Shown piece by piece: positions 1 through 64,000 of a DNA stretch of 64,000 bases. This DNA comes from Verrucomicrobiota bacterium (GTDB lineage: Bacteria; Verrucomicrobiota; Verrucomicrobiia; Limisphaerales; CANJXF01). Both the position numbers and the translations under genes were made by a program. The stretch lies in assembly GCA_043775015.1 (NCBI GenBank), contig JAYVSV010000047.1, positions 67,876 to 131,875 on the forward strand, read 5' to 3'. The notes beneath the pieces were generated by a model that saw only the letters and a list, made by a program, of their open reading frames with translations, ran no database searches and had not been told where the DNA came from. Within the stretch, counting starts at the first letter, position 1, and every line of letters begins with the position of its first letter.

Positions 1-203
1 CGGTTGAATTGCTGTTGCAAGTTGGCGAATTAAAAGTGCTCGCAGCGGAAAAACAGGTGACCACCATCGAGGTTCAGGGCGATAGGCTCATGCTCACGCG
101 CAACAACGATTTCATAATGGTGGGTGGAAAATTCCCGCGCCTTTCCAGGAAAGACGCCCCCGCGCGCTTGAAGGAAATCAAGAAGCTTCTCCTCGCGCTT
201 TAA
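1..203 (+). CDS. Probable C-terminal end of a transcription-repair coupling factor (Mfd-like); partial, runs off the window start
   Basis: The ORF is open to the window edge. The tail ...VTTIEVQGDRLMLTR...GGKFPRL...RLKEIKKLL resembles the layout of the Mfd C-terminal domain. This is a weak by-eye similarity only. Confidence 0.4.
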   Translation, partial: VELLLQVGELKVLAAEKQVTTIEVQGDRLMLTRNNDFIMVGGKFPRLSRKDAPARLKEIKKLLLAL

Positions 204-302
204 TTTTAGCCGTTACTCCGAACTTGGATTGTTTCAATTTTGCGCAACGAAGCCGATTTCGTAGTTGCTCAAATTACATCGTTCCTTAACGTTCGTTCCA
301 AG

Positions 303-3300
303 ATGCCTCTGGCTTGGAACGAAATCCGACACCGCGCAATTAAGTTTGCCAACGACTGGCCCAATGCCGCCAGCGAATCCGCCGACAAACAAACCTTCTG
401 GAACGAATTCTTCGATGTCTTTGGCGTGGCGCGCAAAACCGTGGCCTCCTTTGAAGCGCCGGTGAAGAAAGTCTCCGGCCACGATGGTTTCATTGATTTG
501 TTTTGGAAAGGTCAACTGATCGTCGAACACAAGTCGCTCGGCGGAAATCTCAGCAAAGCGCAGTCGCAGGCTTTCGATTACATTCAGGCGCTCGCCGCCG
601 AAGGGAAGCACAACGAAATTCCGCGCTACGTCATCGTCTCCGACTTTGCGCGCATCGTTCTCTACGACCTCGAACCCGAGGAACAGAAAGACTTGCCGCT
701 GTTCAATAATCGCCGCGTGCAGATTGCGGCGGAATTTCCGCTCAACGAATTTCACAAGAACATCCGCCCGTTCGCCTTCATCGCGGGCTACAAACAGCAA
801 AAGCTCGATCCTGAAGACCCGGCCAATCTCGAAGCCGCGAAGATCATGGCCAATCTTCACGACGCGCTCAAAGCCGGGAACTACATCGGCCACGAACTCC
901 GCGTCTTTCTCGTCCGCATTCTCTTTTGCCTCTTTGCCGAAGACGCCGGCATCTTTCCGCAGCCACGCCAGTTCGAGCTTTACCTGACCAACCACACTGC
1001 GCCCGACGGCTCCGACCTCGGCACCAAGCTCGCGCATCTTTTCCAAATCCTAAACATCGAAGTCTCGAAGCGGCAAAAGAACCTTGACGAAGACCTCGCC
1101 GAATTTCCTTACGTGAACGGCGACCTGTTCAAAGAGCAACTCAAGTTCGCCGATTTCAACAGCGACATGCGCAACGCTCTTCTCGCCGCGTGCGCGTTTC
1201 GTTGGGAAAAGATTTCTCCTGCCGTCTTCGGTTCGCTCTTTCAGGAAGTGATGCTCGCTCCGGAACGCCGCCAGCTTGGCGCGCATTACACTGCCGAGAA
1301 AAACATCATGAAGGTCGTCCGGTCGCTTTTCCTCAATGACCTCCGCGCGGAACTGGAAGCGATCAAGACCGACAAATCCACCCGGCGCGCGGCGCGGCTC
1401 GAAGAATTTCACCAGAAGCTCTCCCGCCTGTGTTTTTTCGATCCCGCGTGCGGTTGCGGCAACTTTCTTGTCATCACCTACCGCGAATTGCGCGCGCTGG
1501 AGTTGGAAGTGCTCAAGCTCATTTACGGCAAGCAGACGGAAATGACGCTCGACGCCGTGAACAAACTTTCCACGCTCGACGTGGACCAGATGTTTGGCAT
1601 TGAGATTGAAGAATTCCCGGCGCGCATTGCGGAAGTGGCGCTCTGGCTGACCGACCATCAAGCGAACATGGAATTGTCGATTGCCTTCACGCAACGCTAC
1701 CTCCGCATCCCGCTGCGCAAGAGTCCGCACATCCACGTCGGCAACGCGCTGCGCATGGATTGGAAACAAGTGCTCGCGCCGGAGAAATGTTCTTACATTT
1801 TGGGCAATCCGCCGTTTGTGGGAAAGCACTTGATGAACGGAGGCCAAGATGAAGACATGGCTGTCGTGTGGGGCGAATTAAATGGCGCTGGCTTTCTCGA
1901 CTATGTAACCGGCTGGTACGCCAAAGCAGCCAATTACATAGCAGGAACCAAAATCGTAGTTGGATTCGTTTCAACAAACTCGATTACGCAAGGCGAGCAA
2001 GTTGGAATTTTGTGGAACGAGCTATTCCAGAAATACGGAATCAAAATCCACTTTGCTCATCGCACCTTCGCTTGGCAAAGCGAAGCACGCGGTCGCGCCC
2101 ATGTTCATGTTGTCATCGTGGGCTTTGCTGCGTTCAACACACTCACAAAGAAGATTTACGACTACCACGATGATGAAGATCGTCCAGTCGTTTCTACAGC
2201 AGCGAACATCAGCCCATATTTGATTGACGCAGCGGATATCGCGTTGCCGATTCGCCGCAACCCAATTTGCGCGGTTCCGTTCATCGTCAACGGCAACAAA
2301 CCAGCAGATGGCGGTTTTCTCATCGTTGAAGATGATCAACGAAAAACTTTTCTTGAGAACAATCCGGGTGCCGCGCCTTACCTCCGCGAGATGTTAAGTG
2401 CTGACCAGTATCTGAATGGAGCAAAGCGCTGGGTGCTTTGGTTAATCGACGCGCCTCCACAGGTTGTGAAAGACAATCCCGACGTTCACGAACGGGTAAA
2501 GGCTGTGCGCGAATTCAGATTACGAAGTCCGAAGGAATCGACAAAACGAATGGCGGATAAGCCATCGCTCTTTGATCAAATCCGACAGCCGACTTCACGC
2601 TATTTACTCATTCCACGTCATTCATCCGAAAATCGGCGCTACGTACCGTTTGGCTATTTCACACCCGACTATATTATTTCCGATAGTTGCACAGCGATTC
2701 CAGACGCGACGCTTTATCATTTTGCGGTGATTTCATCGGCTATGCATATGTCGTGGCTTCGCCAAGTGTGCGGTCGCATCAAGTCTGATTTTCGCTACTC
2801 AAACAAACTTGTTTACAACAACTTCCCCTGGCCGCAAACGCCGAGCGAGGCGCAGAAGACTGCGGTGGAAAAGGCCGCGCAAGCCGTGCTCGATGCCCGC
2901 GCGCAATTTATGTCCCCGGAGGGGACAGGGAAATTAGCCGGGGGTTGCAGCGCAGCGGAAACCCCCGGTCACATCCAAAAAGGAAAGGCACCCCGGAGGG
3001 GTGCCGGAACCGCCGCGCCGCCCGCCTTCCGCGACCCCGCCGGGGTCGAATCTCTTTCGGACGTTGATCCCGGGGGTATCGCTGGCGCTCAACCCCCGGC
3101 TAATCTCCCGCATCCCTCCGGGATAAAATCCTGCACGCTGGCCGACCTCTACGATCCCGTCGCCATGCCACCCGCGCTCGCCAAAGCGCATTCGGAACTC
3201 GACCGCGCCGTGGACCGTTGCTACCGCAAAGAACCTTTCGCCAGCGACCGCGCCCGCGTGGAATACCTCTTCCAACTCTACGAGAAATTGACCGCGCCTT

Positions 3301-3458
3301 TGATTGCTGCCGCGAACGCGAAACCGAAACGCGCAAAATCGCCGTATGCCAAGTCGCCGCGCAATCCATCGCATCCAAGCCTGACGCCGGAAAAATCATT
3401 TGGCGATGCTGCCCACTTTTACGGCAAAGAAGATTACACGCCTTATCACGCTCCTTGA
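303..3458 (+). CDS. MmeI-family type IIL/IIG restriction-modification enzyme (N-terminal PD-(D/E)XK nuclease fused to an N6-adenine DNA methyltransferase)
   Basis: The N-terminus MPLAWNEIRHRAIKFANDW...FWNEFFDVFGV...GFIDLFWKGQLIVEHKS carries a D-x9-E-x-K nuclease motif. It also has the SAM-binding FFDPACGCGNFL, the catalytic LGNPPFVGK, and the C-terminal TLADLYDP..MP..L.KAH..LD. I prefer the ATG at 303 over the TTG at 240. Confidence 0.8.
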   Translation: MPLAWNEIRHRAIKFANDWPNAASESADKQTFWNEFFDVFGVARKTVASFEAPVKKVSGHDGFIDLFWKGQLIVEHKSLGGNLSKAQSQAFDYIQALAAEGKHNEIPRYVIVSDFARIVLYDLEPEEQKDLPLFNNRRVQIAAEFPLNEFHKNIRPFAFIAGYKQQKLDPEDPANLEAAKIMANLHDALKAGNYIGHELRVFLVRILFCLFAEDAGIFPQPRQFELYLTNHTAPDGSDLGTKLAHLFQILNIEVSKRQKNLDEDLAEFPYVNGDLFKEQLKFADFNSDMRNALLAACAFRWEKISPAVFGSLFQEVMLAPERRQLGAHYTAEKNIMKVVRSLFLNDLRAELEAIKTDKSTRRAARLEEFHQKLSRLCFFDPACGCGNFLVITYRELRALELEVLKLIYGKQTEMTLDAVNKLSTLDVDQMFGIEIEEFPARIAEVALWLTDHQANMELSIAFTQRYLRIPLRKSPHIHVGNALRMDWKQVLAPEKCSYILGNPPFVGKHLMNGGQDEDMAVVWGELNGAGFLDYVTGWYAKAANYIAGTKIVVGFVSTNSITQGEQVGILWNELFQKYGIKIHFAHRTFAWQSEARGRAHVHVVIVGFAAFNTLTKKIYDYHDDEDRPVVSTAANISPYLIDAADIALPIRRNPICAVPFIVNGNKPADGGFLIVEDDQRKTFLENNPGAAPYLREMLSADQYLNGAKRWVLWLIDAPPQVVKDNPDVHERVKAVREFRLRSPKESTKRMADKPSLFDQIRQPTSRYLLIPRHSSENRRYVPFGYFTPDYIISDSCTAIPDATLYHFAVISSAMHMSWLRQVCGRIKSDFRYSNKLVYNNFPWPQTPSEAQKTAVEKAAQAVLDARAQFMSPEGTGKLAGGCSAAETPGHIQKGKAPRRGAGTAAPPAFRDPAGVESLSDVDPGGIAGAQPPANLPHPSGIKSCTLADLYDPVAMPPALAKAHSELDRAVDRCYRKEPFASDRARVEYLFQLYEKLTAPLIAAANAKPKRAKSPYAKSPRNPSHPSLTPEKSFGDAAHFYGKEDYTPYHAP
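2912..3124. mobile_element. 213-bp nested-palindrome MITE-like element lying in frame inside the MmeI-family gene
   Basis: The ends are inverted (gtccccggaggggac at 2912-2926 and atccctccgggat at 3112-3124). The subterminal arms agccgggggttg (2936-2947) and caacccccggct (3090-3101) pair with each other. The centre is the hairpin ggcaccccggaggggtgcc (2987-3005). The architecture matches the intergenic element at 29998-30184. Confidence 0.7.
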
Positions 3459-3479
3459 CTATCGGGTGAGCTTATGGCG

Positions 3480-3551
3480 GGTAGGGTGCGTCACTCCTCC
3501 GTGCGCGCCGTTGGTTGCCAGCCATGCCCGGCGCGCACGGAGTGACGCGCC
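3480..3551. repeat. REP-like palindromic element (gtagggtgcgtcactccgtgcgcgccg / cggcgcgcacggagtgacgcgccctac arms)
   Basis: Two inverted arms of about 27 bp separated by about 18 bp. The same arms recur at 27965-28031. Confidence 0.85.
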
Positions 3552-3871
3552 CTACCTCACCACCCAGGCTTTCGGACATAAAATATCCGGTTCCCTGGTT
3601 CCCCCACGGATGTCCAATCCTCCTTGAGAAATCCGTTCCATTGGAAAAATATTTTTTATGCGCTGCGGCCCTGCGCAAGGCGGCAGCATCCTCCAACTCG
3701 TTCCTGCGAATTCAGGACTGACCGTGAACATCTGCGAACTGGGTCCGAGTGCGTGAGTAAATTCATTTACAATAATATCCGCTGTCCACAAACGTCGGAT
3801 AAGACGCAGAAGATGGCGGTGGATTGCAGAAAATTCTTGGTACGGCCGCAGTCTTTGCGGATGATTGTTGC

Positions 3872-4831
3872 ATGAAGAAGACTGTCGGCAAAGTGGTCGC
3901 GTCCTCAAACGCGGTCCAAAAGACTCCACGAAAAGCGACCAAGGGACTCATCCATCCCGTGGTCATCTATCCATTCCGGCAGCCAGATGATTACCGGGAC
4001 TTGAAGCAGCTCTACAGTTTGGTTGCGCGGTTGGCGGCGCAACCGGAGACTTACGCACGGCCCATCACCGTGATTGACCGGAAAACCTCCAATCGCATGG
4101 CGGGGAACAAAGTGTTCCTTGATTTCCGAAATCAAACTGTGGCCAAGTACTCTGACGTGCTGGACGCGTGGTGCGTGGACACTTGCCAGATGTGGTATGC
4201 GGGGCTGGGCATGGCTTTTGATCGCGGCGGGCCAGATGATGTTTATTGGTTGATCCCGGGTGATTTCAACTATGGCGATCCCGTGGGGCAGGAGGTGTTG
4301 GGCCGGTTGCACGACCTGCCGGAGATTTGCGCTGAATTGAAGCAGGATGTTTGCATCGGCGAAATCGCGACGGACCACAAAAATCCGAAACAATTGATCG
4401 ACACCTACGGCACGTTCGCGCTGCTCTACACCTGGTTTCCAAGTGAAGCCAGTGAAATTCGCGAATACACGGAAAGACCTCGAAGCGAGTTTTTCGCTAT
4501 TCAGCACGATTTCTTGCGTGAAATGCTAAACCGGCGCTGGTTCGCCTATGAGCAGACGATGGTGATCTTGTTGCAGGCTGTGTTCAGCCGGAAAAGGATC
4601 TCTCGTTTCTTTGTGGGAAACATTTCCGATCTGCCAGAAGGACGAGAGAGCCTGGCCTCGGCGATGCAACAAGTGGAACGGACCGAACGTGTCCTCAAAA
4701 CGCTGTGGCGCGAACGCCAGGGCGAGCAGGCCGAATGGAGCAAACAGTATCGTCTCCTTGAGAGCCAATCCGAGCAGGTTCGTTGCACGGCATTGACGCT
4801 GTTGGAAAACCTTTTGAATCGTCCAGTATGA
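3872..4831 (+). CDS. Hypothetical protein (319 aa), no family assigned
   Basis: A long ORF whose stop overlaps the next gene's start (ATGA at 4828-4831). I recognise no motif with confidence. ATG at 3872 is preferred. Confidence 0.6.
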   Translation: MKKTVGKVVASSNAVQKTPRKATKGLIHPVVIYPFRQPDDYRDLKQLYSLVARLAAQPETYARPITVIDRKTSNRMAGNKVFLDFRNQTVAKYSDVLDAWCVDTCQMWYAGLGMAFDRGGPDDVYWLIPGDFNYGDPVGQEVLGRLHDLPEICAELKQDVCIGEIATDHKNPKQLIDTYGTFALLYTWFPSEASEIREYTERPRSEFFAIQHDFLREMLNRRWFAYEQTMVILLQAVFSRKRISRFFVGNISDLPEGRESLASAMQQVERTERVLKTLWRERQGEQAEWSKQYRLLESQSEQVRCTALTLLENLLNRPV

Positions 4832-5127
4832 ATTCGATAAATCGAAATCCTTACGGTGCCAATCGAAATTTACGGGCAGTGAATTTCATCTGCAACTCGC
4901 CCCAGGCGCAGTCGGTTAGTGTGGTGGGCGACTTTAACCAATGGAACCCAAGGGCAAATTTGCTGAAGCAAACACCTGACGGAGCGTGGCTTTTGCAGGT
5001 GGAACTGCGCCATGGTCATCACCGCTACGCTTTCCTGGTGGATGGCCATCTAACGCTGGACCCAAGGGCACAAGGTGTTACCCGCGACGACCAGGGACAA
5101 CGTGTCTCGTTGATGGCGGTGAGTTGA
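4828..5127 (+). CDS. Stand-alone CBM48 / glycogen-binding (E-set, isoamylase N-terminal-like) domain protein
   Basis: VSVVGDFNQWNP...L...PDGAW...VELRHGHHRYAFLVDG....DP is the classic CBM48/AMPK-beta-type pattern. The gene is translationally coupled to the upstream gene. Confidence 0.65.
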   Translation: MNSINRNPYGANRNLRAVNFICNSPQAQSVSVVGDFNQWNPRANLLKQTPDGAWLLQVELRHGHHRYAFLVDGHLTLDPRAQGVTRDDQGQRVSLMAVS

Positions 5128-5183
5128 ACTGTGGAGTCCTCACTGGCCGGGGCCACCTCGTATTGCGAGCCTGTTGTTGAAAA

Positions 5184-5870
5184 TCAATGGCAGGTGTGAC
5201 ATCCGCTGCCTGCCGATAAGTCTGGACTGACGTAGGGAATGCCGAGCGATAATCCACGCAGGATCAGCAGAACTCCGAGTAGCACGAAGCAGATGGGAAT
5301 GAGCTTTTGAAATTTCAGTCGTAACGCGAAGTGCAGTTTTTTTCCGAGCAAGCCGATGGAGAGCAACATCGGGACGGTGCCGAGACCGAAGAAGAACATG
5401 TATTGAATTCCGGAAAGCAATTCGCCGGTCGCCGCTGCTCCCGCGCAGGCGACATAAGCCAGCCCGCAAGGAAGCAAACCGTTCAACATGCCGAGCAGCA
5501 GAAGCGAGTTGAAGGTGCGGCGGTGTAGAAGTTTTCCAAGCGCTGATTTTAAAATATCAACGGCGTGTGAGATGCGGGTGTTCAGCGCAAACTTGGTTGT
5601 GGCGAAGAACGCGATGAGGATGGCGATTCCAGCCGCAAGAGAAAGCCATCGTTGCAGACCCGCGAGCGCTAAGGTTTGCCCAATGACGCCGAACAGTGCG
5701 CCTAACAAACTATAAGTGATGACGCGGCCGGAGTTGTAAGCAATGCGGCCAAGCACGAAAGTTGTTTGCGAGTTTCCAGTGGCGGACAACGCCAGCGCGA
5801 GCGGGCCGCACATGCCCGCGCAATGCAGACTTCCCACCAGGCCGAGAATGAATGCTGTCCAGAGTTCCAT
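5184..5870 (-). CDS. TauE/SafE (DsbD_2-type) family membrane protein at the end of the cco cluster
   Basis: A multi-pass hydrophobic protein with GSLHCAGMCGP and LLPCG motifs. It sits directly after ccoH, as in many cco accessory clusters. Confidence 0.65.
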   Translation of the reverse strand: MELWTAFILGLVGSLHCAGMCGPLALALSATGNSQTTFVLGRIAYNSGRVITYSLLGALFGVIGQTLALAGLQRWLSLAAGIAILIAFFATTKFALNTRISHAVDILKSALGKLLHRRTFNSLLLLGMLNGLLPCGLAYVACAGAAATGELLSGIQYMFFFGLGTVPMLLSIGLLGKKLHFALRLKFQKLIPICFVLLGVLLILRGLSLGIPYVSPDLSAGSGCHTCH

Positions 5871-5874
5871 CGCG

Positions 5875-6345
5875 TCAGGTAATCACGAGAGTTTGATCGA
5901 AGAAATAGTCGCGTCCATCCACGGTCCATTGCACGCGCACCTTCCACAAACCGGGTCGAAGTTTTGCGGCGTCCACGCTTTGAATGCCTTGGGCGTCGAG
6001 TGCGAGTTGAATTTTTTGGTCGAGCTTGGAATCGGATGGACGATAGAGATCGATTTCGCCTGTGCTCGGTTTGCCACTTCCGACCGGCAGGACGATTCGC
6101 ACGGTGCGTTCTCTCGAATCAAAGCTGATTGCAACCAGTGACTTGATCGGCTGCGTGCGGTTCATGCTGTCCAGCCGGTGCTGAAATTTTATCTCCTGCT
6201 CGTAGTAGTCGCCGCGAACCAAATCCATGTGTTGGCCCGTGGACCAAATGATATAACCAACGATGAACAAGATAAGGACAGCGAAAAACGCAATGATGGC
6301 GATGGGCCAGGGATTGCGCGAAGTGGAGATGGTGGGTGTGTTCAT
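5875..6345 (-). CDS. ccoH: FixH/CcoH family protein
   Basis: NPWPIAIIAFFAVLILF...LVRGDYYEQEIKFQ is the typical FixH N-terminus. The gene lies between ccoG and the TauE-like gene. Confidence 0.75.
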   Translation of the reverse strand: MNTPTISTSRNPWPIAIIAFFAVLILFIVGYIIWSTGQHMDLVRGDYYEQEIKFQHRLDSMNRTQPIKSLVAISFDSRERTVRIVLPVGSGKPSTGEIDLYRPSDSKLDQKIQLALDAQGIQSVDAAKLRPGLWKVRVQWTVDGRDYFFDQTLVIT

Positions 6346-6356
6346 ATAATCTGGAG

Positions 6357-7823
6357 TTAATCACGCGGCCCGACGAAAACAGTATTCACGCTGTCGAGCA
6401 GTTTGCCTTTCGAATAAATGCCGACCTTTAATTTGGTGGTGGCGCCGGTCAACTGGGCGGGAGTCAACTCAACGACCACGGAGGATTGCGCGAGCTTTTC
6501 CTTGGGGACGATCAAGTCGCTGTTGCCCATGACCGTGAGTTTACCGGAGATGTTCTCCAGTTTCAGTTCGACTGGGATGTCGTGTGAGGTTTTGTTGACG
6601 AGCTTGAGCGTGTAAATGTTTTGCACCTTACCATCGACAGTCCTTTGGAAAAGGGCACCGGGCGCGCGGAGCAGGGTGGTTTGCACATCGGTCCGCGTGA
6701 AGAGGAGGAAAAGGAACAGAGAAATCAACGCGACCAAGACCACGCTGTAACCTTTCATGCGCGGAGTGAAACGCTGCTTCTCGCCGTGTTCGATGTTGTT
6801 GAGCGAGGCGAAGCGAATCAGTCCACGTGGTTTGCCAACCTTGTCCATGATGGTGTCGCAGGCGTCGATGCAGGCGGTGCAATTCACACATTCCATTTGC
6901 GTGCCGTCACGGATGTCGATGCCCGTGGGGCAGACGGTGACGCATTGGCGGCACGCGACGCAATCGCCGAACCCGGCGGACTGGCGCTGCTCGGGCGACT
7001 GTTCGCGATGCAGCGGGGCGCGCTTCTCGCCGCGTTTGTAGTCGTAGGCGACAACCAGCGTGTTCTCGTCGAGGATCGCAGACTGGAGCCGGCCATAAGG
7101 ACAAATGAAAGTGCAAGCCTGCTCGCGGAACCGCGCAAAGATCGCGTAGAAGAGCAGCGTGAACAATATCATGAAAGTCAGGCCAACCAGATGATTTCGC
7201 GGATCGTCGCGGATGATGTGAACGAGTTGATCGCTGCCGATGATGTAACTGAGCAACGTGTTGCCGATGACAAACGAAAGAGTGAAAAAAATCGTGTGCT
7301 TGAATGTCTTCTTTCTGATCTTCGATGCAGTCCACGGTGCGGCGGCCAGCGCGCGTTGTTCTGCATGATCGCCTTCGATGGCGTATTCGATTTTGCGGAA
7401 AACCATTTCCATCAGCAACGTTTGTGGGCAGGTCCAACCGCACCAAAGCCGGCCAAACGCCGTGGTGAAAATAATGATGCCGACAACGAACACGAGCATC
7501 GCGACGGTGAAGAGCAGGGTGTCCTGCGGCCAGAAAATTTGGCCGAGAATCGAGAATCGTCGCGACACAATGTCGATCATCAAGAGCGGGTTGCCGTTGA
7601 TGCGGATGAGCGGTCCCGCGAACATGATCGCGAGCAACAACCAACTCACGTAGGTGCGGCGGTCATACCATGGACCGGCGGGTTTCTTCGGATAAATCCA
7701 ACGGCGGTTGCCCTGCTTGTCCGCCGTCGCGAGATGGTCGCGGAAATCCTCCCAATTGACCTGTTGAGCAGGCCCGTGTGGATCGGGATCGGGCGAGGCT
7801 GGGGAAGATTTGTTCATGCTCAT
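6357..7823 (-). CDS. ccoG: Cytochrome c oxidase accessory protein CcoG (FixG/RdxA, 4Fe-4S ferredoxin type)
   Basis: RRWIYPKKP...GRLWCGWTCPQT...CVACRQCVTVCPTGIDIRDG...CVNCTACIDACD. Confidence 0.9.
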   Translation of the reverse strand: MSMNKSSPASPDPDPHGPAQQVNWEDFRDHLATADKQGNRRWIYPKKPAGPWYDRRTYVSWLLLAIMFAGPLIRINGNPLLMIDIVSRRFSILGQIFWPQDTLLFTVAMLVFVVGIIIFTTAFGRLWCGWTCPQTLLMEMVFRKIEYAIEGDHAEQRALAAAPWTASKIRKKTFKHTIFFTLSFVIGNTLLSYIIGSDQLVHIIRDDPRNHLVGLTFMILFTLLFYAIFARFREQACTFICPYGRLQSAILDENTLVVAYDYKRGEKRAPLHREQSPEQRQSAGFGDCVACRQCVTVCPTGIDIRDGTQMECVNCTACIDACDTIMDKVGKPRGLIRFASLNNIEHGEKQRFTPRMKGYSVVLVALISLFLFLLFTRTDVQTTLLRAPGALFQRTVDGKVQNIYTLKLVNKTSHDIPVELKLENISGKLTVMGNSDLIVPKEKLAQSSVVVELTPAQLTGATTKLKVGIYSKGKLLDSVNTVFVGPRD

Positions 7824-7870
7824 TCTTCAACCGCAGGCGACTCTGACCGCCTGCGGCTATCAGTGGGTCA

Positions 7871-8488
7871 TTACTCAAACGGACTTGGACCGGTGGGTGC
7901 CTGCTGCATATTTTCGGGTGGTTTTGGATTGGGCGGTTTCGTTCCCCGAAGTGTGTAGATGTAGCTGGCGACGGCTTGGATGTCGCCCGGCTTGAGCACG
8001 CCTTTCCAAGTGATCATGCCTTTTTCCGGCACGCCGTTGATAATGGTTTTGAGGTTGTCCACGTAGTTTGAACCGTGGATCCAGTAGTCGTCTGTGAGGT
8101 TTGGTCCGACCAGGCCGCCGCCGTCGGGACGATGACAGGGCGAACAGTAGGTTGTGTAGATCTGTGTGCCTTGACCAATCACGGCAGGATCCTTGGACGG
8201 CGTGATGGAACCGAGCGTCGCTTCGAACTTGTCCAACGCGGCCACCTTGATTGCCTCGCCTTGTTTCCATTCCTTCTCGTATTCGGCGGCCTGCAATTTG
8301 CCGACGTGGAAAACATGGTAGTAGCCCATATAAATGACGGAGAAGATAATGCTGAGGTAAAACAGCCACACCCACCAGCGCGGCAGGTTGTTGTCGAGCT
8401 CCTTGATACCGTCGGCTTCGTGATCCATCAGCAATGGATCGTTTGGTTCGTCGGGATTATGATTCATGGGATTGGTCTCCGGTTTCAA
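7871..8488 (-). CDS. ccoP: cbb3-type cytochrome c oxidase subunit III (CcoP), short form with a single visible heme-c motif
   Basis: DGIKELDNNLPRWWVWLFYLSIIFSVIY is the CcoP N-terminal domain. I see one CxxCH (CSPCH). The 5' end overlaps the ccoQ 3' end, so the start is uncertain. Confidence 0.8.
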   Translation of the reverse strand: MKPETNPMNHNPDEPNDPLLMDHEADGIKELDNNLPRWWVWLFYLSIIFSVIYMGYYHVFHVGKLQAAEYEKEWKQGEAIKVAALDKFEATLGSITPSKDPAVIGQGTQIYTTYCSPCHRPDGGGLVGPNLTDDYWIHGSNYVDNLKTIINGVPEKGMITWKGVLKPGDIQAVASYIYTLRGTKPPNPKPPENMQQAPTGPSPFE

Positions 8489-8660
8489 GTGAGGTTGGGG
8501 TTTCGTCGCTAAGTGGCAGCGAACTCATTTTTTTCAGAAACGGTTTCTTCAGGAGGAGCGTCCAGACGAGCGCGCCGGTGAACACGAGGAAGAAAAGGCA
8601 GATCGAAATCACGCCATAGGCGGCGACGCCGCCAATATCTGTCAGCACATTTTTAATCAT
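8457..8660 (-). CDS. ccoQ: CcoQ/FixQ-like small membrane subunit
   Basis: A 67-aa protein with a single TM helix (VAAYGVISICLFFLVFTGALVW), located between ccoNO and ccoP. Confidence 0.6.
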   Translation of the reverse strand: MIKNVLTDIGGVAAYGVISICLFFLVFTGALVWTLLLKKPFLKKMSSLPLSDETPTSLETGDQSHES

Positions 8661-8668
8661 AAACGTAT

Positions 8669-10912
8669 TTAGTTTCGGGCTTGTTCAGTGGAGTTGATTT
8701 GTGCTGCTTTCTTCGGGGCTTCGACTGGAGCCACAGCTGGAGCGACAGTCGCCCCTGTGGCCTTGATGTCGGTTCCGAGCCGTTGTAGGTAGGCGATCAA
8801 GGCGATGATCTCCTTGTCAGATTCGGCTTTCACAGAACCTGTGGCCAGGTTCTGCACGACCTTCGCGGATTGAGCTTGAAGCTCCTTCCCGGCGATTTGT
8901 TCGTAACCGGCTGGATAGGGGACGCCAACTTTGCGCAAGGCACCGATGCGTGCGGGCAACGAACTCGTGTCGAGCTTTTGCGTCAGCAACCACGAGTAAC
9001 GCGGCATGATCGAACCGGGCGAAGTGGTGCGCGGATCGTCCATGTGGTTGTAGTGCCACGCGTCCGGATACTTGCCGCCGATCCGGTGCAGGTCTGGTCC
9101 GGTGCGCTTGGAACCCCAGAGGAAAGGATGGTCGTAAACGAATTCGCCAGACTTAGAGTAGTCGCCGTAGCGTTCGGTCTCTGAACGGAATGGGCGGATC
9201 ATCTGCGAGTGGCAGCCGACGCAACCTTCGCGGATATACAGGTCGCGTCCCAATACTTCCAATGGGGTATAGGGCTTCACGCTCGATATGGTCGGAACGT
9301 TTTCTTTGATCAGATACATCGGAACGATTTCAATTGCTCCACCGATGAGTACGGCGACGAGCGCGAGGCCGGTGAGCAGGAGCGGCTTGCCTTCGAGCGT
9401 GCGGTGGCCCCATGGATTTTTACTTTCGCCATGGGGTTTTTGAGCGCGGAGCGGTGCGGCTTGCGCTTCCGTCTCCGGTTGGAACACGCCGCTCTTGGCC
9501 GTTTTCCAGAGGTTAAACGCCATCAGGAAAGCGCCAATGATGTAGAGCGAACCACCGACGGCGCGCAGTTGATACATCGGAATCAGATTGAGAACGGTCT
9601 CAAGAAAGTTGGGGTATTGCAGGAAACCATCGGCGGTGAATTGTTTCCACATCAGACCCTGTGTGATGCCGCTCCAATACATCGGGATCACGTAAAACAC
9701 CATTCCCAGCAGCGCGATCCAGAAGTGGTAGTTCGCGAGCTTGATGGACCAGAGGTTGGTGTTGTAGAGGCGCGGAAAAAGCCAGTAGAGCATCGAGAAG
9801 GTGAAGAAACCGTTCCAGCCGAGTGCACCGGTGTGAACGTGCGCGATGGTCCAGTCCGTGTAATGCGAAAGTGAGTTGACGCTCTTGATCGCGAGCATCG
9901 GCCCTTCAAGCGTTGCCATGCCGTAAGCGGTCAACGCGACGACCATGAACTTAAGCATCGGATCTTGGCGAACCTTATCCCACGCGCCGCGCAAGGTGAG
10001 GAGGCCGTTCAACATGCCGCCCCACGACGGCGCGATGAGCATGATGGAGAAAACCATGCCGAGCGATTGCGCCCAGTCGGGCAATGCCGTGTAGAGCAGG
10101 TGATGCGGCCCGGCCCAGATGTAGATGAAGATCAAGGCCCAGAAGTGAATGATCGAGAGCCGATACGAGAACACCGGACGATTGGCCGCCTTGGGTAGAA
10201 AGTAATACATCAACCCGAGGTAAGGGGTGGTGAGGAAGAACGCGACGGCGTTATGCCCATACCACCATTGCACGAGCGCATCCTGCACTCCGGCGTAAAT
10301 CGAATAGCTTTTGAAAGCGGTCGCCGGAACTTCCATCGAGTTGATGATGTGCAACACCGCCACCGTCAGTGCCGTCGCAATATAAAACCAGATCGCAACG
10401 TAGAGATGTTTTTCGCGCCGCTTCAATATGGTGCCGATCAAATTGACCGTGAACACGACCCAGACGAGCGCGATGGCGATGTCGATGGGCCATTCGAGTT
10501 CCGCGTATTCCTTGCTCGTCGTCAAGCCGAGCGGCAGCGTGACTGCTGCCGCGACGATGATCGCGTTCCAACCCCAAAAATTGATCCAGCTCAACCTGTC
10601 ACAGAACATCCGCGCTTTGCACAGACGCTGGAGCGAATAATAAATTCCCATGAACATGCCGTTGCCGACGAAGGCGAAGATCACGGCGTTTGTGTGCAGT
10701 GGCCGCAGTCGTCCGAACGAGACGAACTGAAGGTTGAGGTTTGCTTCCGGCCAGAAGAGTTGCACGGCTGCCAGCAACCCGGCGCTCATTCCCACGAGGC
10801 CCCAGATGACGGTGGCAATCGCGAAGGCGCGAACGATTCGGTTGTCGTATCGAAATGTTTCTATGGTGGTTTGGGATCCTCCAGATTCTGGAGCAATGGT
10901 TTCTCTGTTCAT
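8669..10912 (-). CDS. ccoNO: cbb3-type cytochrome c oxidase, fused subunits I and II (CcoN-CcoO)
   Basis: A 12-TM heme-copper oxidase core (..HFWALIFIYIWAGPHHL.., ..IAHVHTGALGWNG..) is followed by a TM helix and the CcoO heme-c site CVGCHSQMIRP. Confidence 0.9.
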   Translation of the reverse strand: MNRETIAPESGGSQTTIETFRYDNRIVRAFAIATVIWGLVGMSAGLLAAVQLFWPEANLNLQFVSFGRLRPLHTNAVIFAFVGNGMFMGIYYSLQRLCKARMFCDRLSWINFWGWNAIIVAAAVTLPLGLTTSKEYAELEWPIDIAIALVWVVFTVNLIGTILKRREKHLYVAIWFYIATALTVAVLHIINSMEVPATAFKSYSIYAGVQDALVQWWYGHNAVAFFLTTPYLGLMYYFLPKAANRPVFSYRLSIIHFWALIFIYIWAGPHHLLYTALPDWAQSLGMVFSIMLIAPSWGGMLNGLLTLRGAWDKVRQDPMLKFMVVALTAYGMATLEGPMLAIKSVNSLSHYTDWTIAHVHTGALGWNGFFTFSMLYWLFPRLYNTNLWSIKLANYHFWIALLGMVFYVIPMYWSGITQGLMWKQFTADGFLQYPNFLETVLNLIPMYQLRAVGGSLYIIGAFLMAFNLWKTAKSGVFQPETEAQAAPLRAQKPHGESKNPWGHRTLEGKPLLLTGLALVAVLIGGAIEIVPMYLIKENVPTISSVKPYTPLEVLGRDLYIREGCVGCHSQMIRPFRSETERYGDYSKSGEFVYDHPFLWGSKRTGPDLHRIGGKYPDAWHYNHMDDPRTTSPGSIMPRYSWLLTQKLDTSSLPARIGALRKVGVPYPAGYEQIAGKELQAQSAKVVQNLATGSVKAESDKEIIALIAYLQRLGTDIKATGATVAPAVAPVEAPKKAAQINSTEQARN

Positions 10913-11100
10913 TGTTTATTTATGTTGGTTGATGAAATAATTTTTCGGTCGGAGCGCGGTTTTTCATCTTCAGTCAGCAGCCGCATGGATGGCGTGCAGG
11001 TGTCCTCGTATTGGCCGCTGCGAACGGCCCAGATGAAGCCAGCCAGAAAACAGGCGGCGAGGGCGATGCTCAACGGGATTAAAAGAAAAATGATGCTCAC
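10909..11100 (-). CDS. ccoS: cbb3 oxidase maturation protein CcoS (63 aa, GTG start)
   Basis: (M)SIIFLLIPLSIALAACFLAGFIWAVRSGQYEDTCTPSMRLL matches the CcoS pattern. It is hidden inside the over-extended ORF 10909..11277. Its GTG at 11100 overlaps the ccoI stop (GTGA), and its stop overlaps the ccoNO ATG (ATGA). Confidence 0.75.
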   Translation of the reverse strand: MSIIFLLIPLSIALAACFLAGFIWAVRSGQYEDTCTPSMRLLTEDEKPRSDRKIISSTNINKQ

Positions 11101-13664
11101 GCAGCCACCTCTAAATTCGTGGACGGCGCAGTTGAACGGCTTGACGCGCTTCGGTCGTTGTGAATTCCTCGACGTTGATTTTCTGATTTGCTGAAAGTGC
11201 GTTTTCCAATCCACGTCGTTGCTCCACAGGCGAAGGCGACCACCGTCGCAGAACTCAGCGGCATCAGAATCGCGCACACTACTGGCGAGAGAAGCCCGCG
11301 CGCGGCAATACTGATGCCCACCAGGTTGTAGATCGTAGAAATCAAAAAGCTGAGGCGAACGATCGTGACCGCGCGCTTCGAGAAGCGGAGTATCTCGTGC
11401 AATTGCGGGACTAGCGTGGCATCCATGATGATGTCGCTCGCCGGTGAAAACGCGCCGATGTTTTCGACCACGGCCACACCGACATCGCTCTGTTGCAATG
11501 CGCCGGAATCGTTCAAGCCATCACCCACCATCATCACGGTTTTTCCGCAACGCTGGCGCGCGTGGATGAATTCTAATTTGTGCAACGGCGATTGATTGAA
11601 TTGCGTGCGGTTGCCGAACATCGCGGCAAAAGTGTCGCGTTGCTTCTCGTTGTCGCCGCTGAGCAGTGCGAGTTCGTAACGGGCGGACAGCGTGCGAACG
11701 AGCGGTTCCACATTCGTTCGCACCGCACTTGCCACCGCAAACGCCCCGCGATAACGCTTATCGATCGCGACGTGAACCAAACTTCCGTGCAACTCCTGTG
11801 GATAACTGGGAGTGGTTTGAATTGGAACGCCGCGCAATTCGAGCCAGGCTGCGGAGCCTAGCAAAACTTCGTTTTCTTCGACGATTCCTTCGATTCCACG
11901 CCCCGCTCCCTCCACAAAGGAGCGCACGGGCGTGATGGAGTTTTGCGCGAGCGATTCAGCCAAACGCACCGACAATGGATGCGTGGATTGTTTGGCGATG
12001 GAGTGAATCCAGATTTGCTCGGCTTCAGAAAGCGGTTCGCCATCGAAGCGAATCGACTGCGCGCCGACTGCGGTCAACGTTCCAGTCTTGTCGAAAACCA
12101 CGGAGTCCACCCGCGCGAGGTCCTCGATGACATTGGCACTTTTCAAAAAAATATTTCTGCGCGCCAAAACGCGTTGTGCGGTTCCGAGCGTGAATGGCGC
12201 GGCCAAGGCCAGCGCGCAGGGACAGGCCACGATCAATACGGATGTAAATGCTTTTAACGAAATAGCTGGATTCTTGAACCACCAGAAAATTGCCGCGCCA
12301 ATCGCGACTGCGATAATGATCTTCGTGAAACGCTGGCTGTAATTATTGGTCAGTGTCTTGAGCGAATCTCCTTTGCCTTTGCGAAACGCTTCCTGATTCC
12401 AGAGCGAAGTCAGGTAACTTTGCGAAAGCGCTTTGACGATTTCGAGTTCGATGGTTCCGCCAACTTGCCGTCCGCCCGCGTAGAGATAATCGCCCGGAGT
12501 TTTTGTCGCAGGTTCAGATTCGCCCGTGACGAAGCTGTAATCGATTACGGCGTCGCCGCCGACGAGTCGTGCGTCGGCTGGGATCAATTCGCCGTTGCGG
12601 ATGAGTAAAAGATCTCCCACGGACAATTGAGCTAACGCGACACGCTCCTCGGTTTCATCGAAGGGATTTCGTCGCGTGACCGAGAGCGGGAAAAACGATT
12701 TGTAGTCGCGATCAAACGCCAGTTGATCGTAAGTCTTCTGTTGGAAAAGTTTTCCGCAGAGCAGGAAGAACAACAAACCGCAGAGCGAATCGAAATAGCC
12801 TTCGCCGCGACCGGACAGAACTTCGTAAACGCTTTGCGCAAACAAAGCGACAATGCCTGCGGCAATCGGCACATCGATATTCAGCATTTTGCCGCGCAAA
12901 CTAGTCCAGGCTGAACGCCAATAATCAGACGCGCTGTAAAAAAAAACCGGCGTCGCCAGCAACAAACTCAGGTAACCAAAAAGCTTTTTAAAAGCGGGAC
13001 CGCTAAAACTGTCCAAACCAAGATAGGACGAAATGCTGAACAGCATGATGTTCCCGAAGGCGAAGCCAGCGATTCCGATTTGCAACCATAACCGTCGCGA
13101 AGCCGGGCTTTTCTTCCGCGCATCGAGATTGGCGAGTTTTAGATCTGGCTCATATCCGAGCGACGTTAACAGTTCGACGACGCGACTGAGCTTTACCTTG
13201 GAATTCTCAAACGTCAGAGCGATTTCTTTGCGCAGAAAATTGACCTGCGATTCACCAATCCCTGGTTGCAACCGGAAAAGATTTTCGAGCAGCCAGACGC
13301 ACGCGATGCAGTGAATCGAAGGGATGCGAAACGTGACACGCGTGATCCGTTCATCGGTGAAATCGACGAGGAGTTGTCGCACGACCGGTTCGTCGAGATA
13401 GCCGAAGGTGTCTGTTTGATTGGCGGGCTTGATGCGGACGCCGACAGAATCGCTGAGTGCGTAGAAATTTTCCAAGCCGTTTTCCGTCAGCAATTCAAAA
13501 ACCGTGAGGCAACCCCCACAGCAAAACGTTTTCTCCTGTTTGGTGAAGAGAGAATCACGACAGTGCGTGCCGCAGTGGAAGCAGGTAATTTCCTGCGCGT
13601 GGCGCGACCGAGGCAACGCGGCTGTTGCTGAGGCCTCAATTTCATTGATTGAATTTACGAACAT
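11097..13664 (-). CDS. ccoI: Heavy-metal (copper) translocating P-type ATPase CcoI/FixI
   Basis: N-terminal CFHCGTHC...FCCGGC, an HMA-like domain with CIACV, then CPCALALAAP, DKTGTLT and GDGLNDSGAL. Confidence 0.9.
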   Translation of the reverse strand: MFVNSINEIEASATAALPRSRHAQEITCFHCGTHCRDSLFTKQEKTFCCGGCLTVFELLTENGLENFYALSDSVGVRIKPANQTDTFGYLDEPVVRQLLVDFTDERITRVTFRIPSIHCIACVWLLENLFRLQPGIGESQVNFLRKEIALTFENSKVKLSRVVELLTSLGYEPDLKLANLDARKKSPASRRLWLQIGIAGFAFGNIMLFSISSYLGLDSFSGPAFKKLFGYLSLLLATPVFFYSASDYWRSAWTSLRGKMLNIDVPIAAGIVALFAQSVYEVLSGRGEGYFDSLCGLLFFLLCGKLFQQKTYDQLAFDRDYKSFFPLSVTRRNPFDETEERVALAQLSVGDLLLIRNGELIPADARLVGGDAVIDYSFVTGESEPATKTPGDYLYAGGRQVGGTIELEIVKALSQSYLTSLWNQEAFRKGKGDSLKTLTNNYSQRFTKIIIAVAIGAAIFWWFKNPAISLKAFTSVLIVACPCALALAAPFTLGTAQRVLARRNIFLKSANVIEDLARVDSVVFDKTGTLTAVGAQSIRFDGEPLSEAEQIWIHSIAKQSTHPLSVRLAESLAQNSITPVRSFVEGAGRGIEGIVEENEVLLGSAAWLELRGVPIQTTPSYPQELHGSLVHVAIDKRYRGAFAVASAVRTNVEPLVRTLSARYELALLSGDNEKQRDTFAAMFGNRTQFNQSPLHKLEFIHARQRCGKTVMMVGDGLNDSGALQQSDVGVAVVENIGAFSPASDIIMDATLVPQLHEILRFSKRAVTIVRLSFLISTIYNLVGISIAARGLLSPVVCAILMPLSSATVVAFACGATTWIGKRTFSKSENQRRGIHNDRSASSRSTAPSTNLEVAA

Positions 13665-13872
13665 CAGTTCGCGACAAATGTGGGGAGCTGAGTTCGGTGC
13701 GGCTCACCCTATTTTGCTTAAATGCGTTCAAGAATTGCTAAAGCACCTTTGGAATTAGCGCTTCTTCAAATTATGTTTCGGCAAATGGCCTTGAGAAAAT
13801 TGGCGGAGATGAATTTAGCTGCGGTTCAAATATTTTAAATTTTCTGACACTCGCCAACGTCGATCACTGCTG

Positions 13873-14544
13873 ATGACAATGAATCGCACTTTCAACCCGG
13901 TTCGCAGAACGACTGCGTTCACGTTGATTGAGTTGCTGGTGGTCATTGCCATCATTGCGATTCTTGCGGGACTCTTGTTGCCGGCCCTTGCCAAAGCCAG
14001 GGAGAAGGCAGTCACGATGAAATGCCTCAACAATCTCAAACAGCTTGGGCTGGCGATGCAGATGTATGGCGATGATCACGATGATTTCCTGCCGCTCGCG
14101 ACGGCAAGTGTCACCTGGAGCAATACCAATCCCGTTCCCTGGACCCAACCGTTGTTGAGCTATTATCAGACGACGAATATTCTGCGTTGCCCCTCGCTTT
14201 CCCTCGTGTATCAGAAATCTGCGTTTAACTACTTTATGAGTTCGCGCGCGGCTTTTGTGAATGCCGGTTTTCAGCACGCGAGAACAAACCTGCGGCGCAT
14301 TCGTTATCCGGCATCGTTCATCTTGTCGGGAGATGCGAATTTCCCTTTTGAAAAAGATGATGCGGATCCTGACAACTATTCGCATGAAACGCTCTTCGCT
14401 CTTCCATCTCCGGCGCACAATGGGCGCGTCAATGTTCTCTTTGGCGATTTGCACGTAAAAACCGCCAGCCGTTTTGCGTCTAACGAGATGACTTTTTCCT
14501 ACCGCAATCCGGGAATCGGCTTCGATGATCTGGCGGGCTACTGA
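13873..14544 (+). CDS. Prepilin-type N-terminal cleavage/methylation domain protein (DUF1559 / H-x9-DG type)
   Basis: [32 protein letters not shown] at the N-terminus, and [14 protein letters not shown] near the C-terminus. Confidence 0.85.
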
Positions 14545-14638
14545 GGCCACGCGGCGTTGGCTTTCCTTGGTTTAAAAGAGCAAGGTTCACTGCGAAACTC
14601 ATTGCGGCCCGTCGCTGAATCTTTTTCAATCTGGTGAA

Positions 14639-15931
14639 ATGAATCCCGCGCTGCGTCTGATTTTCATCACGATGTTTTTGGTCACCCTTGCTCAGGGGAA
14701 TGAGTCGGCGCAGGAGGAGCGTGTTGCCAAAATTTCTGTCGCCGCTGAAGCATTGCGCGGCCGCCTGATCGAGCAGCGCCGTGATTTTCACATGCACCCG
14801 GAATTACCCAATCGCGAGGAGCGAACCGCCCGGGTGATTGCCGCGCGTTTGCGCGAATTGGGTTTGGACGAGATTCGCACCAACGTCGCCCATCATGGAA
14901 TTGTCGCTTTGCTCAAAGGCGGCAAGCCGGGTGGAGTGGTTGCGGTGCGCGCTGATTTTGATGCGTTGCCGATCAATGAAACGATGGACGTGCCTTACAA
15001 ATCGCAAAACCCCGGGGTGAAACATGCGTGCGGTCACGACGTTCACGCCGCCGTGCAACTGGGTGTGGCGGAAATTCTCTGCAAGATGCGCGATCAAATT
15101 CCTGGCGCGATTAAATTTATTTTCCAACCGGCGGAGGAAGGTTCGCCCGCTGGCGAAGAAGGCGGCGCGACGATGATGATCAAGGAAGGCGCGCTGGAAA
15201 ATCCGAAGCCGCTCGCGATTTTTGGTCTGCACACTTCGACGGAAGTTGAGGTCGGAAAAATTGGGGTGCGCGCTGGCCCGGCCCAGGCTTCGTCCGAGAT
15301 GTTCGACCTCACGATCAAAGGGAAAATGGCGCACGCCGCCATGCCACAAAAAGGGATCGATACGATCCTGGTGGCGGCCGAATGCGTCACGGCGTTGCAG
15401 TCGATTAAAAGTCGGCGCATCGATTCGTTCGAGCCGATGATTTTGACGATTGGAACCATTCACGGCGGAACGAAACGCAACATCATCACGCCGGAAGTGA
15501 AGATGGAAGGCACCGTGCGCACGTTGAGCGAAGAGGTTCGCTCTCGCGTAAAAGAGTTGATGAAACAAACGCTCGACGGTGTCACCGCAGCCTACGGAGC
15601 CACCTACGAACTGCAAATGATCGAGGGAACCGTCGTTGTGGTGAACGATCCAAAATTGGTCGAGGAGACTTTGCCTTCGATGCGCCGCTCAGTTGGTGAA
15701 ACCAATGTCATCAACGTTCCACAACGCATGGGTGCAGAGGATTTTTCGTATTACCAGAAAGTTGTTCCGGGATTTTTTTATCGGCTTGGCTCAGGCAATC
15801 CAGCCAAAGGCATCACTGCCGATGCGCATACGCCGGAGTTTGATGTAGATGAAGAATGTCTGGTGGTCGGCACGAAAGTCATGGCGAATGTGCTGGTGGA
15901 TTTTTTGGAGCGGAATGCGGGGAAGAAATAG
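14639..15931 (+). CDS. M20D-family amidohydrolase (N-acyl-amino acid / hippurate hydrolase-like), secreted
   Basis: A signal peptide, then HMHPELPNREERTA...VAVRADFDALPI...HACGHD...FQPAEEG... Confidence 0.8.
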   Translation: MNPALRLIFITMFLVTLAQGNESAQEERVAKISVAAEALRGRLIEQRRDFHMHPELPNREERTARVIAARLRELGLDEIRTNVAHHGIVALLKGGKPGGVVAVRADFDALPINETMDVPYKSQNPGVKHACGHDVHAAVQLGVAEILCKMRDQIPGAIKFIFQPAEEGSPAGEEGGATMMIKEGALENPKPLAIFGLHTSTEVEVGKIGVRAGPAQASSEMFDLTIKGKMAHAAMPQKGIDTILVAAECVTALQSIKSRRIDSFEPMILTIGTIHGGTKRNIITPEVKMEGTVRTLSEEVRSRVKELMKQTLDGVTAAYGATYELQMIEGTVVVVNDPKLVEETLPSMRRSVGETNVINVPQRMGAEDFSYYQKVVPGFFYRLGSGNPAKGITADAHTPEFDVDEECLVVGTKVMANVLVDFLERNAGKK

Positions 15932-15940
15932 TTTTAGACA

Positions 15941-16008
15941 CGGAGCGCCGGTTTGCAACCGGCTTTGGGCATCAAGCGAGCAAAAGCCGGTTGCAAACCG
16001 GCGCTCCG
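15941..16008. repeat. Palindromic REP-like hairpin between convergent genes (possible bidirectional terminator)
   Basis: cggagcgccggtttgcaaccggctttg and caaaagccggttgcaaaccggcgctccg form a stem of about 27 bp. Confidence 0.8.
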
Positions 16009-16039
16009 TTCTTGGGCAGTGTGAAATGTCCGGATTAGA

Positions 16040-16321
16040 TTATGCTTTGGCCTGGCGAATTTTCTCTTTCTTTTCTTCCAATTCTGCGCTGAGTGATTTG
16101 CGGTCGCTCACGAGTTGTTTTTCTATTTTTTCAAATTCCTCGTAATCCCCTTTCTCCCTCGCTTTGGCCAACTCGCCTTTGACGAAGATTTCCCGCTCGG
16201 CAATTTTCGCGGAATATTTCGCGTCGAGATCGGCGAGTTGTTTTTTTTGTTTGTCGGTGACTTTTGCGGCTGGCGCAGTTTTGTTCAAACGCTCCATCGC
16301 AAGTTCATAGGCGGATTTCAT
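16040..16321 (-). CDS. Hypothetical small charged coiled-coil protein (93 aa)
   Basis: A clean ORF, K/E-rich and helical in character, with no recognised family. Confidence 0.5.
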   Translation of the reverse strand: MKSAYELAMERLNKTAPAAKVTDKQKKQLADLDAKYSAKIAEREIFVKGELAKAREKGDYEEFEKIEKQLVSDRKSLSAELEEKKEKIRQAKA

Positions 16322-16342
16322 ATTTTTAATTTCAAATTCAAA

Positions 16343-16711
16343 TCAAGGCTTTGTCTGTTTTACCTGAATGCTGCCGTCACCCATTGTCAGTAATTCCTGA
16401 CCATCCGGGAAACGGGCGCGCAGCAGGACGACTCGATGATCGTTGGGGTTCGCGGTCAAGGCAACCGTGACGTCGGATCCAACAAAGCCAGCTACGTCAG
16501 ATGACTGCAAGAATCCGCGCGCGATCAACTCTTTCAAATTGACCGAGTCCGGAATGGCAACGCCCTGTCGTTTTAAATCACGGGTGTAATTCTGAGCGGC
16601 GGCGAAAATTTTCGGTGCATCCACTTGGGCACCCGGGGATTTGACGTAAATGATGAGAATCGTTGCCACGACGGCGATCAGCAGGGCGACGACGATTATT
16701 TTTTGTTTCAT
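16343..16711 (-). CDS. Hypothetical membrane-anchored protein (122 aa)
   Basis: An N-terminal TM helix (IIVVALLIAVVATILIIYV). The gene is tightly spaced with its neighbours on the same strand. Confidence 0.5.
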   Translation of the reverse strand: MKQKIIVVALLIAVVATILIIYVKSPGAQVDAPKIFAAAQNYTRDLKRQGVAIPDSVNLKELIARGFLQSSDVAGFVGSDVTVALTANPNDHRVVLLRARFPDGQELLTMGDGSIQVKQTKP

Positions 16712-16744
16712 CTCAAAACTGGACCGACGATTTACAAACTTTCC

Positions 16745-17200
16745 TCAATGCTTTGTTCCGGCATCATCCGGCTTCTTCTTCCACGGCATATCGGGAAATT
16801 TTTCCGGCACTTTCATTGGTGGCGGTTTGGGTTTGGCCATTTCCAATTCCGGCTCGGCAGTTCCCGGCGTGGGCGGGGCCATGTTTTCTTTCCAGGACGC
16901 GATGCGCGCTTGCAGTCCGTGATGTTCTGCCGTGGTTTTGTCGCCAATTTTCATGTAGGCGCGACTCAGATTGGTGTGAACGAGTTGTTCGTTTGGTTTT
17001 AGCTTTTGCGCTGTGTGACCTTCAACAATCGCGGCCTGATAATCGCCTTTGGCAAAATAAGCTTGGCCAAGCGCTAGTTGCGCGTCGAAATAACTCGGGT
17101 CTTCGGCGAGAATTACTTTTAATTTTTCAATCGCGGAATCGGCATCGCCCATCGTGAAGTCCATGATGGCGTCGTCGCATTGTTCCTGAAGTGTCGGCAT
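16745..17200 (-). CDS. TPR-repeat protein
   Basis: AQLALGQAYFAKGDYQAAIVEGHTAQKLKPN...NLSRAYMKIGD are TPR motifs. The ATG at 17200 (MPTLQEQ) is preferred over the extended ORF. Confidence 0.6.
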   Translation of the reverse strand: MPTLQEQCDDAIMDFTMGDADSAIEKLKVILAEDPSYFDAQLALGQAYFAKGDYQAAIVEGHTAQKLKPNEQLVHTNLSRAYMKIGDKTTAEHHGLQARIASWKENMAPPTPGTAEPELEMAKPKPPPMKVPEKFPDMPWKKKPDDAGTKH

Positions 17201-17388
17201 AAATATTTTGACCAATCTAGCGAGGTGCGAGGCGATGAGCAACAAGTCAGAAGCAGAGGGGTTTCGCGCGAAGCGGACGAACGTAGCGAAGTGAAACGAA
17301 GGGGAATTTCTTTGCGGCCTTCGCTTACTTTGCAGCCGTCGCGCGAAATTCTTTTCCAATTTTTGGATAGTCAGTAACGTATGGTTTT

Positions 17389-18174
17389 ATGTCTTTGCCG
17401 ATAAAATTACTTTCAACCGATTTCGATGGAACATTGTTTGCTGAATTTGAGAATCCGCCGGTGCCGGTTAAATTGCAGGAAATCATCGGAAAACTTCAGG
17501 CGCAGGGCGCCATCTGGGTGATCAATACTGGCCGCGACTTATCGAGTTTGATGGAAGCAATTGGGCGCGCGCATTTGTCGGTGAAGCCGGATTTTTTGGT
17601 GCTGGTTGAGCGTGAAATTTATTCTCACCAAGACTCGCAATATGTTGAACTGGCCGATTGGAATCGCGATTGCCATCACGCGCACACTGAACTTTTTTTG
17701 CGCGTCCGGGAGGATGTTCCGCGTTTGATGGCATGGGTGAATGAACGATTTGCGGCCACGGTTTATGAAGATCCCTATTCGCCTTTTTGTCTGATTGCCG
17801 AGAAGAACGAACACGCGGATGTCATTCACGATTTCTTAAATGACTATTCTAAAACCGTTCCCGGACTCACGGTGGTGCGAAACGATGTTTACGCGCGGTT
17901 CAGCCACATCAATTACAACAAAGGAACGGCCCTCAACGAATTGGCGCGGCGACTCAAAATTTCTCCAGAACACACGCTCGCGGCAGGCGATCATCTCAAC
18001 GATCTGCCGATGCTCCTGACCAAGTACGCGCGGTATCTGGTTGCTCCGCGCAATGCCGTTGAGACGGTGAAGACGACGGTTCGCGAGCAGAATGGTTACG
18101 TGAGCCACCTCTCGCACGGGCACGGAATCGCGGATGGAATCGAGTTTCATTTGAATGGTTCTGCAAAAATCTGA
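17389..18174 (+). CDS. HAD-IIB (Cof-type) family hydrolase/phosphatase
   Basis: LLSTDFDGTLF is the DxDGT motif. VINTGRD, KG.AL and GDHLNDLPML are motifs II-IV. Confidence 0.75.
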   Translation: MSLPIKLLSTDFDGTLFAEFENPPVPVKLQEIIGKLQAQGAIWVINTGRDLSSLMEAIGRAHLSVKPDFLVLVEREIYSHQDSQYVELADWNRDCHHAHTELFLRVREDVPRLMAWVNERFAATVYEDPYSPFCLIAEKNEHADVIHDFLNDYSKTVPGLTVVRNDVYARFSHINYNKGTALNELARRLKISPEHTLAAGDHLNDLPMLLTKYARYLVAPRNAVETVKTTVREQNGYVSHLSHGHGIADGIEFHLNGSAKI

Positions 18175-18275
18175 ATCGTTCGCCGGGCGATTTGCGTCTA
18201 TAGCTGGGATCAAAATCGTCCGTTGAGCCTTTTGCGCAACAGCGGAACTGGTTTTCACGTTCGTAAATAAATTGT

Positions 18276-19604
18276 ATGGCAAAGAAAAAATCATGGTTGA
18301 GTTGGGTTTTGTTTCTCGGTGTGGCCGTTGTGCTGGCGGGAGGTGGATTTTACTTTTGGAAGAAAGCAAATAAAACGGTCACGGAGTATAAAGTCGCTGC
18401 CGTTTCACGGGGAGACGTGATCCAGACAGTCACGGCCAATGGACAATTGAATCCAGTGATGACAGTGCTAGTGGGCAGCCAAATCTCCGGGATCATCCAA
18501 AAACTTTACGCGGATTTTAATTCACGCGTAACCAACGGGCAGATCGTGGCGCAATTGGATCCATCGACCTTCCAGGCAAATGTGCAGCAGGCGAACGGTG
18601 AATTGGCGAGCGCGAACGCTTCGTTGGAATTGAATAAACTCAACGCAGATCGGGCGGCGTCGCTTTATCAAGAGAAACTTTTGGCAAAGGCTGATTACGA
18701 CAGATCGGTGGCGGATTTGCATCAAGCCGAGGCTACGGTGAAAATTCGCGAAGCCTCTTTGGTGAGGTCTAAAGTGGATCTGGCGCGGACGACTATTTTT
18801 TCCACCATTGATGGCGTGGTGATTTCGCGTGAAGTGGATGTTGGCCAAACGGTCGCTGCGAGCATGAATGCTCCGGTGCTTTTCAAAATCGCCAATGACC
18901 TCGCGAAAATGCAGATCGACGCGATGATTTCCGAGGCGGACGTAGGCGGTATCGAAATGGGCCAGGACGTGATGTTCACCGTGGATGCGTTTCCGATGCG
19001 AACCTTTCACGGCAAAGTGATTCAGGTGCGTAATTCTCCCGTGACAACGCAAAACGTGGTGACCTACGACACGGTGGTCGAGGTCAACAATCAAGACTTG
19101 AAACTTAAACCGGGTATGACCGCAACGGTTTCCGTAGTGATCGCTCGCAAGCAGGACGTTTTGAAAATTCCAAATTCTGCCTTGCGTTTTCGTCCGCCCG
19201 AAGTGGCAACCACAAAAACCGCGACGAATGCGCCTGTGGCCACTCCGGTTGCCGCGACTCCGGCCACCAATGGAGCGGGTCGCAGCGGCGGTGGAGGGCG
19301 CGAAGGACGGTCGCGTTCCGGTGGCGGTGGCTTCGGCGCAGGTCGCACCGGTGGTGCAGCAAAAGCCGAACGCGCTGGACCGAAAACCATTTACATCAAA
19401 GAGAAGAAAGTTGTGGACGGCGAAACGGTGTTTGAGCCGAAAGCGATTCAAATTCGAACGGGCATTGGCGATGGAATTTCCACGGAAGTGCTGGAAGGTT
19501 TGAACGAGGGCGACGAAGTGATCGTGGGCGTGGTGCTGCCCGAGAGCGAAACTTCCAAACCAGCGGTAAATCCATTTGGTGGCGGTGGGACGAGAAGATT
19601 TTAG
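18276..19604 (+). CDS. Efflux transporter periplasmic adaptor subunit (MacA/HlyD family)
   Basis: An N-terminal TM helix, a coiled-coil hairpin, and barrel-sandwich motifs (V.A.G.L.P......V..Q.SG.I). It also has a Gly/Arg-rich low-complexity insert near the C-terminus. Confidence 0.8.
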   Translation: MAKKKSWLSWVLFLGVAVVLAGGGFYFWKKANKTVTEYKVAAVSRGDVIQTVTANGQLNPVMTVLVGSQISGIIQKLYADFNSRVTNGQIVAQLDPSTFQANVQQANGELASANASLELNKLNADRAASLYQEKLLAKADYDRSVADLHQAEATVKIREASLVRSKVDLARTTIFSTIDGVVISREVDVGQTVAASMNAPVLFKIANDLAKMQIDAMISEADVGGIEMGQDVMFTVDAFPMRTFHGKVIQVRNSPVTTQNVVTYDTVVEVNNQDLKLKPGMTATVSVVIARKQDVLKIPNSALRFRPPEVATTKTATNAPVATPVAATPATNGAGRSGGGGREGRSRSGGGGFGAGRTGGAAKAERAGPKTIYIKEKKVVDGETVFEPKAIQIRTGIGDGISTEVLEGLNEGDEVIVGVVLPESETSKPAVNPFGGGGTRRF

Positions 19605-19606
19605 GC

Positions 19607-20368
19607 ATGAGCGCAATCATCCAGATCGACGGCGTTCATAAAACGTATCAGAGCGGCGATGTTCAAGTGCATGCGGTGCGCGGGATTTCGCTGCGAATCG
19701 AGAAAGGCGAGTTTGTGGCGATCATGGGCGCGAGCGGCTCCGGCAAATCCACCTTGATGAATATTCTTGGGTGTTTGGATCGTCCCACGAGTGGAGCTTA
19801 TTTGCTGGATGGAATTGATGTTTCCGATTTGGGCCGCGATGAACTGGCCGAGATTCGCAACGAGAAAATCGGTTTTATTTTTCAAGGTTTCAATTTGCTT
19901 TCGCGCACATCCGCTTTGGAAAACATCGAATTGCCGACACTCTACAGCAGCAAAACGATTTCGTCGGAGGAACAACAACGGCGCGCTTTGGAAGCCCTGG
20001 AATTGGTTGGATTGAAAGACCGCGCCGACCACCAACCCAATCAACTTTCCGGCGGGCAACAACAACGCGTGGCCATCGCTCGTGCGTTGGTCAATGAACC
20101 GCGTTTGCTCCTGGCGGATGAACCGACCGGAAATCTCGATACGCAAACCAGCATCGAAGTGATGGGAATTTTTCAGAAATTAAATGCGCAAGGAATTACG
20201 ATAGTGATGGTCACGCACGAACTCGATATTGCCAGGTTCACGAAACGGAATGTGGTGATGCGCGACGGGCAAATCGTGACTGATGCACCGGTGGCGAACC
20301 GTTTGGATGCGGAGAGTGAATTGCGCCAATTGCGGGAAGCGCAAAAGGCGATCAAATTGGCGTCATGA
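19607..20368 (+). CDS. ABC transporter ATP-binding protein (MacB/LolD type)
   Basis: Walker [10 protein letters not shown], signature [15 protein letters not shown], Walker [13 protein letters not shown]. Confidence 0.9.
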
Positions 20369-21573
20369 GATTCTTTGCCACCATTCGAATTGCGCTGCGC
20401 GCCTTGCGCCGAAACAAGCTGCGCACTTTTTTGACGATGCTTGGAATGATCATTGGCGTTACCGCAGTGATCGCAATGGTGAGCATTGGCAACGGCGCGA
20501 AGTCACAAGTCGAAGGGCAAATCGCGAGTCTCGGCCAAAATGTTTTGTCGGTATTTCCGGGCAGCATGAGTTCCGGTGGAGCGCGTGGCGGTTGGGGTTC
20601 GGCCAGCACCTTGACGCCAGATGAGGCGGAACTGATCGCGCGCGAAGTTCCCGGGGTCGTTGCAGTCAGCGGTGAAGTGCGCGATCGCCAGCAGGTCATG
20701 GCCAACGGCCTGAATTGGAATACGTCGGTGCAAGGCGAGTCGCCGGATTACTTGAGCATTCGTGCGTGGGGTCTCGCAGAAGGAACGATGTTTACGGAAG
20801 CCGATGTTCGCAGCGCGGGCAAAGTTGCGGTGATTGGAAAAACAGTTGCGGACCAGCTTTTCGCTGGAAACGATCCCGTTGGCGAAACGATTCGCGTTCG
20901 CAATATTCCATTTAAAATTGTTGGCGTTCTTACTTCGAAGGGAGTCAGTTTTTTCGGATCGGATCAGGACGACACCGTGATTATTCCCAACACCAGCGCG
21001 ATGCGGCGGGTGATGGGGCGACAATATTTGAGCGCGATTTTGATTCAAGCGTCCGCTCCCAGTGAGATGACACGTATTCAAACTGAAGTAGCGAATTTAT
21101 TGCAGCAAAGACGCAGTGGACGTGAACCCGATTTCACCGTGCGCAGCCAATTGGAATTAGCGGAAGCAGCCACCGCCACGTCGCGAACGATGACGGCGTT
21201 GTTGGGCGGGATTGCCTGCGTCTCGCTCCTAGTTGGCGGGATCGGCATCATGAACATCATGCTCGTCAGCGTGACCGAGCGAACTCGCGAAATCGGAATT
21301 CGCATGGCGGTCGGCGCGAAGGGAAAAGATATTCTCCTGCAGTTTTTGATTGAAGCCGTGATGCTGAGCGTGATCGGGGGCGTGATTGGAATTGTTCTTG
21401 GCGTTGGAATTTCCAAATTCCTGGCGATCAAGATGAATTGGCCGGCGCTCACTTCACTCACTTCGATTCTCGTCGCCTTCGTATTCAGCGCGGCGGTCGG
21501 GATTTTCTTCGGTTTTTATCCCGCGCGAAAAGCATCGAGCCTCGATCCAATTGAAGCGCTCCGTTACGAATAA
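20365..21573 (+). CDS. ABC transporter permease (MacB/FtsX-like)
   Basis: It overlaps the ATPase stop by 4 bp. It has the MacB periplasmic domain plus the FtsX C-terminus (..ERTREIGIRMAVGA...FFGFYPARKAS.LDPIEALRYE). Confidence 0.9.
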   Translation: MRFFATIRIALRALRRNKLRTFLTMLGMIIGVTAVIAMVSIGNGAKSQVEGQIASLGQNVLSVFPGSMSSGGARGGWGSASTLTPDEAELIAREVPGVVAVSGEVRDRQQVMANGLNWNTSVQGESPDYLSIRAWGLAEGTMFTEADVRSAGKVAVIGKTVADQLFAGNDPVGETIRVRNIPFKIVGVLTSKGVSFFGSDQDDTVIIPNTSAMRRVMGRQYLSAILIQASAPSEMTRIQTEVANLLQQRRSGREPDFTVRSQLELAEAATATSRTMTALLGGIACVSLLVGGIGIMNIMLVSVTERTREIGIRMAVGAKGKDILLQFLIEAVMLSVIGGVIGIVLGVGISKFLAIKMNWPALTSLTSILVAFVFSAAVGIFFGFYPARKASSLDPIEALRYE

Positions 21574-21576
21574 AAA

Positions 21577-21613
21577 AACGAAAAGGAGAAACATCGCTCC
21601 TTTAGTTTTCGTT
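21577..21613. terminator. Possible hairpin terminator between convergent genes
   Basis: aacgaaaaggag ... ctcctttagttttcgtt forms an imperfect stem that is A/T-rich on both flanks. Confidence 0.35.
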
Positions 21614-21728
21614 TGGATGAGCCGTTTCGCATCCCAGCTTCCGCATTTCTGCCATACGGCCAAAGCCAGAAAGCCGCACTGATCTAATTTCAGGTTCTGC
21701 TTCTTACGAAGCCGCGTCTCGGTGAAAG

Positions 21729-23099
21729 TTATTGCGCGCGCAGCCGGAAATATTTCTGTCCGCCTGTCGTATCGCTGGTGACGTTGAGTTGACTCCCTGC
21801 GACGACCGCACCTGGGACCGTGACCCAAGTGTTCAAGTTCAAGTTGGTCAGGGATTCGACAGAAAAATCTCCATAATACGCCGGCCACGAGAGGAGAACG
21901 GTGTTCTCCGACGAGCGCTGAAGGTTGAGCGTTGGCACACCCAGTTCAAACGCGCCGACGTCACTGCCGTCGCCGCCGGACGCGTTGCTGATCAACGGAA
22001 AATCGAACGGACGTGGCGCACCGCGCTGGTCGGTGAGCGTGCCGAAGCTGCTGGCTTTGCCTCGGTCGATGGCAGGACTGCCCGCCAGAGGAGCGACGGT
22101 GAAGGTTGGGCCGCCGTTGTCTCGCAGCGGACCAAGCAACGGATTGATGGGTGTATTCGTATTGCCGAGTTGGTCGGTAGATGGAATCCAACCGCTGCTG
22201 TCATTGGTCGTTCCGATCAGGTTGTACGCGCCGGAAATAAATGTTCCTCTCGCGTCCCGCCCACCCGCCGAGGCCGAATTGTCGGCGAGAATCGTGTTGT
22301 GAACCGTCGTTGATGCCGTGCCGAAATTCTCGATCGCTCCTCCGAAGACGGCGGTGTTTCCAGTAAAGGTGCAATTCGAGATTCCCACAATTGGATAGAG
22401 CATCAACGCGCCGCCGAAAGTTGCGCTGTTCGAGTAGAAAGTGGAATTATTGAACACAGCGGTGGCGGCTGGATTGACGGTGACGGCTCCGCCTCGGATG
22501 CTGCTGGTGTTGTAGCTAAACGTGCATGAGTTGGCGCTTAACGTTCCGTTCGTTTGGAATATAGCGCCCCCATCGTTTGTGCCGCGGTTGCGGGAGATAG
22601 TGCATTGTGTCAGAGACAAAACGCCTGCTGCCGCGATACCGCCACCCTGGAGATTGGAAAAATTATTGGTGATTGCGCTGAGGCTCAGGTTGAGCGTTCC
22701 CGAATCCTGAAGAATTGCTCCACCCGGCGCGCCGGTTCCTTCGACCAGCGTCAGCCCCGAAATACTGGCCACGGCATTGTTGGTGAAGTGAAAAATGCGG
22801 CCGGCGTTGTTGCCGCTGAGCGTGAGAATTTTGTCGCCCGGCCCAGAAACACCCACTCCCCTGGTCACCAGCAATTCGCCGCTCAACAAGGTGATTTTTC
22901 CAACGACATTAGTTGCGAACGCGATGGTGTTGCCGCCACTCGAAGCATTGTTATCGAGAATCGCCTGCCGCAAAGAACCGGCTCCGCTGTCGCTCGTGTT
23001 ATTCACGGTCAACGTTGCCGCCGCCGCTGGATTTATAAAAAAAACCGTGGCGCACAATGCCAGGACGCCCTGCCATAGATTGAAATTTTTTATATTCAT
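21729..23099 (-). CDS. Secreted right-handed beta-helix protein (PbH1 / choice-of-anchor-Q-like) with a C-terminal ...YFRLRAQ domain
   Basis: A signal peptide (MNIKNFNLWQGVLALCATVFFINPAAA) and repeated N(C/S)TF..N.A..GGA(I/L) coils. Then ILADN...GAYNLIG...GP..DNGGPT.T.....GSPAID.G followed by the C-terminal domain. The ATG at 23099 is preferred. Confidence 0.75.
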   Translation of the reverse strand: MNIKNFNLWQGVLALCATVFFINPAAAATLTVNNTSDSGAGSLRQAILDNNASSGGNTIAFATNVVGKITLLSGELLVTRGVGVSGPGDKILTLSGNNAGRIFHFTNNAVASISGLTLVEGTGAPGGAILQDSGTLNLSLSAITNNFSNLQGGGIAAAGVLSLTQCTISRNRGTNDGGAIFQTNGTLSANSCTFSYNTSSIRGGAVTVNPAATAVFNNSTFYSNSATFGGALMLYPIVGISNCTFTGNTAVFGGAIENFGTASTTVHNTILADNSASAGGRDARGTFISGAYNLIGTTNDSSGWIPSTDQLGNTNTPINPLLGPLRDNGGPTFTVAPLAGSPAIDRGKASSFGTLTDQRGAPRPFDFPLISNASGGDGSDVGAFELGVPTLNLQRSSENTVLLSWPAYYGDFSVESLTNLNLNTWVTVPGAVVAGSQLNVTSDTTGGQKYFRLRAQ

Positions 23100-23336
23100 G
23101 GATGTCTCCGTTTTTTGATTTAATCGCGTTCCAGTTTTTTGTTTGAGGTCTGTTTGCTGGTGAACTCGCCCGACCGTCGCGCAGTTCGCATTTAAAAGCG
23201 AGCTTGTTTTCCAGTTTTCAGAGAGGGCGAACCTTTTAGAGGAACCGTTTCCGGAAACCGCCGGAGGTAAGCACGACACAGCCGAAATCGCGCTTGCCAC
23301 GATTTCGGCTGGTCAGAGTTGATAAACTGTCGATTT

Positions 23337-24368
23337 CTACGCTCCCATTCCATCTTCAAACGATCCTTCTGCAATCGGGAAACAAAGATTGTCGCGCACG
23401 AACTGAATCGCATTCGTGCTCGTGGCATCGAGATCGCGATAGGCGCTTTCAGCTTCGACGACGAGCGGCGCGGTCTGCGTGCCCATCACCTGGCGATAGC
23501 GTTGCGGGTAGCCGCATTGGATCATCAACTCGGCATAGCGTGTCATGTTCAAATCGCCGGAGGGAATGTCGCAGAATTGCATGCCGCGCTTCTGCCAGTT
23601 CGGTTCCATCATGCGGACCGGGACGCCGCGACGGATGGTGAAATTTTTCACGTGGCAGCCGTAAATGCGCGGCGCGACTTTCAAAAAGCGCGTTTCAAAA
23701 TCTTCGCCTTCCCAGCAGTGCGACGGATCGGCGTTGACGCCTAGACATTTGTCGCCGTCGCAAATGTTCACGAGCATGTTGAAATCATCCGCAGTCATCG
23801 CTGCCGTGCCGCCGTGAATTTCATGGGCGAGAATGAGGCCAAGCTTGTTCGCGCGTTCGCGGAGTTTTGCGGTTTTTTTCACAAAACGTTCTTTGCCCCT
23901 CTCGATCAAATCGTAATCGCCGCCTTTCCAGAATCCCCACGGATAGCCCGTCGCCAATTCCCAACCGAACGCCACGCCCCAAAACATCGGCACAATTTTC
24001 ACGCCGAGGTTTGCGCAAAGATTCATCAACCGCGCGAGATGCTCCTCACACCACATTTCGATGGCGGTGGAAGATTTTCTGGCGATGTCGGGCGGAAGGA
24101 ACGGACGAATCGTCGGGCTGTTGGTCCATGCCGTCGTGTGGACCCAAAACGGGCAGTGGCATGAAATTCCGTCGAGCAACATCTCGCGTTCGGCAAAAAG
24201 ATCTTTGATCTGCTGGGCGGATTTAAAACGTTTGCCGTCCTGGAGCATGAAGCTGGAAGGCTGCGCTCCGGTCGCGCCGGAAGCCTTTGCGTAGTCGAGA
24301 AATTCGGCAAGGGTTTTGTTGCCGTGTTGCGCGCCTTCAATGCTGGGATGGAATAGAGGTTGTGCCAT
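23337..24368 (-). CDS. Sugar phosphate isomerase/epimerase (xylose-isomerase-like TIM barrel) family protein
   Basis: By-eye family resemblance (..LILAHEIHGGTA.., ..GVNADPSHC..). The ATG at 24368 is preferred. Confidence 0.55.
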   Translation of the reverse strand: MAQPLFHPSIEGAQHGNKTLAEFLDYAKASGATGAQPSSFMLQDGKRFKSAQQIKDLFAEREMLLDGISCHCPFWVHTTAWTNSPTIRPFLPPDIARKSSTAIEMWCEEHLARLMNLCANLGVKIVPMFWGVAFGWELATGYPWGFWKGGDYDLIERGKERFVKKTAKLRERANKLGLILAHEIHGGTAAMTADDFNMLVNICDGDKCLGVNADPSHCWEGEDFETRFLKVAPRIYGCHVKNFTIRRGVPVRMMEPNWQKRGMQFCDIPSGDLNMTRYAELMIQCGYPQRYRQVMGTQTAPLVVEAESAYRDLDATSTNAIQFVRDNLCFPIAEGSFEDGMGA

Positions 24369-24539
24369 AATTTTTAATGAGTTGAGTTGTTGGCGTTGAG
24401 CATTAACGAGGTCGCGGGCGGATTGCAACGGGAAATCTGCGGGAAATCTGCGTCGATTCGACTCCGCCAAATCCGTCAACGCAAACGACTCCCGTTATCG
24501 CTCTAGCCGCGTGAACTTCGTTCTGCTACAATTTTATTT

Positions 24540-27500
24540 GTGAAATCAATCAAAACGTCCGTTCTCTTCGCGATTCTGCGGACGTGGATTTTATTTTTAG
24601 TATTGATGTCCTCTCCGGTGTTGACCGCGCAGACGGGTTCGGTCGTCACCGTCAATGCCGACCATGCGCTCGTGATCAATGGGCAAAAAAAACTCCCAAT
24701 TGGATTTTCACCCGGCCCGCCCACGAACGGAAAAACACCCACGGGTGATGACGCGCTGGATGAGTTTCGCGGTGCTGGCGCACTCCTGTTCCGCATGATG
24801 CAGACGAGTGATTGGAACAGCCAGATGATCGCCGACCAGCAAGCCGCCCTTGATTGGGCCTCCCAGCATGGGATGTATGTGTGGGTCAACTTGCGGGAGC
24901 TTTCAAAATTTTCGGCCACCGATACCAATACTCCGGCGAGCCTTCGCAATATCATTAACACGTTCAAGAATCATCCTGCGGTGGGCTTGTGGAAAAATTT
25001 TGATGAAGCGTGGTGGGGCGGGGTTTCGGAGGCGGATCTCCAACGCGGTTACGAGGTGATCAAGCAGGAAGACCCGAACCATCCCGTCGTGCAAACCCAC
25101 GCGCCGCGCGGGACTTTGACGGATCTTCAGCCCTACGATGCGGCGACGGACATTCTCGCACTTGATATTTATCCGGTTGGCGTCCCGCCGGGCGCGAACT
25201 CGCTGCTCGCCAACAAGGAAATCAGCATGGTAGGGGACTATGCTCAATTCCTCGACCAAGTAGGGAACGGACAAAAGCAATTCTGGATGATTGAGCAAAT
25301 TGCGTGGAGTGGCGTGACGCCTCCGAACAAGACGTTGGTTTTCCCGACGTTCACGCAATCGCGCTACATGGCCTATCAAGCCATTATTAATGGAGCGCGC
25401 GGCTTGATGTTTTTTGGCGGCAACATCGCCGCGACGCTGAATGCCCAGGACGCACCGCTTGGGTGGAACTGGACTTTTTGGAACAACGTCCTCAAACCAG
25501 TGGTTCAACAAATAGGCGACAACAGTCCGCTCGCCGATGCGTTGGTTGCGCCAGCTTCCACGCTGCCGATTACGATGAGCGGAACGACTGTTCCCGATTT
25601 GGAGTTTTGTGTCCGCGAAGCGGCTCCTTATTTTTATATCATCGCTAGCAAACGCGAAGGGACGACAACCAATGTAACGTTCAGTGGTCTGCCCACATTA
25701 GCGGGTACCGGAGAAGTGCTTTACGAATCTTCCCGGACGGTCACTGTGCAAAACGGCCAGTTCACCGATTCATTCGCGCCCTTCGATGTTCACGTTTATC
25801 GTTTCACACCCACCAATCAAAGTCCCTTCATTTCCTCCCAGCCGCAAAGTCGCACGAACTATTCTGGAACCACTGCAACCTTCAACGTCACGGCGGGCGG
25901 CACCGCACCGTTCGCTTACCAATGGAGAAAGAACGGTTTAAATTTGTTGAATGGTGGGAATGTTTCAGGTGCGACAACGTCCGGTTTAATTTTATCCAGC
26001 GTGACCCAATCCGATGCTGCAAGCTATGAAGTAGTTGTCACTGGTTTGGGCAGTTTGACGAGTGCTCCTCCTGCGGTTCTAACGGTAATTACTAACCAAA
26101 GCCCTATCATCAACTTCCAACCACAAAGTCAGACCAACATCCTCGGTTCAACCGTGATCTTCAATGTGACGGCGGTCGGCAGCGGCCCTCTTTACTATCA
26201 TTGGAGAAAGAACAATTTAAATCTGACGGATGGTGGCAACGTTTCCGGCGCGTCATCTCCGAGTTTAACTTTGTCCAGCGTGTCGCAATCCGATGCTGCC
26301 GGCTACGATGTGGTCGTGACTGGCTTCGGTAGTTTGGCAAGTGTTCCAGTAACTTTGACGGTGATTACCAACCAAAGTCCCAACATCACTGCCCAGCCGC
26401 AAAGCCGGACAAACTCCCCGGGGACAACTGCTACTTTCAGCGTGACCGCAGGCGGCACGGCTCCACTCTACTACCAATGGTATAAGAACGGCGTTGATCT
26501 TTCGGATGGCGGAGGTATTTCCGGCGCGACAACACCTTCACTAACTTTGACCGGAGTGACGTCCGCCAATGCGGGCACTTACAACGTGGTGGTTTACAAT
26601 GCGGGAGACTCCCAGTTTAGTTCTAACGCCACGCTGACGGTTATTTATCCGATGCCTTATTACGATCCGTTCAATTACGGAGCGGGACTGAATCTCGGGG
26701 GCCAGATCAACGGGAATTATCTTACCTGGTCGGACATTGGCACCTCGACGGCGGGACCATACGTTACTGTGCAAGCTGCTAGTCTCTCGGTATCTGGTTT
26801 GAAGCCTTCGACCGGTAACAGCATTCGATTCGGCGGGCTGGGCAAGAGCGCGCGCTTTTCTTTTCCGTCAGGAAACCCCGTCACGAGCGGAACACTTTAT
26901 TATTCGTTTGCCTTGCAGGTGCTCGACACCAATGGGTTGGCCTCATCAGGAATATTTATTGGCGGATTCAATAACTCCGTTGGCACACAAACGAACCAGC
27001 CGACGGTCATCGGAACACGCGTTTATCTTCGTTCGACTGCGAACGGATACAACCTTGGAGTTGCCAAATCTTCCTCGACCGCCAGCGATTGGGTCTGGGA
27101 CTCGCGCAATTTCACAACGAATGAAATGGTGTTTATCGTCGGCAGCTACACGTTCGGCACAGCTACATCGAGCGATGACATTTCAAAAATGTGGATCAAT
27201 CCCAACCCCACCAATTTTTCTGCGGCGGTGGAACCGACAACGACACTCGTTACCGCCAGCGGTTCAGACATTTCATCCAGTCAGATCGCGAGTTTTATTT
27301 TTGTGCAACGCTCCACCACCGAGCCTGCCGTCATGCTGGCTGACGAATTACGCATTGGCAGAACGTGGGCAGACGTGACCCCGGTTTTATCGCCGACGCT
27401 GACTGATTTCGTAAAGCTCGGCCCCGGGACGTTTCAATTTTTCTACACCAACAGCAGCGTTCAAAGTTACAGCGTCTATGCTTCCACGAACCTGCTGAAC

Positions 27501-27605
27501 TGGACATCCATTGGCACAGCCACGCAAATCTCACCCGGCCTGTTTCGCTTCACCGACGCCGCCGCGAATTCCTCGCAGCGCTTCTACCAACTGCGCTCGC
27601 CGTAA
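24540..27605 (+). CDS. Large secreted multidomain protein: N-terminal glycoside-hydrolase-like region, three Ig-like repeats, a lectin/LamG-like region, and a C-terminal ...RFYQLRSP domain
   Basis: A GTG start and a signal peptide. It has three tandem 92-93-aa repeats (QPQS.TN..G.T..F.VTA.G..P..Y.W.KN...L.....SGA....L.L..V...DA..Y.VVV). The glycoside-hydrolase assignment is tentative. Confidence 0.7.
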   Translation: MKSIKTSVLFAILRTWILFLVLMSSPVLTAQTGSVVTVNADHALVINGQKKLPIGFSPGPPTNGKTPTGDDALDEFRGAGALLFRMMQTSDWNSQMIADQQAALDWASQHGMYVWVNLRELSKFSATDTNTPASLRNIINTFKNHPAVGLWKNFDEAWWGGVSEADLQRGYEVIKQEDPNHPVVQTHAPRGTLTDLQPYDAATDILALDIYPVGVPPGANSLLANKEISMVGDYAQFLDQVGNGQKQFWMIEQIAWSGVTPPNKTLVFPTFTQSRYMAYQAIINGARGLMFFGGNIAATLNAQDAPLGWNWTFWNNVLKPVVQQIGDNSPLADALVAPASTLPITMSGTTVPDLEFCVREAAPYFYIIASKREGTTTNVTFSGLPTLAGTGEVLYESSRTVTVQNGQFTDSFAPFDVHVYRFTPTNQSPFISSQPQSRTNYSGTTATFNVTAGGTAPFAYQWRKNGLNLLNGGNVSGATTSGLILSSVTQSDAASYEVVVTGLGSLTSAPPAVLTVITNQSPIINFQPQSQTNILGSTVIFNVTAVGSGPLYYHWRKNNLNLTDGGNVSGASSPSLTLSSVSQSDAAGYDVVVTGFGSLASVPVTLTVITNQSPNITAQPQSRTNSPGTTATFSVTAGGTAPLYYQWYKNGVDLSDGGGISGATTPSLTLTGVTSANAGTYNVVVYNAGDSQFSSNATLTVIYPMPYYDPFNYGAGLNLGGQINGNYLTWSDIGTSTAGPYVTVQAASLSVSGLKPSTGNSIRFGGLGKSARFSFPSGNPVTSGTLYYSFALQVLDTNGLASSGIFIGGFNNSVGTQTNQPTVIGTRVYLRSTANGYNLGVAKSSSTASDWVWDSRNFTTNEMVFIVGSYTFGTATSSDDISKMWINPNPTNFSAAVEPTTTLVTASGSDISSSQIASFIFVQRSTTEPAVMLADELRIGRTWADVTPVLSPTLTDFVKLGPGTFQFFYTNSSVQSYSVYASTNLLNWTSIGTATQISPGLFRFTDAAANSSQRFYQLRSP
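25815..26645 (+). repeat. Three tandem coding repeats (279, 276 and about 276 bp) encoding Ig-like domains
   Basis: Units start at 25815, 26094 and 26370 (NQSP...). All are in frame with the CDS. Confidence 0.85.
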
Positions 27606-27647
27606 ATTCCCTTTGCGACCTTCGCGCCTTTGCGTGAGAATTTCGCA

Positions 27648-28511
27648 ATGGCAATTTTTTACGACACACACGCGCATCTCGATTATCCCGAGTTCGAAAA
27701 AGATTTTCCGCAAATCCTCGAACGCGCTCACGCCGCTGGCATCACAAAAATGATTTCCATCGGCACCGATTTGGAAAGCAGCGCGCGGGCGATTGCGCTG
27801 GCGGAAAAATATGATTCCATTTACGCCGTCGTCGGCTGGCATCCGACGAATGTGCTCGAAGCGCCGGACGATATTCGCGAACCGTTGCGCAGATTGGCCT
27901 CGCACCCGAAAGTCGTCGCGATCGGTGAAACCGGTTTGGATTACTATCGTTTGCCCAGTCAGAGCGGCGCGCACGGAGTGACGCGCCCTACCACGACGAC
28001 TGAGGTAGGGCGCGTCACTCCGTGCGCGCCGTCTGCGGAAGATGAAAACTACAAACGCAAACAAGCCGAAATCTTCCGCCAACAAATGGAAGTCGCCGCC
28101 GAATTTGGATTGAACTGCGTGGTTCACCAGCGCGATGCGCTCGAAGACACGATCACGCAAATGCAACCGTTCGTCGGACGTGTGCGCGGCGTTTTCCATT
28201 GTTTCGCGAATGACGCTGCCGCCATGCAACGCATCATCGCGATGGGTTCGCTCGTGAGTTTCACCGGCATTTTGACTTTCAAGAACGGTCAAAACATCCG
28301 CGACACCCTCGCCGCCACGCCGCTCGATCAATTCATGCTGGAAACCGATTGCCCGTATCTCGCGCCGATTCCGTATCGCGGCAAACGTTGTGAGCCGGCT
28401 TACGTGAAAGAAATTTCCGAAGTCGCCGCGCAGGTGAAAAACTGTTCGTTGGAGGAATTAAGCAAAGCGACATGCGCGACGGCGCGGGAGTTTTTTAGGA
28501 AAATATTTTGA
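27648..28511 (+). CDS. tatD: TatD-family metal-dependent hydrolase (DNase)
   Basis: MAIFYDTHAHLDYPEF...GETGLDYYR...VVHQRDA...GVFHCF...SFTGILTFKN...LETDCPYLAP. Confidence 0.9.
   Translation: MAIFYDTHAHLDYPEFEKDFPQILERAHAAGITKMISIGTDLESSARAIALAEKYDSIYAVVGWHPTNVLEAPDDIREPLRRLASHPKVVAIGETGLDYYRLPSQSGAHGVTRPTTTTEVGRVTPCAPSAEDENYKRKQAEIFRQQMEVAAEFGLNCVVHQRDALEDTITQMQPFVGRVRGVFHCFANDAAAMQRIIAMGSLVSFTGILTFKNGQNIRDTLAATPLDQFMLETDCPYLAPIPYRGKRCEPAYVKEISEVAAQVKNCSLEELSKATCATAREFFRKIF
27965..28031. repeat. REP-like palindrome (same family as 3480-3551) embedded in frame in tatD
   Basis: The arms cggcgcgcacggagtgacgcgccctacc and ggtagggcgcgtcactccgtgcgcgccg are translated as GAHGVTRPTTTTEVGRVTPCAP. Confidence 0.85.
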
Positions 28512-28515
28512 ATTA

Positions 28516-28736
28516 TCAGAGCAGCTTGATGAGATCGTCCGCCGTGATTTCGGTCTGCCGCAGAATGGCGCGAAGCGTGCCGCGATCGATTTGCCGATGA
28601 TTGGGAACGACCGTTTGGGCAAATGATTGTCGCGGCGCATAATGATGTGACTGCCGTGTTGTCGCCGGACGGTGAAACCCACTTTCTGAAGAGCGCGCAC
28701 GAGATCGGCGCCGGAAACCTGCGGAAGCTTGCTCAT
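28516..28736 (-). pseudogene. hicA: hicA toxin gene carrying an apparent frameshift
   Basis: MSKLPQVSGADLVRALQKVGFTVRRQHGSHIIMRRDN reads in one frame. The expected continuation ..TVVPNHRQIDRGTLRAILRQTEITADDLIKLL* reads in another. The switch is near 28610-28625. Confidence 0.7.
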
Positions 28737-28939
28737 ACCGCCACAAGGAGAGCATCGAAACGCTCCTTTGGCACGGGAAGCCCGTCGTCTTGCAGAGCCA
28801 GAACGTAACCTTCAATCGCCTCGCGAATATTGGCGATGGCAGCTTCCCGGCTTTCGCCCTGAGAGACGCAACCGGGAAGACTCGGACATTCCGCCACCCA
28901 AAAGCTATCTTCGCCGGGATAGATCATGACCTGTCGCAT
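28733..28939 (-). CDS. hicB: HicB-family antitoxin (UPF0150)
   Basis: MIYPGEDSFWVAECPSLPGCVSQGESREAAIANIREAIEGY. Its stop overlaps the hicA ATG (ATGA). Confidence 0.8.
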   Translation of the reverse strand: MRQVMIYPGEDSFWVAECPSLPGCVSQGESREAAIANIREAIEGYVLALQDDGLPVPKERFDALLVAV

Positions 28940-29000
28940 GTGAAGAAAATAAGCGAGGCCACAGGAAAGCTCAACTTAAACAATTTGTTAGATGGTTGAA

Positions 29001-29181
29001 ATTCATGCTGGAAACCGATTGCCCGTATCTCGCGCCGATTCCATATCGCGGCAAACGATGCGAACCGGCTTACGTGAAAGAAATTTCCGAAGTCGCCGCA
29101 CAGGTGAAAAACTGTTCGCTGGAAGAATTAAGCAAAGCAACGTGCGCAACGGCACGGGAGCTTTTTAGAAAACTTTCCTGA
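29001..29181 (+). pseudogene. Orphan duplicate of the tatD 3' end (last 59 codons plus stop)
   Basis: It aligns base for base with 28331-28511, at roughly nine in ten positions identical by eye. It encodes FMLETDCPYLAPIPYRGKRCEPAYVKEISEVAAQVKNCSLEELSKATCATARELFRKLS. Confidence 0.9.
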
Positions 29182-29209
29182 TTTAAATTCGCTAGTGACC
29201 AAGGCCGAT

Positions 29210-29875
29210 TCATTGATAGAAATATTCCAGCGGCACCTTAATAGATTTCGAGGTGTCGATCTTCCAAGTGCTACCGTCCTTGATCAAGGTCAAGAGCAAC
29301 GGGCTATCACCAACAGGCACGCGATATGTGATAGTCTTGGATTTTGAATCATCAGATGGTTTGCTTGATCGAAGAACCGGCATCGCCTCAATCACACCCT
29401 CATATACGTCCATATCGCCGGAAGGAGGAGTGTCTTTTGGGCCAGTCATCTTCACTTTGCTGGCATCCGTTGTTAGCCTCTTAAGCAGTGCTTCGTCGTG
29501 TGTAAGGCTCGCGTAGATAAACGTTTGAATCAGTTTGCGGTGTAAGTTGTAAATCCCGTCCAGATTGAAAGCGGGATCAATTCGGCCATCGCGAACTTCT
29601 ATAAAACTAATTTCGTTGCGAACCATTGCGGTAAAAACACCCTTGTCCTTCAACTTCATAGACGCAACTTCAGCGAGGGCGTTAGTATTCTTAGCCCCGC
29701 GCAGCATCCACAAATCTTCGGATGGGACACATATCTGAGCGATGTCGATTCCGTCGGCTCCGTAAATGTATTGTAAGAATTGTTTTGCTAATGGTTCTTT
29801 GGAGAACGCGGTTTGCGAGATCAGCGCGAACAATAAAAAAATGTGGATTGTCGGATTAGTAATTGAGCGAACCAT
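29210..29875 (-). CDS. Hypothetical secreted protein (221 aa)
   Basis: It has a signal-peptide-like N-terminus (IHIFLLFALISQTAFS). The region looks more AT-rich than its surroundings by eye. No family recognised. Confidence 0.55.
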   Translation of the reverse strand: MVRSITNPTIHIFLLFALISQTAFSKEPLAKQFLQYIYGADGIDIAQICVPSEDLWMLRGAKNTNALAEVASMKLKDKGVFTAMVRNEISFIEVRDGRIDPAFNLDGIYNLHRKLIQTFIYASLTHDEALLKRLTTDASKVKMTGPKDTPPSGDMDVYEGVIEAMPVLRSSKPSDDSKSKTITYRVPVGDSPLLLTLIKDGSTWKIDTSKSIKVPLEYFYQ

Positions 29876-29916
29876 GGGCGCACCATCGCAGAAACCTATT
29901 TTGCCGCAAGCGCGTT

Positions 29917-29992
29917 CTCACAGACATTCAAAACGTCCTCCAACCGTTTGCCCTTCGATCCAAACCGTTTTGTGGCGCGAAGTCTGGCCGCG
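29917..29992 (-). pseudogene. Orphan remnant of a yggU (DUF167) 3' end
   Basis: It encodes RGQTSRHKTVWIEGQTV... A 42-bp core (29951-29992) is identical to 30239-30280 inside the intact gene. Confidence 0.8.
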
Positions 29993-29997
29993 TTTTT

Positions 29998-30184
29998 ATC
30001 CCGGAGGGATTGCCGAAAATAGCCCGGCGTTTTAACGTCGGGAAATTGTGAGGAAAATAAAAAAGTCCCGAAGGGACGGCTGACGCTTGCCGCGCGTTTT
30101 CGTCCGTCCCTTCGGGACTAACTTCCTTTGGTGAATTGACCCGGCGTTAAAACGCCGGGCTATTCTCAAATGTCCCTCCGGGAC
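29998..30184. mobile_element. MITE-like nested-palindrome element of about 190 bp (same family as 2912-3124)
   Basis: atcccggagggat ... aatagcccggcgttttaacg ... gtcccgaagggac / gtcccttcgggac ... cgttaaaacgccgggctatt ... gtccctccgggac. Confidence 0.8.
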
Positions 30185-30196
30185 TTGTGGAATTAT

Positions 30197-30496
30197 CTAC
30201 TTGGATTTTAGGTCGGTCAAAACTTCCTCAACTGTTTTCCCTTCGATCCAAACCGTTTTGTGGCGCGAAGTCTGGCCGCGCACGATTTGGATTCTGCCGC
30301 GAGAACAATTCAACTTTTCGGCAAGCAAATCGACCAGAGCCTGATTCGCGGCGGCATCGACGGGCGGCGCGGTCACTTTGATTTTTAATTCGTCGCCGAG
30401 CGGTGCGCCGATTTCGTTGGTCGAAGCGCGCGGCTGCAATTTCACGGCGAGATAAACTCCGTTGGCGTGCAGGCGAATGAAACCGGGTTGCGACAT
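30197..30496 (-). CDS. yggU: DUF167 (YggU) family protein
   Basis: MSQPGFIRLHANGVYLAVKLQPRASTNEIG...LKIKVTAPPVDAAANQALVDLLAEKL...IQIVRGQTSRHKTVWIEG. Only the last 99 codons of the 312-aa track ORF are credible. Confidence 0.85.
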   Translation of the reverse strand: MSQPGFIRLHANGVYLAVKLQPRASTNEIGAPLGDELKIKVTAPPVDAAANQALVDLLAEKLNCSRGRIQIVRGQTSRHKTVWIEGKTVEEVLTDLKSK

Positions 30497-30652
30497 TTCA
30501 GAAAAAAAACAGGAAACGACACGAATTTCACGAATTATCACGAACTTTCGGAAAACCGTTTTGAATTCGTGCCAATTCGTGAAATTCGTGTCTGTCTTGT
30601 TTCCGATTGTTGCTGCCACTCGACTTTCATCTGAGCTGATGGCAAATTTTCC

Positions 30653-31567
30653 GTGGTGGAAAATAAACTCGAACAACTTCGCGCGCTGTTGCGCTCTTAC
30701 GGTTCCTGCCTCGTCGCTTATTCCGGCGGCGTGGATTCGGTTTTTCTCGCGCACGTTGCCCACGAAATTCTCGGTAAAAAATCTTTGGCGGTGATTGCGG
30801 ATTCGCCGAGCTTGCCACGACGTGAATTTCAGGAGGCCATGGAAATCGCAGAGAAATTTTCGTTTCCAGTTCGCGTTGTTCAGACCAATGAATTTCAAAA
30901 TGAATCGTATCTGGCGAACCCGAACAACCGCTGTTATTTCTGCAAACACGAATTGTTTACGGAATTGGAGCCGATTGCGCGCGACGAAAAATTCGCAGTG
31001 ATTGCCTATGGCGAAAACGCGAGCGACATCGGCGATCATCGTCCGGGCGCGAAAGCGGCGTCGGAATTTCAAGTGTGCGCACCGCTCAAGCAAGTGGGTT
31101 TGACGAAAGCGCAGATTCGCGAACTTTCCGCGCAACTCGGTTTGCCGACGGCGGACAAACCGCAGATGGCCTGCTTGAGTTCGCGCATTCCCTACGGCGA
31201 ATCGGTCACGCCGGAAAAGCTGCGGATGATTGAAGAAGCGGAATATATTTTAAAGGATTTAGGTTTTTTTGACGTGCGGGTTCGACACCATGAACTGGGT
31301 TCAAAGTTTAATGGTCAAAGTTCAAAGTTGCCTGTCGCTTCGGGAGAACTTGAAACTTTAAACCTGAAACCTGGAACTATCACGCATCTGGCTCGCATCG
31401 AAGTTGGCCCAAGCGAAATTAAACGACTTTTCGAAAACGACGCATTTTCCGAGATTGCGAATGCATTAAAGAAAATCGGTTACGCCCACGTCACGCTCGA
31501 CCTGCAAGGATATCGTCGCGGCAGCATGAACGAAGCCCCAATTCAGTTTGGCAAAGTCAAATCTTAG
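30653..31567 (+). CDS. larE: ATP-dependent sacrificial sulfur transferase LarE (PP-loop ATPase family)
   Basis: The PP-loop is YSGGVDS. It also has NRCYFCK and the sacrificial-Cys region PQMACLSSRIPYG. Confidence 0.8.
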   Translation: MVENKLEQLRALLRSYGSCLVAYSGGVDSVFLAHVAHEILGKKSLAVIADSPSLPRREFQEAMEIAEKFSFPVRVVQTNEFQNESYLANPNNRCYFCKHELFTELEPIARDEKFAVIAYGENASDIGDHRPGAKAASEFQVCAPLKQVGLTKAQIRELSAQLGLPTADKPQMACLSSRIPYGESVTPEKLRMIEEAEYILKDLGFFDVRVRHHELGSKFNGQSSKLPVASGELETLNLKPGTITHLARIEVGPSEIKRLFENDAFSEIANALKKIGYAHVTLDLQGYRRGSMNEAPIQFGKVKS

Positions 31568-31595
31568 AGTGTATTTGAAAAATCCTTCAAACCGC

Positions 31596-31682
31596 GTAGC
31601 AGCCGGGGTAACGAGGCTCAAATATTCCGGTGCTCCACAGAACGCCGCTGAAAAATTGGAGCCTCGTTACCTCGGCTGCTAC
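31596..31682. repeat. Palindromic REP-like element (gtagcagccggggtaacgaggctc / gagcctcgttacctcggctgctac)
   Basis: Inverted arms of 24 bp with a spacer of about 39 bp, just downstream of larE. Confidence 0.85.
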
Positions 31683-31751
31683 TTCTCATGTTGGCGGTCC
31701 ATTTCAAATCGGAAAGCTTGAAACCTTGGCAAACCTGTTTATTCTCCGCGC

Positions 31752-31910
31752 ATGAACTTTTTCTTGGCTTGTCTCGCTTGGATTTTTATTGGCGCAGTTT
31801 TGGGTCTGGGCATCTGGCTTTTCGCCGTCAAAGGCATCGTCTGGCTTTTTGCCATCAGCGTAGTCGCCTTTATTGTTGCCGTCGGAAAAATCGGCTGCGC
31901 GACGCATTAA
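31752..31910 (+). CDS. Possible small two-TM membrane protein (52 aa), below the ORF-track cutoff
   Basis: My own translation gives MNFFLACLAWIFIGAVLGLGIWLFAVKGIVWLFAISVVAFIVAVGKIGCATH*. It is strongly hydrophobic, with two helix-length segments. Confidence 0.4.
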   Translation: MNFFLACLAWIFIGAVLGLGIWLFAVKGIVWLFAISVVAFIVAVGKIGCATH

Positions 31911-31946
31911 TCGCCGCCGCCTTCTAATTTCTGTCTGCTCCCTTTT

Positions 31947-32582
31947 CTATCGATTCGGCTGCGGCGTGTAGCGGAGATACGGTTTGATTTTCCGCATTCC
32001 TTTTGGGAAAAGTGTCGCAGCTTCGTCATCCTTCACCGCTGGAGTGATGATGCAATCCTGTCCATTCTCCCAATTCGCCGGCGTCGCGACTTTGTGTTTG
32101 GCGGTCAGTTGCAACGAATCAATCACGCGGAGCAATTCAAAAAAATTTCTGCCGGTTGAAGCCGGATAGGTCAGAGTCAGCTTGATCTTTTTATCCGGCC
32201 CAACAATGAAAACGGAGCGCACCGTGAACGTATCATCGGCATTCGGATGAATCATGTCATAAGCCGTCGCAACTTTTCGATCTGGGTCTGCGATGATTGG
32301 GAAATTCATCTGGGTATTTTGCGTTTCGTTGATGTCGCAAATCCAGCCGTGGTGCGATTCGATCGGGTCAACGCTGATCGCCACGACTTTGACGCCGCGC
32401 TTGTCGAATTCTGATTTAATTTTCGCGACCGCGCCGAGTTCTGTTGTGCAAACCGGTGTGTAATCTTTCGGATGGGAAAAAATAATTCCCCAGCCGCCGC
32501 CGAGCCATTGGTGAAAATCAATCGGGCCTTCCGTGGTAACCGCCGTAAAATTTGGAGCTTCGTCGCCTAATCTTAGTGCCAT
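31947..32582 (-). CDS. 1-Cys peroxiredoxin (Prx6 subfamily)
   Basis: MALRLGDEAPNFTAVTTEGPIDFHQWLGGGWGIIFSHPKDYTPVCTTELG. The ATG at 32582 is preferred. Confidence 0.9.
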   Translation of the reverse strand: MALRLGDEAPNFTAVTTEGPIDFHQWLGGGWGIIFSHPKDYTPVCTTELGAVAKIKSEFDKRGVKVVAISVDPIESHHGWICDINETQNTQMNFPIIADPDRKVATAYDMIHPNADDTFTVRSVFIVGPDKKIKLTLTYPASTGRNFFELLRVIDSLQLTAKHKVATPANWENGQDCIITPAVKDDEAATLFPKGMRKIKPYLRYTPQPNR

Positions 32583-32669
32583 AAAAATTCTTTTGCTAAA
32601 ATTCCGAGCAACATTGCTCAGAGGAGGGGCGAGAATACAAATCGCCGCGATGGACGACAAGATGGATTT

Positions 32670-33002
32670 TCACGACTCCAACAGGCGATCGGCTGGCGGA
32701 GCGGGCGGGTTTTTCTTTCGCATCGAAACAACGAGCGCAACGCATCCCGTCCACGTCGGCAGCATATCGGCAACAGGAATAAATTCCACGGCAAACGTCG
32801 GCAACAGCAACCAGTGAAAGCCGAGCAGCGCGATTTCGAGAATCATCGCGATGACATCGATGATTTCGTCAAAGAATGTCCAGCCAAGCGGGCCAAGCAA
32901 TAATTGTAATCCGTCGGCAACAACGGCAACGGCGAACGCGAGGCCGATGCGGAGCGGGGTGAGGCGACGAGGTTGAAAAATTTTTAAGCCGCGGACATTC
33001 AT
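32670..33002 (-). CDS. Hypothetical membrane protein (110 aa)
   Basis: It has three hydrophobic segments and no recognised family. Confidence 0.5.
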   Translation of the reverse strand: MNVRGLKIFQPRRLTPLRIGLAFAVAVVADGLQLLLGPLGWTFFDEIIDVIAMILEIALLGFHWLLLPTFAVEFIPVADMLPTWTGCVALVVSMRKKNPPAPPADRLLES

Positions 33003-33008
33003 TCGTGG

Positions 33009-33713
33009 TTAGTTTGATAATTTGAAAGAGATTGGAATCTCGACAGACGAAACGATGGCGTGATTGTCAACCTTGGCCGGTTCAAAACTCCAGGCGCGCA
33101 CCGCTTCGACCGCTGCATTGTCCAACAGCGAAAACCCGGTTCCTTGTTTGACTTCGACTTTTTCCGCCGTGCCTCTGACATCGACAACCACCAGCAAAAT
33201 CACCAATCCCTCCTGGCGTTTGCGGCGCGCTTGAGGCGGATAAACCGGCTGGCGATTTTCCCGGTAACGAGGCTCAGCGTTCACGACAACGTTCGGAGGC
33301 GAAGGCGAAGCATTATTTTGCGCGAACGTTTCCGGGCGGGGCAGGGGAGTAATTTCGATTTGCGCAATGGATTTTGAGTTCGTGGTTGAAATCGGTTCTG
33401 CCGGAGTTGGGAGAATGACAGTCGCTGCAACCGGTTTCGCTGACTGTGGCTCATCCGGTTTTTGGACCGGCTTGATTTCTGCGGGCGGCAAACTGTTCTG
33501 AATGTTTTGAACGATTTTCGGAACGGGAAGAACCGGTTCCGGGACAGGCGCTTGTTCCGGTGTGCTTGCAACCTCCTCATAACGCCGTATCGAAATTAAA
33601 ACTCCCGAGTCCGACAGGTCGGGAGGGTCTGCGGAATAATGGAACGCGAGAGGGATGGCGGCGCAATGCACCACCAACGAAATCAACAACGCTATTTTCC
33701 AACGCTCACTCAC
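33009..33713 (-). CDS. tonB: Energy transducer TonB
   Basis: An N-terminal anchor, a Pro-rich linker (PVPEPVLPVP..), and a C-terminal YPPQARRKRQEGLVILLVVVDVRGTAEKVEV..GTGFSLLDNAAVEAVRAWSFEPA. Confidence 0.85.
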   Translation of the reverse strand: MSERWKIALLISLVVHCAAIPLAFHYSADPPDLSDSGVLISIRRYEEVASTPEQAPVPEPVLPVPKIVQNIQNSLPPAEIKPVQKPDEPQSAKPVAATVILPTPAEPISTTNSKSIAQIEITPLPRPETFAQNNASPSPPNVVVNAEPRYRENRQPVYPPQARRKRQEGLVILLVVVDVRGTAEKVEVKQGTGFSLLDNAAVEAVRAWSFEPAKVDNHAIVSSVEIPISFKLSN

Positions 33714-33860
33714 AACATCAATCTGCCGATAAAAGCTAAACCATTTTGCCGGGACACATTCGCATTCTGCCCGGTTCCTAGCATAAATTTCCAGAAAACT
33801 TCTTGTTTCGCGGTCAGCCTACCTCTAAAACGCAGGCTTGTTGCCGATTAAAATCTAAAT

Positions 33861-35993
33861 ATGAAATACATTTCCATCTGTGTTGTTGCTTTTGTGACGG
33901 GTTCATTTCTCTTTTCTGCCTCGGCCCAAACCAACGAATCCGCAACCGGTTCGTCCACTTATCGACTGCCAACGGTGACGGTTTTCGGGGCGGTGGCCAA
34001 TTCCACGCAAGCCGTCACGCAGGCGGGGAACGCGGTAACCGTGCTCTCGGGCGAACAGGTTCGGCCCGGTGCAATTACGGCCACGCGTGAGTTGGGAACT
34101 TATTTGCCAAACGTCACGGTTTTCGATGGGAACAACGATCGATCACCAAAGTTTTCCATTCGCGGCTTGCGTGAAAATAATTTTGGCGCCGGCGATCCTG
34201 CGGTTGGCATGTATGTCGATGACATTCCTTACACCGATTTGAATTCCCGTGGGCTGGCGTTGTTCGACATCGAGCAAGTGGAATTTTTGCGCGGCCCACA
34301 AGGAACGTTGTTTGGCGCGAACGGCCCCGGCGGCGTCATCAATATTGTGACACGCCAGCCGACGAATAAATGGGAAGGGCGCGGCGGTTTTACTTACGGC
34401 AACTACGACGAGCAGATTTATGAAGCCAGCCTGCGCGGCCCGATTGTCGCCGACAAATTGTCACTCGGCTTGTCCGGGATTTATTCAAGCCGCGATGGTT
34501 TCGTGCGCAACAGTTTCAATGACAATCATCCTGATGACAAACAAACCAAGGCCGGGCGGGCGCAACTGCGCTGGACTCCAACCGAGACGCTTGATTTTTC
34601 GCTCGTCGTGCACGGCCAAAGTTTCGACGATGGCTATATTCCAACCTACTATAGAGGCCACGATAAAAATCTCTTTTCCGTGCAGCGCGATTATGACGGA
34701 TATGTCGATACCGACACCTGGGGCACGGCTTTTAAAGGCAGTTTTGAAAATGAAGTAGTCAAGGTGACTTCGGTTTCCTCTTATCGAAATTGGAAGCAGG
34801 ATTTAAAGCAGGATTTCGATTTTAGTTCCGCGCCGATTCGCATCGGCTTTGCCCAGCCGGATCTCGATCAATGGAGCCAGGAAATGCGCGTGCAATCGGT
34901 TGATGAAACGAAAGATTTCAAATGGCTCGGTGGCATTTTTTATTCTAACGGAGATTTGGAAAACGACACGGGTAGTGTCGAGCTTGCGCCCAATCCGCAA
35001 TTGCCTTTGCCCCCACCCACAACGTTTCGCACGGTGTCGGATTCTATCGCCAAATCTTACGCGGTTTTCGGGCAGGGGACCTACACGGTTCGGGAGAAAT
35101 TGGATTTCACGGCGGGACTTCGCTTCACCTATGACGACCGCTCTGTGCATCGCACTCGCAGTTTGGAAAATGGATTTATACCGGGCGGCTCACAAACTTT
35201 GGGAGCGTGGGATGCTTCAGAGCGTTTCATCGATTTGTCGCCCAAGTTTGGATTCGGTTATCATTTCACGCCCGAAGTTGAAACCTACGCCAGCATCGCT
35301 CGCGGTTATCAAAGTGGCGGGTTTAATGTTGCCACGGATGCAGAAACCGATGCGGATTTCGATCCGTCGCATTCCTGGAACTATGAGCTTGGTTTAAAAT
35401 CAAAATGGCTCTCCGACCGCCTTTTCGCCAATGTGGCCGTTTTCTACACAGACACTCATAATTATCAGGTCTATCAGATCAACCCCGCCAATCCCTCACA
35501 GGCTTACATCGTCAATGCCGACCGTGTGAGCAGCTATGGCGCGGAGTTGGATTTGACGGCGCGTCCGTATAAAAAATTGGACCTAAGCGCGGCTTTTGGC
35601 GTGACGAAAGCGACGTTCAATAACTTCACTGATAAAAACACCGGGGTAAATTTTGATGGCAACGACGTGAATTTCGTTCCTGAATTCACCGCCAACCTCG
35701 CCGTGCAATATCATTTTCCGTGCAACATCTATGCCCGGGTGGAACTGCAAGGAGTGGGTAAATATTATCTCGACGAAGCAAACAGCACCGACCAGAGCGC
35801 CTACGGTTTGTTGAATGCCCGCATCGGTTACCAGCACTCGCATTTTGAAATTTACCTTTTTGGCAGAAATCTTTTGGACAAGGAATACGTCAACAACGCA
35901 CTTGATTTGCGCAATAGTTTTCAACCCGATTTGCTCATCCGGCAACCGGGCGATCCCATGACCATTGGAGTTGCGCTGAGCGCGAACTTCTAG
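33861..35993 (+). CDS. TonB-dependent outer-membrane receptor
   Basis: A signal peptide and a plug domain (..IRGL...VGMYVDDIPY...IEQVEFLRGPQGTLFG.NGPGGVINI.T), then a beta-barrel with a terminal ...ALSANF. Confidence 0.9.
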   Translation: MKYISICVVAFVTGSFLFSASAQTNESATGSSTYRLPTVTVFGAVANSTQAVTQAGNAVTVLSGEQVRPGAITATRELGTYLPNVTVFDGNNDRSPKFSIRGLRENNFGAGDPAVGMYVDDIPYTDLNSRGLALFDIEQVEFLRGPQGTLFGANGPGGVINIVTRQPTNKWEGRGGFTYGNYDEQIYEASLRGPIVADKLSLGLSGIYSSRDGFVRNSFNDNHPDDKQTKAGRAQLRWTPTETLDFSLVVHGQSFDDGYIPTYYRGHDKNLFSVQRDYDGYVDTDTWGTAFKGSFENEVVKVTSVSSYRNWKQDLKQDFDFSSAPIRIGFAQPDLDQWSQEMRVQSVDETKDFKWLGGIFYSNGDLENDTGSVELAPNPQLPLPPPTTFRTVSDSIAKSYAVFGQGTYTVREKLDFTAGLRFTYDDRSVHRTRSLENGFIPGGSQTLGAWDASERFIDLSPKFGFGYHFTPEVETYASIARGYQSGGFNVATDAETDADFDPSHSWNYELGLKSKWLSDRLFANVAVFYTDTHNYQVYQINPANPSQAYIVNADRVSSYGAELDLTARPYKKLDLSAAFGVTKATFNNFTDKNTGVNFDGNDVNFVPEFTANLAVQYHFPCNIYARVELQGVGKYYLDEANSTDQSAYGLLNARIGYQHSHFEIYLFGRNLLDKEYVNNALDLRNSFQPDLLIRQPGDPMTIGVALSANF

Positions 35994-36011
35994 TACGAAC
36001 GTGGCTCCCAG

Positions 36012-36890
36012 ATGAATGAGCCGATCGCATTTTTAACCTTCGCGCTAATTGGCGTCACATGCTGGATTTCGTACCTTGGATTCAAGAGCGCCGCTTTCGA
36101 ACGGAAATACATCTTTTGCCCGGAGAATATTCTCAGGCACAAAGAATATTACCGGCTGATCAGTTCAGGTTTTTTACACGCCGACTGGCAGCATCTTTTT
36201 TTCAACATGCTGAGCCTCTATTTTTTTGGAGAGGCGATTGAACTTTATTTCGGGAGACTGATTCTCCTGGTCATTTATTTCGCGGCCATCGTCGGAGGGA
36301 ATCTCCTTTCATTGTATCTCCACCGCCATCACGACTACCTTGCTTACGGAGCGTCGGGCGGAGTTTGCGGGGTGATTTTCGCGCACATTTTTTTGTTTCC
36401 CGGGGGAAGTATTTCGAGTGGCTTGCTTCCGATTTTCATTCCATCCTGGCTCTACGCGGTTCTGTTTATGGCTGGATCGTTCTACCGGATGAAGACGCAA
36501 AAGGACAACATCGGCCATGACGCTCATCTGGGCGGCGCGATCATTGGATTATTTACCACCGCAGCACTAAAACCCGGGATCATCGGCCAAAGTCCTTACC
36601 TGTTTCTGACGATTACACTCGGATCCATCCTGCTGTTCGTTTATCTCGCAAAGAATCCGATGTTCCTCCCGCTGGCGCACGTGATGTCGATGCCGAAACG
36701 GAAATCGCTTTTCAAAATGTTTTCGAAGTCACGGCCGAAAAACTTTCAGGTGGACGCGCTGCTCGAGAAAATTGCCGGGAAAGGAATTCACAGTCTGACC
36801 AAAGAAGAGCACGCCTTCCTCAGCGGCGTTTCGGACAAATACAAAAGACGGGCGGAATCCAAGAAGCCCAAGTCCGGGTTGATCATTTAA
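36012..36890 (+). CDS. Rhomboid-family intramembrane serine protease
   Basis: ..RLISSGFLHADWQHLFFNM.., the catalytic GASGGVCGV, and HLGGAIIG. Confidence 0.85.
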   Translation: MNEPIAFLTFALIGVTCWISYLGFKSAAFERKYIFCPENILRHKEYYRLISSGFLHADWQHLFFNMLSLYFFGEAIELYFGRLILLVIYFAAIVGGNLLSLYLHRHHDYLAYGASGGVCGVIFAHIFLFPGGSISSGLLPIFIPSWLYAVLFMAGSFYRMKTQKDNIGHDAHLGGAIIGLFTTAALKPGIIGQSPYLFLTITLGSILLFVYLAKNPMFLPLAHVMSMPKRKSLFKMFSKSRPKNFQVDALLEKIAGKGIHSLTKEEHAFLSGVSDKYKRRAESKKPKSGLII

Positions 36891-37029
36891 CATCGCAGTC
36901 CCTTTGTTTCGGACTGATATGTGGTCTGACTTTCCCCAGAGCGATGTTCTGGTGTAATTCTTCAAGGATTAACGCGAGATGAGAACCAAGATTTTTCTTT
37001 TGAGTCAAGCAACTGCGGTAGATTGAAAC

Positions 37030-40000
37030 TTAGGGTACAACTAATATACGATAGTAGCGTTGTTCTGTAGCGCCCGCTAAAGGATCCACTTTGTAGCCGG
37101 ATTCGTCCGTCGCTGTCACATCTCCGTCGAGGTTGGTCCACGTTGGATCGGACACGGTTGCTTTAAACTGGACCCGATATGTTTTGCCGGAAACAGCACT
37201 CCAGAAAATCTGCACCGGTCCAGACTGAGGCGATGAGAGTGTGATAACCCGCAGAATGGAGCCAGCGTTGGTCGGGTCTGTTCCTGCTTGGAACTCCGCT
37301 GCGTCCGTTAGTCCGTCTTCGTCGTAATCACTGGTGCCATCGCGTTGAAGACCGTTGAAGTAGGCCAATTCCCAATCATCTGGGAGTCCGTCGTGATCAG
37401 AGTCAGAACGACTTAGCCGCAGAACCATGACATCCCGGGAATCGTTATAGTCGCCGCCTGTGGTCAGATCCGTAGCGTAGGTTTCGAAAAGCACGGTGCT
37501 CCCGTCCATGCTGATCACCGGATTGCCTGAAAACCGATTGCCAGTTCCGGATCCGCCCCGGTTGATGCTCAGGAGAATAGTGCGGTTCAAGACCAGATCC
37601 CGCAGAAAAACATCACTCAGTCCGTTCGTATCGTTCGCGACCAGGTTTGAGGCACGACTCCGGAAGATCACGTAACGTCCGTCTGGGGTGAGCAAAGGGG
37701 AAAGCGACCGGTCGTTCCCGGCTCCTGTGCCATTTTGATTGACGCTCACGAGTGATGCTTGTCCGTTCGTTCGATCAATGAGATATACATCCGTAGTCAG
37801 GTTGGTATCCAAAACTGAATAGCTTTTGCTCCGCTCGCAGGCTACGAATCGTCCATTTGGGCTTAAGACAACGTTGACCGCATCAGTGAGAGTCGTAAGT
37901 GAACTTTTACTCGCCACATCAAACAATAAAGTGTTCGTCCGGCGCTCCAAGGCGATCAAAGTATCGTTGGCCGCAAAGGTGGGATCCCGAGTGATAGAAT
38001 TGGGGCCGCTTGAGCCGCCTACAAAAAAATTCGACGAAGATACGGAGTCCCAAAGGAAAGCAGAAGTGGAGCTAGCATTTAAGTTGGTAACCAAGGCCGA
38101 ATTGCCACTTCCAAGATAGGTTACATAACGTCCGTCAAGACTGATAGCAGCATTGTATGAGGCGTACGATCCTGCCGCTGTCCCCTGATAATTTCGGCTG
38201 ACCAGTCGATTAGTTTCTTGAGCCATATCCCGATAGTAAATCTGCCCGACGGTAGTGGCATAACCGCCCACCCCTGTTTCGCTACTTTGAAAGGCCAGGA
38301 AGTTACCCTGTTGACTAAACACCGGCAGCGACGGCGCGCTAACCTTTCCAACGCCGGCAATCAACACATTCGTCTGCGCTAAACGGTCGAAAGTGTATAA
38401 ATTGAAACGGGTTCCCAACCCTGCCAATGGCGTGCTGTCAGGAATCGCTTCGAACGCAACCCACCGCCCATCACTGCTTATGACTGGGCGGCGTGATGGA
38501 CCGCGCGAGAAACCGTTGAGGATTGTATTGAGCCGAATCCAACTATTTGAACCTGCATTGAGGTCACCGATCATCACGTCGCTATCCCGGTTTGTATCTC
38601 CGGAGCTGAGGTCGGAAGCATAACTTTCCAGGACGATGAATTGGCCATTGGAACTGACGCCGCCGGAAGTCAGTCGACTCGAAGCCGCCCCGGTGTTCAC
38701 ATTCAGGCTCGGTTCACGCACGGAAATTAGTTCAGTAATTCCACTTAGCCGGTCAAAGAGATAAATGTTTCGGGTTCCGTTCGCTTCCGGCGCACCAATG
38801 AATGCAATCCAAAGTCCGTTGTCCGTCATCGTCGCGTCCGTTACAGGCGTGTTCGTTGTCACCGTCGTATTGGTGCCAGCGACTGCGTCGAAGAGCATCA
38901 GGTTTTTGGCCGAGTCTTGATAAAGCAGAAACCGCCCGTCGGATGAAAGGACCGGAACGAAATTTAAGATCGGTCCGGCGCTGTTTACCTGTGCAACTCT
39001 ATAAGCAATCAGGGTCGTCGTTCCAGTCGTGAGATCACGTCGAAAAAGGTCGGCTCCAGATGAATTCGTGTCGTATTGCACCAGATTGTTGGACGAACTT
39101 GAGAAAACCACCACACTACCTTGCCTGCTCAAAACCGGAGATCCAGAACCGGAGGCGGAGTTGACTCCAGTGGCATTCACACTGACTAGGGTTGTTGTGC
39201 CGAGTAGGTTATCCCGCAGGAATATGTCCAGCTCGGTGTTTAGGTCGTTGGTGGTGAGGTTCGACGCAGCGCTTTGAAATGCCACATAACGTCCGGTGCT
39301 GTCTGCGGAGGGGTTTTGCGAATCGCCATTGCCCAATGTGCCACCCGCACTGACACTGACCGCTAGATTCGATGAGCTTTGGAGGTCGCGAATAAACACA
39401 TCGAGTTTCGCGTTTAAATCTCCTGCAACCAAATTCGCCGCCAAACTTTGGAACGTCACCCATCTCCCGTCATCGCTGATCTGTCGGTTACCGGCCCAAA
39501 CCACGGAGGTTCCGGCAAAACTGGAGGTGTTATCTGATTTTCGAGTCACAAGCAGGGTGGTTGCAGAGCTCGTATCCCGAACGAATAAATCAACGGCGTT
39601 GTTTAAATCATTTGCTGCGAGGTTGCTCGACTGGCTGGCAAAAAGCACGTAACGTCCGTCGGGCGTCATGTCGGGTGCGCTCGAATCAAGGTTTCCTGGG
39701 CCTACACCATTGGTATCGACGCTCACCAACGTAGTGGTTCCAGCAACGAGGTCTCGAAGGAAAATATCGGAAGCGTTGTTCGTGTCGTTTGGAACGAGAT
39801 CACTCGAGGTGCTTTCGAAAACGACGAACTGACCGTTGGAACTAATCGTAGGCGAATGCGATGCGCCGTTTCCGCTTTTTGTTCCAGTTGCATTCACGCT
39901 GACCAGGACTGTTTTGGAGAGCAGGCGATCCCGCACAAAAATGTCGAACGCACCATTGTTGTCGTTCGTGACCAGATTATCCGCCGTGCTGACAAAAACC

Positions 40001-40161
40001 ACGAAACGGCCATTTGCACTCACGCCGGGATTATGGCAGTCGCTCGCAGATCCTGACGACAAAGCCACGGGCGAAATTAGTGAATCGACTAATGCATTCG
40101 CCAAGATGGAGGTGGCGATGCTCATTGAGGTTAACAGAAATGCGAGGTAGCCAATCTTCAT
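37030..40161 (-). CDS. Large secreted repeat protein: about 16 PD40/TolB-like beta-propeller repeats, thrombospondin-type-3-like Ca-binding repeats, and a C-terminal ...RYYRILVVP domain
   Basis: A signal peptide, and by my count about 16 copies of (S/T).(D/N)G(R/Q)(F/Y/W)V.F.S.A.NLV..D.N...D(I/V/L)F(V/L)RD. Then DSDHDGLPDDWE...DYDEDGLTDAAEFQAGTDP. The ATG at 40161 is preferred. Confidence 0.8.
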   Translation of the reverse strand: MKIGYLAFLLTSMSIATSILANALVDSLISPVALSSGSASDCHNPGVSANGRFVVFVSTADNLVTNDNNGAFDIFVRDRLLSKTVLVSVNATGTKSGNGASHSPTISSNGQFVVFESTSSDLVPNDTNNASDIFLRDLVAGTTTLVSVDTNGVGPGNLDSSAPDMTPDGRYVLFASQSSNLAANDLNNAVDLFVRDTSSATTLLVTRKSDNTSSFAGTSVVWAGNRQISDDGRWVTFQSLAANLVAGDLNAKLDVFIRDLQSSSNLAVSVSAGGTLGNGDSQNPSADSTGRYVAFQSAASNLTTNDLNTELDIFLRDNLLGTTTLVSVNATGVNSASGSGSPVLSRQGSVVVFSSSSNNLVQYDTNSSGADLFRRDLTTGTTTLIAYRVAQVNSAGPILNFVPVLSSDGRFLLYQDSAKNLMLFDAVAGTNTTVTTNTPVTDATMTDNGLWIAFIGAPEANGTRNIYLFDRLSGITELISVREPSLNVNTGAASSRLTSGGVSSNGQFIVLESYASDLSSGDTNRDSDVMIGDLNAGSNSWIRLNTILNGFSRGPSRRPVISSDGRWVAFEAIPDSTPLAGLGTRFNLYTFDRLAQTNVLIAGVGKVSAPSLPVFSQQGNFLAFQSSETGVGGYATTVGQIYYRDMAQETNRLVSRNYQGTAAGSYASYNAAISLDGRYVTYLGSGNSALVTNLNASSTSAFLWDSVSSSNFFVGGSSGPNSITRDPTFAANDTLIALERRTNTLLFDVASKSSLTTLTDAVNVVLSPNGRFVACERSKSYSVLDTNLTTDVYLIDRTNGQASLVSVNQNGTGAGNDRSLSPLLTPDGRYVIFRSRASNLVANDTNGLSDVFLRDLVLNRTILLSINRGGSGTGNRFSGNPVISMDGSTVLFETYATDLTTGGDYNDSRDVMVLRLSRSDSDHDGLPDDWELAYFNGLQRDGTSDYDEDGLTDAAEFQAGTDPTNAGSILRVITLSSPQSGPVQIFWSAVSGKTYRVQFKATVSDPTWTNLDGDVTATDESGYKVDPLAGATEQRYYRILVVP

Positions 40162-40186
40162 ATTTAGTTTTCCCTCAAGCAGTTCA

Positions 40187-40987
40187 CTACTTAAGATATG
40201 CGGCTGCGGCTTGGATGCGGGCCACATCAGGATTATTTGGTGATGCGACGTTTAGGAAAATTTGCGCCCCTATAGGAAGCATAGTTCTGGGGTCGGACCA
40301 CTGCCAATATTCGATATGTCCGTCGGCCATGGAAAGATTAGCTCCGCCGAGATGAAAGGAACCTGGATAATCCACTAAGCTTTCTTCTGGGGCGTTGGTA
40401 AAAAACTCTGCATCGTTGATGCTATTGGGATGCTCGTCTAGGAACACGAACATGCGACCTGGCTGAGAGATTTCAGAAATTTTAGTCATACTTCGGTAAT
40501 TCTGGCCCCATTGTGAGCCTGTAGATCCCATAAACGCATTCATTGAATAGCTTCGCACTCGCAGTTTCGGAACTCCCCCAATCAGCAGAGTGGATGGATC
40601 AGCAGGGCATCGAAACAGCGATGAGGAATTCACATAAGGTCCGATGGCCGCGTAAGTCGCGTTCGTCAAATTCAAGGTGTTGGTATTGGCAGAATTCGAA
40701 ACATTAAAGTCTATGTTGCCGCTAACCCATGGTTTATTATTAGATCCCAAAGAGTTGGAAATGAGGTTGCCGGAATAATCATCAGAATACATGTGCCAGG
40801 CGACCATCAAGCGGCTGAGGTTATTGGCGCATCGTGCCCGGTCTGCGGATGTTTGACTGTGGGCCAACCCGTTCAAAGAGAGCAGCCCCAACAGGGTTAC
40901 AACGGTCAGCACGACTAAAAGTTCAATGAAAGTGAATGCAGGCTGATTCCTCCGATCATTCCTCGCTGCGGCCCAAAGTGGATTCAT
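40187..40987 (-). CDS. Prepilin-type N-terminal cleavage/methylation domain protein (DUF1559-like)
   Basis: PAFTFIELLVVLTVVTLLGLL, and a C-terminal GGANLSMADGH. It lies 25 bp upstream of the PD40 gene on the same strand. The ATG at 40987 is preferred. Confidence 0.8.
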   Translation of the reverse strand: MNPLWAAARNDRRNQPAFTFIELLVVLTVVTLLGLLSLNGLAHSQTSADRARCANNLSRLMVAWHMYSDDYSGNLISNSLGSNNKPWVSGNIDFNVSNSANTNTLNLTNATYAAIGPYVNSSSLFRCPADPSTLLIGGVPKLRVRSYSMNAFMGSTGSQWGQNYRSMTKISEISQPGRMFVFLDEHPNSINDAEFFTNAPEESLVDYPGSFHLGGANLSMADGHIEYWQWSDPRTMLPIGAQIFLNVASPNNPDVARIQAAAAYLK

Positions 40988-41073
40988 GGAGCGACACTGG
41001 GTTAACATGCCTCTGAGGTCAATTCGAAAATCAGGTGAAAACCTGGCCAATACGTGAGTGTTTTGGCGGCGAA

Positions 41074-41183
41074 AGGAATTCACAGTTTAACCAAAGAAGA
41101 GCACGCCTTCCTCAGCGGCGTTTCCGACAAGTACAAAAGACGGGCGGAATCCAAGAAACCGGAATCCAAGTTGGTCATTTGAA
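41074..41183 (+). pseudogene. Orphan duplicate of the rhomboid gene 3' end (last about 36 codons plus stop)
   Basis: It aligns with 36781-36890 and encodes GIHSLTKEEHAFLSGVSDKYKRRAESKKPESKLVI*. The intact gene ends ...KKPKSGLII*. Confidence 0.9.
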
Positions 41184-41262
41184 GCCGAACTGAAACCGGT
41201 TCGCTCGTCTTATCTCTGACTTGTTCTTGACCCGACTCAAATTCCGCTCACAAATTAATCCC

Positions 41263-42381
41263 ATGAACTATTTCTCTAAAGCGTCGTTCGCCGCACTTCC
41301 AACTAAAGGTCGCGCGCGAATTTTTCTTTTGCTCAGTCTGCTGGTGGTGCTTTCGGTGGTCTCCGGTTGCGCGACGCGTTCGGGAACGTTCGCCCCTCGC
41401 CAGGGTGATGAAATCATCGTGGCCGGAAAAATGGTTCACACCGGGACGCGGGTTGTGACCTGGATGGACCCGGGTGGCTACGACGCCTATCGCACCGAGC
41501 GCCGCTTTGCACCGTTCGAGGAATCCGACTTCACGATTTCAAAGGAAAAGGTTGCCGACCTCAAGTCGCCTAGTCGTTTCAATTTGCGCAAAGCGGGGCT
41601 TTCGCCGGAAGAAATCGAGCGCGTCCGCGGCGGTGGTTGGGATTTGCCATTGTTGCAACGGGTGGTGGATCAATTCGTATTGCACTTCGACGTTTGTGGA
41701 ACGAGTCGCCAATGTTTCAACATACTGCACGATCATCGCGGGCTAAGCGTTCATTTCATGCTCGATGCGGATGGGACAATTTATCAAACGCTCGATTTGA
41801 AAGAGCGCGCCTATCATGCGACCAGTTCCAACACCCGCTCGGTGGGGATCGAAATCGCCAACATCGGCGCTTACAGTTCCAAGGAAAATGACCCGTTCGA
41901 GCAATGGTATAAAAAGGAACCGAACGGCCAGACTACGTTGATCTTCCCTGGAAAATTCGTGGGAACGAACCGCTTCTACACTCCGAAGTTTGTTGGGCAT
42001 CCCGCGCGTCCCGAGCCTGTCGTTGGAACTGTGCAGGGACACGAGATGCGCCAGTACGATTACACCCCGCAACAGTATGAAGCGCTGGTGAAATTGACCG
42101 CAACGTTGTGCAAAGTCTTCCCAAAACTAAAATGTGATTATCCGCGTGATGCGGAAGGGAAACTGGTCACCAAGAAACTCGCTGACGATGAGCTGAGCAA
42201 CTATCAGGGCGTTCTCGGGCACTACCACATCCAGACCAACAAAACCGATCCCGGCCCGGCCTTGCAATGGGACTATCTGATTCAAAATGCGCGACAAATT
42301 CTGGAGCCAGCCAGTAATGTTCGCGCCGCGACGATGCAAATGGAAAACCGTTTTCCGAAAAAATTATCCGTTGGAAAATAG
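41263..42381 (+). CDS. N-acetylmuramoyl-L-alanine amidase / peptidoglycan-recognition (Amidase_2) family lipoprotein
   Basis: A lipobox-like LSVVSGC, plus VLHFDVCGTS...VHFMLDADGTIYQTLDLKERAYHA...SVGIEIAN and VLGHYHI...KTDPGP. Confidence 0.8.
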   Translation: MNYFSKASFAALPTKGRARIFLLLSLLVVLSVVSGCATRSGTFAPRQGDEIIVAGKMVHTGTRVVTWMDPGGYDAYRTERRFAPFEESDFTISKEKVADLKSPSRFNLRKAGLSPEEIERVRGGGWDLPLLQRVVDQFVLHFDVCGTSRQCFNILHDHRGLSVHFMLDADGTIYQTLDLKERAYHATSSNTRSVGIEIANIGAYSSKENDPFEQWYKKEPNGQTTLIFPGKFVGTNRFYTPKFVGHPARPEPVVGTVQGHEMRQYDYTPQQYEALVKLTATLCKVFPKLKCDYPRDAEGKLVTKKLADDELSNYQGVLGHYHIQTNKTDPGPALQWDYLIQNARQILEPASNVRAATMQMENRFPKKLSVGK

Positions 42382-42406
42382 AAGTGGTTTGCCAAAATTA
42401 ATTCGC

Positions 42407-42772
42407 ATGCGCCGGCGCACGTTCCGAAAGCTGAAAACGGCGGGCGAATCAGGCTTTCACCACCATGTCTATGTGGTGCTGCTTGATCCCAGGGCGGCAA
42501 AGAATCGTAAAATCATCGCTGCCAACCCGAAGCGGGATCGAAGCAAGCCTTGTGTTTATGTGGGGATGACCGGGCTTACCCCGGAGCAACGGTTTCAGAA
42601 TCACAAGAGAGGAATCAAGGCTGCCAGTATGGTGCGGCGCTTTGGGATCCATTTGCTACCTGAGCTATTCGAGTTCCTCAATCCAATGCCGTTCGATGCT
42701 GCACTTGCCATGGAGCGGGAGCTGGCCGAAGAACTGCGCGAGGCTGGTTACACCGTGGCAGGGGGAACCTAG
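42407..42772 (+). CDS. Small hypothetical protein, tentatively GIY-YIG-like
   Basis: HVYVVLL...CVYVGMTGLTPEQRFQNHKRG resembles the GIY...YIG...R..H layout, but the spacing is atypical. Tentative. Confidence 0.35.
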   Translation: MRRRTFRKLKTAGESGFHHHVYVVLLDPRAAKNRKIIAANPKRDRSKPCVYVGMTGLTPEQRFQNHKRGIKAASMVRRFGIHLLPELFEFLNPMPFDAALAMERELAEELREAGYTVAGGT

Positions 42773-42774
42773 TG

Positions 42775-42848
42775 ATTCGCGGGCTGGCGCGCGTGTGCCT
42801 TACGCGGCGGTGTCGGAGTAGGTTGTTCCATGCGTCACGCACGCTCCA
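42775..42848 (+). repeat. 74-bp repeat, copy A (direct repeat upstream of the giant gene)
   Basis: attcgcgggctggcgcgcgtgtgccttacgcggcggtgtcggagtaggttgttccatgcgtcacgcacgctcca is nearly identical to 59530-59603. Confidence 0.9.
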
Positions 42849-43060
42849 CCATCCGCCCTTGGCAGTTTTAATATCATTTTTCAGTGCCCAACTCGACTGA
42901 ACCGTTTCTGCTGATGTCTGGAGAACCGCGCGAGAGGTCTCTGCCTACGCACAATCACAAAACGCCTTGACCGCTTGTCATCTAAAAGATAACAGTCATG
43001 GACAAACTTTGGCATAGTCGCGCCGCAAATTAAAAACCTGTGACAACCAACTTTCCAGCA

Positions 43061-46000
43061 ATGCCATCGAATTCTGTCTTGCGTCGCCTATGGTTCCTTT
43101 TTCCATTCGTTCTGCTTCCACTCGTAGAAACCACTGCGAGGGCCAGCCCAACGATCATGCGCGTCAATCAGAACGCGCCCGTCAGTTCCAGGCGTGACGG
43201 GACTTCGTGGGCCAACGCTTACGTAAACCTATCCATGGCCATCAGCAACGCCAATCCGACGGCCAACAGTCCGGTTGAGATTTGGGTCGCTCAAGGCACC
43301 TATAAACCGACCGCCAGCACAAATCGAAATGCCACCTTTGGGCTCAAGAGTTACATGTCAATTATGGGAGGATTTGCCGGCATTGAAACAACGCCCGAAC
43401 AACGTCTGTTTTTTCAAAACGCCACCGTGTTGAGTGGTGACATTGGTCAGCCTCAGATAAACCCGATCAAAGACAGCACGAACGCACAGCCGTTCTACAA
43501 CTCGGTTTATCCGGTTGACGTGGAAGATTCCGGTCTTCGGGATAATTGCTACAACGTTGTCACCGCTGTGGGCGTTACCAACGCAGCGCTGGAGAAGCTC
43601 ATCATTGCCGGAGGCTGCGCCAATGGACTCAACACCAATGGACAACCGTATTCTCCGACACAGATTGAGGACATGGCCACGATGGCACTCACCGAGGAAA
43701 CTCAGGGCGCTGCTTTCAACGCTTTCATGGCTGGCAAACCGATGGCCGAGCTTGGACGCGCGATTGCTGGCGGCGGCATTTTTGTTTCAGACCGTTTCGA
43801 GCGATCCAGCGCGGAGCCGACTCTGGTGGTGGAACGGTGTATTGTCATGGGCAATTACGCTCTCGGCTATGGTGGAGGGATCGCGGTGCAGCAAGCCGAC
43901 ATTTTCGTCCTCGACAGCTACATTTCCGGCAATCGATCCGGCGCTGAAGGAGGTGGCTTTTGGGGACAGAACCAACACTCGGCTTTTATTGGTTGCGAGT
44001 TTCGCGCCAACACAGCTCTACTCTCGGGCGCAGGCATCCATCAGGAATCTTGGCCTTCGACAAAAACTGTTGTTCCCAGTCTGTCGGATAGTCAATTCAA
44101 GGCACAGACAACCCTCTCGCGGCAGGAATATCACAACTTCGTCGCCTCTGGCCTGGCCATGTTCAAACTCTCCGCCCTTTCCAGCTTCGTTCCGCTCGAT
44201 GATGTGGATCAGCGCGAGGCCTCCTACCGGGAATCCGAGAGATTCCAAGCGTATGTCGTCGAGAAGGATATGATTATGGGGCGGACCGCTCTGGCTCTTA
44301 TGGCGGTCAAAGGCCTTTATACTGCCTATGAAACTGGACAAGGCTCCTTGTCCCTTGGTCTCATCAAATACAAATCCGGCGGGGCGATGAACGCTTATGC
44401 CGTGGTCGCCGCCGCCGTCGCGCTGGTAGATGCGGGCTTTGCTATTGCGCAATGGGCGGGTGTCAGTCCCGACAATCAGCATGTAAAAAATTGGCAGGCT
44501 TTTAGCGGCCCTTTCAATAAGTACGCCACCATTAATGGCCTAGCTATGACCATTTCCATCGCGGCGATTTGCCATTTTACGGATTGCAACGAAAGCATCG
44601 AGACCTCTGCCTGGGACGTCAAACACTGGCAACGGCTGGCGTTCAATAGATCCGATCCCCGTACCATCACTAACTGCCGGTTCATCGACAATTTAGCTGG
44701 CAGCACCGGCGGTGGCGTTTTTGTGCTCTACGATAACGTCGATATCGAAGGTTGCGAATTTACCGGCAATCGTGCCGATGTTGGCGGAGGCGGACTTTAC
44801 CAGGGAGGTTGGAATTCATCCTTTGTTCTCAATTCCGCGTTCCGAAATAATCACTCCATCCTTGGAGAAAGCGCCATTGCCAATAAAAGCCATTGTCTCG
44901 CCGAAATCGTCAACTGCACGATCATCAACAACGGCTCCGAAGACACCAACGGTTATGCTGTTTCCAGCGACTCTGGCGCTGAAGTTCAAATCGCCAACTC
45001 GATTCTTTGGGGTAACACCAACGCTCTTGCCACAAACTCGCTCGGCGGAGCGGATGTTTTTGTGCCTACTCGCGCCTCAATTATCCAGTCAGCGCTGTCG
45101 GCTACTCCTCCCGATACAAATACTATTAAAGATCTCAAAAGCGCGGGCGCGAGTTATGTGGATTACATCGGTTTGTGCGAAATCAGCCATAGTTGTGTTC
45201 AAAGTTTGAAGCGTCTCCCCATCGGTCAGGATCATTTTGAGAAATTCGTCCTAGCTGCGGGCGATCTGGAAAAAGCCCGGGGTTTGGCCGCGGATTTTGA
45301 TTACGGCGAACCACGCGGACTCTTGCGGCTCTTCTCTTTTTATAATACCGGCGAAGGCATCCGCCCGAATTTGCTCAAGAATGGAAATATCAATTCCGAC
45401 CCCATGCTCACCGTCCATTTTGAATCCCGGTTTATAGGTTTGCAGCCGGGCGAATTCTCGCCGGTGATTGACGCCGGGACCGGGTTGCGACTGGACAACG
45501 GCTGGGTCGATAGCGGCACGGGAACGGATATTGTCGGCGAAGCGCGTGTCAAAGGCGGCAGCATTGACATGGGCTGCATTGAAAGTCAGCTCCCGCCGAC
45601 GATGTATGTTCGTCCCGCGTTTGTTGGCGGAAATGGCAGCGGCGCCAATTGGGCCAATGCGACAACCAATCTGCAATTTGCTTTGAATTCCGGTGGTAGC
45701 GTTTTCGTTGCGGCTGGCACCTACAAACCGCCGGAAAATAATCCCGCCAATCGGTTTATCCTGAAGAACGGCTGCAAAGTCTTTGGCGGTTTCAATCCCG
45801 CTGCCGGAATCACAAACCTGGCGCAGCGAAATTTCACGACCAATAAAACCATCATCAGCGGGGACATCGGCGCGATTGGAAATGATTCAGATAACAGCCG
45901 CACTCTTTTTTATGCCGAGGATGTGGATGGGCCGCAGGAGGATATTTCCGAAGGGCGACTGGAAACTTTCGTGGACGGATTTATTTTTACCAAGGCAAGA

Positions 46001-49000
46001 GGACTGGCGGTAGGAGGTGTGCCAGATGCTGCCATTGTGGCGATTCGTTCCGCTTTCGAAATCCGAAATTGCACCTTCGAGGATAACCGTACGGCAGGAC
46101 GTGGGGCCGCCGTTTATTCCACGGGAACCGCCTATGGCCCCATCCTCACTAACTGCGTTTTCACGGACAACCACGCGACTCAAGATGGCGGCGCGATATT
46201 TTATGGCTCGCGCTTGTGGGCGCGGAACTGTCAGTTCCTAAACAATAGCTCTGGTGGTTCAGGCGGCGCGGTCTGGCTCGACTCCGCTTTTGGTTACTTC
46301 TGGAATTCGTTGTTCGCAAATAACGCGGCCACCAATAACTCCGCGAATGGCGGCGCGATTTATTCTTCCGAGGCGGACCTCGTGCTTTACAGTTGCACGC
46401 TGGCAAATAACCAGGTCCGTTCCAGTTCACCGACGACACGCGGCGGGGCCGCTGTTTATTTTGTAAATAACGGCGCGAATAAATATTTCTCAGCGAAGGA
46501 ATGCATCTTCTGGCAGAACCGGGTCTTGAATTCCTCCGCCAGCCTCGAACGCCAGCAATATAGTTACGTGGTTCCAGATTCCCAGAAACTGTTTTACGTC
46601 CGCGATAGTATTGTTGAAGGCGTTCAGCCGGCGGCCCCTTATCAGCCTGATCCGCGCAATCTGGATCTCGACCCGCAATTCGTCGATGCCACGGGCGGAA
46701 ACTTCCGGTTGCGACCTTATTCACCTGCGATTGATGCGGGCCAGCGCGAACTCGGAGGCAGCGATCCAAATATTGATTTGGACGGTTTCCCGCGAGTGGC
46801 CAATGTGCGACTGGATTTGGGCGCGTACGAATTTCAAGATGCTCCCATCTTCATAAGTGCTGATCTGAAATTGACCCGTGAATGCAGATCTGAGGGGTCG
46901 ATCATTTATCTTACATTTACCAATGCGTCGGCGTTGGGAACGAATGGAGTAGGCCTGAGTTTTCAATGGCAATTAAACCGCAATGATGGAAATGGATTTC
47001 TTCCGATCACCAATGGATCAGATTACGCCGGAGTGACGACAACCAACCTGACAATTCTTCATCCGTCATTTGAGAACAACGGTTATCGCTACCGAATTTT
47101 TGCGACCAATCCCAACCTGTCCTTTTCTTCCGGCAGCGCTTATCTGTTCGTTCAACCTTCCCGACTGTATGTCAAAGCCGACGCCACCGGCAAAGGAACT
47201 GGCCGTGATTGGACCAATGCTTTTCCCACCTTGCGCGCGGCGCAAGATGCAATTGATTTATTTGAGCCGGAATTGATTTGCGCTGAAGTGTGGGTGGCAG
47301 CGGGAACCTATCTTCCGACGAGCGACGGCGATACGAATAAAACTTTTTACCTCCGTCCCAATGTGGCTTTTTACGGCGGCTTCGGCGGTTGGGAAACTAC
47401 TCGGAGCCAACGGAACTGGCGCACGAACCTCACGATTCTGAGCGGCAATCTTGGAAATCCCGCCAGCATCAGTGACAACAGCCTGACTCTCTTCCGCGCT
47501 CCTTCTCAACCACCCGTTGATGCAACGGCGATCCTCGATGGATTTATTTTGAGGGACGCGCAATATCACGCGCTCGATTTGCTCGCGGGCAGTCCCATAG
47601 TTCGGAATTGTGATTTCGTCAGCAACCTGTGCGACTCGGCCGTGAGCAGTTGGCAGTCAGCCCCGCAATTTGAAAACTGCAGATTCATGGATAACGTTTC
47701 CGTGTTTTCCACATTCCGCAGCTTCAGCGCCACGAACACATTGATTAATTGTCTTTTCGCGCGAAATCAATCGCCTCATTTAGGCGGCGCGATTTCGTCC
47801 TATTCCTCGAAAATGATTTTGCAGAACTGCACCATCGCAGATAATCACTCGGAGAACGACGGCGGCGGAATTTATCTTCAAGGAAACGGCGGACAATTCA
47901 CTCTGATCAGTTCCATCCTGTGGGGCAATCAATCGGGATCGGACGCGAGTGCGTTCGCCGCGCAAATTCATAACGATCACAACGCCGCCAGCGTTACGCT
48001 CTCCAACTCGATTGTGAGCGGTCTGCCTTTGCCCGCGATCAACGGCAATCAAGCTTTCGATCCATTGTTTGTTGGTTCTGCCAATTACCAACTCACCGCT
48101 TTCTCGCCTGCAATCAACGCCGGCGGGCCAACGAATTCTTTGACCGTTCAAACTGATTTGGCGGGAACGAATCGCGTGACTGGCGGCGCGGTGGATTGCG
48201 GCGCTTATGAATTTCAAGGCACGCCGGCAATTACTCCGGCGCTGCTGGTGCAATTGCCCAACCCCGTGACGACGTGCGTGGGCGCTGGGCCAGTCGGTTT
48301 CACGGTGGTGGGCACAAACAATCCCGAGATCGTTTACCAATGGCAGGTTAATTCCGGCGGCGGCTTCGTGACTTTATCCAACAACGCGACCTACACGATT
48401 TCGGTTTCCAGCAACAGCTCGACGCTCACCATTCCAAGTCCGACACTGGGCCTGAACAGCAATCTTTATCGCGTTACCATTCCCGCAATCAACTACACGA
48501 ATCCAGCCGTTTCCCTGACCGTGCTTCCGCCGAGTGTGTTGTATGTGAATGCGTCCGCCAGCGGTTCCACCAATGGAAGTTCGTGGGCCAACGCCTTCAC
48601 GCAATTGGAAGATGCGCTCGATATTGCAAACGGCTGCAATGAAATCTGGGTCGCGCAAGGAACGTATCAAGCGCGCACCGACCAATTTAATTTCCGACCT
48701 AACGTGCCCCTCTATGGCGGATTTATTGGAACCGAAACATTGCGCAACCAACGAAACTGGACAAACCATCCAACCGTGCTTCTGGCAAAAACCAACTCCG
48801 TGATTTTTCGGGGCAGGGGCGATTTGCAACTCATCGATGGCGCTTCCGTGTTGGATGGATTCAATTTGCACAGCGCGCAAATTGTTCCCGCCATTTCGCT
48901 CTATCAGGCCAGCCCAGTCATCCAAAACTGCACCTTCGAAAATCTTCCCGGCTCGGCGATGGACAACAGCTTCTCCAGTCCGGCGATCAGCAATTGCGTG

Positions 49001-52000
49001 TTCACCGCCTGCCAGGGAGGCGCGGTCCGTAATAGCCGCTGCGCACCGACGTTCATGAATTGTTTGTTCGCGCGAAACACAAACGGGAGCATCGGCGGAG
49101 CGATCTTCAACAACGCCGCCAGTCCATCGATTGAAAATTGCCGATTCGAAACCAACTCTGCGACGTCGGGCAGCGCGATTGAAAATGACAACGGCTCCAG
49201 CCCTGTTATTTCACGCAGCGTGTTCGTTGGAAATCGCAGCAGCAGCGGCGGAACAGTTTTCAACAATGTCGGCACCTCCGTTCAACTGATCAATTGCCTG
49301 TTCGCGGCTAACCAGTCAGACCATCTCGGCGCAGCGATTGCCAACAATGGCGCAGAACTCCTGCTGCTGAATTGCACGATGGCCAACAACCAGGCTGCGC
49401 GCGGCGGCGGTGGCATGTTTGTTTACGGCGGCCACGTCACCAGCGTGAATTCCATTTTTTGGGGCAACAGCGTGCAAGACCTCACCTTCATTCCAAACCG
49501 CGAAGTCGAACAAATTGGAACAATGCCGGGCGCAACTTTGTCCGTCACCAACACGTGCATCGAAGGATTGTCCGCTTACGTCGGCAACGGCAATGTTCGT
49601 TATGATCCACTCTTCACTGACGCTGGCGGCGGAAACTTCCGGCCCGGTGCCTCTTCACCCGCGTTAAACAGCGGCAACAATAGTGCGGTCGCCGATGTCG
49701 CCGCTGATCTCGACGGCAGTTCTCGCATCTTCGGCGGCTCGGTTGATCTGGGTGCTTACGAACGTCAGTCCGCTGCTGGCTCAATTGTCCTTTTACTTGC
49801 CGCGCCAAAATCTCAAAGCGTCTGCATCGGAGAAACTGCAACTTTCACCGCCATCGCGGAAACAAATTATGGCGGCGCGTTGCAATGGCAGGTGAACACC
49901 GGCAGCGGATTCATCGATGTCGTGGCCGATAGCACGCATCAATTCACAGTCAGCAACGGCGTTTACACGCTTCAGGTTTTGAACACGACGGTGCTGATGA
50001 CCGGGCGTAATTACCGGGTCAAAGTTGCGGCAGCAAATTATGAATCATCGAGCGCGATGCTGATTGTGTCACAGCCGGGCGTGATCTACGTGAAGGCCAA
50101 TGCGGTTGGCGCGAACAACGGTTCTTCCTGGGCGGCGGCCTACACGAATTTGCAGCAAGCGTTCGCGCAGGGAAATCGTTGTTCCGAAATCTGGGTCGCG
50201 CAGGGAACCTATCCCGCAACGCAAGCCGCCGATGGCACTTACTTTTTCTCGATGAAACCGGGCCTCGAAGTTTACGGCGGATTCGCGGGAACAGAAATTA
50301 ATCGCACCGACCGAAATCCCGCTCTCTACAAATCCATTTTGGTTGGAGTCGCCGGTGCCGAGGCGGTGGTCGTGAGTCGCGGAGATTTTTGGACGATCAA
50401 CGCCAGTTCCGTTTTGGATGGTTTCGTCATTCATGCGCCCGACAGCCACGGCATCAAAAATTTTCGGGCAAGCCCGACTATTCGTCAGTGCATGATTGAT
50501 AGCCAAAAAGGCGTGAGCGTCGCCGAGGCCATAGCCGGCGCGGGAATTTATAATCTGAATTCGTCCTCGCCGATTATCAGCGATTGCGTGCTGACCAACA
50601 ATTCATCCGGCGGCATTGTTAATTTCAACTCGTCTTCGCCGCAGATTTCGAACTGTGTTTTCCAGGCCAATAATAATTCCGGAATCATCAACGTCTCTGA
50701 CTCGAATCCGACGATCAACGGTTGCGCATTCGTGAACAATCACGCGATGAACGGCGCGGGGATTTTCAACCAAAACTCGTCGCCGCTCATCCGACGCAGT
50801 CGTTTTGAAAGCAACGTCGCCACCAATGAAGGCGGCGGCATTTTCACCATCTCCGGCACGCCAGTGTTGGAACAACTCGTGATGCTAAACAATCAAGCCG
50901 TGCGCGGTGCAGCGATGTCGCACGCCGGTGGCCTCGTGAAATTGGTGAACTCCACGCTCTATGCAAATCAAGCCAGTGGCGAAGCCGGTGGATTGTTTGG
51001 CAATGGCGCTGGCATCCAGGTGTTGAACTCAATTCTCTGGGCCAACACGGCCGGAGTCTCGGGACCCACCGTTGAACAAGCCCAGATTCAAATCAACGCG
51101 GGCACAGTGGCAATTTCAAATTCTTGCGTGCAGGGACTCAACGCCTTCGCTGGCAACGGCAATATTTCGACAGACCCGTTGTTCGTTAATCCGCCGTTGG
51201 GAAATCTATCGCTCGCGCCTCATTCGCCCTCGATCAACATCGGCAACAACAGTTTTCTCACTTCGGCAATGGCCATCGATTTCGCAGGCAACCCGCGAAC
51301 TAACGGCATCGTGGTTGATCTCGGTGCTTACGAAGCGACATCGGTTTCACCGCCCGTCACAATTTTTTCCACACCAATTTCAACGACGGTTTGTTCCGCC
51401 AGTCCCGCGAGTTTCACGGTCGTCGGCGCTGTTCCGGGAACAAATTTTATCTGGCAGGTTTACGACGGCACAAATTTCGTGGATGTGATTTCGAATTCCA
51501 CGTATCAAGTCACCAACGGCACCAACAGTTCGGTTTTAACGGTCAGTTCTGCACAAGCCGGATCGAATTACCAAATTCGTTTTCGTGTCAGCGGCACAAC
51601 GTTCACGTCGGTCCCCGTAACTCTGCAAGTGAGTCTTCCACAATTGTGGTACGTCAACGCGACGGCGACCAACGGCACGGGCGACGGTTTGTCGTGGTCG
51701 AATGCCTTCACGGACCTGCATCACGCGATGGAAGAAGTGCCCGATTGCTCGGAAGTTTGGGTGGCGGCGGGAACCTATATCGCCATGCAAGGAGAAATGT
51801 TTCATCTGCGTTCGGCCGTTGCATTTTATGGCGGCTTCTCCGGAACGGAAACCAATCGAAATCAACGCGACTGGGTTCAGCATCAAACCATCCTGGCCGC
51901 CTCGCCCGATTCGGACATGATGCATAACAACGGCGGAGAAACGTCGGTTGACCGCACGGCCATTCTGGACGGTTTCGTTATCAGCAATGCAGGCAATGTT

Positions 52001-55000
52001 TCTGCCGCGATTCAAAACCACGCCGCTTCACCTACCATTCGGAATTGCGTCTTTGCAGGGAACAATCAACGAGCCGTGCTCAACAGCGACGCGTCGCCTG
52101 CGTTCGTGAGTTGCGTTTTCAGCAACAACTCCGGTGGCGGCGTGTTGAACTGGGACAGCACGGTGGAATTCGAGCAATGCGTTTTCTCCGGCAACGGCAT
52201 CAGCGACGGCACGGTCGGCGCGGTTTACAATCAGACATCGTCCACCCAGTTCCGCGATTCCATTTTCAAAAACAATGCGGCGTTGCGCGGCGGAGCCATT
52301 GCCAACGTTTTGAGCAGCACGTCTGTCGTGGAGCGTTGTTCGTTTGAAAATAATTCAGCGAAAGTAGAAGGCGGCGCAATTCTCGGGCGGCAATCCAGCG
52401 TCAGTGTGCGGAACAGCGTGGTGGCCAATAATCGCTCGGCGGGTTACGGCGGCGCGATTGCCAATCTCAGCGGGCAACTGGAATTGGTGCAATGCACGCT
52501 CGCAGAAAACACGGCGGCGTTCAGCGGGGGCGGTGTTTACGGCAACGCTTCGCAAAGCACGGCGAGAAATTCCATTCTCTGGGGTAACCGGGTTAACACC
52601 CATGGCTCGACGTTGCAGCAGGCGCAATTGCTCGACGACAACGGAATTCTGAGCGCGACAAATTCCATCATCGAAGGATTTACTGCCGTGTCGGGCGCAA
52701 ACAACTCCGCTGCGAATCCAATTTTTGTGAATCCCGTCGCTGGTGATTTTTCTCTGATGAAAAATTCGCCGGCGATTAATTCGGGCAATGCTACGGAAAC
52801 TCTGGCGGGTTCCATTGATTATCCCGGTCAACCTCGTTTGGTTGGTGGCGGACTCGACCGCGGCGCTTTTGAATTCCAGAGTGCTCCCGGTGCTGCACTG
52901 CTTTTCGCCCGACTTCCGCAGTCGCAAACAGTTTGTGAAGGAAACTCGGTGAGTTTTGAAGTCGTGTCGCTCGGCAGCAGCAACGGCGCGCTGCAATGGC
53001 AGAAATTTTCGGGCAGTGTGTTTACGAATATTTCGAACGCTGGAAGTTACGCGATCACAACCAACGGGCCGACCAATTCGCTCGCGATTTCTCAAGCCAC
53101 GTTGAGCATGGACGGAAATTTGTTCCGCTTCGTTATTCCAAGTTCGGATTACACGTCGCCGGAAATTACTTTGCACGTCAACGCGGCTTCGGTCGTTTAC
53201 GTGAACGGCAGTAATGCGGTTTCTGGAAACGGATTCACCTGGGCTACTGCCGTCAAAACATTGCCGGAGGCCGTTGCGCTTTGGACGCCGTGTTCTGAAA
53301 TCTGGGTCGCTGCCGGAACGTATGTGCAAACCAACAACGCCGGTTTTGGTGTCTCGCTCGCTTTGCCGTCGCCCATGCGAATTTACGGCGGATTCGTCGG
53401 CACGGAAACCAATCGCAATCAGCGTAACTGGCCGGCCAACGTGACCCGCCTCGCCACCTCCAGCACTCGGCCATTGTTTGAAAATTTCGGAAGCCTCGCG
53501 ACGATCGACCATTTGGCCGTGCTGGACGGGCTGACTTTTTCTGGCGCAAAAGGCAATGCGATTTTCAATCACCTGGCTTCTCCCACGATTCGCAACTGCA
53601 CCTTTGAAAATAATTCGGTAGCGATATTTAATTCGCAACAATCCAGCCCGCTGATCGCGAATTGCGTGTTCCGCAACAACACGAATCTTTTTGGCGGCGC
53701 GGTTTACAGTCACGCTTCGTCACCGACGATTGAGGATTGCGTGTTCCAGAATAATCGATCTCTCGAACGGGGCGGCGCCATGCTGATGATCGGCGGCAAC
53801 GCGGTCGTAACCCGATCTCAATTCCTGAATAACCGCAGCGAAAAATTCGGCGGCGCGATTTTCGTCGAAGGCGACGGTTACATGTCGGTGGCGCAATCTT
53901 CATTTGTCAGCAATAGCGCGGCGGATTGGGGCGGTGCGTTTACCATCTCCGAAAGCGCCGGGATTATTTCCGATTGTTTGTTCGCGCGGAACCGTTCGGA
54001 TTATCGCGGCGGTGCCATCACGGTTTTGGCATCGGACGTTGCAGTTAAAAACTGCACGATCGTGGAAAACGAAGCGGGATGGACTGGAGGCGGAATTCAA
54101 GTTTACGACCCGGGTTTGACCATCACGAATTCCATCCTTTGGAGCAATCGCCAGGGCAATACGCAGGAAAGTTTGGAACGCAGGCAAATCGCTTATTCGT
54201 TGAGTGCAACTCCTGTTGTCGTCAACACAGTCGTCGAAGGACTCGATGCGCTCAGCGGAAATGGGAATCAAAACTTTGATCCGCTTTTCGTAAATGCTGC
54301 GTTCGGAAATTTTCGACTCACACAATTCAGTCCGGCGATTAATTCGGGCGTTGGCATCGCTGCTGGAACGACTGACCTCGATGGCAATCCTCGTGTTGTG
54401 GACGGAACTTTGGATCGCGGCGCTTTTGAGTTTCAAACCGCCACAGGAACTGACCCGCGATTTTACCTCTACCAAATGCCGCAGTCAGCGACGGTCTGCG
54501 TCGGCGATTCCGCCTTTCTGTCGTTTACGTTCCTGCCAAATCCGGTGTTGAGTTACATGTGGCAACTCAACACGGGCAGCGGTTGGTCCACTGCGCCGAT
54601 TAACAACGGAACGTATTTCCTCACCGTCACGACCAATTCGTCCACGCTGATGGTTTCGAACGTGACGGTAGGAATGAGTGGAACGCAATACCGGTTTATT
54701 GCGTCGTCGAATAATTTTCCAAGCACCTTCGCATCGCCGCCCGCAACGATCACCGTTTCTGTTCCCGGCGTTCTGTTCGTAAAACAAAACGCCGTGGGCA
54801 ATAACTCCGGCACGGATTGGGCGAACGCCTTCACGAATCTGAATCTCGCCATCAACGCGGCCAATCGTTGTTCAGAAATTTGGGTGGCGAGCGGCAATTA
54901 TCTGCCTTCAACAAACGGCGCAGTGGCGATGAAAGACGGCGTCGAAATTTACGGCGGATTCGCTGGCGCAGAAACCTCCGTTTCACAACGCAACTGGACG

Positions 55001-58000
55001 AACAATCCGACAATACTCAGCGGCAACAGTGCGAGCGGCTACCTCGTCAACAACGGATTCTATGCTCCAGTGACGCGCGCCGCCGCGCTCGATGGATTTA
55101 TCATCACCGGCACGAACCTGACTACCGGCCTTGTGAACACACACGCCAGTCCGACCATTCGCAACTGCCAGTTTATCAGCAATCGCTACATCGCTTCGTC
55201 TGTCACCAGCGATTCTCATCCGTTGTTCGAAAATTGTTTGTTCTACAGCAATAATTTTGGAGCGATCGATATTCGCGACAACAGTTCGGCCGTCATCACA
55301 AATTGCGCTTTCAACGGCAACACGACTGAAGGACAGGGCGGCGCGTTGAGCGTTTTGAATTCCACAGTGGTCGTGGACAGAAGTAGTTTTGCTTCCAATT
55401 TCTCGGCATACGGCGGCGGCGCAATTTTCCTCAACCAAGGCGGCGGTATCACTGCGCGGCACTGCATTTTCACTGGCAACTCCGCCAATGGCGAAGGCGC
55501 AGCCCTCCTCGCTGAACCGGGTGCGAGTGTCGTCACAATGACCAACTGCCTGATCGTTCGGGGTTCGGCGTTCACGGGCGGCGGCGTTTCCAGTTACGCA
55601 CCGATTACGGTGGTGAACTGCACTTTCGCAGCGAACACGGCTTACGCGCGTGGCAGCGGTTTGTTCATCAGCGGAACCACCGGCTCAGTGCGCAACACAA
55701 TTCTTTGGGCTAACTCCGACACTTACTCCGCATACGGCAATTTGGAACTGGCGCAACTCGAAGCGCCCGGTGCCACAATTTTAATTGCGAATTCAGTTCT
55801 CCAAGGTCTGTCGAATTACGTCGGCAATTCCAACGTGCCTTACGATCCATTGTTCGTTGATGCCGCACAAAATAATTTTCGATTGCAGGACAATTATTCA
55901 CCCGCCGCGAACGCGGGAAATAATTCTTACATCGCCGGAGTCGGTTCAGATCTCGACAACAACGCACGCATTTTCTCCAGCACAGCCGTGGACATCGGCG
56001 CTTATGAGTCGCTGACGTTCAGCGGCACGCCGGTTTACATTTTGAAACAGCCGGAGTCGGTCGTCACTTGCAACGGCGAAACCGTTAACTTCTCCGTCAC
56101 TGGCGCATCCGGAATGGGAGCTGGATTTACGTGGCAGAAAAAATCGCCGGGCGGAATTTTTGAGACGGTGGTTGCTGGCGGAAATTACAGCATCGCGACA
56201 AACAATTCTTCGTCCACGCTCACGATTCAAAATGTCAGCACGTCGCTCAGCGGTTCCGAATTCCGAATTCGTTACCTCCCGCCTTCCGGTCAATATTTCA
56301 GTCCGCCCGCGCAACTCACGGTCACTGCGCCAAAAGTTATTTTCGTCAAAGCAACCGGATACGTTGATGGCGACGGCGAAAGTTGGTCCACCCCTTACAC
56401 CTCGCTTCAAACCGCCTTGGCCGCCGCCAGTTCCTGTCGCCCCGAAATTTGGATTGCTGCTGGAACTTACTATCCAACCGCCGGCACGAACCAATCGGAC
56501 AGTTTCGACATTCCAAATGGCATTCGTGTCTATGGCGGTTTCGCCGGAACAGAGACGTTGTTGTCTCAACGCAATTGGACGAGCAATCAAGTGGTATTGA
56601 GCGGCGACATTGGCGCGATTGGAAATACAAACGACAACAGTTCGTATGTCGTTTCGTTCAATGGATTGGGGAACCCGATCAATCAATCCACGATTCTGGA
56701 CGGAGTCACAATTGAACGAGGTCAGAGCGCCGGCCTGATTATCTTTTACGCCAGCCCGACCGTGCGCAATTGCGTGGTCCGATCCAATAACGGCTCCGGC
56801 CTCAACCTTACCGGCGGCGGACCACGGGTGGAACAATGCACCTTCCACTCCAATCGCGGCGCGAGCGGCGCCAACGTGACCGACGCGGTGAATGCGGCGT
56901 TTGTGAACTGCCATTTCTCGGGCAACACGTCCGCATCTCTCGGCGGCGGCATTTCTTTGGTGAACAGCACAGTCGGTTTGACGAACTGTCTTGTCTCCGG
57001 GAACACCGCCTCGTTTGGTGCCGGTGTCGGGTCCTTCGGCGGCACAGCCTCGATGATCAATTGCACCGTCGTGGGAAGTGCTTCGACGGGAAGTTCCGGC
57101 GCGGGCCTGGGTGCGTCCAGCGGAAATTGGTCGGTGCGCAACAGTATTCTCTGGGGCAATCGTGCAGGCGCGTTGGAAACCGAAGCCGCGCAATTATCAT
57201 TCTCCGGCAGCTTCAGCGTGAGCTACACGGCGATCCAAGGATTGTCCGGTTTCAACGGAAATTTCAATCAAGGTGCCGATCCTATTTTCGCCGCCCCGGT
57301 TTTAGCCACCCTCGCTCCCACACTGCTTGGCGACTACACGCTCGGAACTTGCTCAGCGCTGCTGAACGACGCCGACGCCAGCGCTCTCGCCGGGATAACC
57401 AACGATCTCGCCGGGAATCCACGCCAGGCCAACGGAGGTCCTGATCCGGGCGCATTCGAATTGCAAACACTCGGCGGCGATCCGGTCTATATCGCTTCTC
57501 AGCCAACCAATATTATTTATTGCTCTTCGCAATCGAATTTTTTCCAGGTGACGGCCTCGTTTTCAAATCTCAATGTGCTGACTTACCAATGGAAAATATT
57601 TGATCCGAACAGCGCGACATTTCTCCCCGTGACAAACAGCGCGGTATTCTCAGGCGCGAATACGCCGAAGCTCGATGTCCAGTCGCCCACGCCTGATCTC
57701 AGCGCCGCACAATTTCGCGTTACCGTCACGACGCCGATTGGATGCTCCGCTATTTCGCAATCCGCCCAATTGCTAATTCCCTCTCAGCAAACGTACGTGC
57801 GCGCCGGCGCTCCTCCTGGTGGCAACGGACTTTCGTGGGCCACCGCCTACACCAATTTGCAGTCAGCAATTCTTTCCACATGCGCCCCGGAAATTTGGGT
57901 GGCCGAAGGCACCAACTTTTCGAGCACTGCTTTTACATTGCGCAACGGCGTGGCGGTTTATGGAGGGTTTACTGGCACGGAAACGAACCGAAACCAGCGC

Positions 58001-59416
58001 AACTGGATAACTCATCCCACTAAATTATCGAGCAGCGATTGGTATGTCATGGACATCATGCCTTCTGCTGGAAATCCGATGGATTCCTCTGCGCGTCTGG
58101 ACGGCTTCATCATCGATGGTGCCGACAATGCTCTTAACATCTGGGGCCTGGAAGCGTCGGCTTCTCCGGTCTTCGCCAACTGCGTGTTTAAGAACACCCG
58201 GAACCCCGCCATCTACCTTCAAGACTGCTCGCCGTCCTTCCAGGACTGCACTTTCGATAACAACAACACACTCGGAACTTCATCCAGTGGCGGAGCTCTT
58301 AGTGCGTGGAACTGCACCGTGAATATCGACCGCTGCATGTTCCGCGGAAACCGAGCTTCTTACGGTGGTGCCATCGCCGGTGGCGGTGGTGCCTTCCATA
58401 TCGCGAACTCTCTGTTCAGCGGCAACCGTTCCACCTACTATGGTTCCGCTCTCAGCATCAATGACCCGTTCGTTCTGCGTAACTGCACCGTCACCGGCAA
58501 CCGTTCTCTCCAAACTTACGGGGCGGTTTCTGGCGGTACGGTTACCCTGATCAACTCAATCGTCTGGAATAACCAAGGTAATTCTGGCTTTGATTTTCAG
58601 TCGCAGTTTGACGTCGGCGACTCACTCACGCTCAGCAATACCATTGCGCAAGGTTATAACCCTGATGACTACTGGTGGGTCCAGGGCAGCGGCATCAGCA
58701 GCGCAAATCCGCTCTTCCTTGCGGCAGTGAATCCAGCGAGTGCGCCAACCACCGTCGGCGACTTGCGCGTTGCTTCCTGCTCGCCAGCCATCGACAGCGG
58801 GATCAATGCGGAAACCGTTGGGCTGATCGACATCGTCGGCAATCCGCGAATTGCGGGAGCTGCTACGGACATGGGTGCATACGAAGCACTCCCCAGCTCG
58901 CTTTTGATGGTCACACTTCAACCGACGAGCACCTTCGGTAATGGTTCCACTTCTGTACAATTCTCGGTAGTCGTCAACCAAACCAACGTTAATTATCAAT
59001 GGGAAAGTAATATTTCCAACCTCTTCACAGCACTGTCCAACGGCGCCGGTTACTCAGGCGTGACGACTGCAACATTGACGCTGACCAATCCCGCTCCTTC
59101 TCTGAACACAAACGAATATCGCTGTCGCATTCAGGACTCGTCTGGATGCGTGGTTTACTCTCAAGCGGCGCGCTTCCATTTTCTCCTTAGCCCCGTGATC
59201 TCCACCGCGGTAATTGCCAGTGGTCAATTGAAAATCGAATTCACCAGTTCACCTGGCGCGACTTTCACAATCTTCGGAACGACGAATATTTCCCTCCCGA
59301 TAAGCCAGTGGACCCTGTTAGGCGGTGCCGCAGAAATTTCTCCGGGTCAATTCCAGTTCACAGAATCAATCGTCATAAACCGTCCCGCGCAATTTTATCG
59401 AGTAAGGTCTCCATAA
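43061..59416 (+). CDS. Giant secreted modular protein (about 5,451 aa): ten tandem beta-helix (PbH1 / choice-of-anchor-Q-like) modules, most followed by an Ig-like domain, ending in a ...QFYRVRSP C-terminal domain
   Basis: One uninterrupted ORF with a signal-peptide-like MPSNSVLRRLWFLFPFVLLPLVETTARA. Module starts are near 43153, 45602, 47165, 48539, 50084, 51647, 53195, 54773, 56339 and 57791. Each carries W(V/I)A.G(T/N)Y, YGGF.G.E....QRNW and NC.F..N coils, then NSI(L/F)WGN...DP(L/I)F...SPAI(N/D).G...GAYE. Most also carry an Ig-like segment, often with a YQWQ-type motif. Confidence 0.85.
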   Translation: MPSNSVLRRLWFLFPFVLLPLVETTARASPTIMRVNQNAPVSSRRDGTSWANAYVNLSMAISNANPTANSPVEIWVAQGTYKPTASTNRNATFGLKSYMSIMGGFAGIETTPEQRLFFQNATVLSGDIGQPQINPIKDSTNAQPFYNSVYPVDVEDSGLRDNCYNVVTAVGVTNAALEKLIIAGGCANGLNTNGQPYSPTQIEDMATMALTEETQGAAFNAFMAGKPMAELGRAIAGGGIFVSDRFERSSAEPTLVVERCIVMGNYALGYGGGIAVQQADIFVLDSYISGNRSGAEGGGFWGQNQHSAFIGCEFRANTALLSGAGIHQESWPSTKTVVPSLSDSQFKAQTTLSRQEYHNFVASGLAMFKLSALSSFVPLDDVDQREASYRESERFQAYVVEKDMIMGRTALALMAVKGLYTAYETGQGSLSLGLIKYKSGGAMNAYAVVAAAVALVDAGFAIAQWAGVSPDNQHVKNWQAFSGPFNKYATINGLAMTISIAAICHFTDCNESIETSAWDVKHWQRLAFNRSDPRTITNCRFIDNLAGSTGGGVFVLYDNVDIEGCEFTGNRADVGGGGLYQGGWNSSFVLNSAFRNNHSILGESAIANKSHCLAEIVNCTIINNGSEDTNGYAVSSDSGAEVQIANSILWGNTNALATNSLGGADVFVPTRASIIQSALSATPPDTNTIKDLKSAGASYVDYIGLCEISHSCVQSLKRLPIGQDHFEKFVLAAGDLEKARGLAADFDYGEPRGLLRLFSFYNTGEGIRPNLLKNGNINSDPMLTVHFESRFIGLQPGEFSPVIDAGTGLRLDNGWVDSGTGTDIVGEARVKGGSIDMGCIESQLPPTMYVRPAFVGGNGSGANWANATTNLQFALNSGGSVFVAAGTYKPPENNPANRFILKNGCKVFGGFNPAAGITNLAQRNFTTNKTIISGDIGAIGNDSDNSRTLFYAEDVDGPQEDISEGRLETFVDGFIFTKARGLAVGGVPDAAIVAIRSAFEIRNCTFEDNRTAGRGAAVYSTGTAYGPILTNCVFTDNHATQDGGAIFYGSRLWARNCQFLNNSSGGSGGAVWLDSAFGYFWNSLFANNAATNNSANGGAIYSSEADLVLYSCTLANNQVRSSSPTTRGGAAVYFVNNGANKYFSAKECIFWQNRVLNSSASLERQQYSYVVPDSQKLFYVRDSIVEGVQPAAPYQPDPRNLDLDPQFVDATGGNFRLRPYSPAIDAGQRELGGSDPNIDLDGFPRVANVRLDLGAYEFQDAPIFISADLKLTRECRSEGSIIYLTFTNASALGTNGVGLSFQWQLNRNDGNGFLPITNGSDYAGVTTTNLTILHPSFENNGYRYRIFATNPNLSFSSGSAYLFVQPSRLYVKADATGKGTGRDWTNAFPTLRAAQDAIDLFEPELICAEVWVAAGTYLPTSDGDTNKTFYLRPNVAFYGGFGGWETTRSQRNWRTNLTILSGNLGNPASISDNSLTLFRAPSQPPVDATAILDGFILRDAQYHALDLLAGSPIVRNCDFVSNLCDSAVSSWQSAPQFENCRFMDNVSVFSTFRSFSATNTLINCLFARNQSPHLGGAISSYSSKMILQNCTIADNHSENDGGGIYLQGNGGQFTLISSILWGNQSGSDASAFAAQIHNDHNAASVTLSNSIVSGLPLPAINGNQAFDPLFVGSANYQLTAFSPAINAGGPTNSLTVQTDLAGTNRVTGGAVDCGAYEFQGTPAITPALLVQLPNPVTTCVGAGPVGFTVVGTNNPEIVYQWQVNSGGGFVTLSNNATYTISVSSNSSTLTIPSPTLGLNSNLYRVTIPAINYTNPAVSLTVLPPSVLYVNASASGSTNGSSWANAFTQLEDALDIANGCNEIWVAQGTYQARTDQFNFRPNVPLYGGFIGTETLRNQRNWTNHPTVLLAKTNSVIFRGRGDLQLIDGASVLDGFNLHSAQIVPAISLYQASPVIQNCTFENLPGSAMDNSFSSPAISNCVFTACQGGAVRNSRCAPTFMNCLFARNTNGSIGGAIFNNAASPSIENCRFETNSATSGSAIENDNGSSPVISRSVFVGNRSSSGGTVFNNVGTSVQLINCLFAANQSDHLGAAIANNGAELLLLNCTMANNQAARGGGGMFVYGGHVTSVNSIFWGNSVQDLTFIPNREVEQIGTMPGATLSVTNTCIEGLSAYVGNGNVRYDPLFTDAGGGNFRPGASSPALNSGNNSAVADVAADLDGSSRIFGGSVDLGAYERQSAAGSIVLLLAAPKSQSVCIGETATFTAIAETNYGGALQWQVNTGSGFIDVVADSTHQFTVSNGVYTLQVLNTTVLMTGRNYRVKVAAANYESSSAMLIVSQPGVIYVKANAVGANNGSSWAAAYTNLQQAFAQGNRCSEIWVAQGTYPATQAADGTYFFSMKPGLEVYGGFAGTEINRTDRNPALYKSILVGVAGAEAVVVSRGDFWTINASSVLDGFVIHAPDSHGIKNFRASPTIRQCMIDSQKGVSVAEAIAGAGIYNLNSSSPIISDCVLTNNSSGGIVNFNSSSPQISNCVFQANNNSGIINVSDSNPTINGCAFVNNHAMNGAGIFNQNSSPLIRRSRFESNVATNEGGGIFTISGTPVLEQLVMLNNQAVRGAAMSHAGGLVKLVNSTLYANQASGEAGGLFGNGAGIQVLNSILWANTAGVSGPTVEQAQIQINAGTVAISNSCVQGLNAFAGNGNISTDPLFVNPPLGNLSLAPHSPSINIGNNSFLTSAMAIDFAGNPRTNGIVVDLGAYEATSVSPPVTIFSTPISTTVCSASPASFTVVGAVPGTNFIWQVYDGTNFVDVISNSTYQVTNGTNSSVLTVSSAQAGSNYQIRFRVSGTTFTSVPVTLQVSLPQLWYVNATATNGTGDGLSWSNAFTDLHHAMEEVPDCSEVWVAAGTYIAMQGEMFHLRSAVAFYGGFSGTETNRNQRDWVQHQTILAASPDSDMMHNNGGETSVDRTAILDGFVISNAGNVSAAIQNHAASPTIRNCVFAGNNQRAVLNSDASPAFVSCVFSNNSGGGVLNWDSTVEFEQCVFSGNGISDGTVGAVYNQTSSTQFRDSIFKNNAALRGGAIANVLSSTSVVERCSFENNSAKVEGGAILGRQSSVSVRNSVVANNRSAGYGGAIANLSGQLELVQCTLAENTAAFSGGGVYGNASQSTARNSILWGNRVNTHGSTLQQAQLLDDNGILSATNSIIEGFTAVSGANNSAANPIFVNPVAGDFSLMKNSPAINSGNATETLAGSIDYPGQPRLVGGGLDRGAFEFQSAPGAALLFARLPQSQTVCEGNSVSFEVVSLGSSNGALQWQKFSGSVFTNISNAGSYAITTNGPTNSLAISQATLSMDGNLFRFVIPSSDYTSPEITLHVNAASVVYVNGSNAVSGNGFTWATAVKTLPEAVALWTPCSEIWVAAGTYVQTNNAGFGVSLALPSPMRIYGGFVGTETNRNQRNWPANVTRLATSSTRPLFENFGSLATIDHLAVLDGLTFSGAKGNAIFNHLASPTIRNCTFENNSVAIFNSQQSSPLIANCVFRNNTNLFGGAVYSHASSPTIEDCVFQNNRSLERGGAMLMIGGNAVVTRSQFLNNRSEKFGGAIFVEGDGYMSVAQSSFVSNSAADWGGAFTISESAGIISDCLFARNRSDYRGGAITVLASDVAVKNCTIVENEAGWTGGGIQVYDPGLTITNSILWSNRQGNTQESLERRQIAYSLSATPVVVNTVVEGLDALSGNGNQNFDPLFVNAAFGNFRLTQFSPAINSGVGIAAGTTDLDGNPRVVDGTLDRGAFEFQTATGTDPRFYLYQMPQSATVCVGDSAFLSFTFLPNPVLSYMWQLNTGSGWSTAPINNGTYFLTVTTNSSTLMVSNVTVGMSGTQYRFIASSNNFPSTFASPPATITVSVPGVLFVKQNAVGNNSGTDWANAFTNLNLAINAANRCSEIWVASGNYLPSTNGAVAMKDGVEIYGGFAGAETSVSQRNWTNNPTILSGNSASGYLVNNGFYAPVTRAAALDGFIITGTNLTTGLVNTHASPTIRNCQFISNRYIASSVTSDSHPLFENCLFYSNNFGAIDIRDNSSAVITNCAFNGNTTEGQGGALSVLNSTVVVDRSSFASNFSAYGGGAIFLNQGGGITARHCIFTGNSANGEGAALLAEPGASVVTMTNCLIVRGSAFTGGGVSSYAPITVVNCTFAANTAYARGSGLFISGTTGSVRNTILWANSDTYSAYGNLELAQLEAPGATILIANSVLQGLSNYVGNSNVPYDPLFVDAAQNNFRLQDNYSPAANAGNNSYIAGVGSDLDNNARIFSSTAVDIGAYESLTFSGTPVYILKQPESVVTCNGETVNFSVTGASGMGAGFTWQKKSPGGIFETVVAGGNYSIATNNSSSTLTIQNVSTSLSGSEFRIRYLPPSGQYFSPPAQLTVTAPKVIFVKATGYVDGDGESWSTPYTSLQTALAAASSCRPEIWIAAGTYYPTAGTNQSDSFDIPNGIRVYGGFAGTETLLSQRNWTSNQVVLSGDIGAIGNTNDNSSYVVSFNGLGNPINQSTILDGVTIERGQSAGLIIFYASPTVRNCVVRSNNGSGLNLTGGGPRVEQCTFHSNRGASGANVTDAVNAAFVNCHFSGNTSASLGGGISLVNSTVGLTNCLVSGNTASFGAGVGSFGGTASMINCTVVGSASTGSSGAGLGASSGNWSVRNSILWGNRAGALETEAAQLSFSGSFSVSYTAIQGLSGFNGNFNQGADPIFAAPVLATLAPTLLGDYTLGTCSALLNDADASALAGITNDLAGNPRQANGGPDPGAFELQTLGGDPVYIASQPTNIIYCSSQSNFFQVTASFSNLNVLTYQWKIFDPNSATFLPVTNSAVFSGANTPKLDVQSPTPDLSAAQFRVTVTTPIGCSAISQSAQLLIPSQQTYVRAGAPPGGNGLSWATAYTNLQSAILSTCAPEIWVAEGTNFSSTAFTLRNGVAVYGGFTGTETNRNQRNWITHPTKLSSSDWYVMDIMPSAGNPMDSSARLDGFIIDGADNALNIWGLEASASPVFANCVFKNTRNPAIYLQDCSPSFQDCTFDNNNTLGTSSSGGALSAWNCTVNIDRCMFRGNRASYGGAIAGGGGAFHIANSLFSGNRSTYYGSALSINDPFVLRNCTVTGNRSLQTYGAVSGGTVTLINSIVWNNQGNSGFDFQSQFDVGDSLTLSNTIAQGYNPDDYWWVQGSGISSANPLFLAAVNPASAPTTVGDLRVASCSPAIDSGINAETVGLIDIVGNPRIAGAATDMGAYEALPSSLLMVTLQPTSTFGNGSTSVQFSVVVNQTNVNYQWESNISNLFTALSNGAGYSGVTTATLTLTNPAPSLNTNEYRCRIQDSSGCVVYSQAARFHFLLSPVISTAVIASGQLKIEFTSSPGATFTIFGTTNISLPISQWTLLGGAAEISPGQFQFTESIVINRPAQFYRVRSP

Positions 59417-59529
59417 TGATTTTTGTGGCCAGCTTTGTCTTGCAACGAAAATTCATTCCCCGGTTCTTAGGTTGAGCGATCTGAGTGAGGATTCGCTTCT
59501 CTTCACCCACTCTATTAATTATTTTAGTC

Positions 59530-59603
59530 ATTCGCGGGCTGGCGCGCGTGTGCCTTACGCGGCGGTGTCGGGGTGGGTTGTTCCATGCGTCTCTCACGCT
59601 CCA
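59530..59603 (+). repeat. 74-bp repeat, copy B (direct repeat downstream of the giant gene)
   Basis: Same sequence as 42775-42848 apart from a handful of substitutions, and in the same orientation. Confidence 0.9.
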
Positions 59604-59857
59604 GCTCAACTCTTGCTCAAATGTTTTCTCCACCCCTACCGCCCGGCTGCGTCGGGTATGCGAGCATCGCAGGTCGTATTTCGGTGGGCTGCCCCTCCTT
59701 GCCGCTCCCACTCGCGCGCCCGACCGAGCGGCTCTCTTCATCCACGCGGCCGACAAATCAAACTGTCCTGGTTGTGCCAGCCACCACGGGCGTGCGAGGA
59801 GAGGCACAAGGACAAGAAGCTTGCCCCGCTTCGCGGGATGGCGTAACAAAAAAAAAG

Positions 59858-59890
59858 CGCCCATCTTTCACGAGGGCGCTTTGGAACTGG
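59858..59890 (-). terminator. Rho-independent terminator for the minus-strand gene 59902-60687
   Basis: On the minus strand the agcgccc/gggcgct stem (11-nt loop) is followed by a run of nine T. It starts 12 nt after the stop codon. Confidence 0.75.
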
Positions 59891-59901
59891 TCGATAACAA
59901 A

Positions 59902-60687
59902 TCAGCGTGGCAGGGACGTTGAGAGAACCACGTTGCTCCCGGAATCAAGCAGTGAGAGAGAACGCAAATCCAAAACGGAAGGAGCCAGCGCGGGCCAGGT
60001 GTCGATCACCAGTTGGCCATTGGCATCACTGCTGACCGCCTCAAAAATATTCGATGAATTTAACGCCAGATGGTATTGATTAGTGGCTGAAAGTCCGCCC
60101 GCCAGCAATTTGAATTTCGTATTCGTCGAATTACTTTTCAGGCTGATTGATCCAGCCGCCGTATTATTTGTACCAGAATTCGCCAAGTTCTTTTTCACGA
60201 GATATTGATACGAGGTGCTGGTGTTGATCCATGCGACCAAAACCGTTTGCGAATTCGTGTCGGTCACGCCAATTGCGCGAACGTTGAACAACGGGTCAAT
60301 TGCTGCGGGAAGCGACTTGTTTTTTCCGTTCCCATTTTTGGAATACAGCACAGTCGCTGTCCCTCTGCTATCAGTGGTGAATTCACCAATCGGAACACTA
60401 TTGGTATCTTCCCCGGCGATGGCCACGAGTTGATAGCCGGTTTCAGCGCTCAAACCCGAAACCTTTAAACGGAATGTCTCTTTGGACGAGTTGCCTTGCA
60501 TATTGCTTTGCAAACGCAATGTCCCGACCGCCGCAGGTGCAATCACGGTCGGCGTTAAGTCGTTGCGCGTCTGGTAATGCGAAACCATGGTGCCACGACG
60601 GGTGACGGGCGGCACGGCGTTGCTCTGCAAAGCAAGAACGGTTGACGCTATCACTGTAACCAATAAAAGGAATTGTGTTCTTTTCAT
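59902..60687 (-). CDS. Hypothetical secreted protein with an internal two-domain duplication
   Basis: It has a signal peptide. The two halves share a pattern: LRLQSNMQGNSSKETFRLKVSGLSAETGYQLVA...DSRGTATV against ISLKSNSTNTKFKLLAGGLSATNQYHLAL...DANGQLVI. Confidence 0.6.
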   Translation of the reverse strand: MKRTQFLLLVTVIASTVLALQSNAVPPVTRRGTMVSHYQTRNDLTPTVIAPAAVGTLRLQSNMQGNSSKETFRLKVSGLSAETGYQLVAIAGEDTNSVPIGEFTTDSRGTATVLYSKNGNGKNKSLPAAIDPLFNVRAIGVTDTNSQTVLVAWINTSTSYQYLVKKNLANSGTNNTAAGSISLKSNSTNTKFKLLAGGLSATNQYHLALNSSNIFEAVSSDANGQLVIDTWPALAPSVLDLRSLSLLDSGSNVVLSTSLPR

Positions 60688-60891
60688 AATGTCACATTGC
60701 CTATTTTTAAATCATTATCAAGCTAAAAAGTGGCCATTAAAAGGACATCATGCGCTGACCATTTTCTCTCCCAGCTCCGGTCGGGCTGGTCCTCCCTCCG
60801 CTGGGGATGGACAAAGAACAAACAAAAACATAACCTCAACCTTGTCCAAGGACTATAACACATGGACTGGACCAGAAAAGTGACCCGTTCA

Positions 60892-61698
60892 ATGAAAATA
60901 AAATTGAAAGCAGCATTTCTATTCGTGGTCTTTTGCGCGGTCAGCCGTATGTCCGCTGATGAAATTGCGCAACCACTTTCTCAGGCGCACGCTCACAACG
61001 ACTATTTGCATCAGCATCCTCTCTCCGACGCGCTGGCACATGGTTTTTGCAGCGTGGAAGCGGACATCCATCTCGTCAACGGTGAGTTGCTCGTGGCGCA
61101 TGATCTCGCGAAGACGACACCGGAACGCACGTTGCAAGCGCTGTATCTGGAGCCACTTCGTCGCCTCGTAAAAAAGAATGCTGGACGCGTTTACCCGCAC
61201 GGCCCCGAATTCACGCTGCTCATCGATCTCAAGACCGATTGGCCGTCCATCTACCCGATTTTGCGGGTGGCTCTCACCAATTACGCCGACATCCTCACCA
61301 CTTTTCGCGGCCCGGAAAGGCAAACCAATGCCGTGGTCGTCATCCTCACAGGAAACCGCAATCGCGCCATGTTTGACGGCGAGACCGTCCGTTACGCTGC
61401 GTTCGATGGCGAGTTGAGCGATCTGGAGAAAAATTCATCCGCTGCAACCATCCCGTGGATCAGCGCCAGGTGGAGCACTCATTTTAGCTGGCGCGGGATT
61501 GGCACAATGCCAGATCAGGAGCTGCAACAATTGCGAACCATCGTCGGAAAAGCGCACGCCCAAAAGCGACGCGTTCGATTTTGGGATGCGCCGGACAATG
61601 CCGTTGCCTGGCAAACGATGCTCGCGGCTGGAGTCGATCTGATCAACACAGATGACCTGCCGGGATTGGAAAAATTTCTGAAGAAATCAGCGCGTTGA
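60892..61698 (+). CDS. PLC-like phosphodiesterase (PI-PLC X / GDPD-like, AIM6-type) family protein, secreted
   Basis: A signal peptide, then HAHNDYLHQHPLSDALAHGFCSVEADIHLVNGELLVAHD. Confidence 0.55.
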   Translation: MKIKLKAAFLFVVFCAVSRMSADEIAQPLSQAHAHNDYLHQHPLSDALAHGFCSVEADIHLVNGELLVAHDLAKTTPERTLQALYLEPLRRLVKKNAGRVYPHGPEFTLLIDLKTDWPSIYPILRVALTNYADILTTFRGPERQTNAVVVILTGNRNRAMFDGETVRYAAFDGELSDLEKNSSAATIPWISARWSTHFSWRGIGTMPDQELQQLRTIVGKAHAQKRRVRFWDAPDNAVAWQTMLAAGVDLINTDDLPGLEKFLKKSAR

Positions 61699-61844
61699 AT
61701 CTTCGTTTTTATCGAGCTGTTCGCAGGCAATGATAGGGCTGATCCGTTGCGCTTTTTTCCGTCAGCCTGACCGCAAGCGGCGCGCTTCGGTCACGTAAAG
61801 CTTGACCCATGTCGCGGCGATGCAAAAGACTTGAGCGATAATCT

Positions 61845-62207
61845 ATGAACCAATCAACCAACATCGTTAGTATTCATCCTTACTTCAAAGTCGGGCCGGG
61901 AAAAATGGGTGAAGCAAAAGCTTTGCTCCCCGCGTTTGTGGCCCGGACTGCAACGGAGAAATCGAATCTCCATTATGATTTCACGATCAGCGGTGATGAA
62001 ATCCACTGTCGCGAATTATATGTCGGCGCGGATGGTCTTCTGGCGCACCTCGACAACGTTGGTGCGTTGCTTGGGGAGATGTTGAAAATCGCTGACCTTA
62101 CTCGAATCGAAATTCACGGTCCCGCCGAAGAACTGGCCAAGCTCCGAGGCCCGCTAGCGCATTTGAATCCGACGTGGTTCGTGTATGAATGCGGTGTGAA
62201 CCGGTGA
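61845..62207 (+). CDS. Hypothetical protein (120 aa), possibly an ABM/Dabb-fold monooxygenase-like protein
   Basis: A clean ORF. The fold guess rests only on size and the pattern (..HPYFKV......F...T..E...L.Y.F...). Confidence 0.4.
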   Translation: MNQSTNIVSIHPYFKVGPGKMGEAKALLPAFVARTATEKSNLHYDFTISGDEIHCRELYVGADGLLAHLDNVGALLGEMLKIADLTRIEIHGPAEELAKLRGPLAHLNPTWFVYECGVNR

Positions 62208-62274
62208 CGCTGGGTGAAATTTTTGAGCGTGAGATGTTCGACTCGATTTTAATTAAGCTGCGCGGTTTGAAGGC

Positions 62275-63345
62275 ATGATGAAATTGTTATCTGCTGCAAC
62301 ACGAAACCTGAACCGGCGTCGATTCCTGGCAACCACCTTGAACGCGGCCGTCGGAGCGCAAATGGTTGGTTGGGGTTCAGCAGCCGCAGCGGGGCAGGGC
62401 CAATTAAATAAAAATAGTGACACGCTGATCGACAGCCACACACATTTCTACGACCCCACACGAGCCCAAGGAGTGCCGTGGCCACCTCGCGAACACAAAT
62501 TGCTCTATCGCACGGTGCTGCCCAAAGACTACCGCGCCGTGCTCGTGCCGAGACCGATGGCGGGCACGATCGTAGTCGAGGCCAGTCCGTGGCTGGAGGA
62601 CAACCAATGGATTCTGGACCTCGCGGCCCGCGAACCTTTCATCGTCGGCTTCGTCGGGAACCTGCCGGCCGGAACAAAAGAATTTCGTGAGCAACTGAAA
62701 CGATTTGCGGCCAACAAAATCTTTCGTGGCATTCGCTTGCACGGAAGCAAGTTGGAGAGCGGTTCAAATACCGACGCACTCGTTGGCGATTTAAAATTAC
62801 TGGCTAAACGCGATCTGTCACTGGATTTAGTCGGTGGTGCGGAAATACTTCCGGCTGCAAACCGGTTGGCGAAAGAAATTCCAGACCTTCGCATCATCAT
62901 CGACCATCTCGCTGGCGTCGTGGTTGACGGCAAAGCGCCTCCGGCAATATGGCTGGAGCAGATGCAGACGCTGGCGCGACGGCGCAATGTTTTTTTCAAA
63001 CTCTCCGGTTTGGTGGAAGGCACTGGGCGGAGTGACGGATCGGCTTCGACGGACGCGGCATTCTATCGCCCGGTGCTGGACGCGATGCTGAAAATATTTG
63101 GTTCCAGTAGGCTGATCTACGCGAGCAACTGGCCCGTCAGCGAGATGTTCGCGTCGTTGGACACGGTTCAAACGATCGTGCAGGATTTTACCCGCAGCCG
63201 TGGACGCGGGACGGAGGAACAGGTTTTTTCGCAAAGTTCCAAAGCGGCGTACCGATGGACCGCTCGGAAGTGCTGCACAGGTCTGGAAAGAGATGGGGAA
63301 AAATGGTGCGCCCGCCGCGACTCGAACGCGGGACCCTCTGCTTAG
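62275..63345 (+). CDS. Amidohydrolase-2 (TIM-barrel metal-dependent hydrolase) family protein with a Tat-type signal
   Basis: The twin-arginine motif NRRRFLATTL, plus IDSHTHFYDP...IIDHLAG...KLSG...YASNWPV. The last 42 bp or so overlap the tRNA on the opposite strand. Confidence 0.75.
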   Translation: MMKLLSAATRNLNRRRFLATTLNAAVGAQMVGWGSAAAAGQGQLNKNSDTLIDSHTHFYDPTRAQGVPWPPREHKLLYRTVLPKDYRAVLVPRPMAGTIVVEASPWLEDNQWILDLAAREPFIVGFVGNLPAGTKEFREQLKRFAANKIFRGIRLHGSKLESGSNTDALVGDLKLLAKRDLSLDLVGGAEILPAANRLAKEIPDLRIIIDHLAGVVVDGKAPPAIWLEQMQTLARRRNVFFKLSGLVEGTGRSDGSASTDAAFYRPVLDAMLKIFGSSRLIYASNWPVSEMFASLDTVQTIVQDFTRSRGRGTEEQVFSQSSKAAYRWTARKCCTGLERDGEKWCARRDSNAGPSA

Positions 63346-63380
63346 AAGGCAGATGCTCTATCCAACTGAGCTACGGGCGC
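63304..63380 (-). tRNA. tRNA-Arg (anticodon TCT) with encoded CCA
   Basis: The reverse complement folds by hand into a cloverleaf: acceptor GCGCCCG/CGGGCGC, D stem GCTC/GAGC, anticodon stem TCTGC/GCAGA with loop CTTCTAA, T stem CCGCG/CGCGG with loop TTCGAGT, then ACCA. Confidence 0.9.
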
Positions 63381-63819
63381 AAATGATTGACCGGCATTCA
63401 CGATTGGCCTGAACCAAAACCAATGGGGCTGCTTTTGGAAAGCAACGATTCCATTGTGCGGAAAAGCGGTATTCCAAAACGTGCCGTCAGGAAGCATTTT
63501 GCGCAGATTCGAGTTTCCGGCAAGTTGATTCGTCGCAGGCGGAAGACCAAAGTTCTGACTGCCGCCTAACTCCGCCTTTGCGTCTGGGAGAAAGAAGTGC
63601 GAAAAAATGACGAGAATAAAATCATCGCACGCAGGTTGAAATTTTCCTTATTCATAGGCGCGATGCGTCGTTATCAAGAACTGATGATCCCTTGATTGAT
63701 CAAGGTCGAGTGGCGGCGCACAAACTCATCACCAAGAAAGCTGGCGGAAGAAGAATTTTCCCTGAACCGTGTAGCGACAAAGCAAATTCGTTTCATTTGC
63801 TTCGAACGATATGACTCTG

Positions 63820-63942
63820 GGGGCGCATCTTGACACCACCACCGTTTGGATTTCCGCCTTCAGGCGGTTGGGGTGCGCCGGAACCGCCTGAAGGCGGAAC
63901 TCCAAACAGAAATGCGCCTCGCCTGTTTGGTGGTGGTGTCAA
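63820..63942. repeat. Composite palindromic element (24-bp outer arms plus an inner palindrome)
   Basis: The outer arms are ggggcgcatcttgacaccaccacc and ggtggtggtgtcaagatgcgcccc. The inner arms are gtttggatttccgccttcaggcggtt and aaccgcctgaaggcggaactccaaac. Confidence 0.85.
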
Positions 63943-64000
63943 GATGCGCCCCGCCTCTAACTGGATTAAGCATTTGACACACGCGAAGCCACCCGCTCTG

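Follow-up and report, generated by a model that had tools for sequence, protein, structure and literature searches.

Do the similar tails that close four otherwise different secreted proteins, all encoded in one 64,000-nucleotide stretch of Verrucomicrobiota DNA (hereafter, the window), represent a single module, and could such a module sort or anchor its cargo? The initial annotation had proposed a C-terminal sorting or anchoring signal, and we analyzed the four tails together with related copies from outside the window.

Results

The largest host is a giant secreted protein of 5458 aa (43040..59416, plus strand), which comprises a signal peptide, many Beta_helix units, 8 choice_anch_Q domains, PMP repeats, DUF5123, Ig domains, and the terminal module. 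The second is a 1021-aa secreted Ig-repeat protein (24540..27605, plus strand) with a signal peptide and terminal module; its homologues in the Verrucomicrobiota MAG loci L002 and L003 (61-63% identity) retain the tail. A secreted PD40/TSP3 protein (37030..40227, minus strand) likewise has a signal peptide and terminal module, and translation probably begins at an internal Met near 40161 (MKIGYLAFLL...), which precedes the signal peptide. The fourth is a secreted beta-helix/choice-of-anchor Q protein (21729..23099, minus strand) with a signal peptide (MNIKNFNLWQGVLALCATVFFINPAAAA), listed with 456 aa in public data (P0283); its choice_anch_Q domain occupies residues 386-453 (523-aa ORF), with the module following at residues 455-527 of the stop-to-stop ORF. 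By inspection, all four proteins carry an N-terminal Sec-type signal peptide.

The tail letters quoted in the initial annotation agree exactly with the translations of the window at the positions given there. The likeness of the tails is beyond chance, as leave-one-out HMMs placed the held-out tail first each time among 890 six-frame ORF segments (E-values of 1e-4, 2e-6, and 9e-3, and 0.5 for the beta-helix tail). In addition, an HMM built from 235 copies, all from outside the window, matched all four tails (E-values from 6e-20 to 6e-7), with every envelope reaching the final residue and no further match in the window at E<0.5. With this external-only HMM, the module maps to 59177..59413 (plus strand; 1.9e-15; stop codon 59414-59416) in the giant beta-helix/PMP-repeat/choice_anch_Q protein and to 27369..27602 (plus strand; 5.8e-20; stop 27603-27605) in the 1021-aa Ig_3/I-set repeat protein, representing the 'RFYxxRSP' and 'RFYQLRSP' subtypes, respectively. 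On the minus strand, it spans 37033..37287 in the 1065-aa PD40 beta-propeller/TSP3 protein (9.8e-18; stop 37030-37032; 'TYRVQFK...QRYYRILVVP' subtype) and 21732..21950 in the 456-aa beta-helix protein (6e-7; stop 21729-21731), directly after choice_anch_Q. The common tail described initially is real, but the beta-helix tail is a divergent 'KYFRLRAQ' subtype and the core had to be redefined: W in strand 2, Y.V in strand 3, and a second W ~12 residues on, followed at the end by D ~10 residues before the terminus, R-(F/Y)-(Y/F)-R-(V/L/I), and then 3-4 residues, usually with a terminal Pro.

AF2 predicted six strands for both the giant-protein module (pLDDT 89) and the PD40-protein module (pLDDT 84, pTM 0.74), and these confident models show a six-strand FN3-like beta-sandwich of ~75 residues. 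FN3 domains were among its fold matches (TM 0.6-0.68), and Foldseek E-values were never <=1e-3. No Pfam-A or NCBIfam model covers the module. Its family comprises 25,596 representative protein clusters at E<=1e-3 (3,272 at E<=1e-10), and every named source is Verrucomicrobiota, Chthoniobacterales, or Pedosphaera. The four tails are copies of one module from a very large, uncatalogued and apparently undescribed family, assigned to Verrucomicrobiota by source names.

The initial annotation had asked whether such tails keep to the extreme C-terminus, and the bias proved to be extreme. External genomic DNA totaling 201 kb contained 20 module ORFs (9 of them by-catch), all of which ended flush with the stop codon and 19 of which were single-copy, the sole array being the 8-copy one of P0055. 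Together with the window, the module was flush with the stop codon in 24/24 genomic ORFs, and 23 of these 24 unbiased cases had a single terminal copy. The same flush end was seen in 115/115 short fragment proteins and in 133 of the 148 top representatives, including all 23 single-copy ones. The module also recurs many times per genome region.

The end itself is constrained. Of 117 terminal copies, 84 close on Pro, and 4-5 residues separate the (F/Y)(F/Y)R motif from the chain end in 99/115, whereas Pro stands at the equivalent offset in only 31/254 internal copies. Even with homologous cargo excluded, terminal copies best match the terminal copies of other proteins (OR 7.5, p 7e-17). Terminal copies are a recognizable sub-population, and many adhesin-like or enzyme-like proteins that reach the envelope by Sec export obligatorily have the module as their last domain.

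Internal tandem copies nevertheless accounted for 345 of the 478 copies in the top-150 list, which is score-biased. Arrays reach ~9 clean copies joined by Pro-rich linkers, and the consensus of terminal copies hardly differs from that of internal ones. Terminal copies are more diverged than their internal siblings (43% versus 57% identity), and higher divergence of terminal repeats is also expected from plain tandem-repeat dynamics. We know of no sorting signal that forms such internal tandem arrays. Internal occurrence as frequent as C-terminal occurrence, or a generic Ig/FN3 identity with no positional bias, had been named as grounds for abandoning the sorting idea; internal arrays do exist, which in part tells against the idea, and the fold is generic FN3/Ig-like, yet the C-terminal bias is still extreme.

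The cargo is diverse and extracytoplasmic, including beta-helix/PMP, Ig, PD40, TSP3, BspA-LRR, sialidase lectin, PATR, S8 protease, Calx-beta, and He_PIG domains. Among 120 homologues of the beta-helix cargo, 71 end with the module, and every N-terminally intact member of these 71 has a Sec signal peptide. Choice-of-anchor Q cargo is a family defined by variable anchors, and in its homologous members from other lineages, the slot of the module is taken by Por_Secre_tail, the T9SS type A sorting domain, in P0353 (35.5 bits; cutoff 23) and by IPTL_CTERM in P0372 (32.8 bits; cutoff 20.5). Since the module shares this slot with T9SS type A or IPTL-CTERM domains, the sorting or anchoring idea gains support. 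The slot after choice_anch_Q in the same beta-helix cargo family also holds ordinary domains, namely CarboxypepD_reg, Big_5, and DVUA0089/PPC-like domains.

A check of the window genes uncovered no sorting machinery and no T9SS-like genes, in line with the initial annotation, and no cognate machinery or recurrent neighbor gene was found across the module neighborhoods examined. Pseudopilin genes adjoin some module genes (the window PD40 gene and those in loci L003 and L009) and are absent from all four further module neighborhoods.

Discussion

Collectively, the module is real, uncatalogued, and strictly C-terminal. Like the T9SS type A CTD of Bacteroidota (Por_Secre_tail, TIGR04183/PF18962), it is a folded beta-sandwich in the ~70-80-residue class, placed at the extreme C-terminus of diverse Sec-exported cargo, present in many copies per genome, lineage-restricted, and found in the identical slot of homologous choice_anch_Q cargo. 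It differs in that no sequence homology is detectable and the module also occurs in internal tandem arrays. No T9SS is known from Verrucomicrobiota, and no PorU-type cleavage or A-LPS attachment is known for the module. Its six DSSP strands also differ from the 3+4 seven-strand T9SS CTD described in PMC11285876.

Tripartite tags are recognized by their C-terminal location on several unrelated proteins of one genome that bear N-terminal signal peptides, and combine a signature motif with a transmembrane helix and an Arg cluster within ~20-35 residues (Haft preprint, doi 10.1101/2023.06.07.544157). The module has the same recognition attributes as these tags (PEP-CTERM/exosortase, GlyGly-CTERM/rhombosortase, IPTL-CTERM, and MYXO-CTERM), and IPTL-CTERM takes its slot in P0372. 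However, it is a 75-residue soluble beta-sandwich with neither hydrophobic segment nor Arg cluster, and the four tail sequences show neither a cleavage motif nor any transmembrane segment or cluster of Arg residues. The PEP-CTERM or GlyGly-CTERM analogy drawn initially gives way to a folded domain.

With FN3 and bacterial Ig-like stalk domains of fibrillar adhesins, the module has in common the fold class, the B-strand Trp, the C-strand 'Y.V', and the capacity to form tandem arrays with Pro-rich linkers, but it matches neither Pfam fn3 nor any Big_/Ig family. A seventh (G) strand appears to be missing, since hardly any chain follows the F-like 'RFYRV' strand. We know of no comparable protein-ending rule for FN3 domains. 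SLH, CWB2, GW, and choline-binding repeats and dockerins, mainly from monoderm bacteria, sit terminally, singly or as short arrays, and hold diverse secreted cargo on the surface by binding a polymer of the envelope or a partner protein. Functionally, this group would be closest to the terminal copy and terminal arrays of the module, but it is not known to share sequence or fold with it. We know of no binding partner for the module.

It is possible, if doubtful, that we are dealing with a plain FN3-like repeat, structural or adhesive, that plays no part in sorting. As with many stalk domains of the bacterial Ig or FN3 type, it would be a spacer or a unit for generic interactions, and its place at the C-terminus would come from the addition of domains at the 3' end as these genes are assembled, with no machinery recognizing it. 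The generic FN3/Ig-like fold, the frequent arrays with Pro-rich linkers, and the near identity of internal and terminal consensus are consistent with this, as are the other plain beta-sandwich domains that end homologous cargo and the failure to find machinery or a conserved neighbor. Such a repeat leaves unexplained, however, the exact module end in every genomic ORF (24/24) and fragment (115/115), the stop 4-5 residues past the last strand, mostly on Pro, the terminal-to-terminal likeness across proteins without homologous cargo, and the prevalence of single terminal copies over stalk arrays (23/24 unbiased genomic cases).

A small carbohydrate- or ligand-binding (CBM-like) module that attaches to a polysaccharide outside the cell or to the surface of another cell, serving the function of the cargo and not its location, is unlikely. 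Positions 8-64 of the family profile do give a partial match to CBM32/discoidin domains in a glucanase from Paenibacillus (E 8e-6), the commonest weak Pfam matches are F5_F8_type_C(_2) (8/63 copies) and AlcCBM31 (3/63), CBM39 (the insect beta-glucan-recognition N-domain) and CBM48 are among the fold matches, and lectins, LRR adhesins, and proteases are among the cargo. Yet all these similarities fall under family thresholds and cover only part of the much larger discoidin domain, the Foldseek values stay above the level given earlier, and CBMs do not normally reach the very C-terminus in 100% of cases; moreover, a glycan-binding anchor for the cell's own envelope belongs to the best explanation and is not a rival to it. 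A strict T9SS-CTD-type export signal, recognized by a translocon and then cleaved off so that a lipid or glycan anchor takes its place, is highly improbable. Size class, beta-sandwich, extreme C-terminus, and Sec-dependent cargo are common to T9SS CTDs (PMC4804311; PMC11285876), and the slot is shared with the CTD of P0353; against this stand the want of sequence kinship (nothing at E<=1 in Pfam/NCBIfam, hhalign probability 0.4%), six strands instead of seven, no T9SS CTD among the best 50 fold matches, the internal arrays, and the lack of T9SS-like genes in the window.

The reading that we tentatively favor, plausible at somewhat less than an even chance, is that the terminal module is a folded C-terminal localization module and a candidate surface-localization signal. 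The conserved extreme-C-terminal position, diverse signal-peptide cargo, and restriction by name to one lineage speak for the sorting or anchoring proposed initially, and internal arrays, a generic fold, and no machinery found speak against it; because the positional bias is extreme, the idea is still viable, if unproven. The module would not be a cleavable transmembrane tag, and internal paralogous copies may provide stalks or spacers. Once exported by Sec and folded in the periplasm, the terminal copy would be recognized as a domain with a free C-terminus, and its cargo may then be moved across or onto the outer membrane, or retained on the surface by binding an envelope component.

A common C-terminal module on four unrelated secreted proteins

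Four window proteins that are otherwise unrelated to each other end in a module of ~75 residues. The giant protein (43040..59416, + strand) is a single ORF of 5458 aa in which roughly a dozen Beta_helix units and eight choice_anch_Q domains are accompanied by Chlamydia PMP repeats, DUF5123, and Ig domains; its module lies at 59177-59413 (+). It is a PMP-like passenger without an autotransporter barrel. The Ig-repeat protein (24540..27605, +; 1021 aa) consists of Ig_3/I-set repeats followed by the terminal module (27369-27602, +), the PD40 protein (37030..40227, -; 1065 aa) combines a PD40 beta-propeller and a TSP3 repeat with the module (37033-37287, -), and the beta-helix protein (21729..23099, -; 456 aa in a 523-aa ORF) has one choice-of-anchor-Q domain before it (21732-21950, -).

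The initial annotation had claimed that these four secreted proteins end in a common tail, a candidate sorting or anchoring signal. Our translations of the four tails are identical to those it quoted. Leave-one-out HMMs, each built from three tails, placed the held-out tail at the top of 890 six-frame ORF segments every time, with E values of 1e-4, 2e-6, and 9e-3, and of 0.5 for the beta-helix tail. A family HMM trained exclusively on 235 copies from outside the window matched all four tails (E = 5.8e-20, 9.8e-18, 1.9e-15, and 6e-7), its envelopes ended at the last residue of each, and it revealed no other module copy in the window below E 0.5. On sequence grounds, the likeness among the four is beyond chance.

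The module is placed at the end of the protein

The strict position of the module is the strongest result of our analysis. Six-frame translation of 201 kb of external genomic DNA, which is independent of gene calling, revealed the module at the stop codon in 20/20 carrier ORFs, 9 of which were by-catch rather than search seeds; 19 of the 20 contain a single copy. Collectively, the module abuts the stop codon in 24/24 external and window ORFs. The short fragment proteins from the second profile search were also flush (115/115), and the tail-profile protein searches, which gave only short fragments, carry no architecture information. Among the best 148 representatives of the family, 133 have a copy ≤5 residues from the end (median distance, 0), and all 23 single-copy proteins in this set have theirs within 5 residues of it. 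In addition, 4 or 5 residues separate the (F/Y)(F/Y)R motif from the chain end in 99 of 115 terminal copies, and Pro is the last residue in 84 of 117, compared with only 31 of 254 internal copies with Pro at the matching offset. The extreme C-terminal bias that the initial annotation had proposed to check is thus evident in the genomic ORFs, the fragments, and the best representatives.

Internal copies were also found. In the score-sorted list of best matches, 345 of 478 copies are internal, a list that favors arrays since whole-protein scores sum over copies; these copies are joined by Pro-rich linkers and keep the RFYRV strand, and a few list members, with a periodicity of ~100 residues, appear to be genuine FN3 cross-matches. 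The unbiased genomic sample also includes an array, in the 2,994-aa S8 protease P0055, with eight contiguous copies up to the stop codon.

Terminal and internal copies have almost the same consensus sequence. The best match of a terminal copy in other proteins is a terminal copy far above expectation (OR 22), including when protein pairs with homologous non-module regions were excluded (terminal-terminal OR 7.5, p = 7e-17). Terminal copies share 43% identity with their internal siblings, versus 57% among internal siblings (Wilcoxon p = 2e-6), a greater divergence that would also be expected from ordinary tandem-repeat dynamics. Judged by these comparisons, the terminal copies form a distinguishable subpopulation despite the shared consensus.

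The giant database proteins P0021, P0025, P0027, P0029, and P0040 have internal array copies of a Cys-containing subtype ('...NLC..W...C.D.PTPYRFFRV') and a last copy of the ordinary Cys-free 'RFYRLxxP' type. On average, an internal copy contains 0.46 Cys and a terminal copy 0.15.

A large, uncatalogued family with a predicted FN3-like fold

No model in Pfam-A (2025 copy) or NCBIfam (release 20) touches the four tails at E ≤ 1, and 63 diverse copies scanned singly against Pfam pointed to no consistent family. The commonest match among them was discoidin (F5_F8_type_C), sub-threshold and in 8/63; Ig-family matches were sporadic (Big_6, Big_3_3, and aBig_2, 1/63 each, with E at least 0.006), and fn3 matched none of the 63. 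A 21-sequence profile run against 1.84 billion representative proteins retrieved 25,596 at E ≤ 1e-3 and 3,272 at E ≤ 1e-10. We found no description of the module in the literature.

All source names seen for tail-bearing proteins are Verrucomicrobia/-ota, Chthoniobacterales, or Pedosphaera. Six genome loci with the RFYQLRSP subtype all come from Verrucomicrobiota or Verrucomicrobiia MAGs, a taxonomic picture that is narrow because only this subtype was scanned, the diverse alignments having no stretch conserved enough for the search. The family is very large and uncatalogued, and apparently specific to Verrucomicrobiota. Two of the external loci, L002 and L003, share synteny with the window Ig-protein region at 61-63% identity. 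These sources together mark the window as verrucomicrobial, and its two DUF1559/N-methyl pseudopilin-like genes fit a PVC origin. L002 (4706-15359) contains tandem module-bearing Ig-repeat paralogues, several of them apparently split by frameshifts. Very short module ORFs (57-134 aa) in loci L012 and L013 look like pieces of larger genes on error-prone long-read contigs, and database entries for stand-alone 'mini' module proteins call for caution.

AlphaFold2 models of the giant-protein tail (pLDDT 89, pTM 0.74) and the PD40 tail (pLDDT 84, pTM 0.74) are all-beta with six DSSP strands. The best Foldseek matches in the PDB are FN3 domains (Tencon, monobodies, NCAM, Dscam, neogenin, and DCC), with TM(q) 0.59-0.68, probability ~1.0, and E at least 0.015; no PDB match reached E ≤ 1e-3. 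Profile comparison with PDB sequences gave only marginal FN3-like matches (3mpc from Clostridium, 6.5e-3; FN3con, 0.057). Homology to human 10Fn3 was rejected, the match being a trivial 12-column 'RYYRI' one. On these models the module is an FN3-like sandwich that shares the fold of the Pfam fn3 and bacterial Ig families without a profile match to them. The chain ends directly past the F-like strand 'R-(F/Y)-(Y/F)-R-(V/L)', and strand counts together with alignment lengths suggest that the G strand is absent.

Cargo proteins and the choice-of-anchor slot

The cargo domains seen include Beta_helix, PMP repeats, choice_anch_Q, Ig_3/I-set, PD40, TSP3, BspA-type LRR, a sialidase lectin insertion, PATR, Peptidase_S8/P_proprotein, Calx-beta, He_PIG, Big_3_5, Big_9, and DUF5122, and no cytoplasmic-type family is among them. 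By inspection, 4/4 window carriers have Sec-type signal peptides. Beyond the window, signal peptides were judged on beta-helix homologues, as the top 150 metagenomic proteins are mostly truncated at the N terminus and uninformative. Every N-terminally intact module-bearing beta-helix homologue (about 50 of 71) has a classical signal peptide, the rest being plainly truncated at the N terminus.

The beta-helix protein scores 73 bits (cutoff, 25) against NF041518 (choice-of-anchor Q), which occurs in 8 copies in the giant protein; as is characteristic of choice-of-anchor-Q cargo, the domain is followed by a C-terminal region that varies among homologues. A tail-less beta-helix query retrieved 3,503 homologues at E ≤ 1e-10. 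The module is flush with the end in 71 of the 120 homologues listed from these, and two more of the 120, P0345 and P0401, have a divergent '...FRLRSQ' form missed by the HMM. Directly after choice_anch_Q, P0353 has a T9SS type A sorting domain (35.5 bits; cutoff, 23) and P0372 an IPTL-CTERM domain (32.8 bits; cutoff, 20.5), and other homologues among the 120 end in CarboxypepD_reg, Big_5, DVUA0089/PPC-like, or small Cys-rich domains. Since this slot is held by known sorting domains but also by ordinary sandwich domains, it is a positive but not decisive indication of a localization role.

Gene neighborhoods

A review of the envelope and transport genes in the window, among them an amidase gene, uncovered none that qualifies as sorting machinery for the module, in line with the initial annotation. 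Neither T9SS components (SprA/Sov, PorK/L/M/N, PorU/V) nor an exosortase is encoded in the 64 kb. The gene for a rhomboid-family intramembrane protease (Rhomboid + DUF6576; 36012-36890, +) and the PD40 gene have their 3' ends 140 bp apart; just upstream of the former is a TonB C-terminal domain gene (-) divergent from a TonB-dependent receptor gene (+) (33009-35993). With the rhombosortase model (cutoff, 84) the rhomboid reaches only 44 bits, and the module lacks a transmembrane segment; we therefore consider a rhombosortase/GlyGly-CTERM link through this gene improbable and regard the protease as generic and probably unrelated to the module. A MacAB-type tripartite pump (HlyD-family adaptor, ABC ATPase, and MacB/FtsX permease; 18276-21573, +) is unsupported as an exporter: it is convergent with the beta-helix gene, it was seen a single time, and the cargo is much too big for it. 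At 240-3458 (+), the window also encodes an MmeI-family type IIL restriction-modification enzyme that is complete, having each of the five MmeI Pfam domains (N, helicase spacer, MTase, TRD, and C). A cbb3-type cytochrome oxidase cluster (5184-13664, -) comprises a fused CcoN-CcoO (747 aa, COX1 + FixO), a FixP-like subunit, FixG, FixH, a DsbD_2 membrane protein, and a FixI-type P-type ATPase.

DUF1559/prepilin N-methyl (H-X9-DG) pseudopilin-like genes occur at 40187-41083 (-), directly preceding the co-oriented PD40 gene, and at 13873-14544 (+), and DUF1559 homologues lie amid module genes in L003 (3707-4660) and L002 (1042-1869). In the external locus L009 (1-18985; 10.5-Mb contig, ERZ25074506), T2SS-F and three N-methyl pseudopilin genes are directly upstream of P0055, in a cassette with three further genes whose only similarity, N-terminal and sub-threshold, is to Verru_Chthon proteins D, C, and A. 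Pseudopilin genes are absent from 4/4 further neighborhoods on long contigs, and the association of a DUF1559 or Verru_Chthon-like cassette with the module is therefore not general, leaving it as a lead only. The P0055 N-terminal signal-anchor 'MRF.SRTWFLL.LLFF' is shared by P0021, P0025, P0040, P0058, and P0091. The genes that carry the module are interspersed with housekeeping genes, a pattern that fits a dispersed sorting regulon as well as ordinary genes.

What the module may do

By analogy, the module would work most like the CTD of T9SS in its position, size, fold class, and cargo logic: it, too, is extreme C-terminal (24/24 ORFs) on cargo with Sec signal peptides. T9SS CTDs occur as one copy per protein and are never internal, unlike the module with its tandem arrays and internal copies. 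The four tails gave no TIGR04183 or PF18962 match at E ≤ 1, and neither family appeared among the 63 copies. T9SS CTD homology was rejected: hhalign of the module profile with the bona fide CTD of P0353 gave a probability of 0.4%, and the top 50 Foldseek matches contain no such domain. PMC11285876 describes the T9SS CTD as a 3+4 seven-strand sandwich, in contrast to the six strands of our two confident models. A cleaved T9SS-style export signal, which the position and cargo would suit, is accordingly very improbable in our judgment. Tripartite tags have a signature motif, a transmembrane helix, and an Arg cluster at the C terminus (doi 10.1101/2023.06.07.544157); the module is not such a tag (PEP-CTERM, GlyGly-CTERM, or IPTL-CTERM), as its tails have neither a helix-length hydrophobic stretch nor an Arg cluster and are predicted to be all-beta. 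A T1SS C-terminal signal was ruled out by the Sec signal peptides of all cargo proteins.

We see a little less than an even chance that the module has a localization role, in which a folded domain whose C terminus is free would retain the cargo at the surface or be recognized for export. The sorting or anchoring part of the initial proposal stands in that the module has a strict C-terminal position, Sec-exported cargo, and the slot of known sorting domains; it is weakened by internal arrays, by ordinary domains in that slot, and by the lack of machinery in the window. The latter points would suit a plain structural or adhesive repeat, a reading that we hold to be a substantial though minority possibility and that the end-of-protein rule disfavors. 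The module also resembles noncovalent anchoring repeats such as SLH, CWB2, and GW, which form terminal arrays as well. An outward-looking, CBM-like binding module is unlikely: Foldseek also returned small carbohydrate-binding sandwiches (the insect beta-GRP N-domain and CBM48), and profile positions 8-64 partially match residues 51-108 of 136 in CBM32/discoidin (E = 8e-6), but the module is half the size of that ~130-residue jelly-roll and has no full-length profile match to it.

Tentatively, and with more doubt than we attach to a localization role as such, we postulate a previously unrecognized localization system of Verrucomicrobiota. Its signal would be the six-strand FN3-like C-terminal domain with the free '...RFYR-x3-4-P' end, which a putative outer-membrane or pseudopilus-associated component would read to send diverse Sec-exported proteins to the cell surface, in functional parallel to the Bacteroidota T9SS CTD and evolutionarily independent of it.

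To our knowledge, Verrucomicrobiota and other PVC bacteria lack a T9SS, and very little is understood of the way in which giant adhesins, beta-helix proteins, and enzymes reach their surface; many such proteins have neither autotransporter barrels nor PEP-CTERM tags. The 25,596 representative clusters without a Pfam or NCBIfam model are a sizeable annotation gap, and the module offers an easy in silico marker for the surface proteome of a phylum abundant in soil, freshwater, and gut. Were it only a stalk or binding domain, the family would still deserve a definition and its strict end-of-protein rule an explanation. If it is a localization signal, phylogenetic profiling with the module HMM should expose the machinery directly; since this approach led to exosortase, rhombosortase, and the T9SS sortase, the long-standing question of surface localization in these bacteria would become testable.
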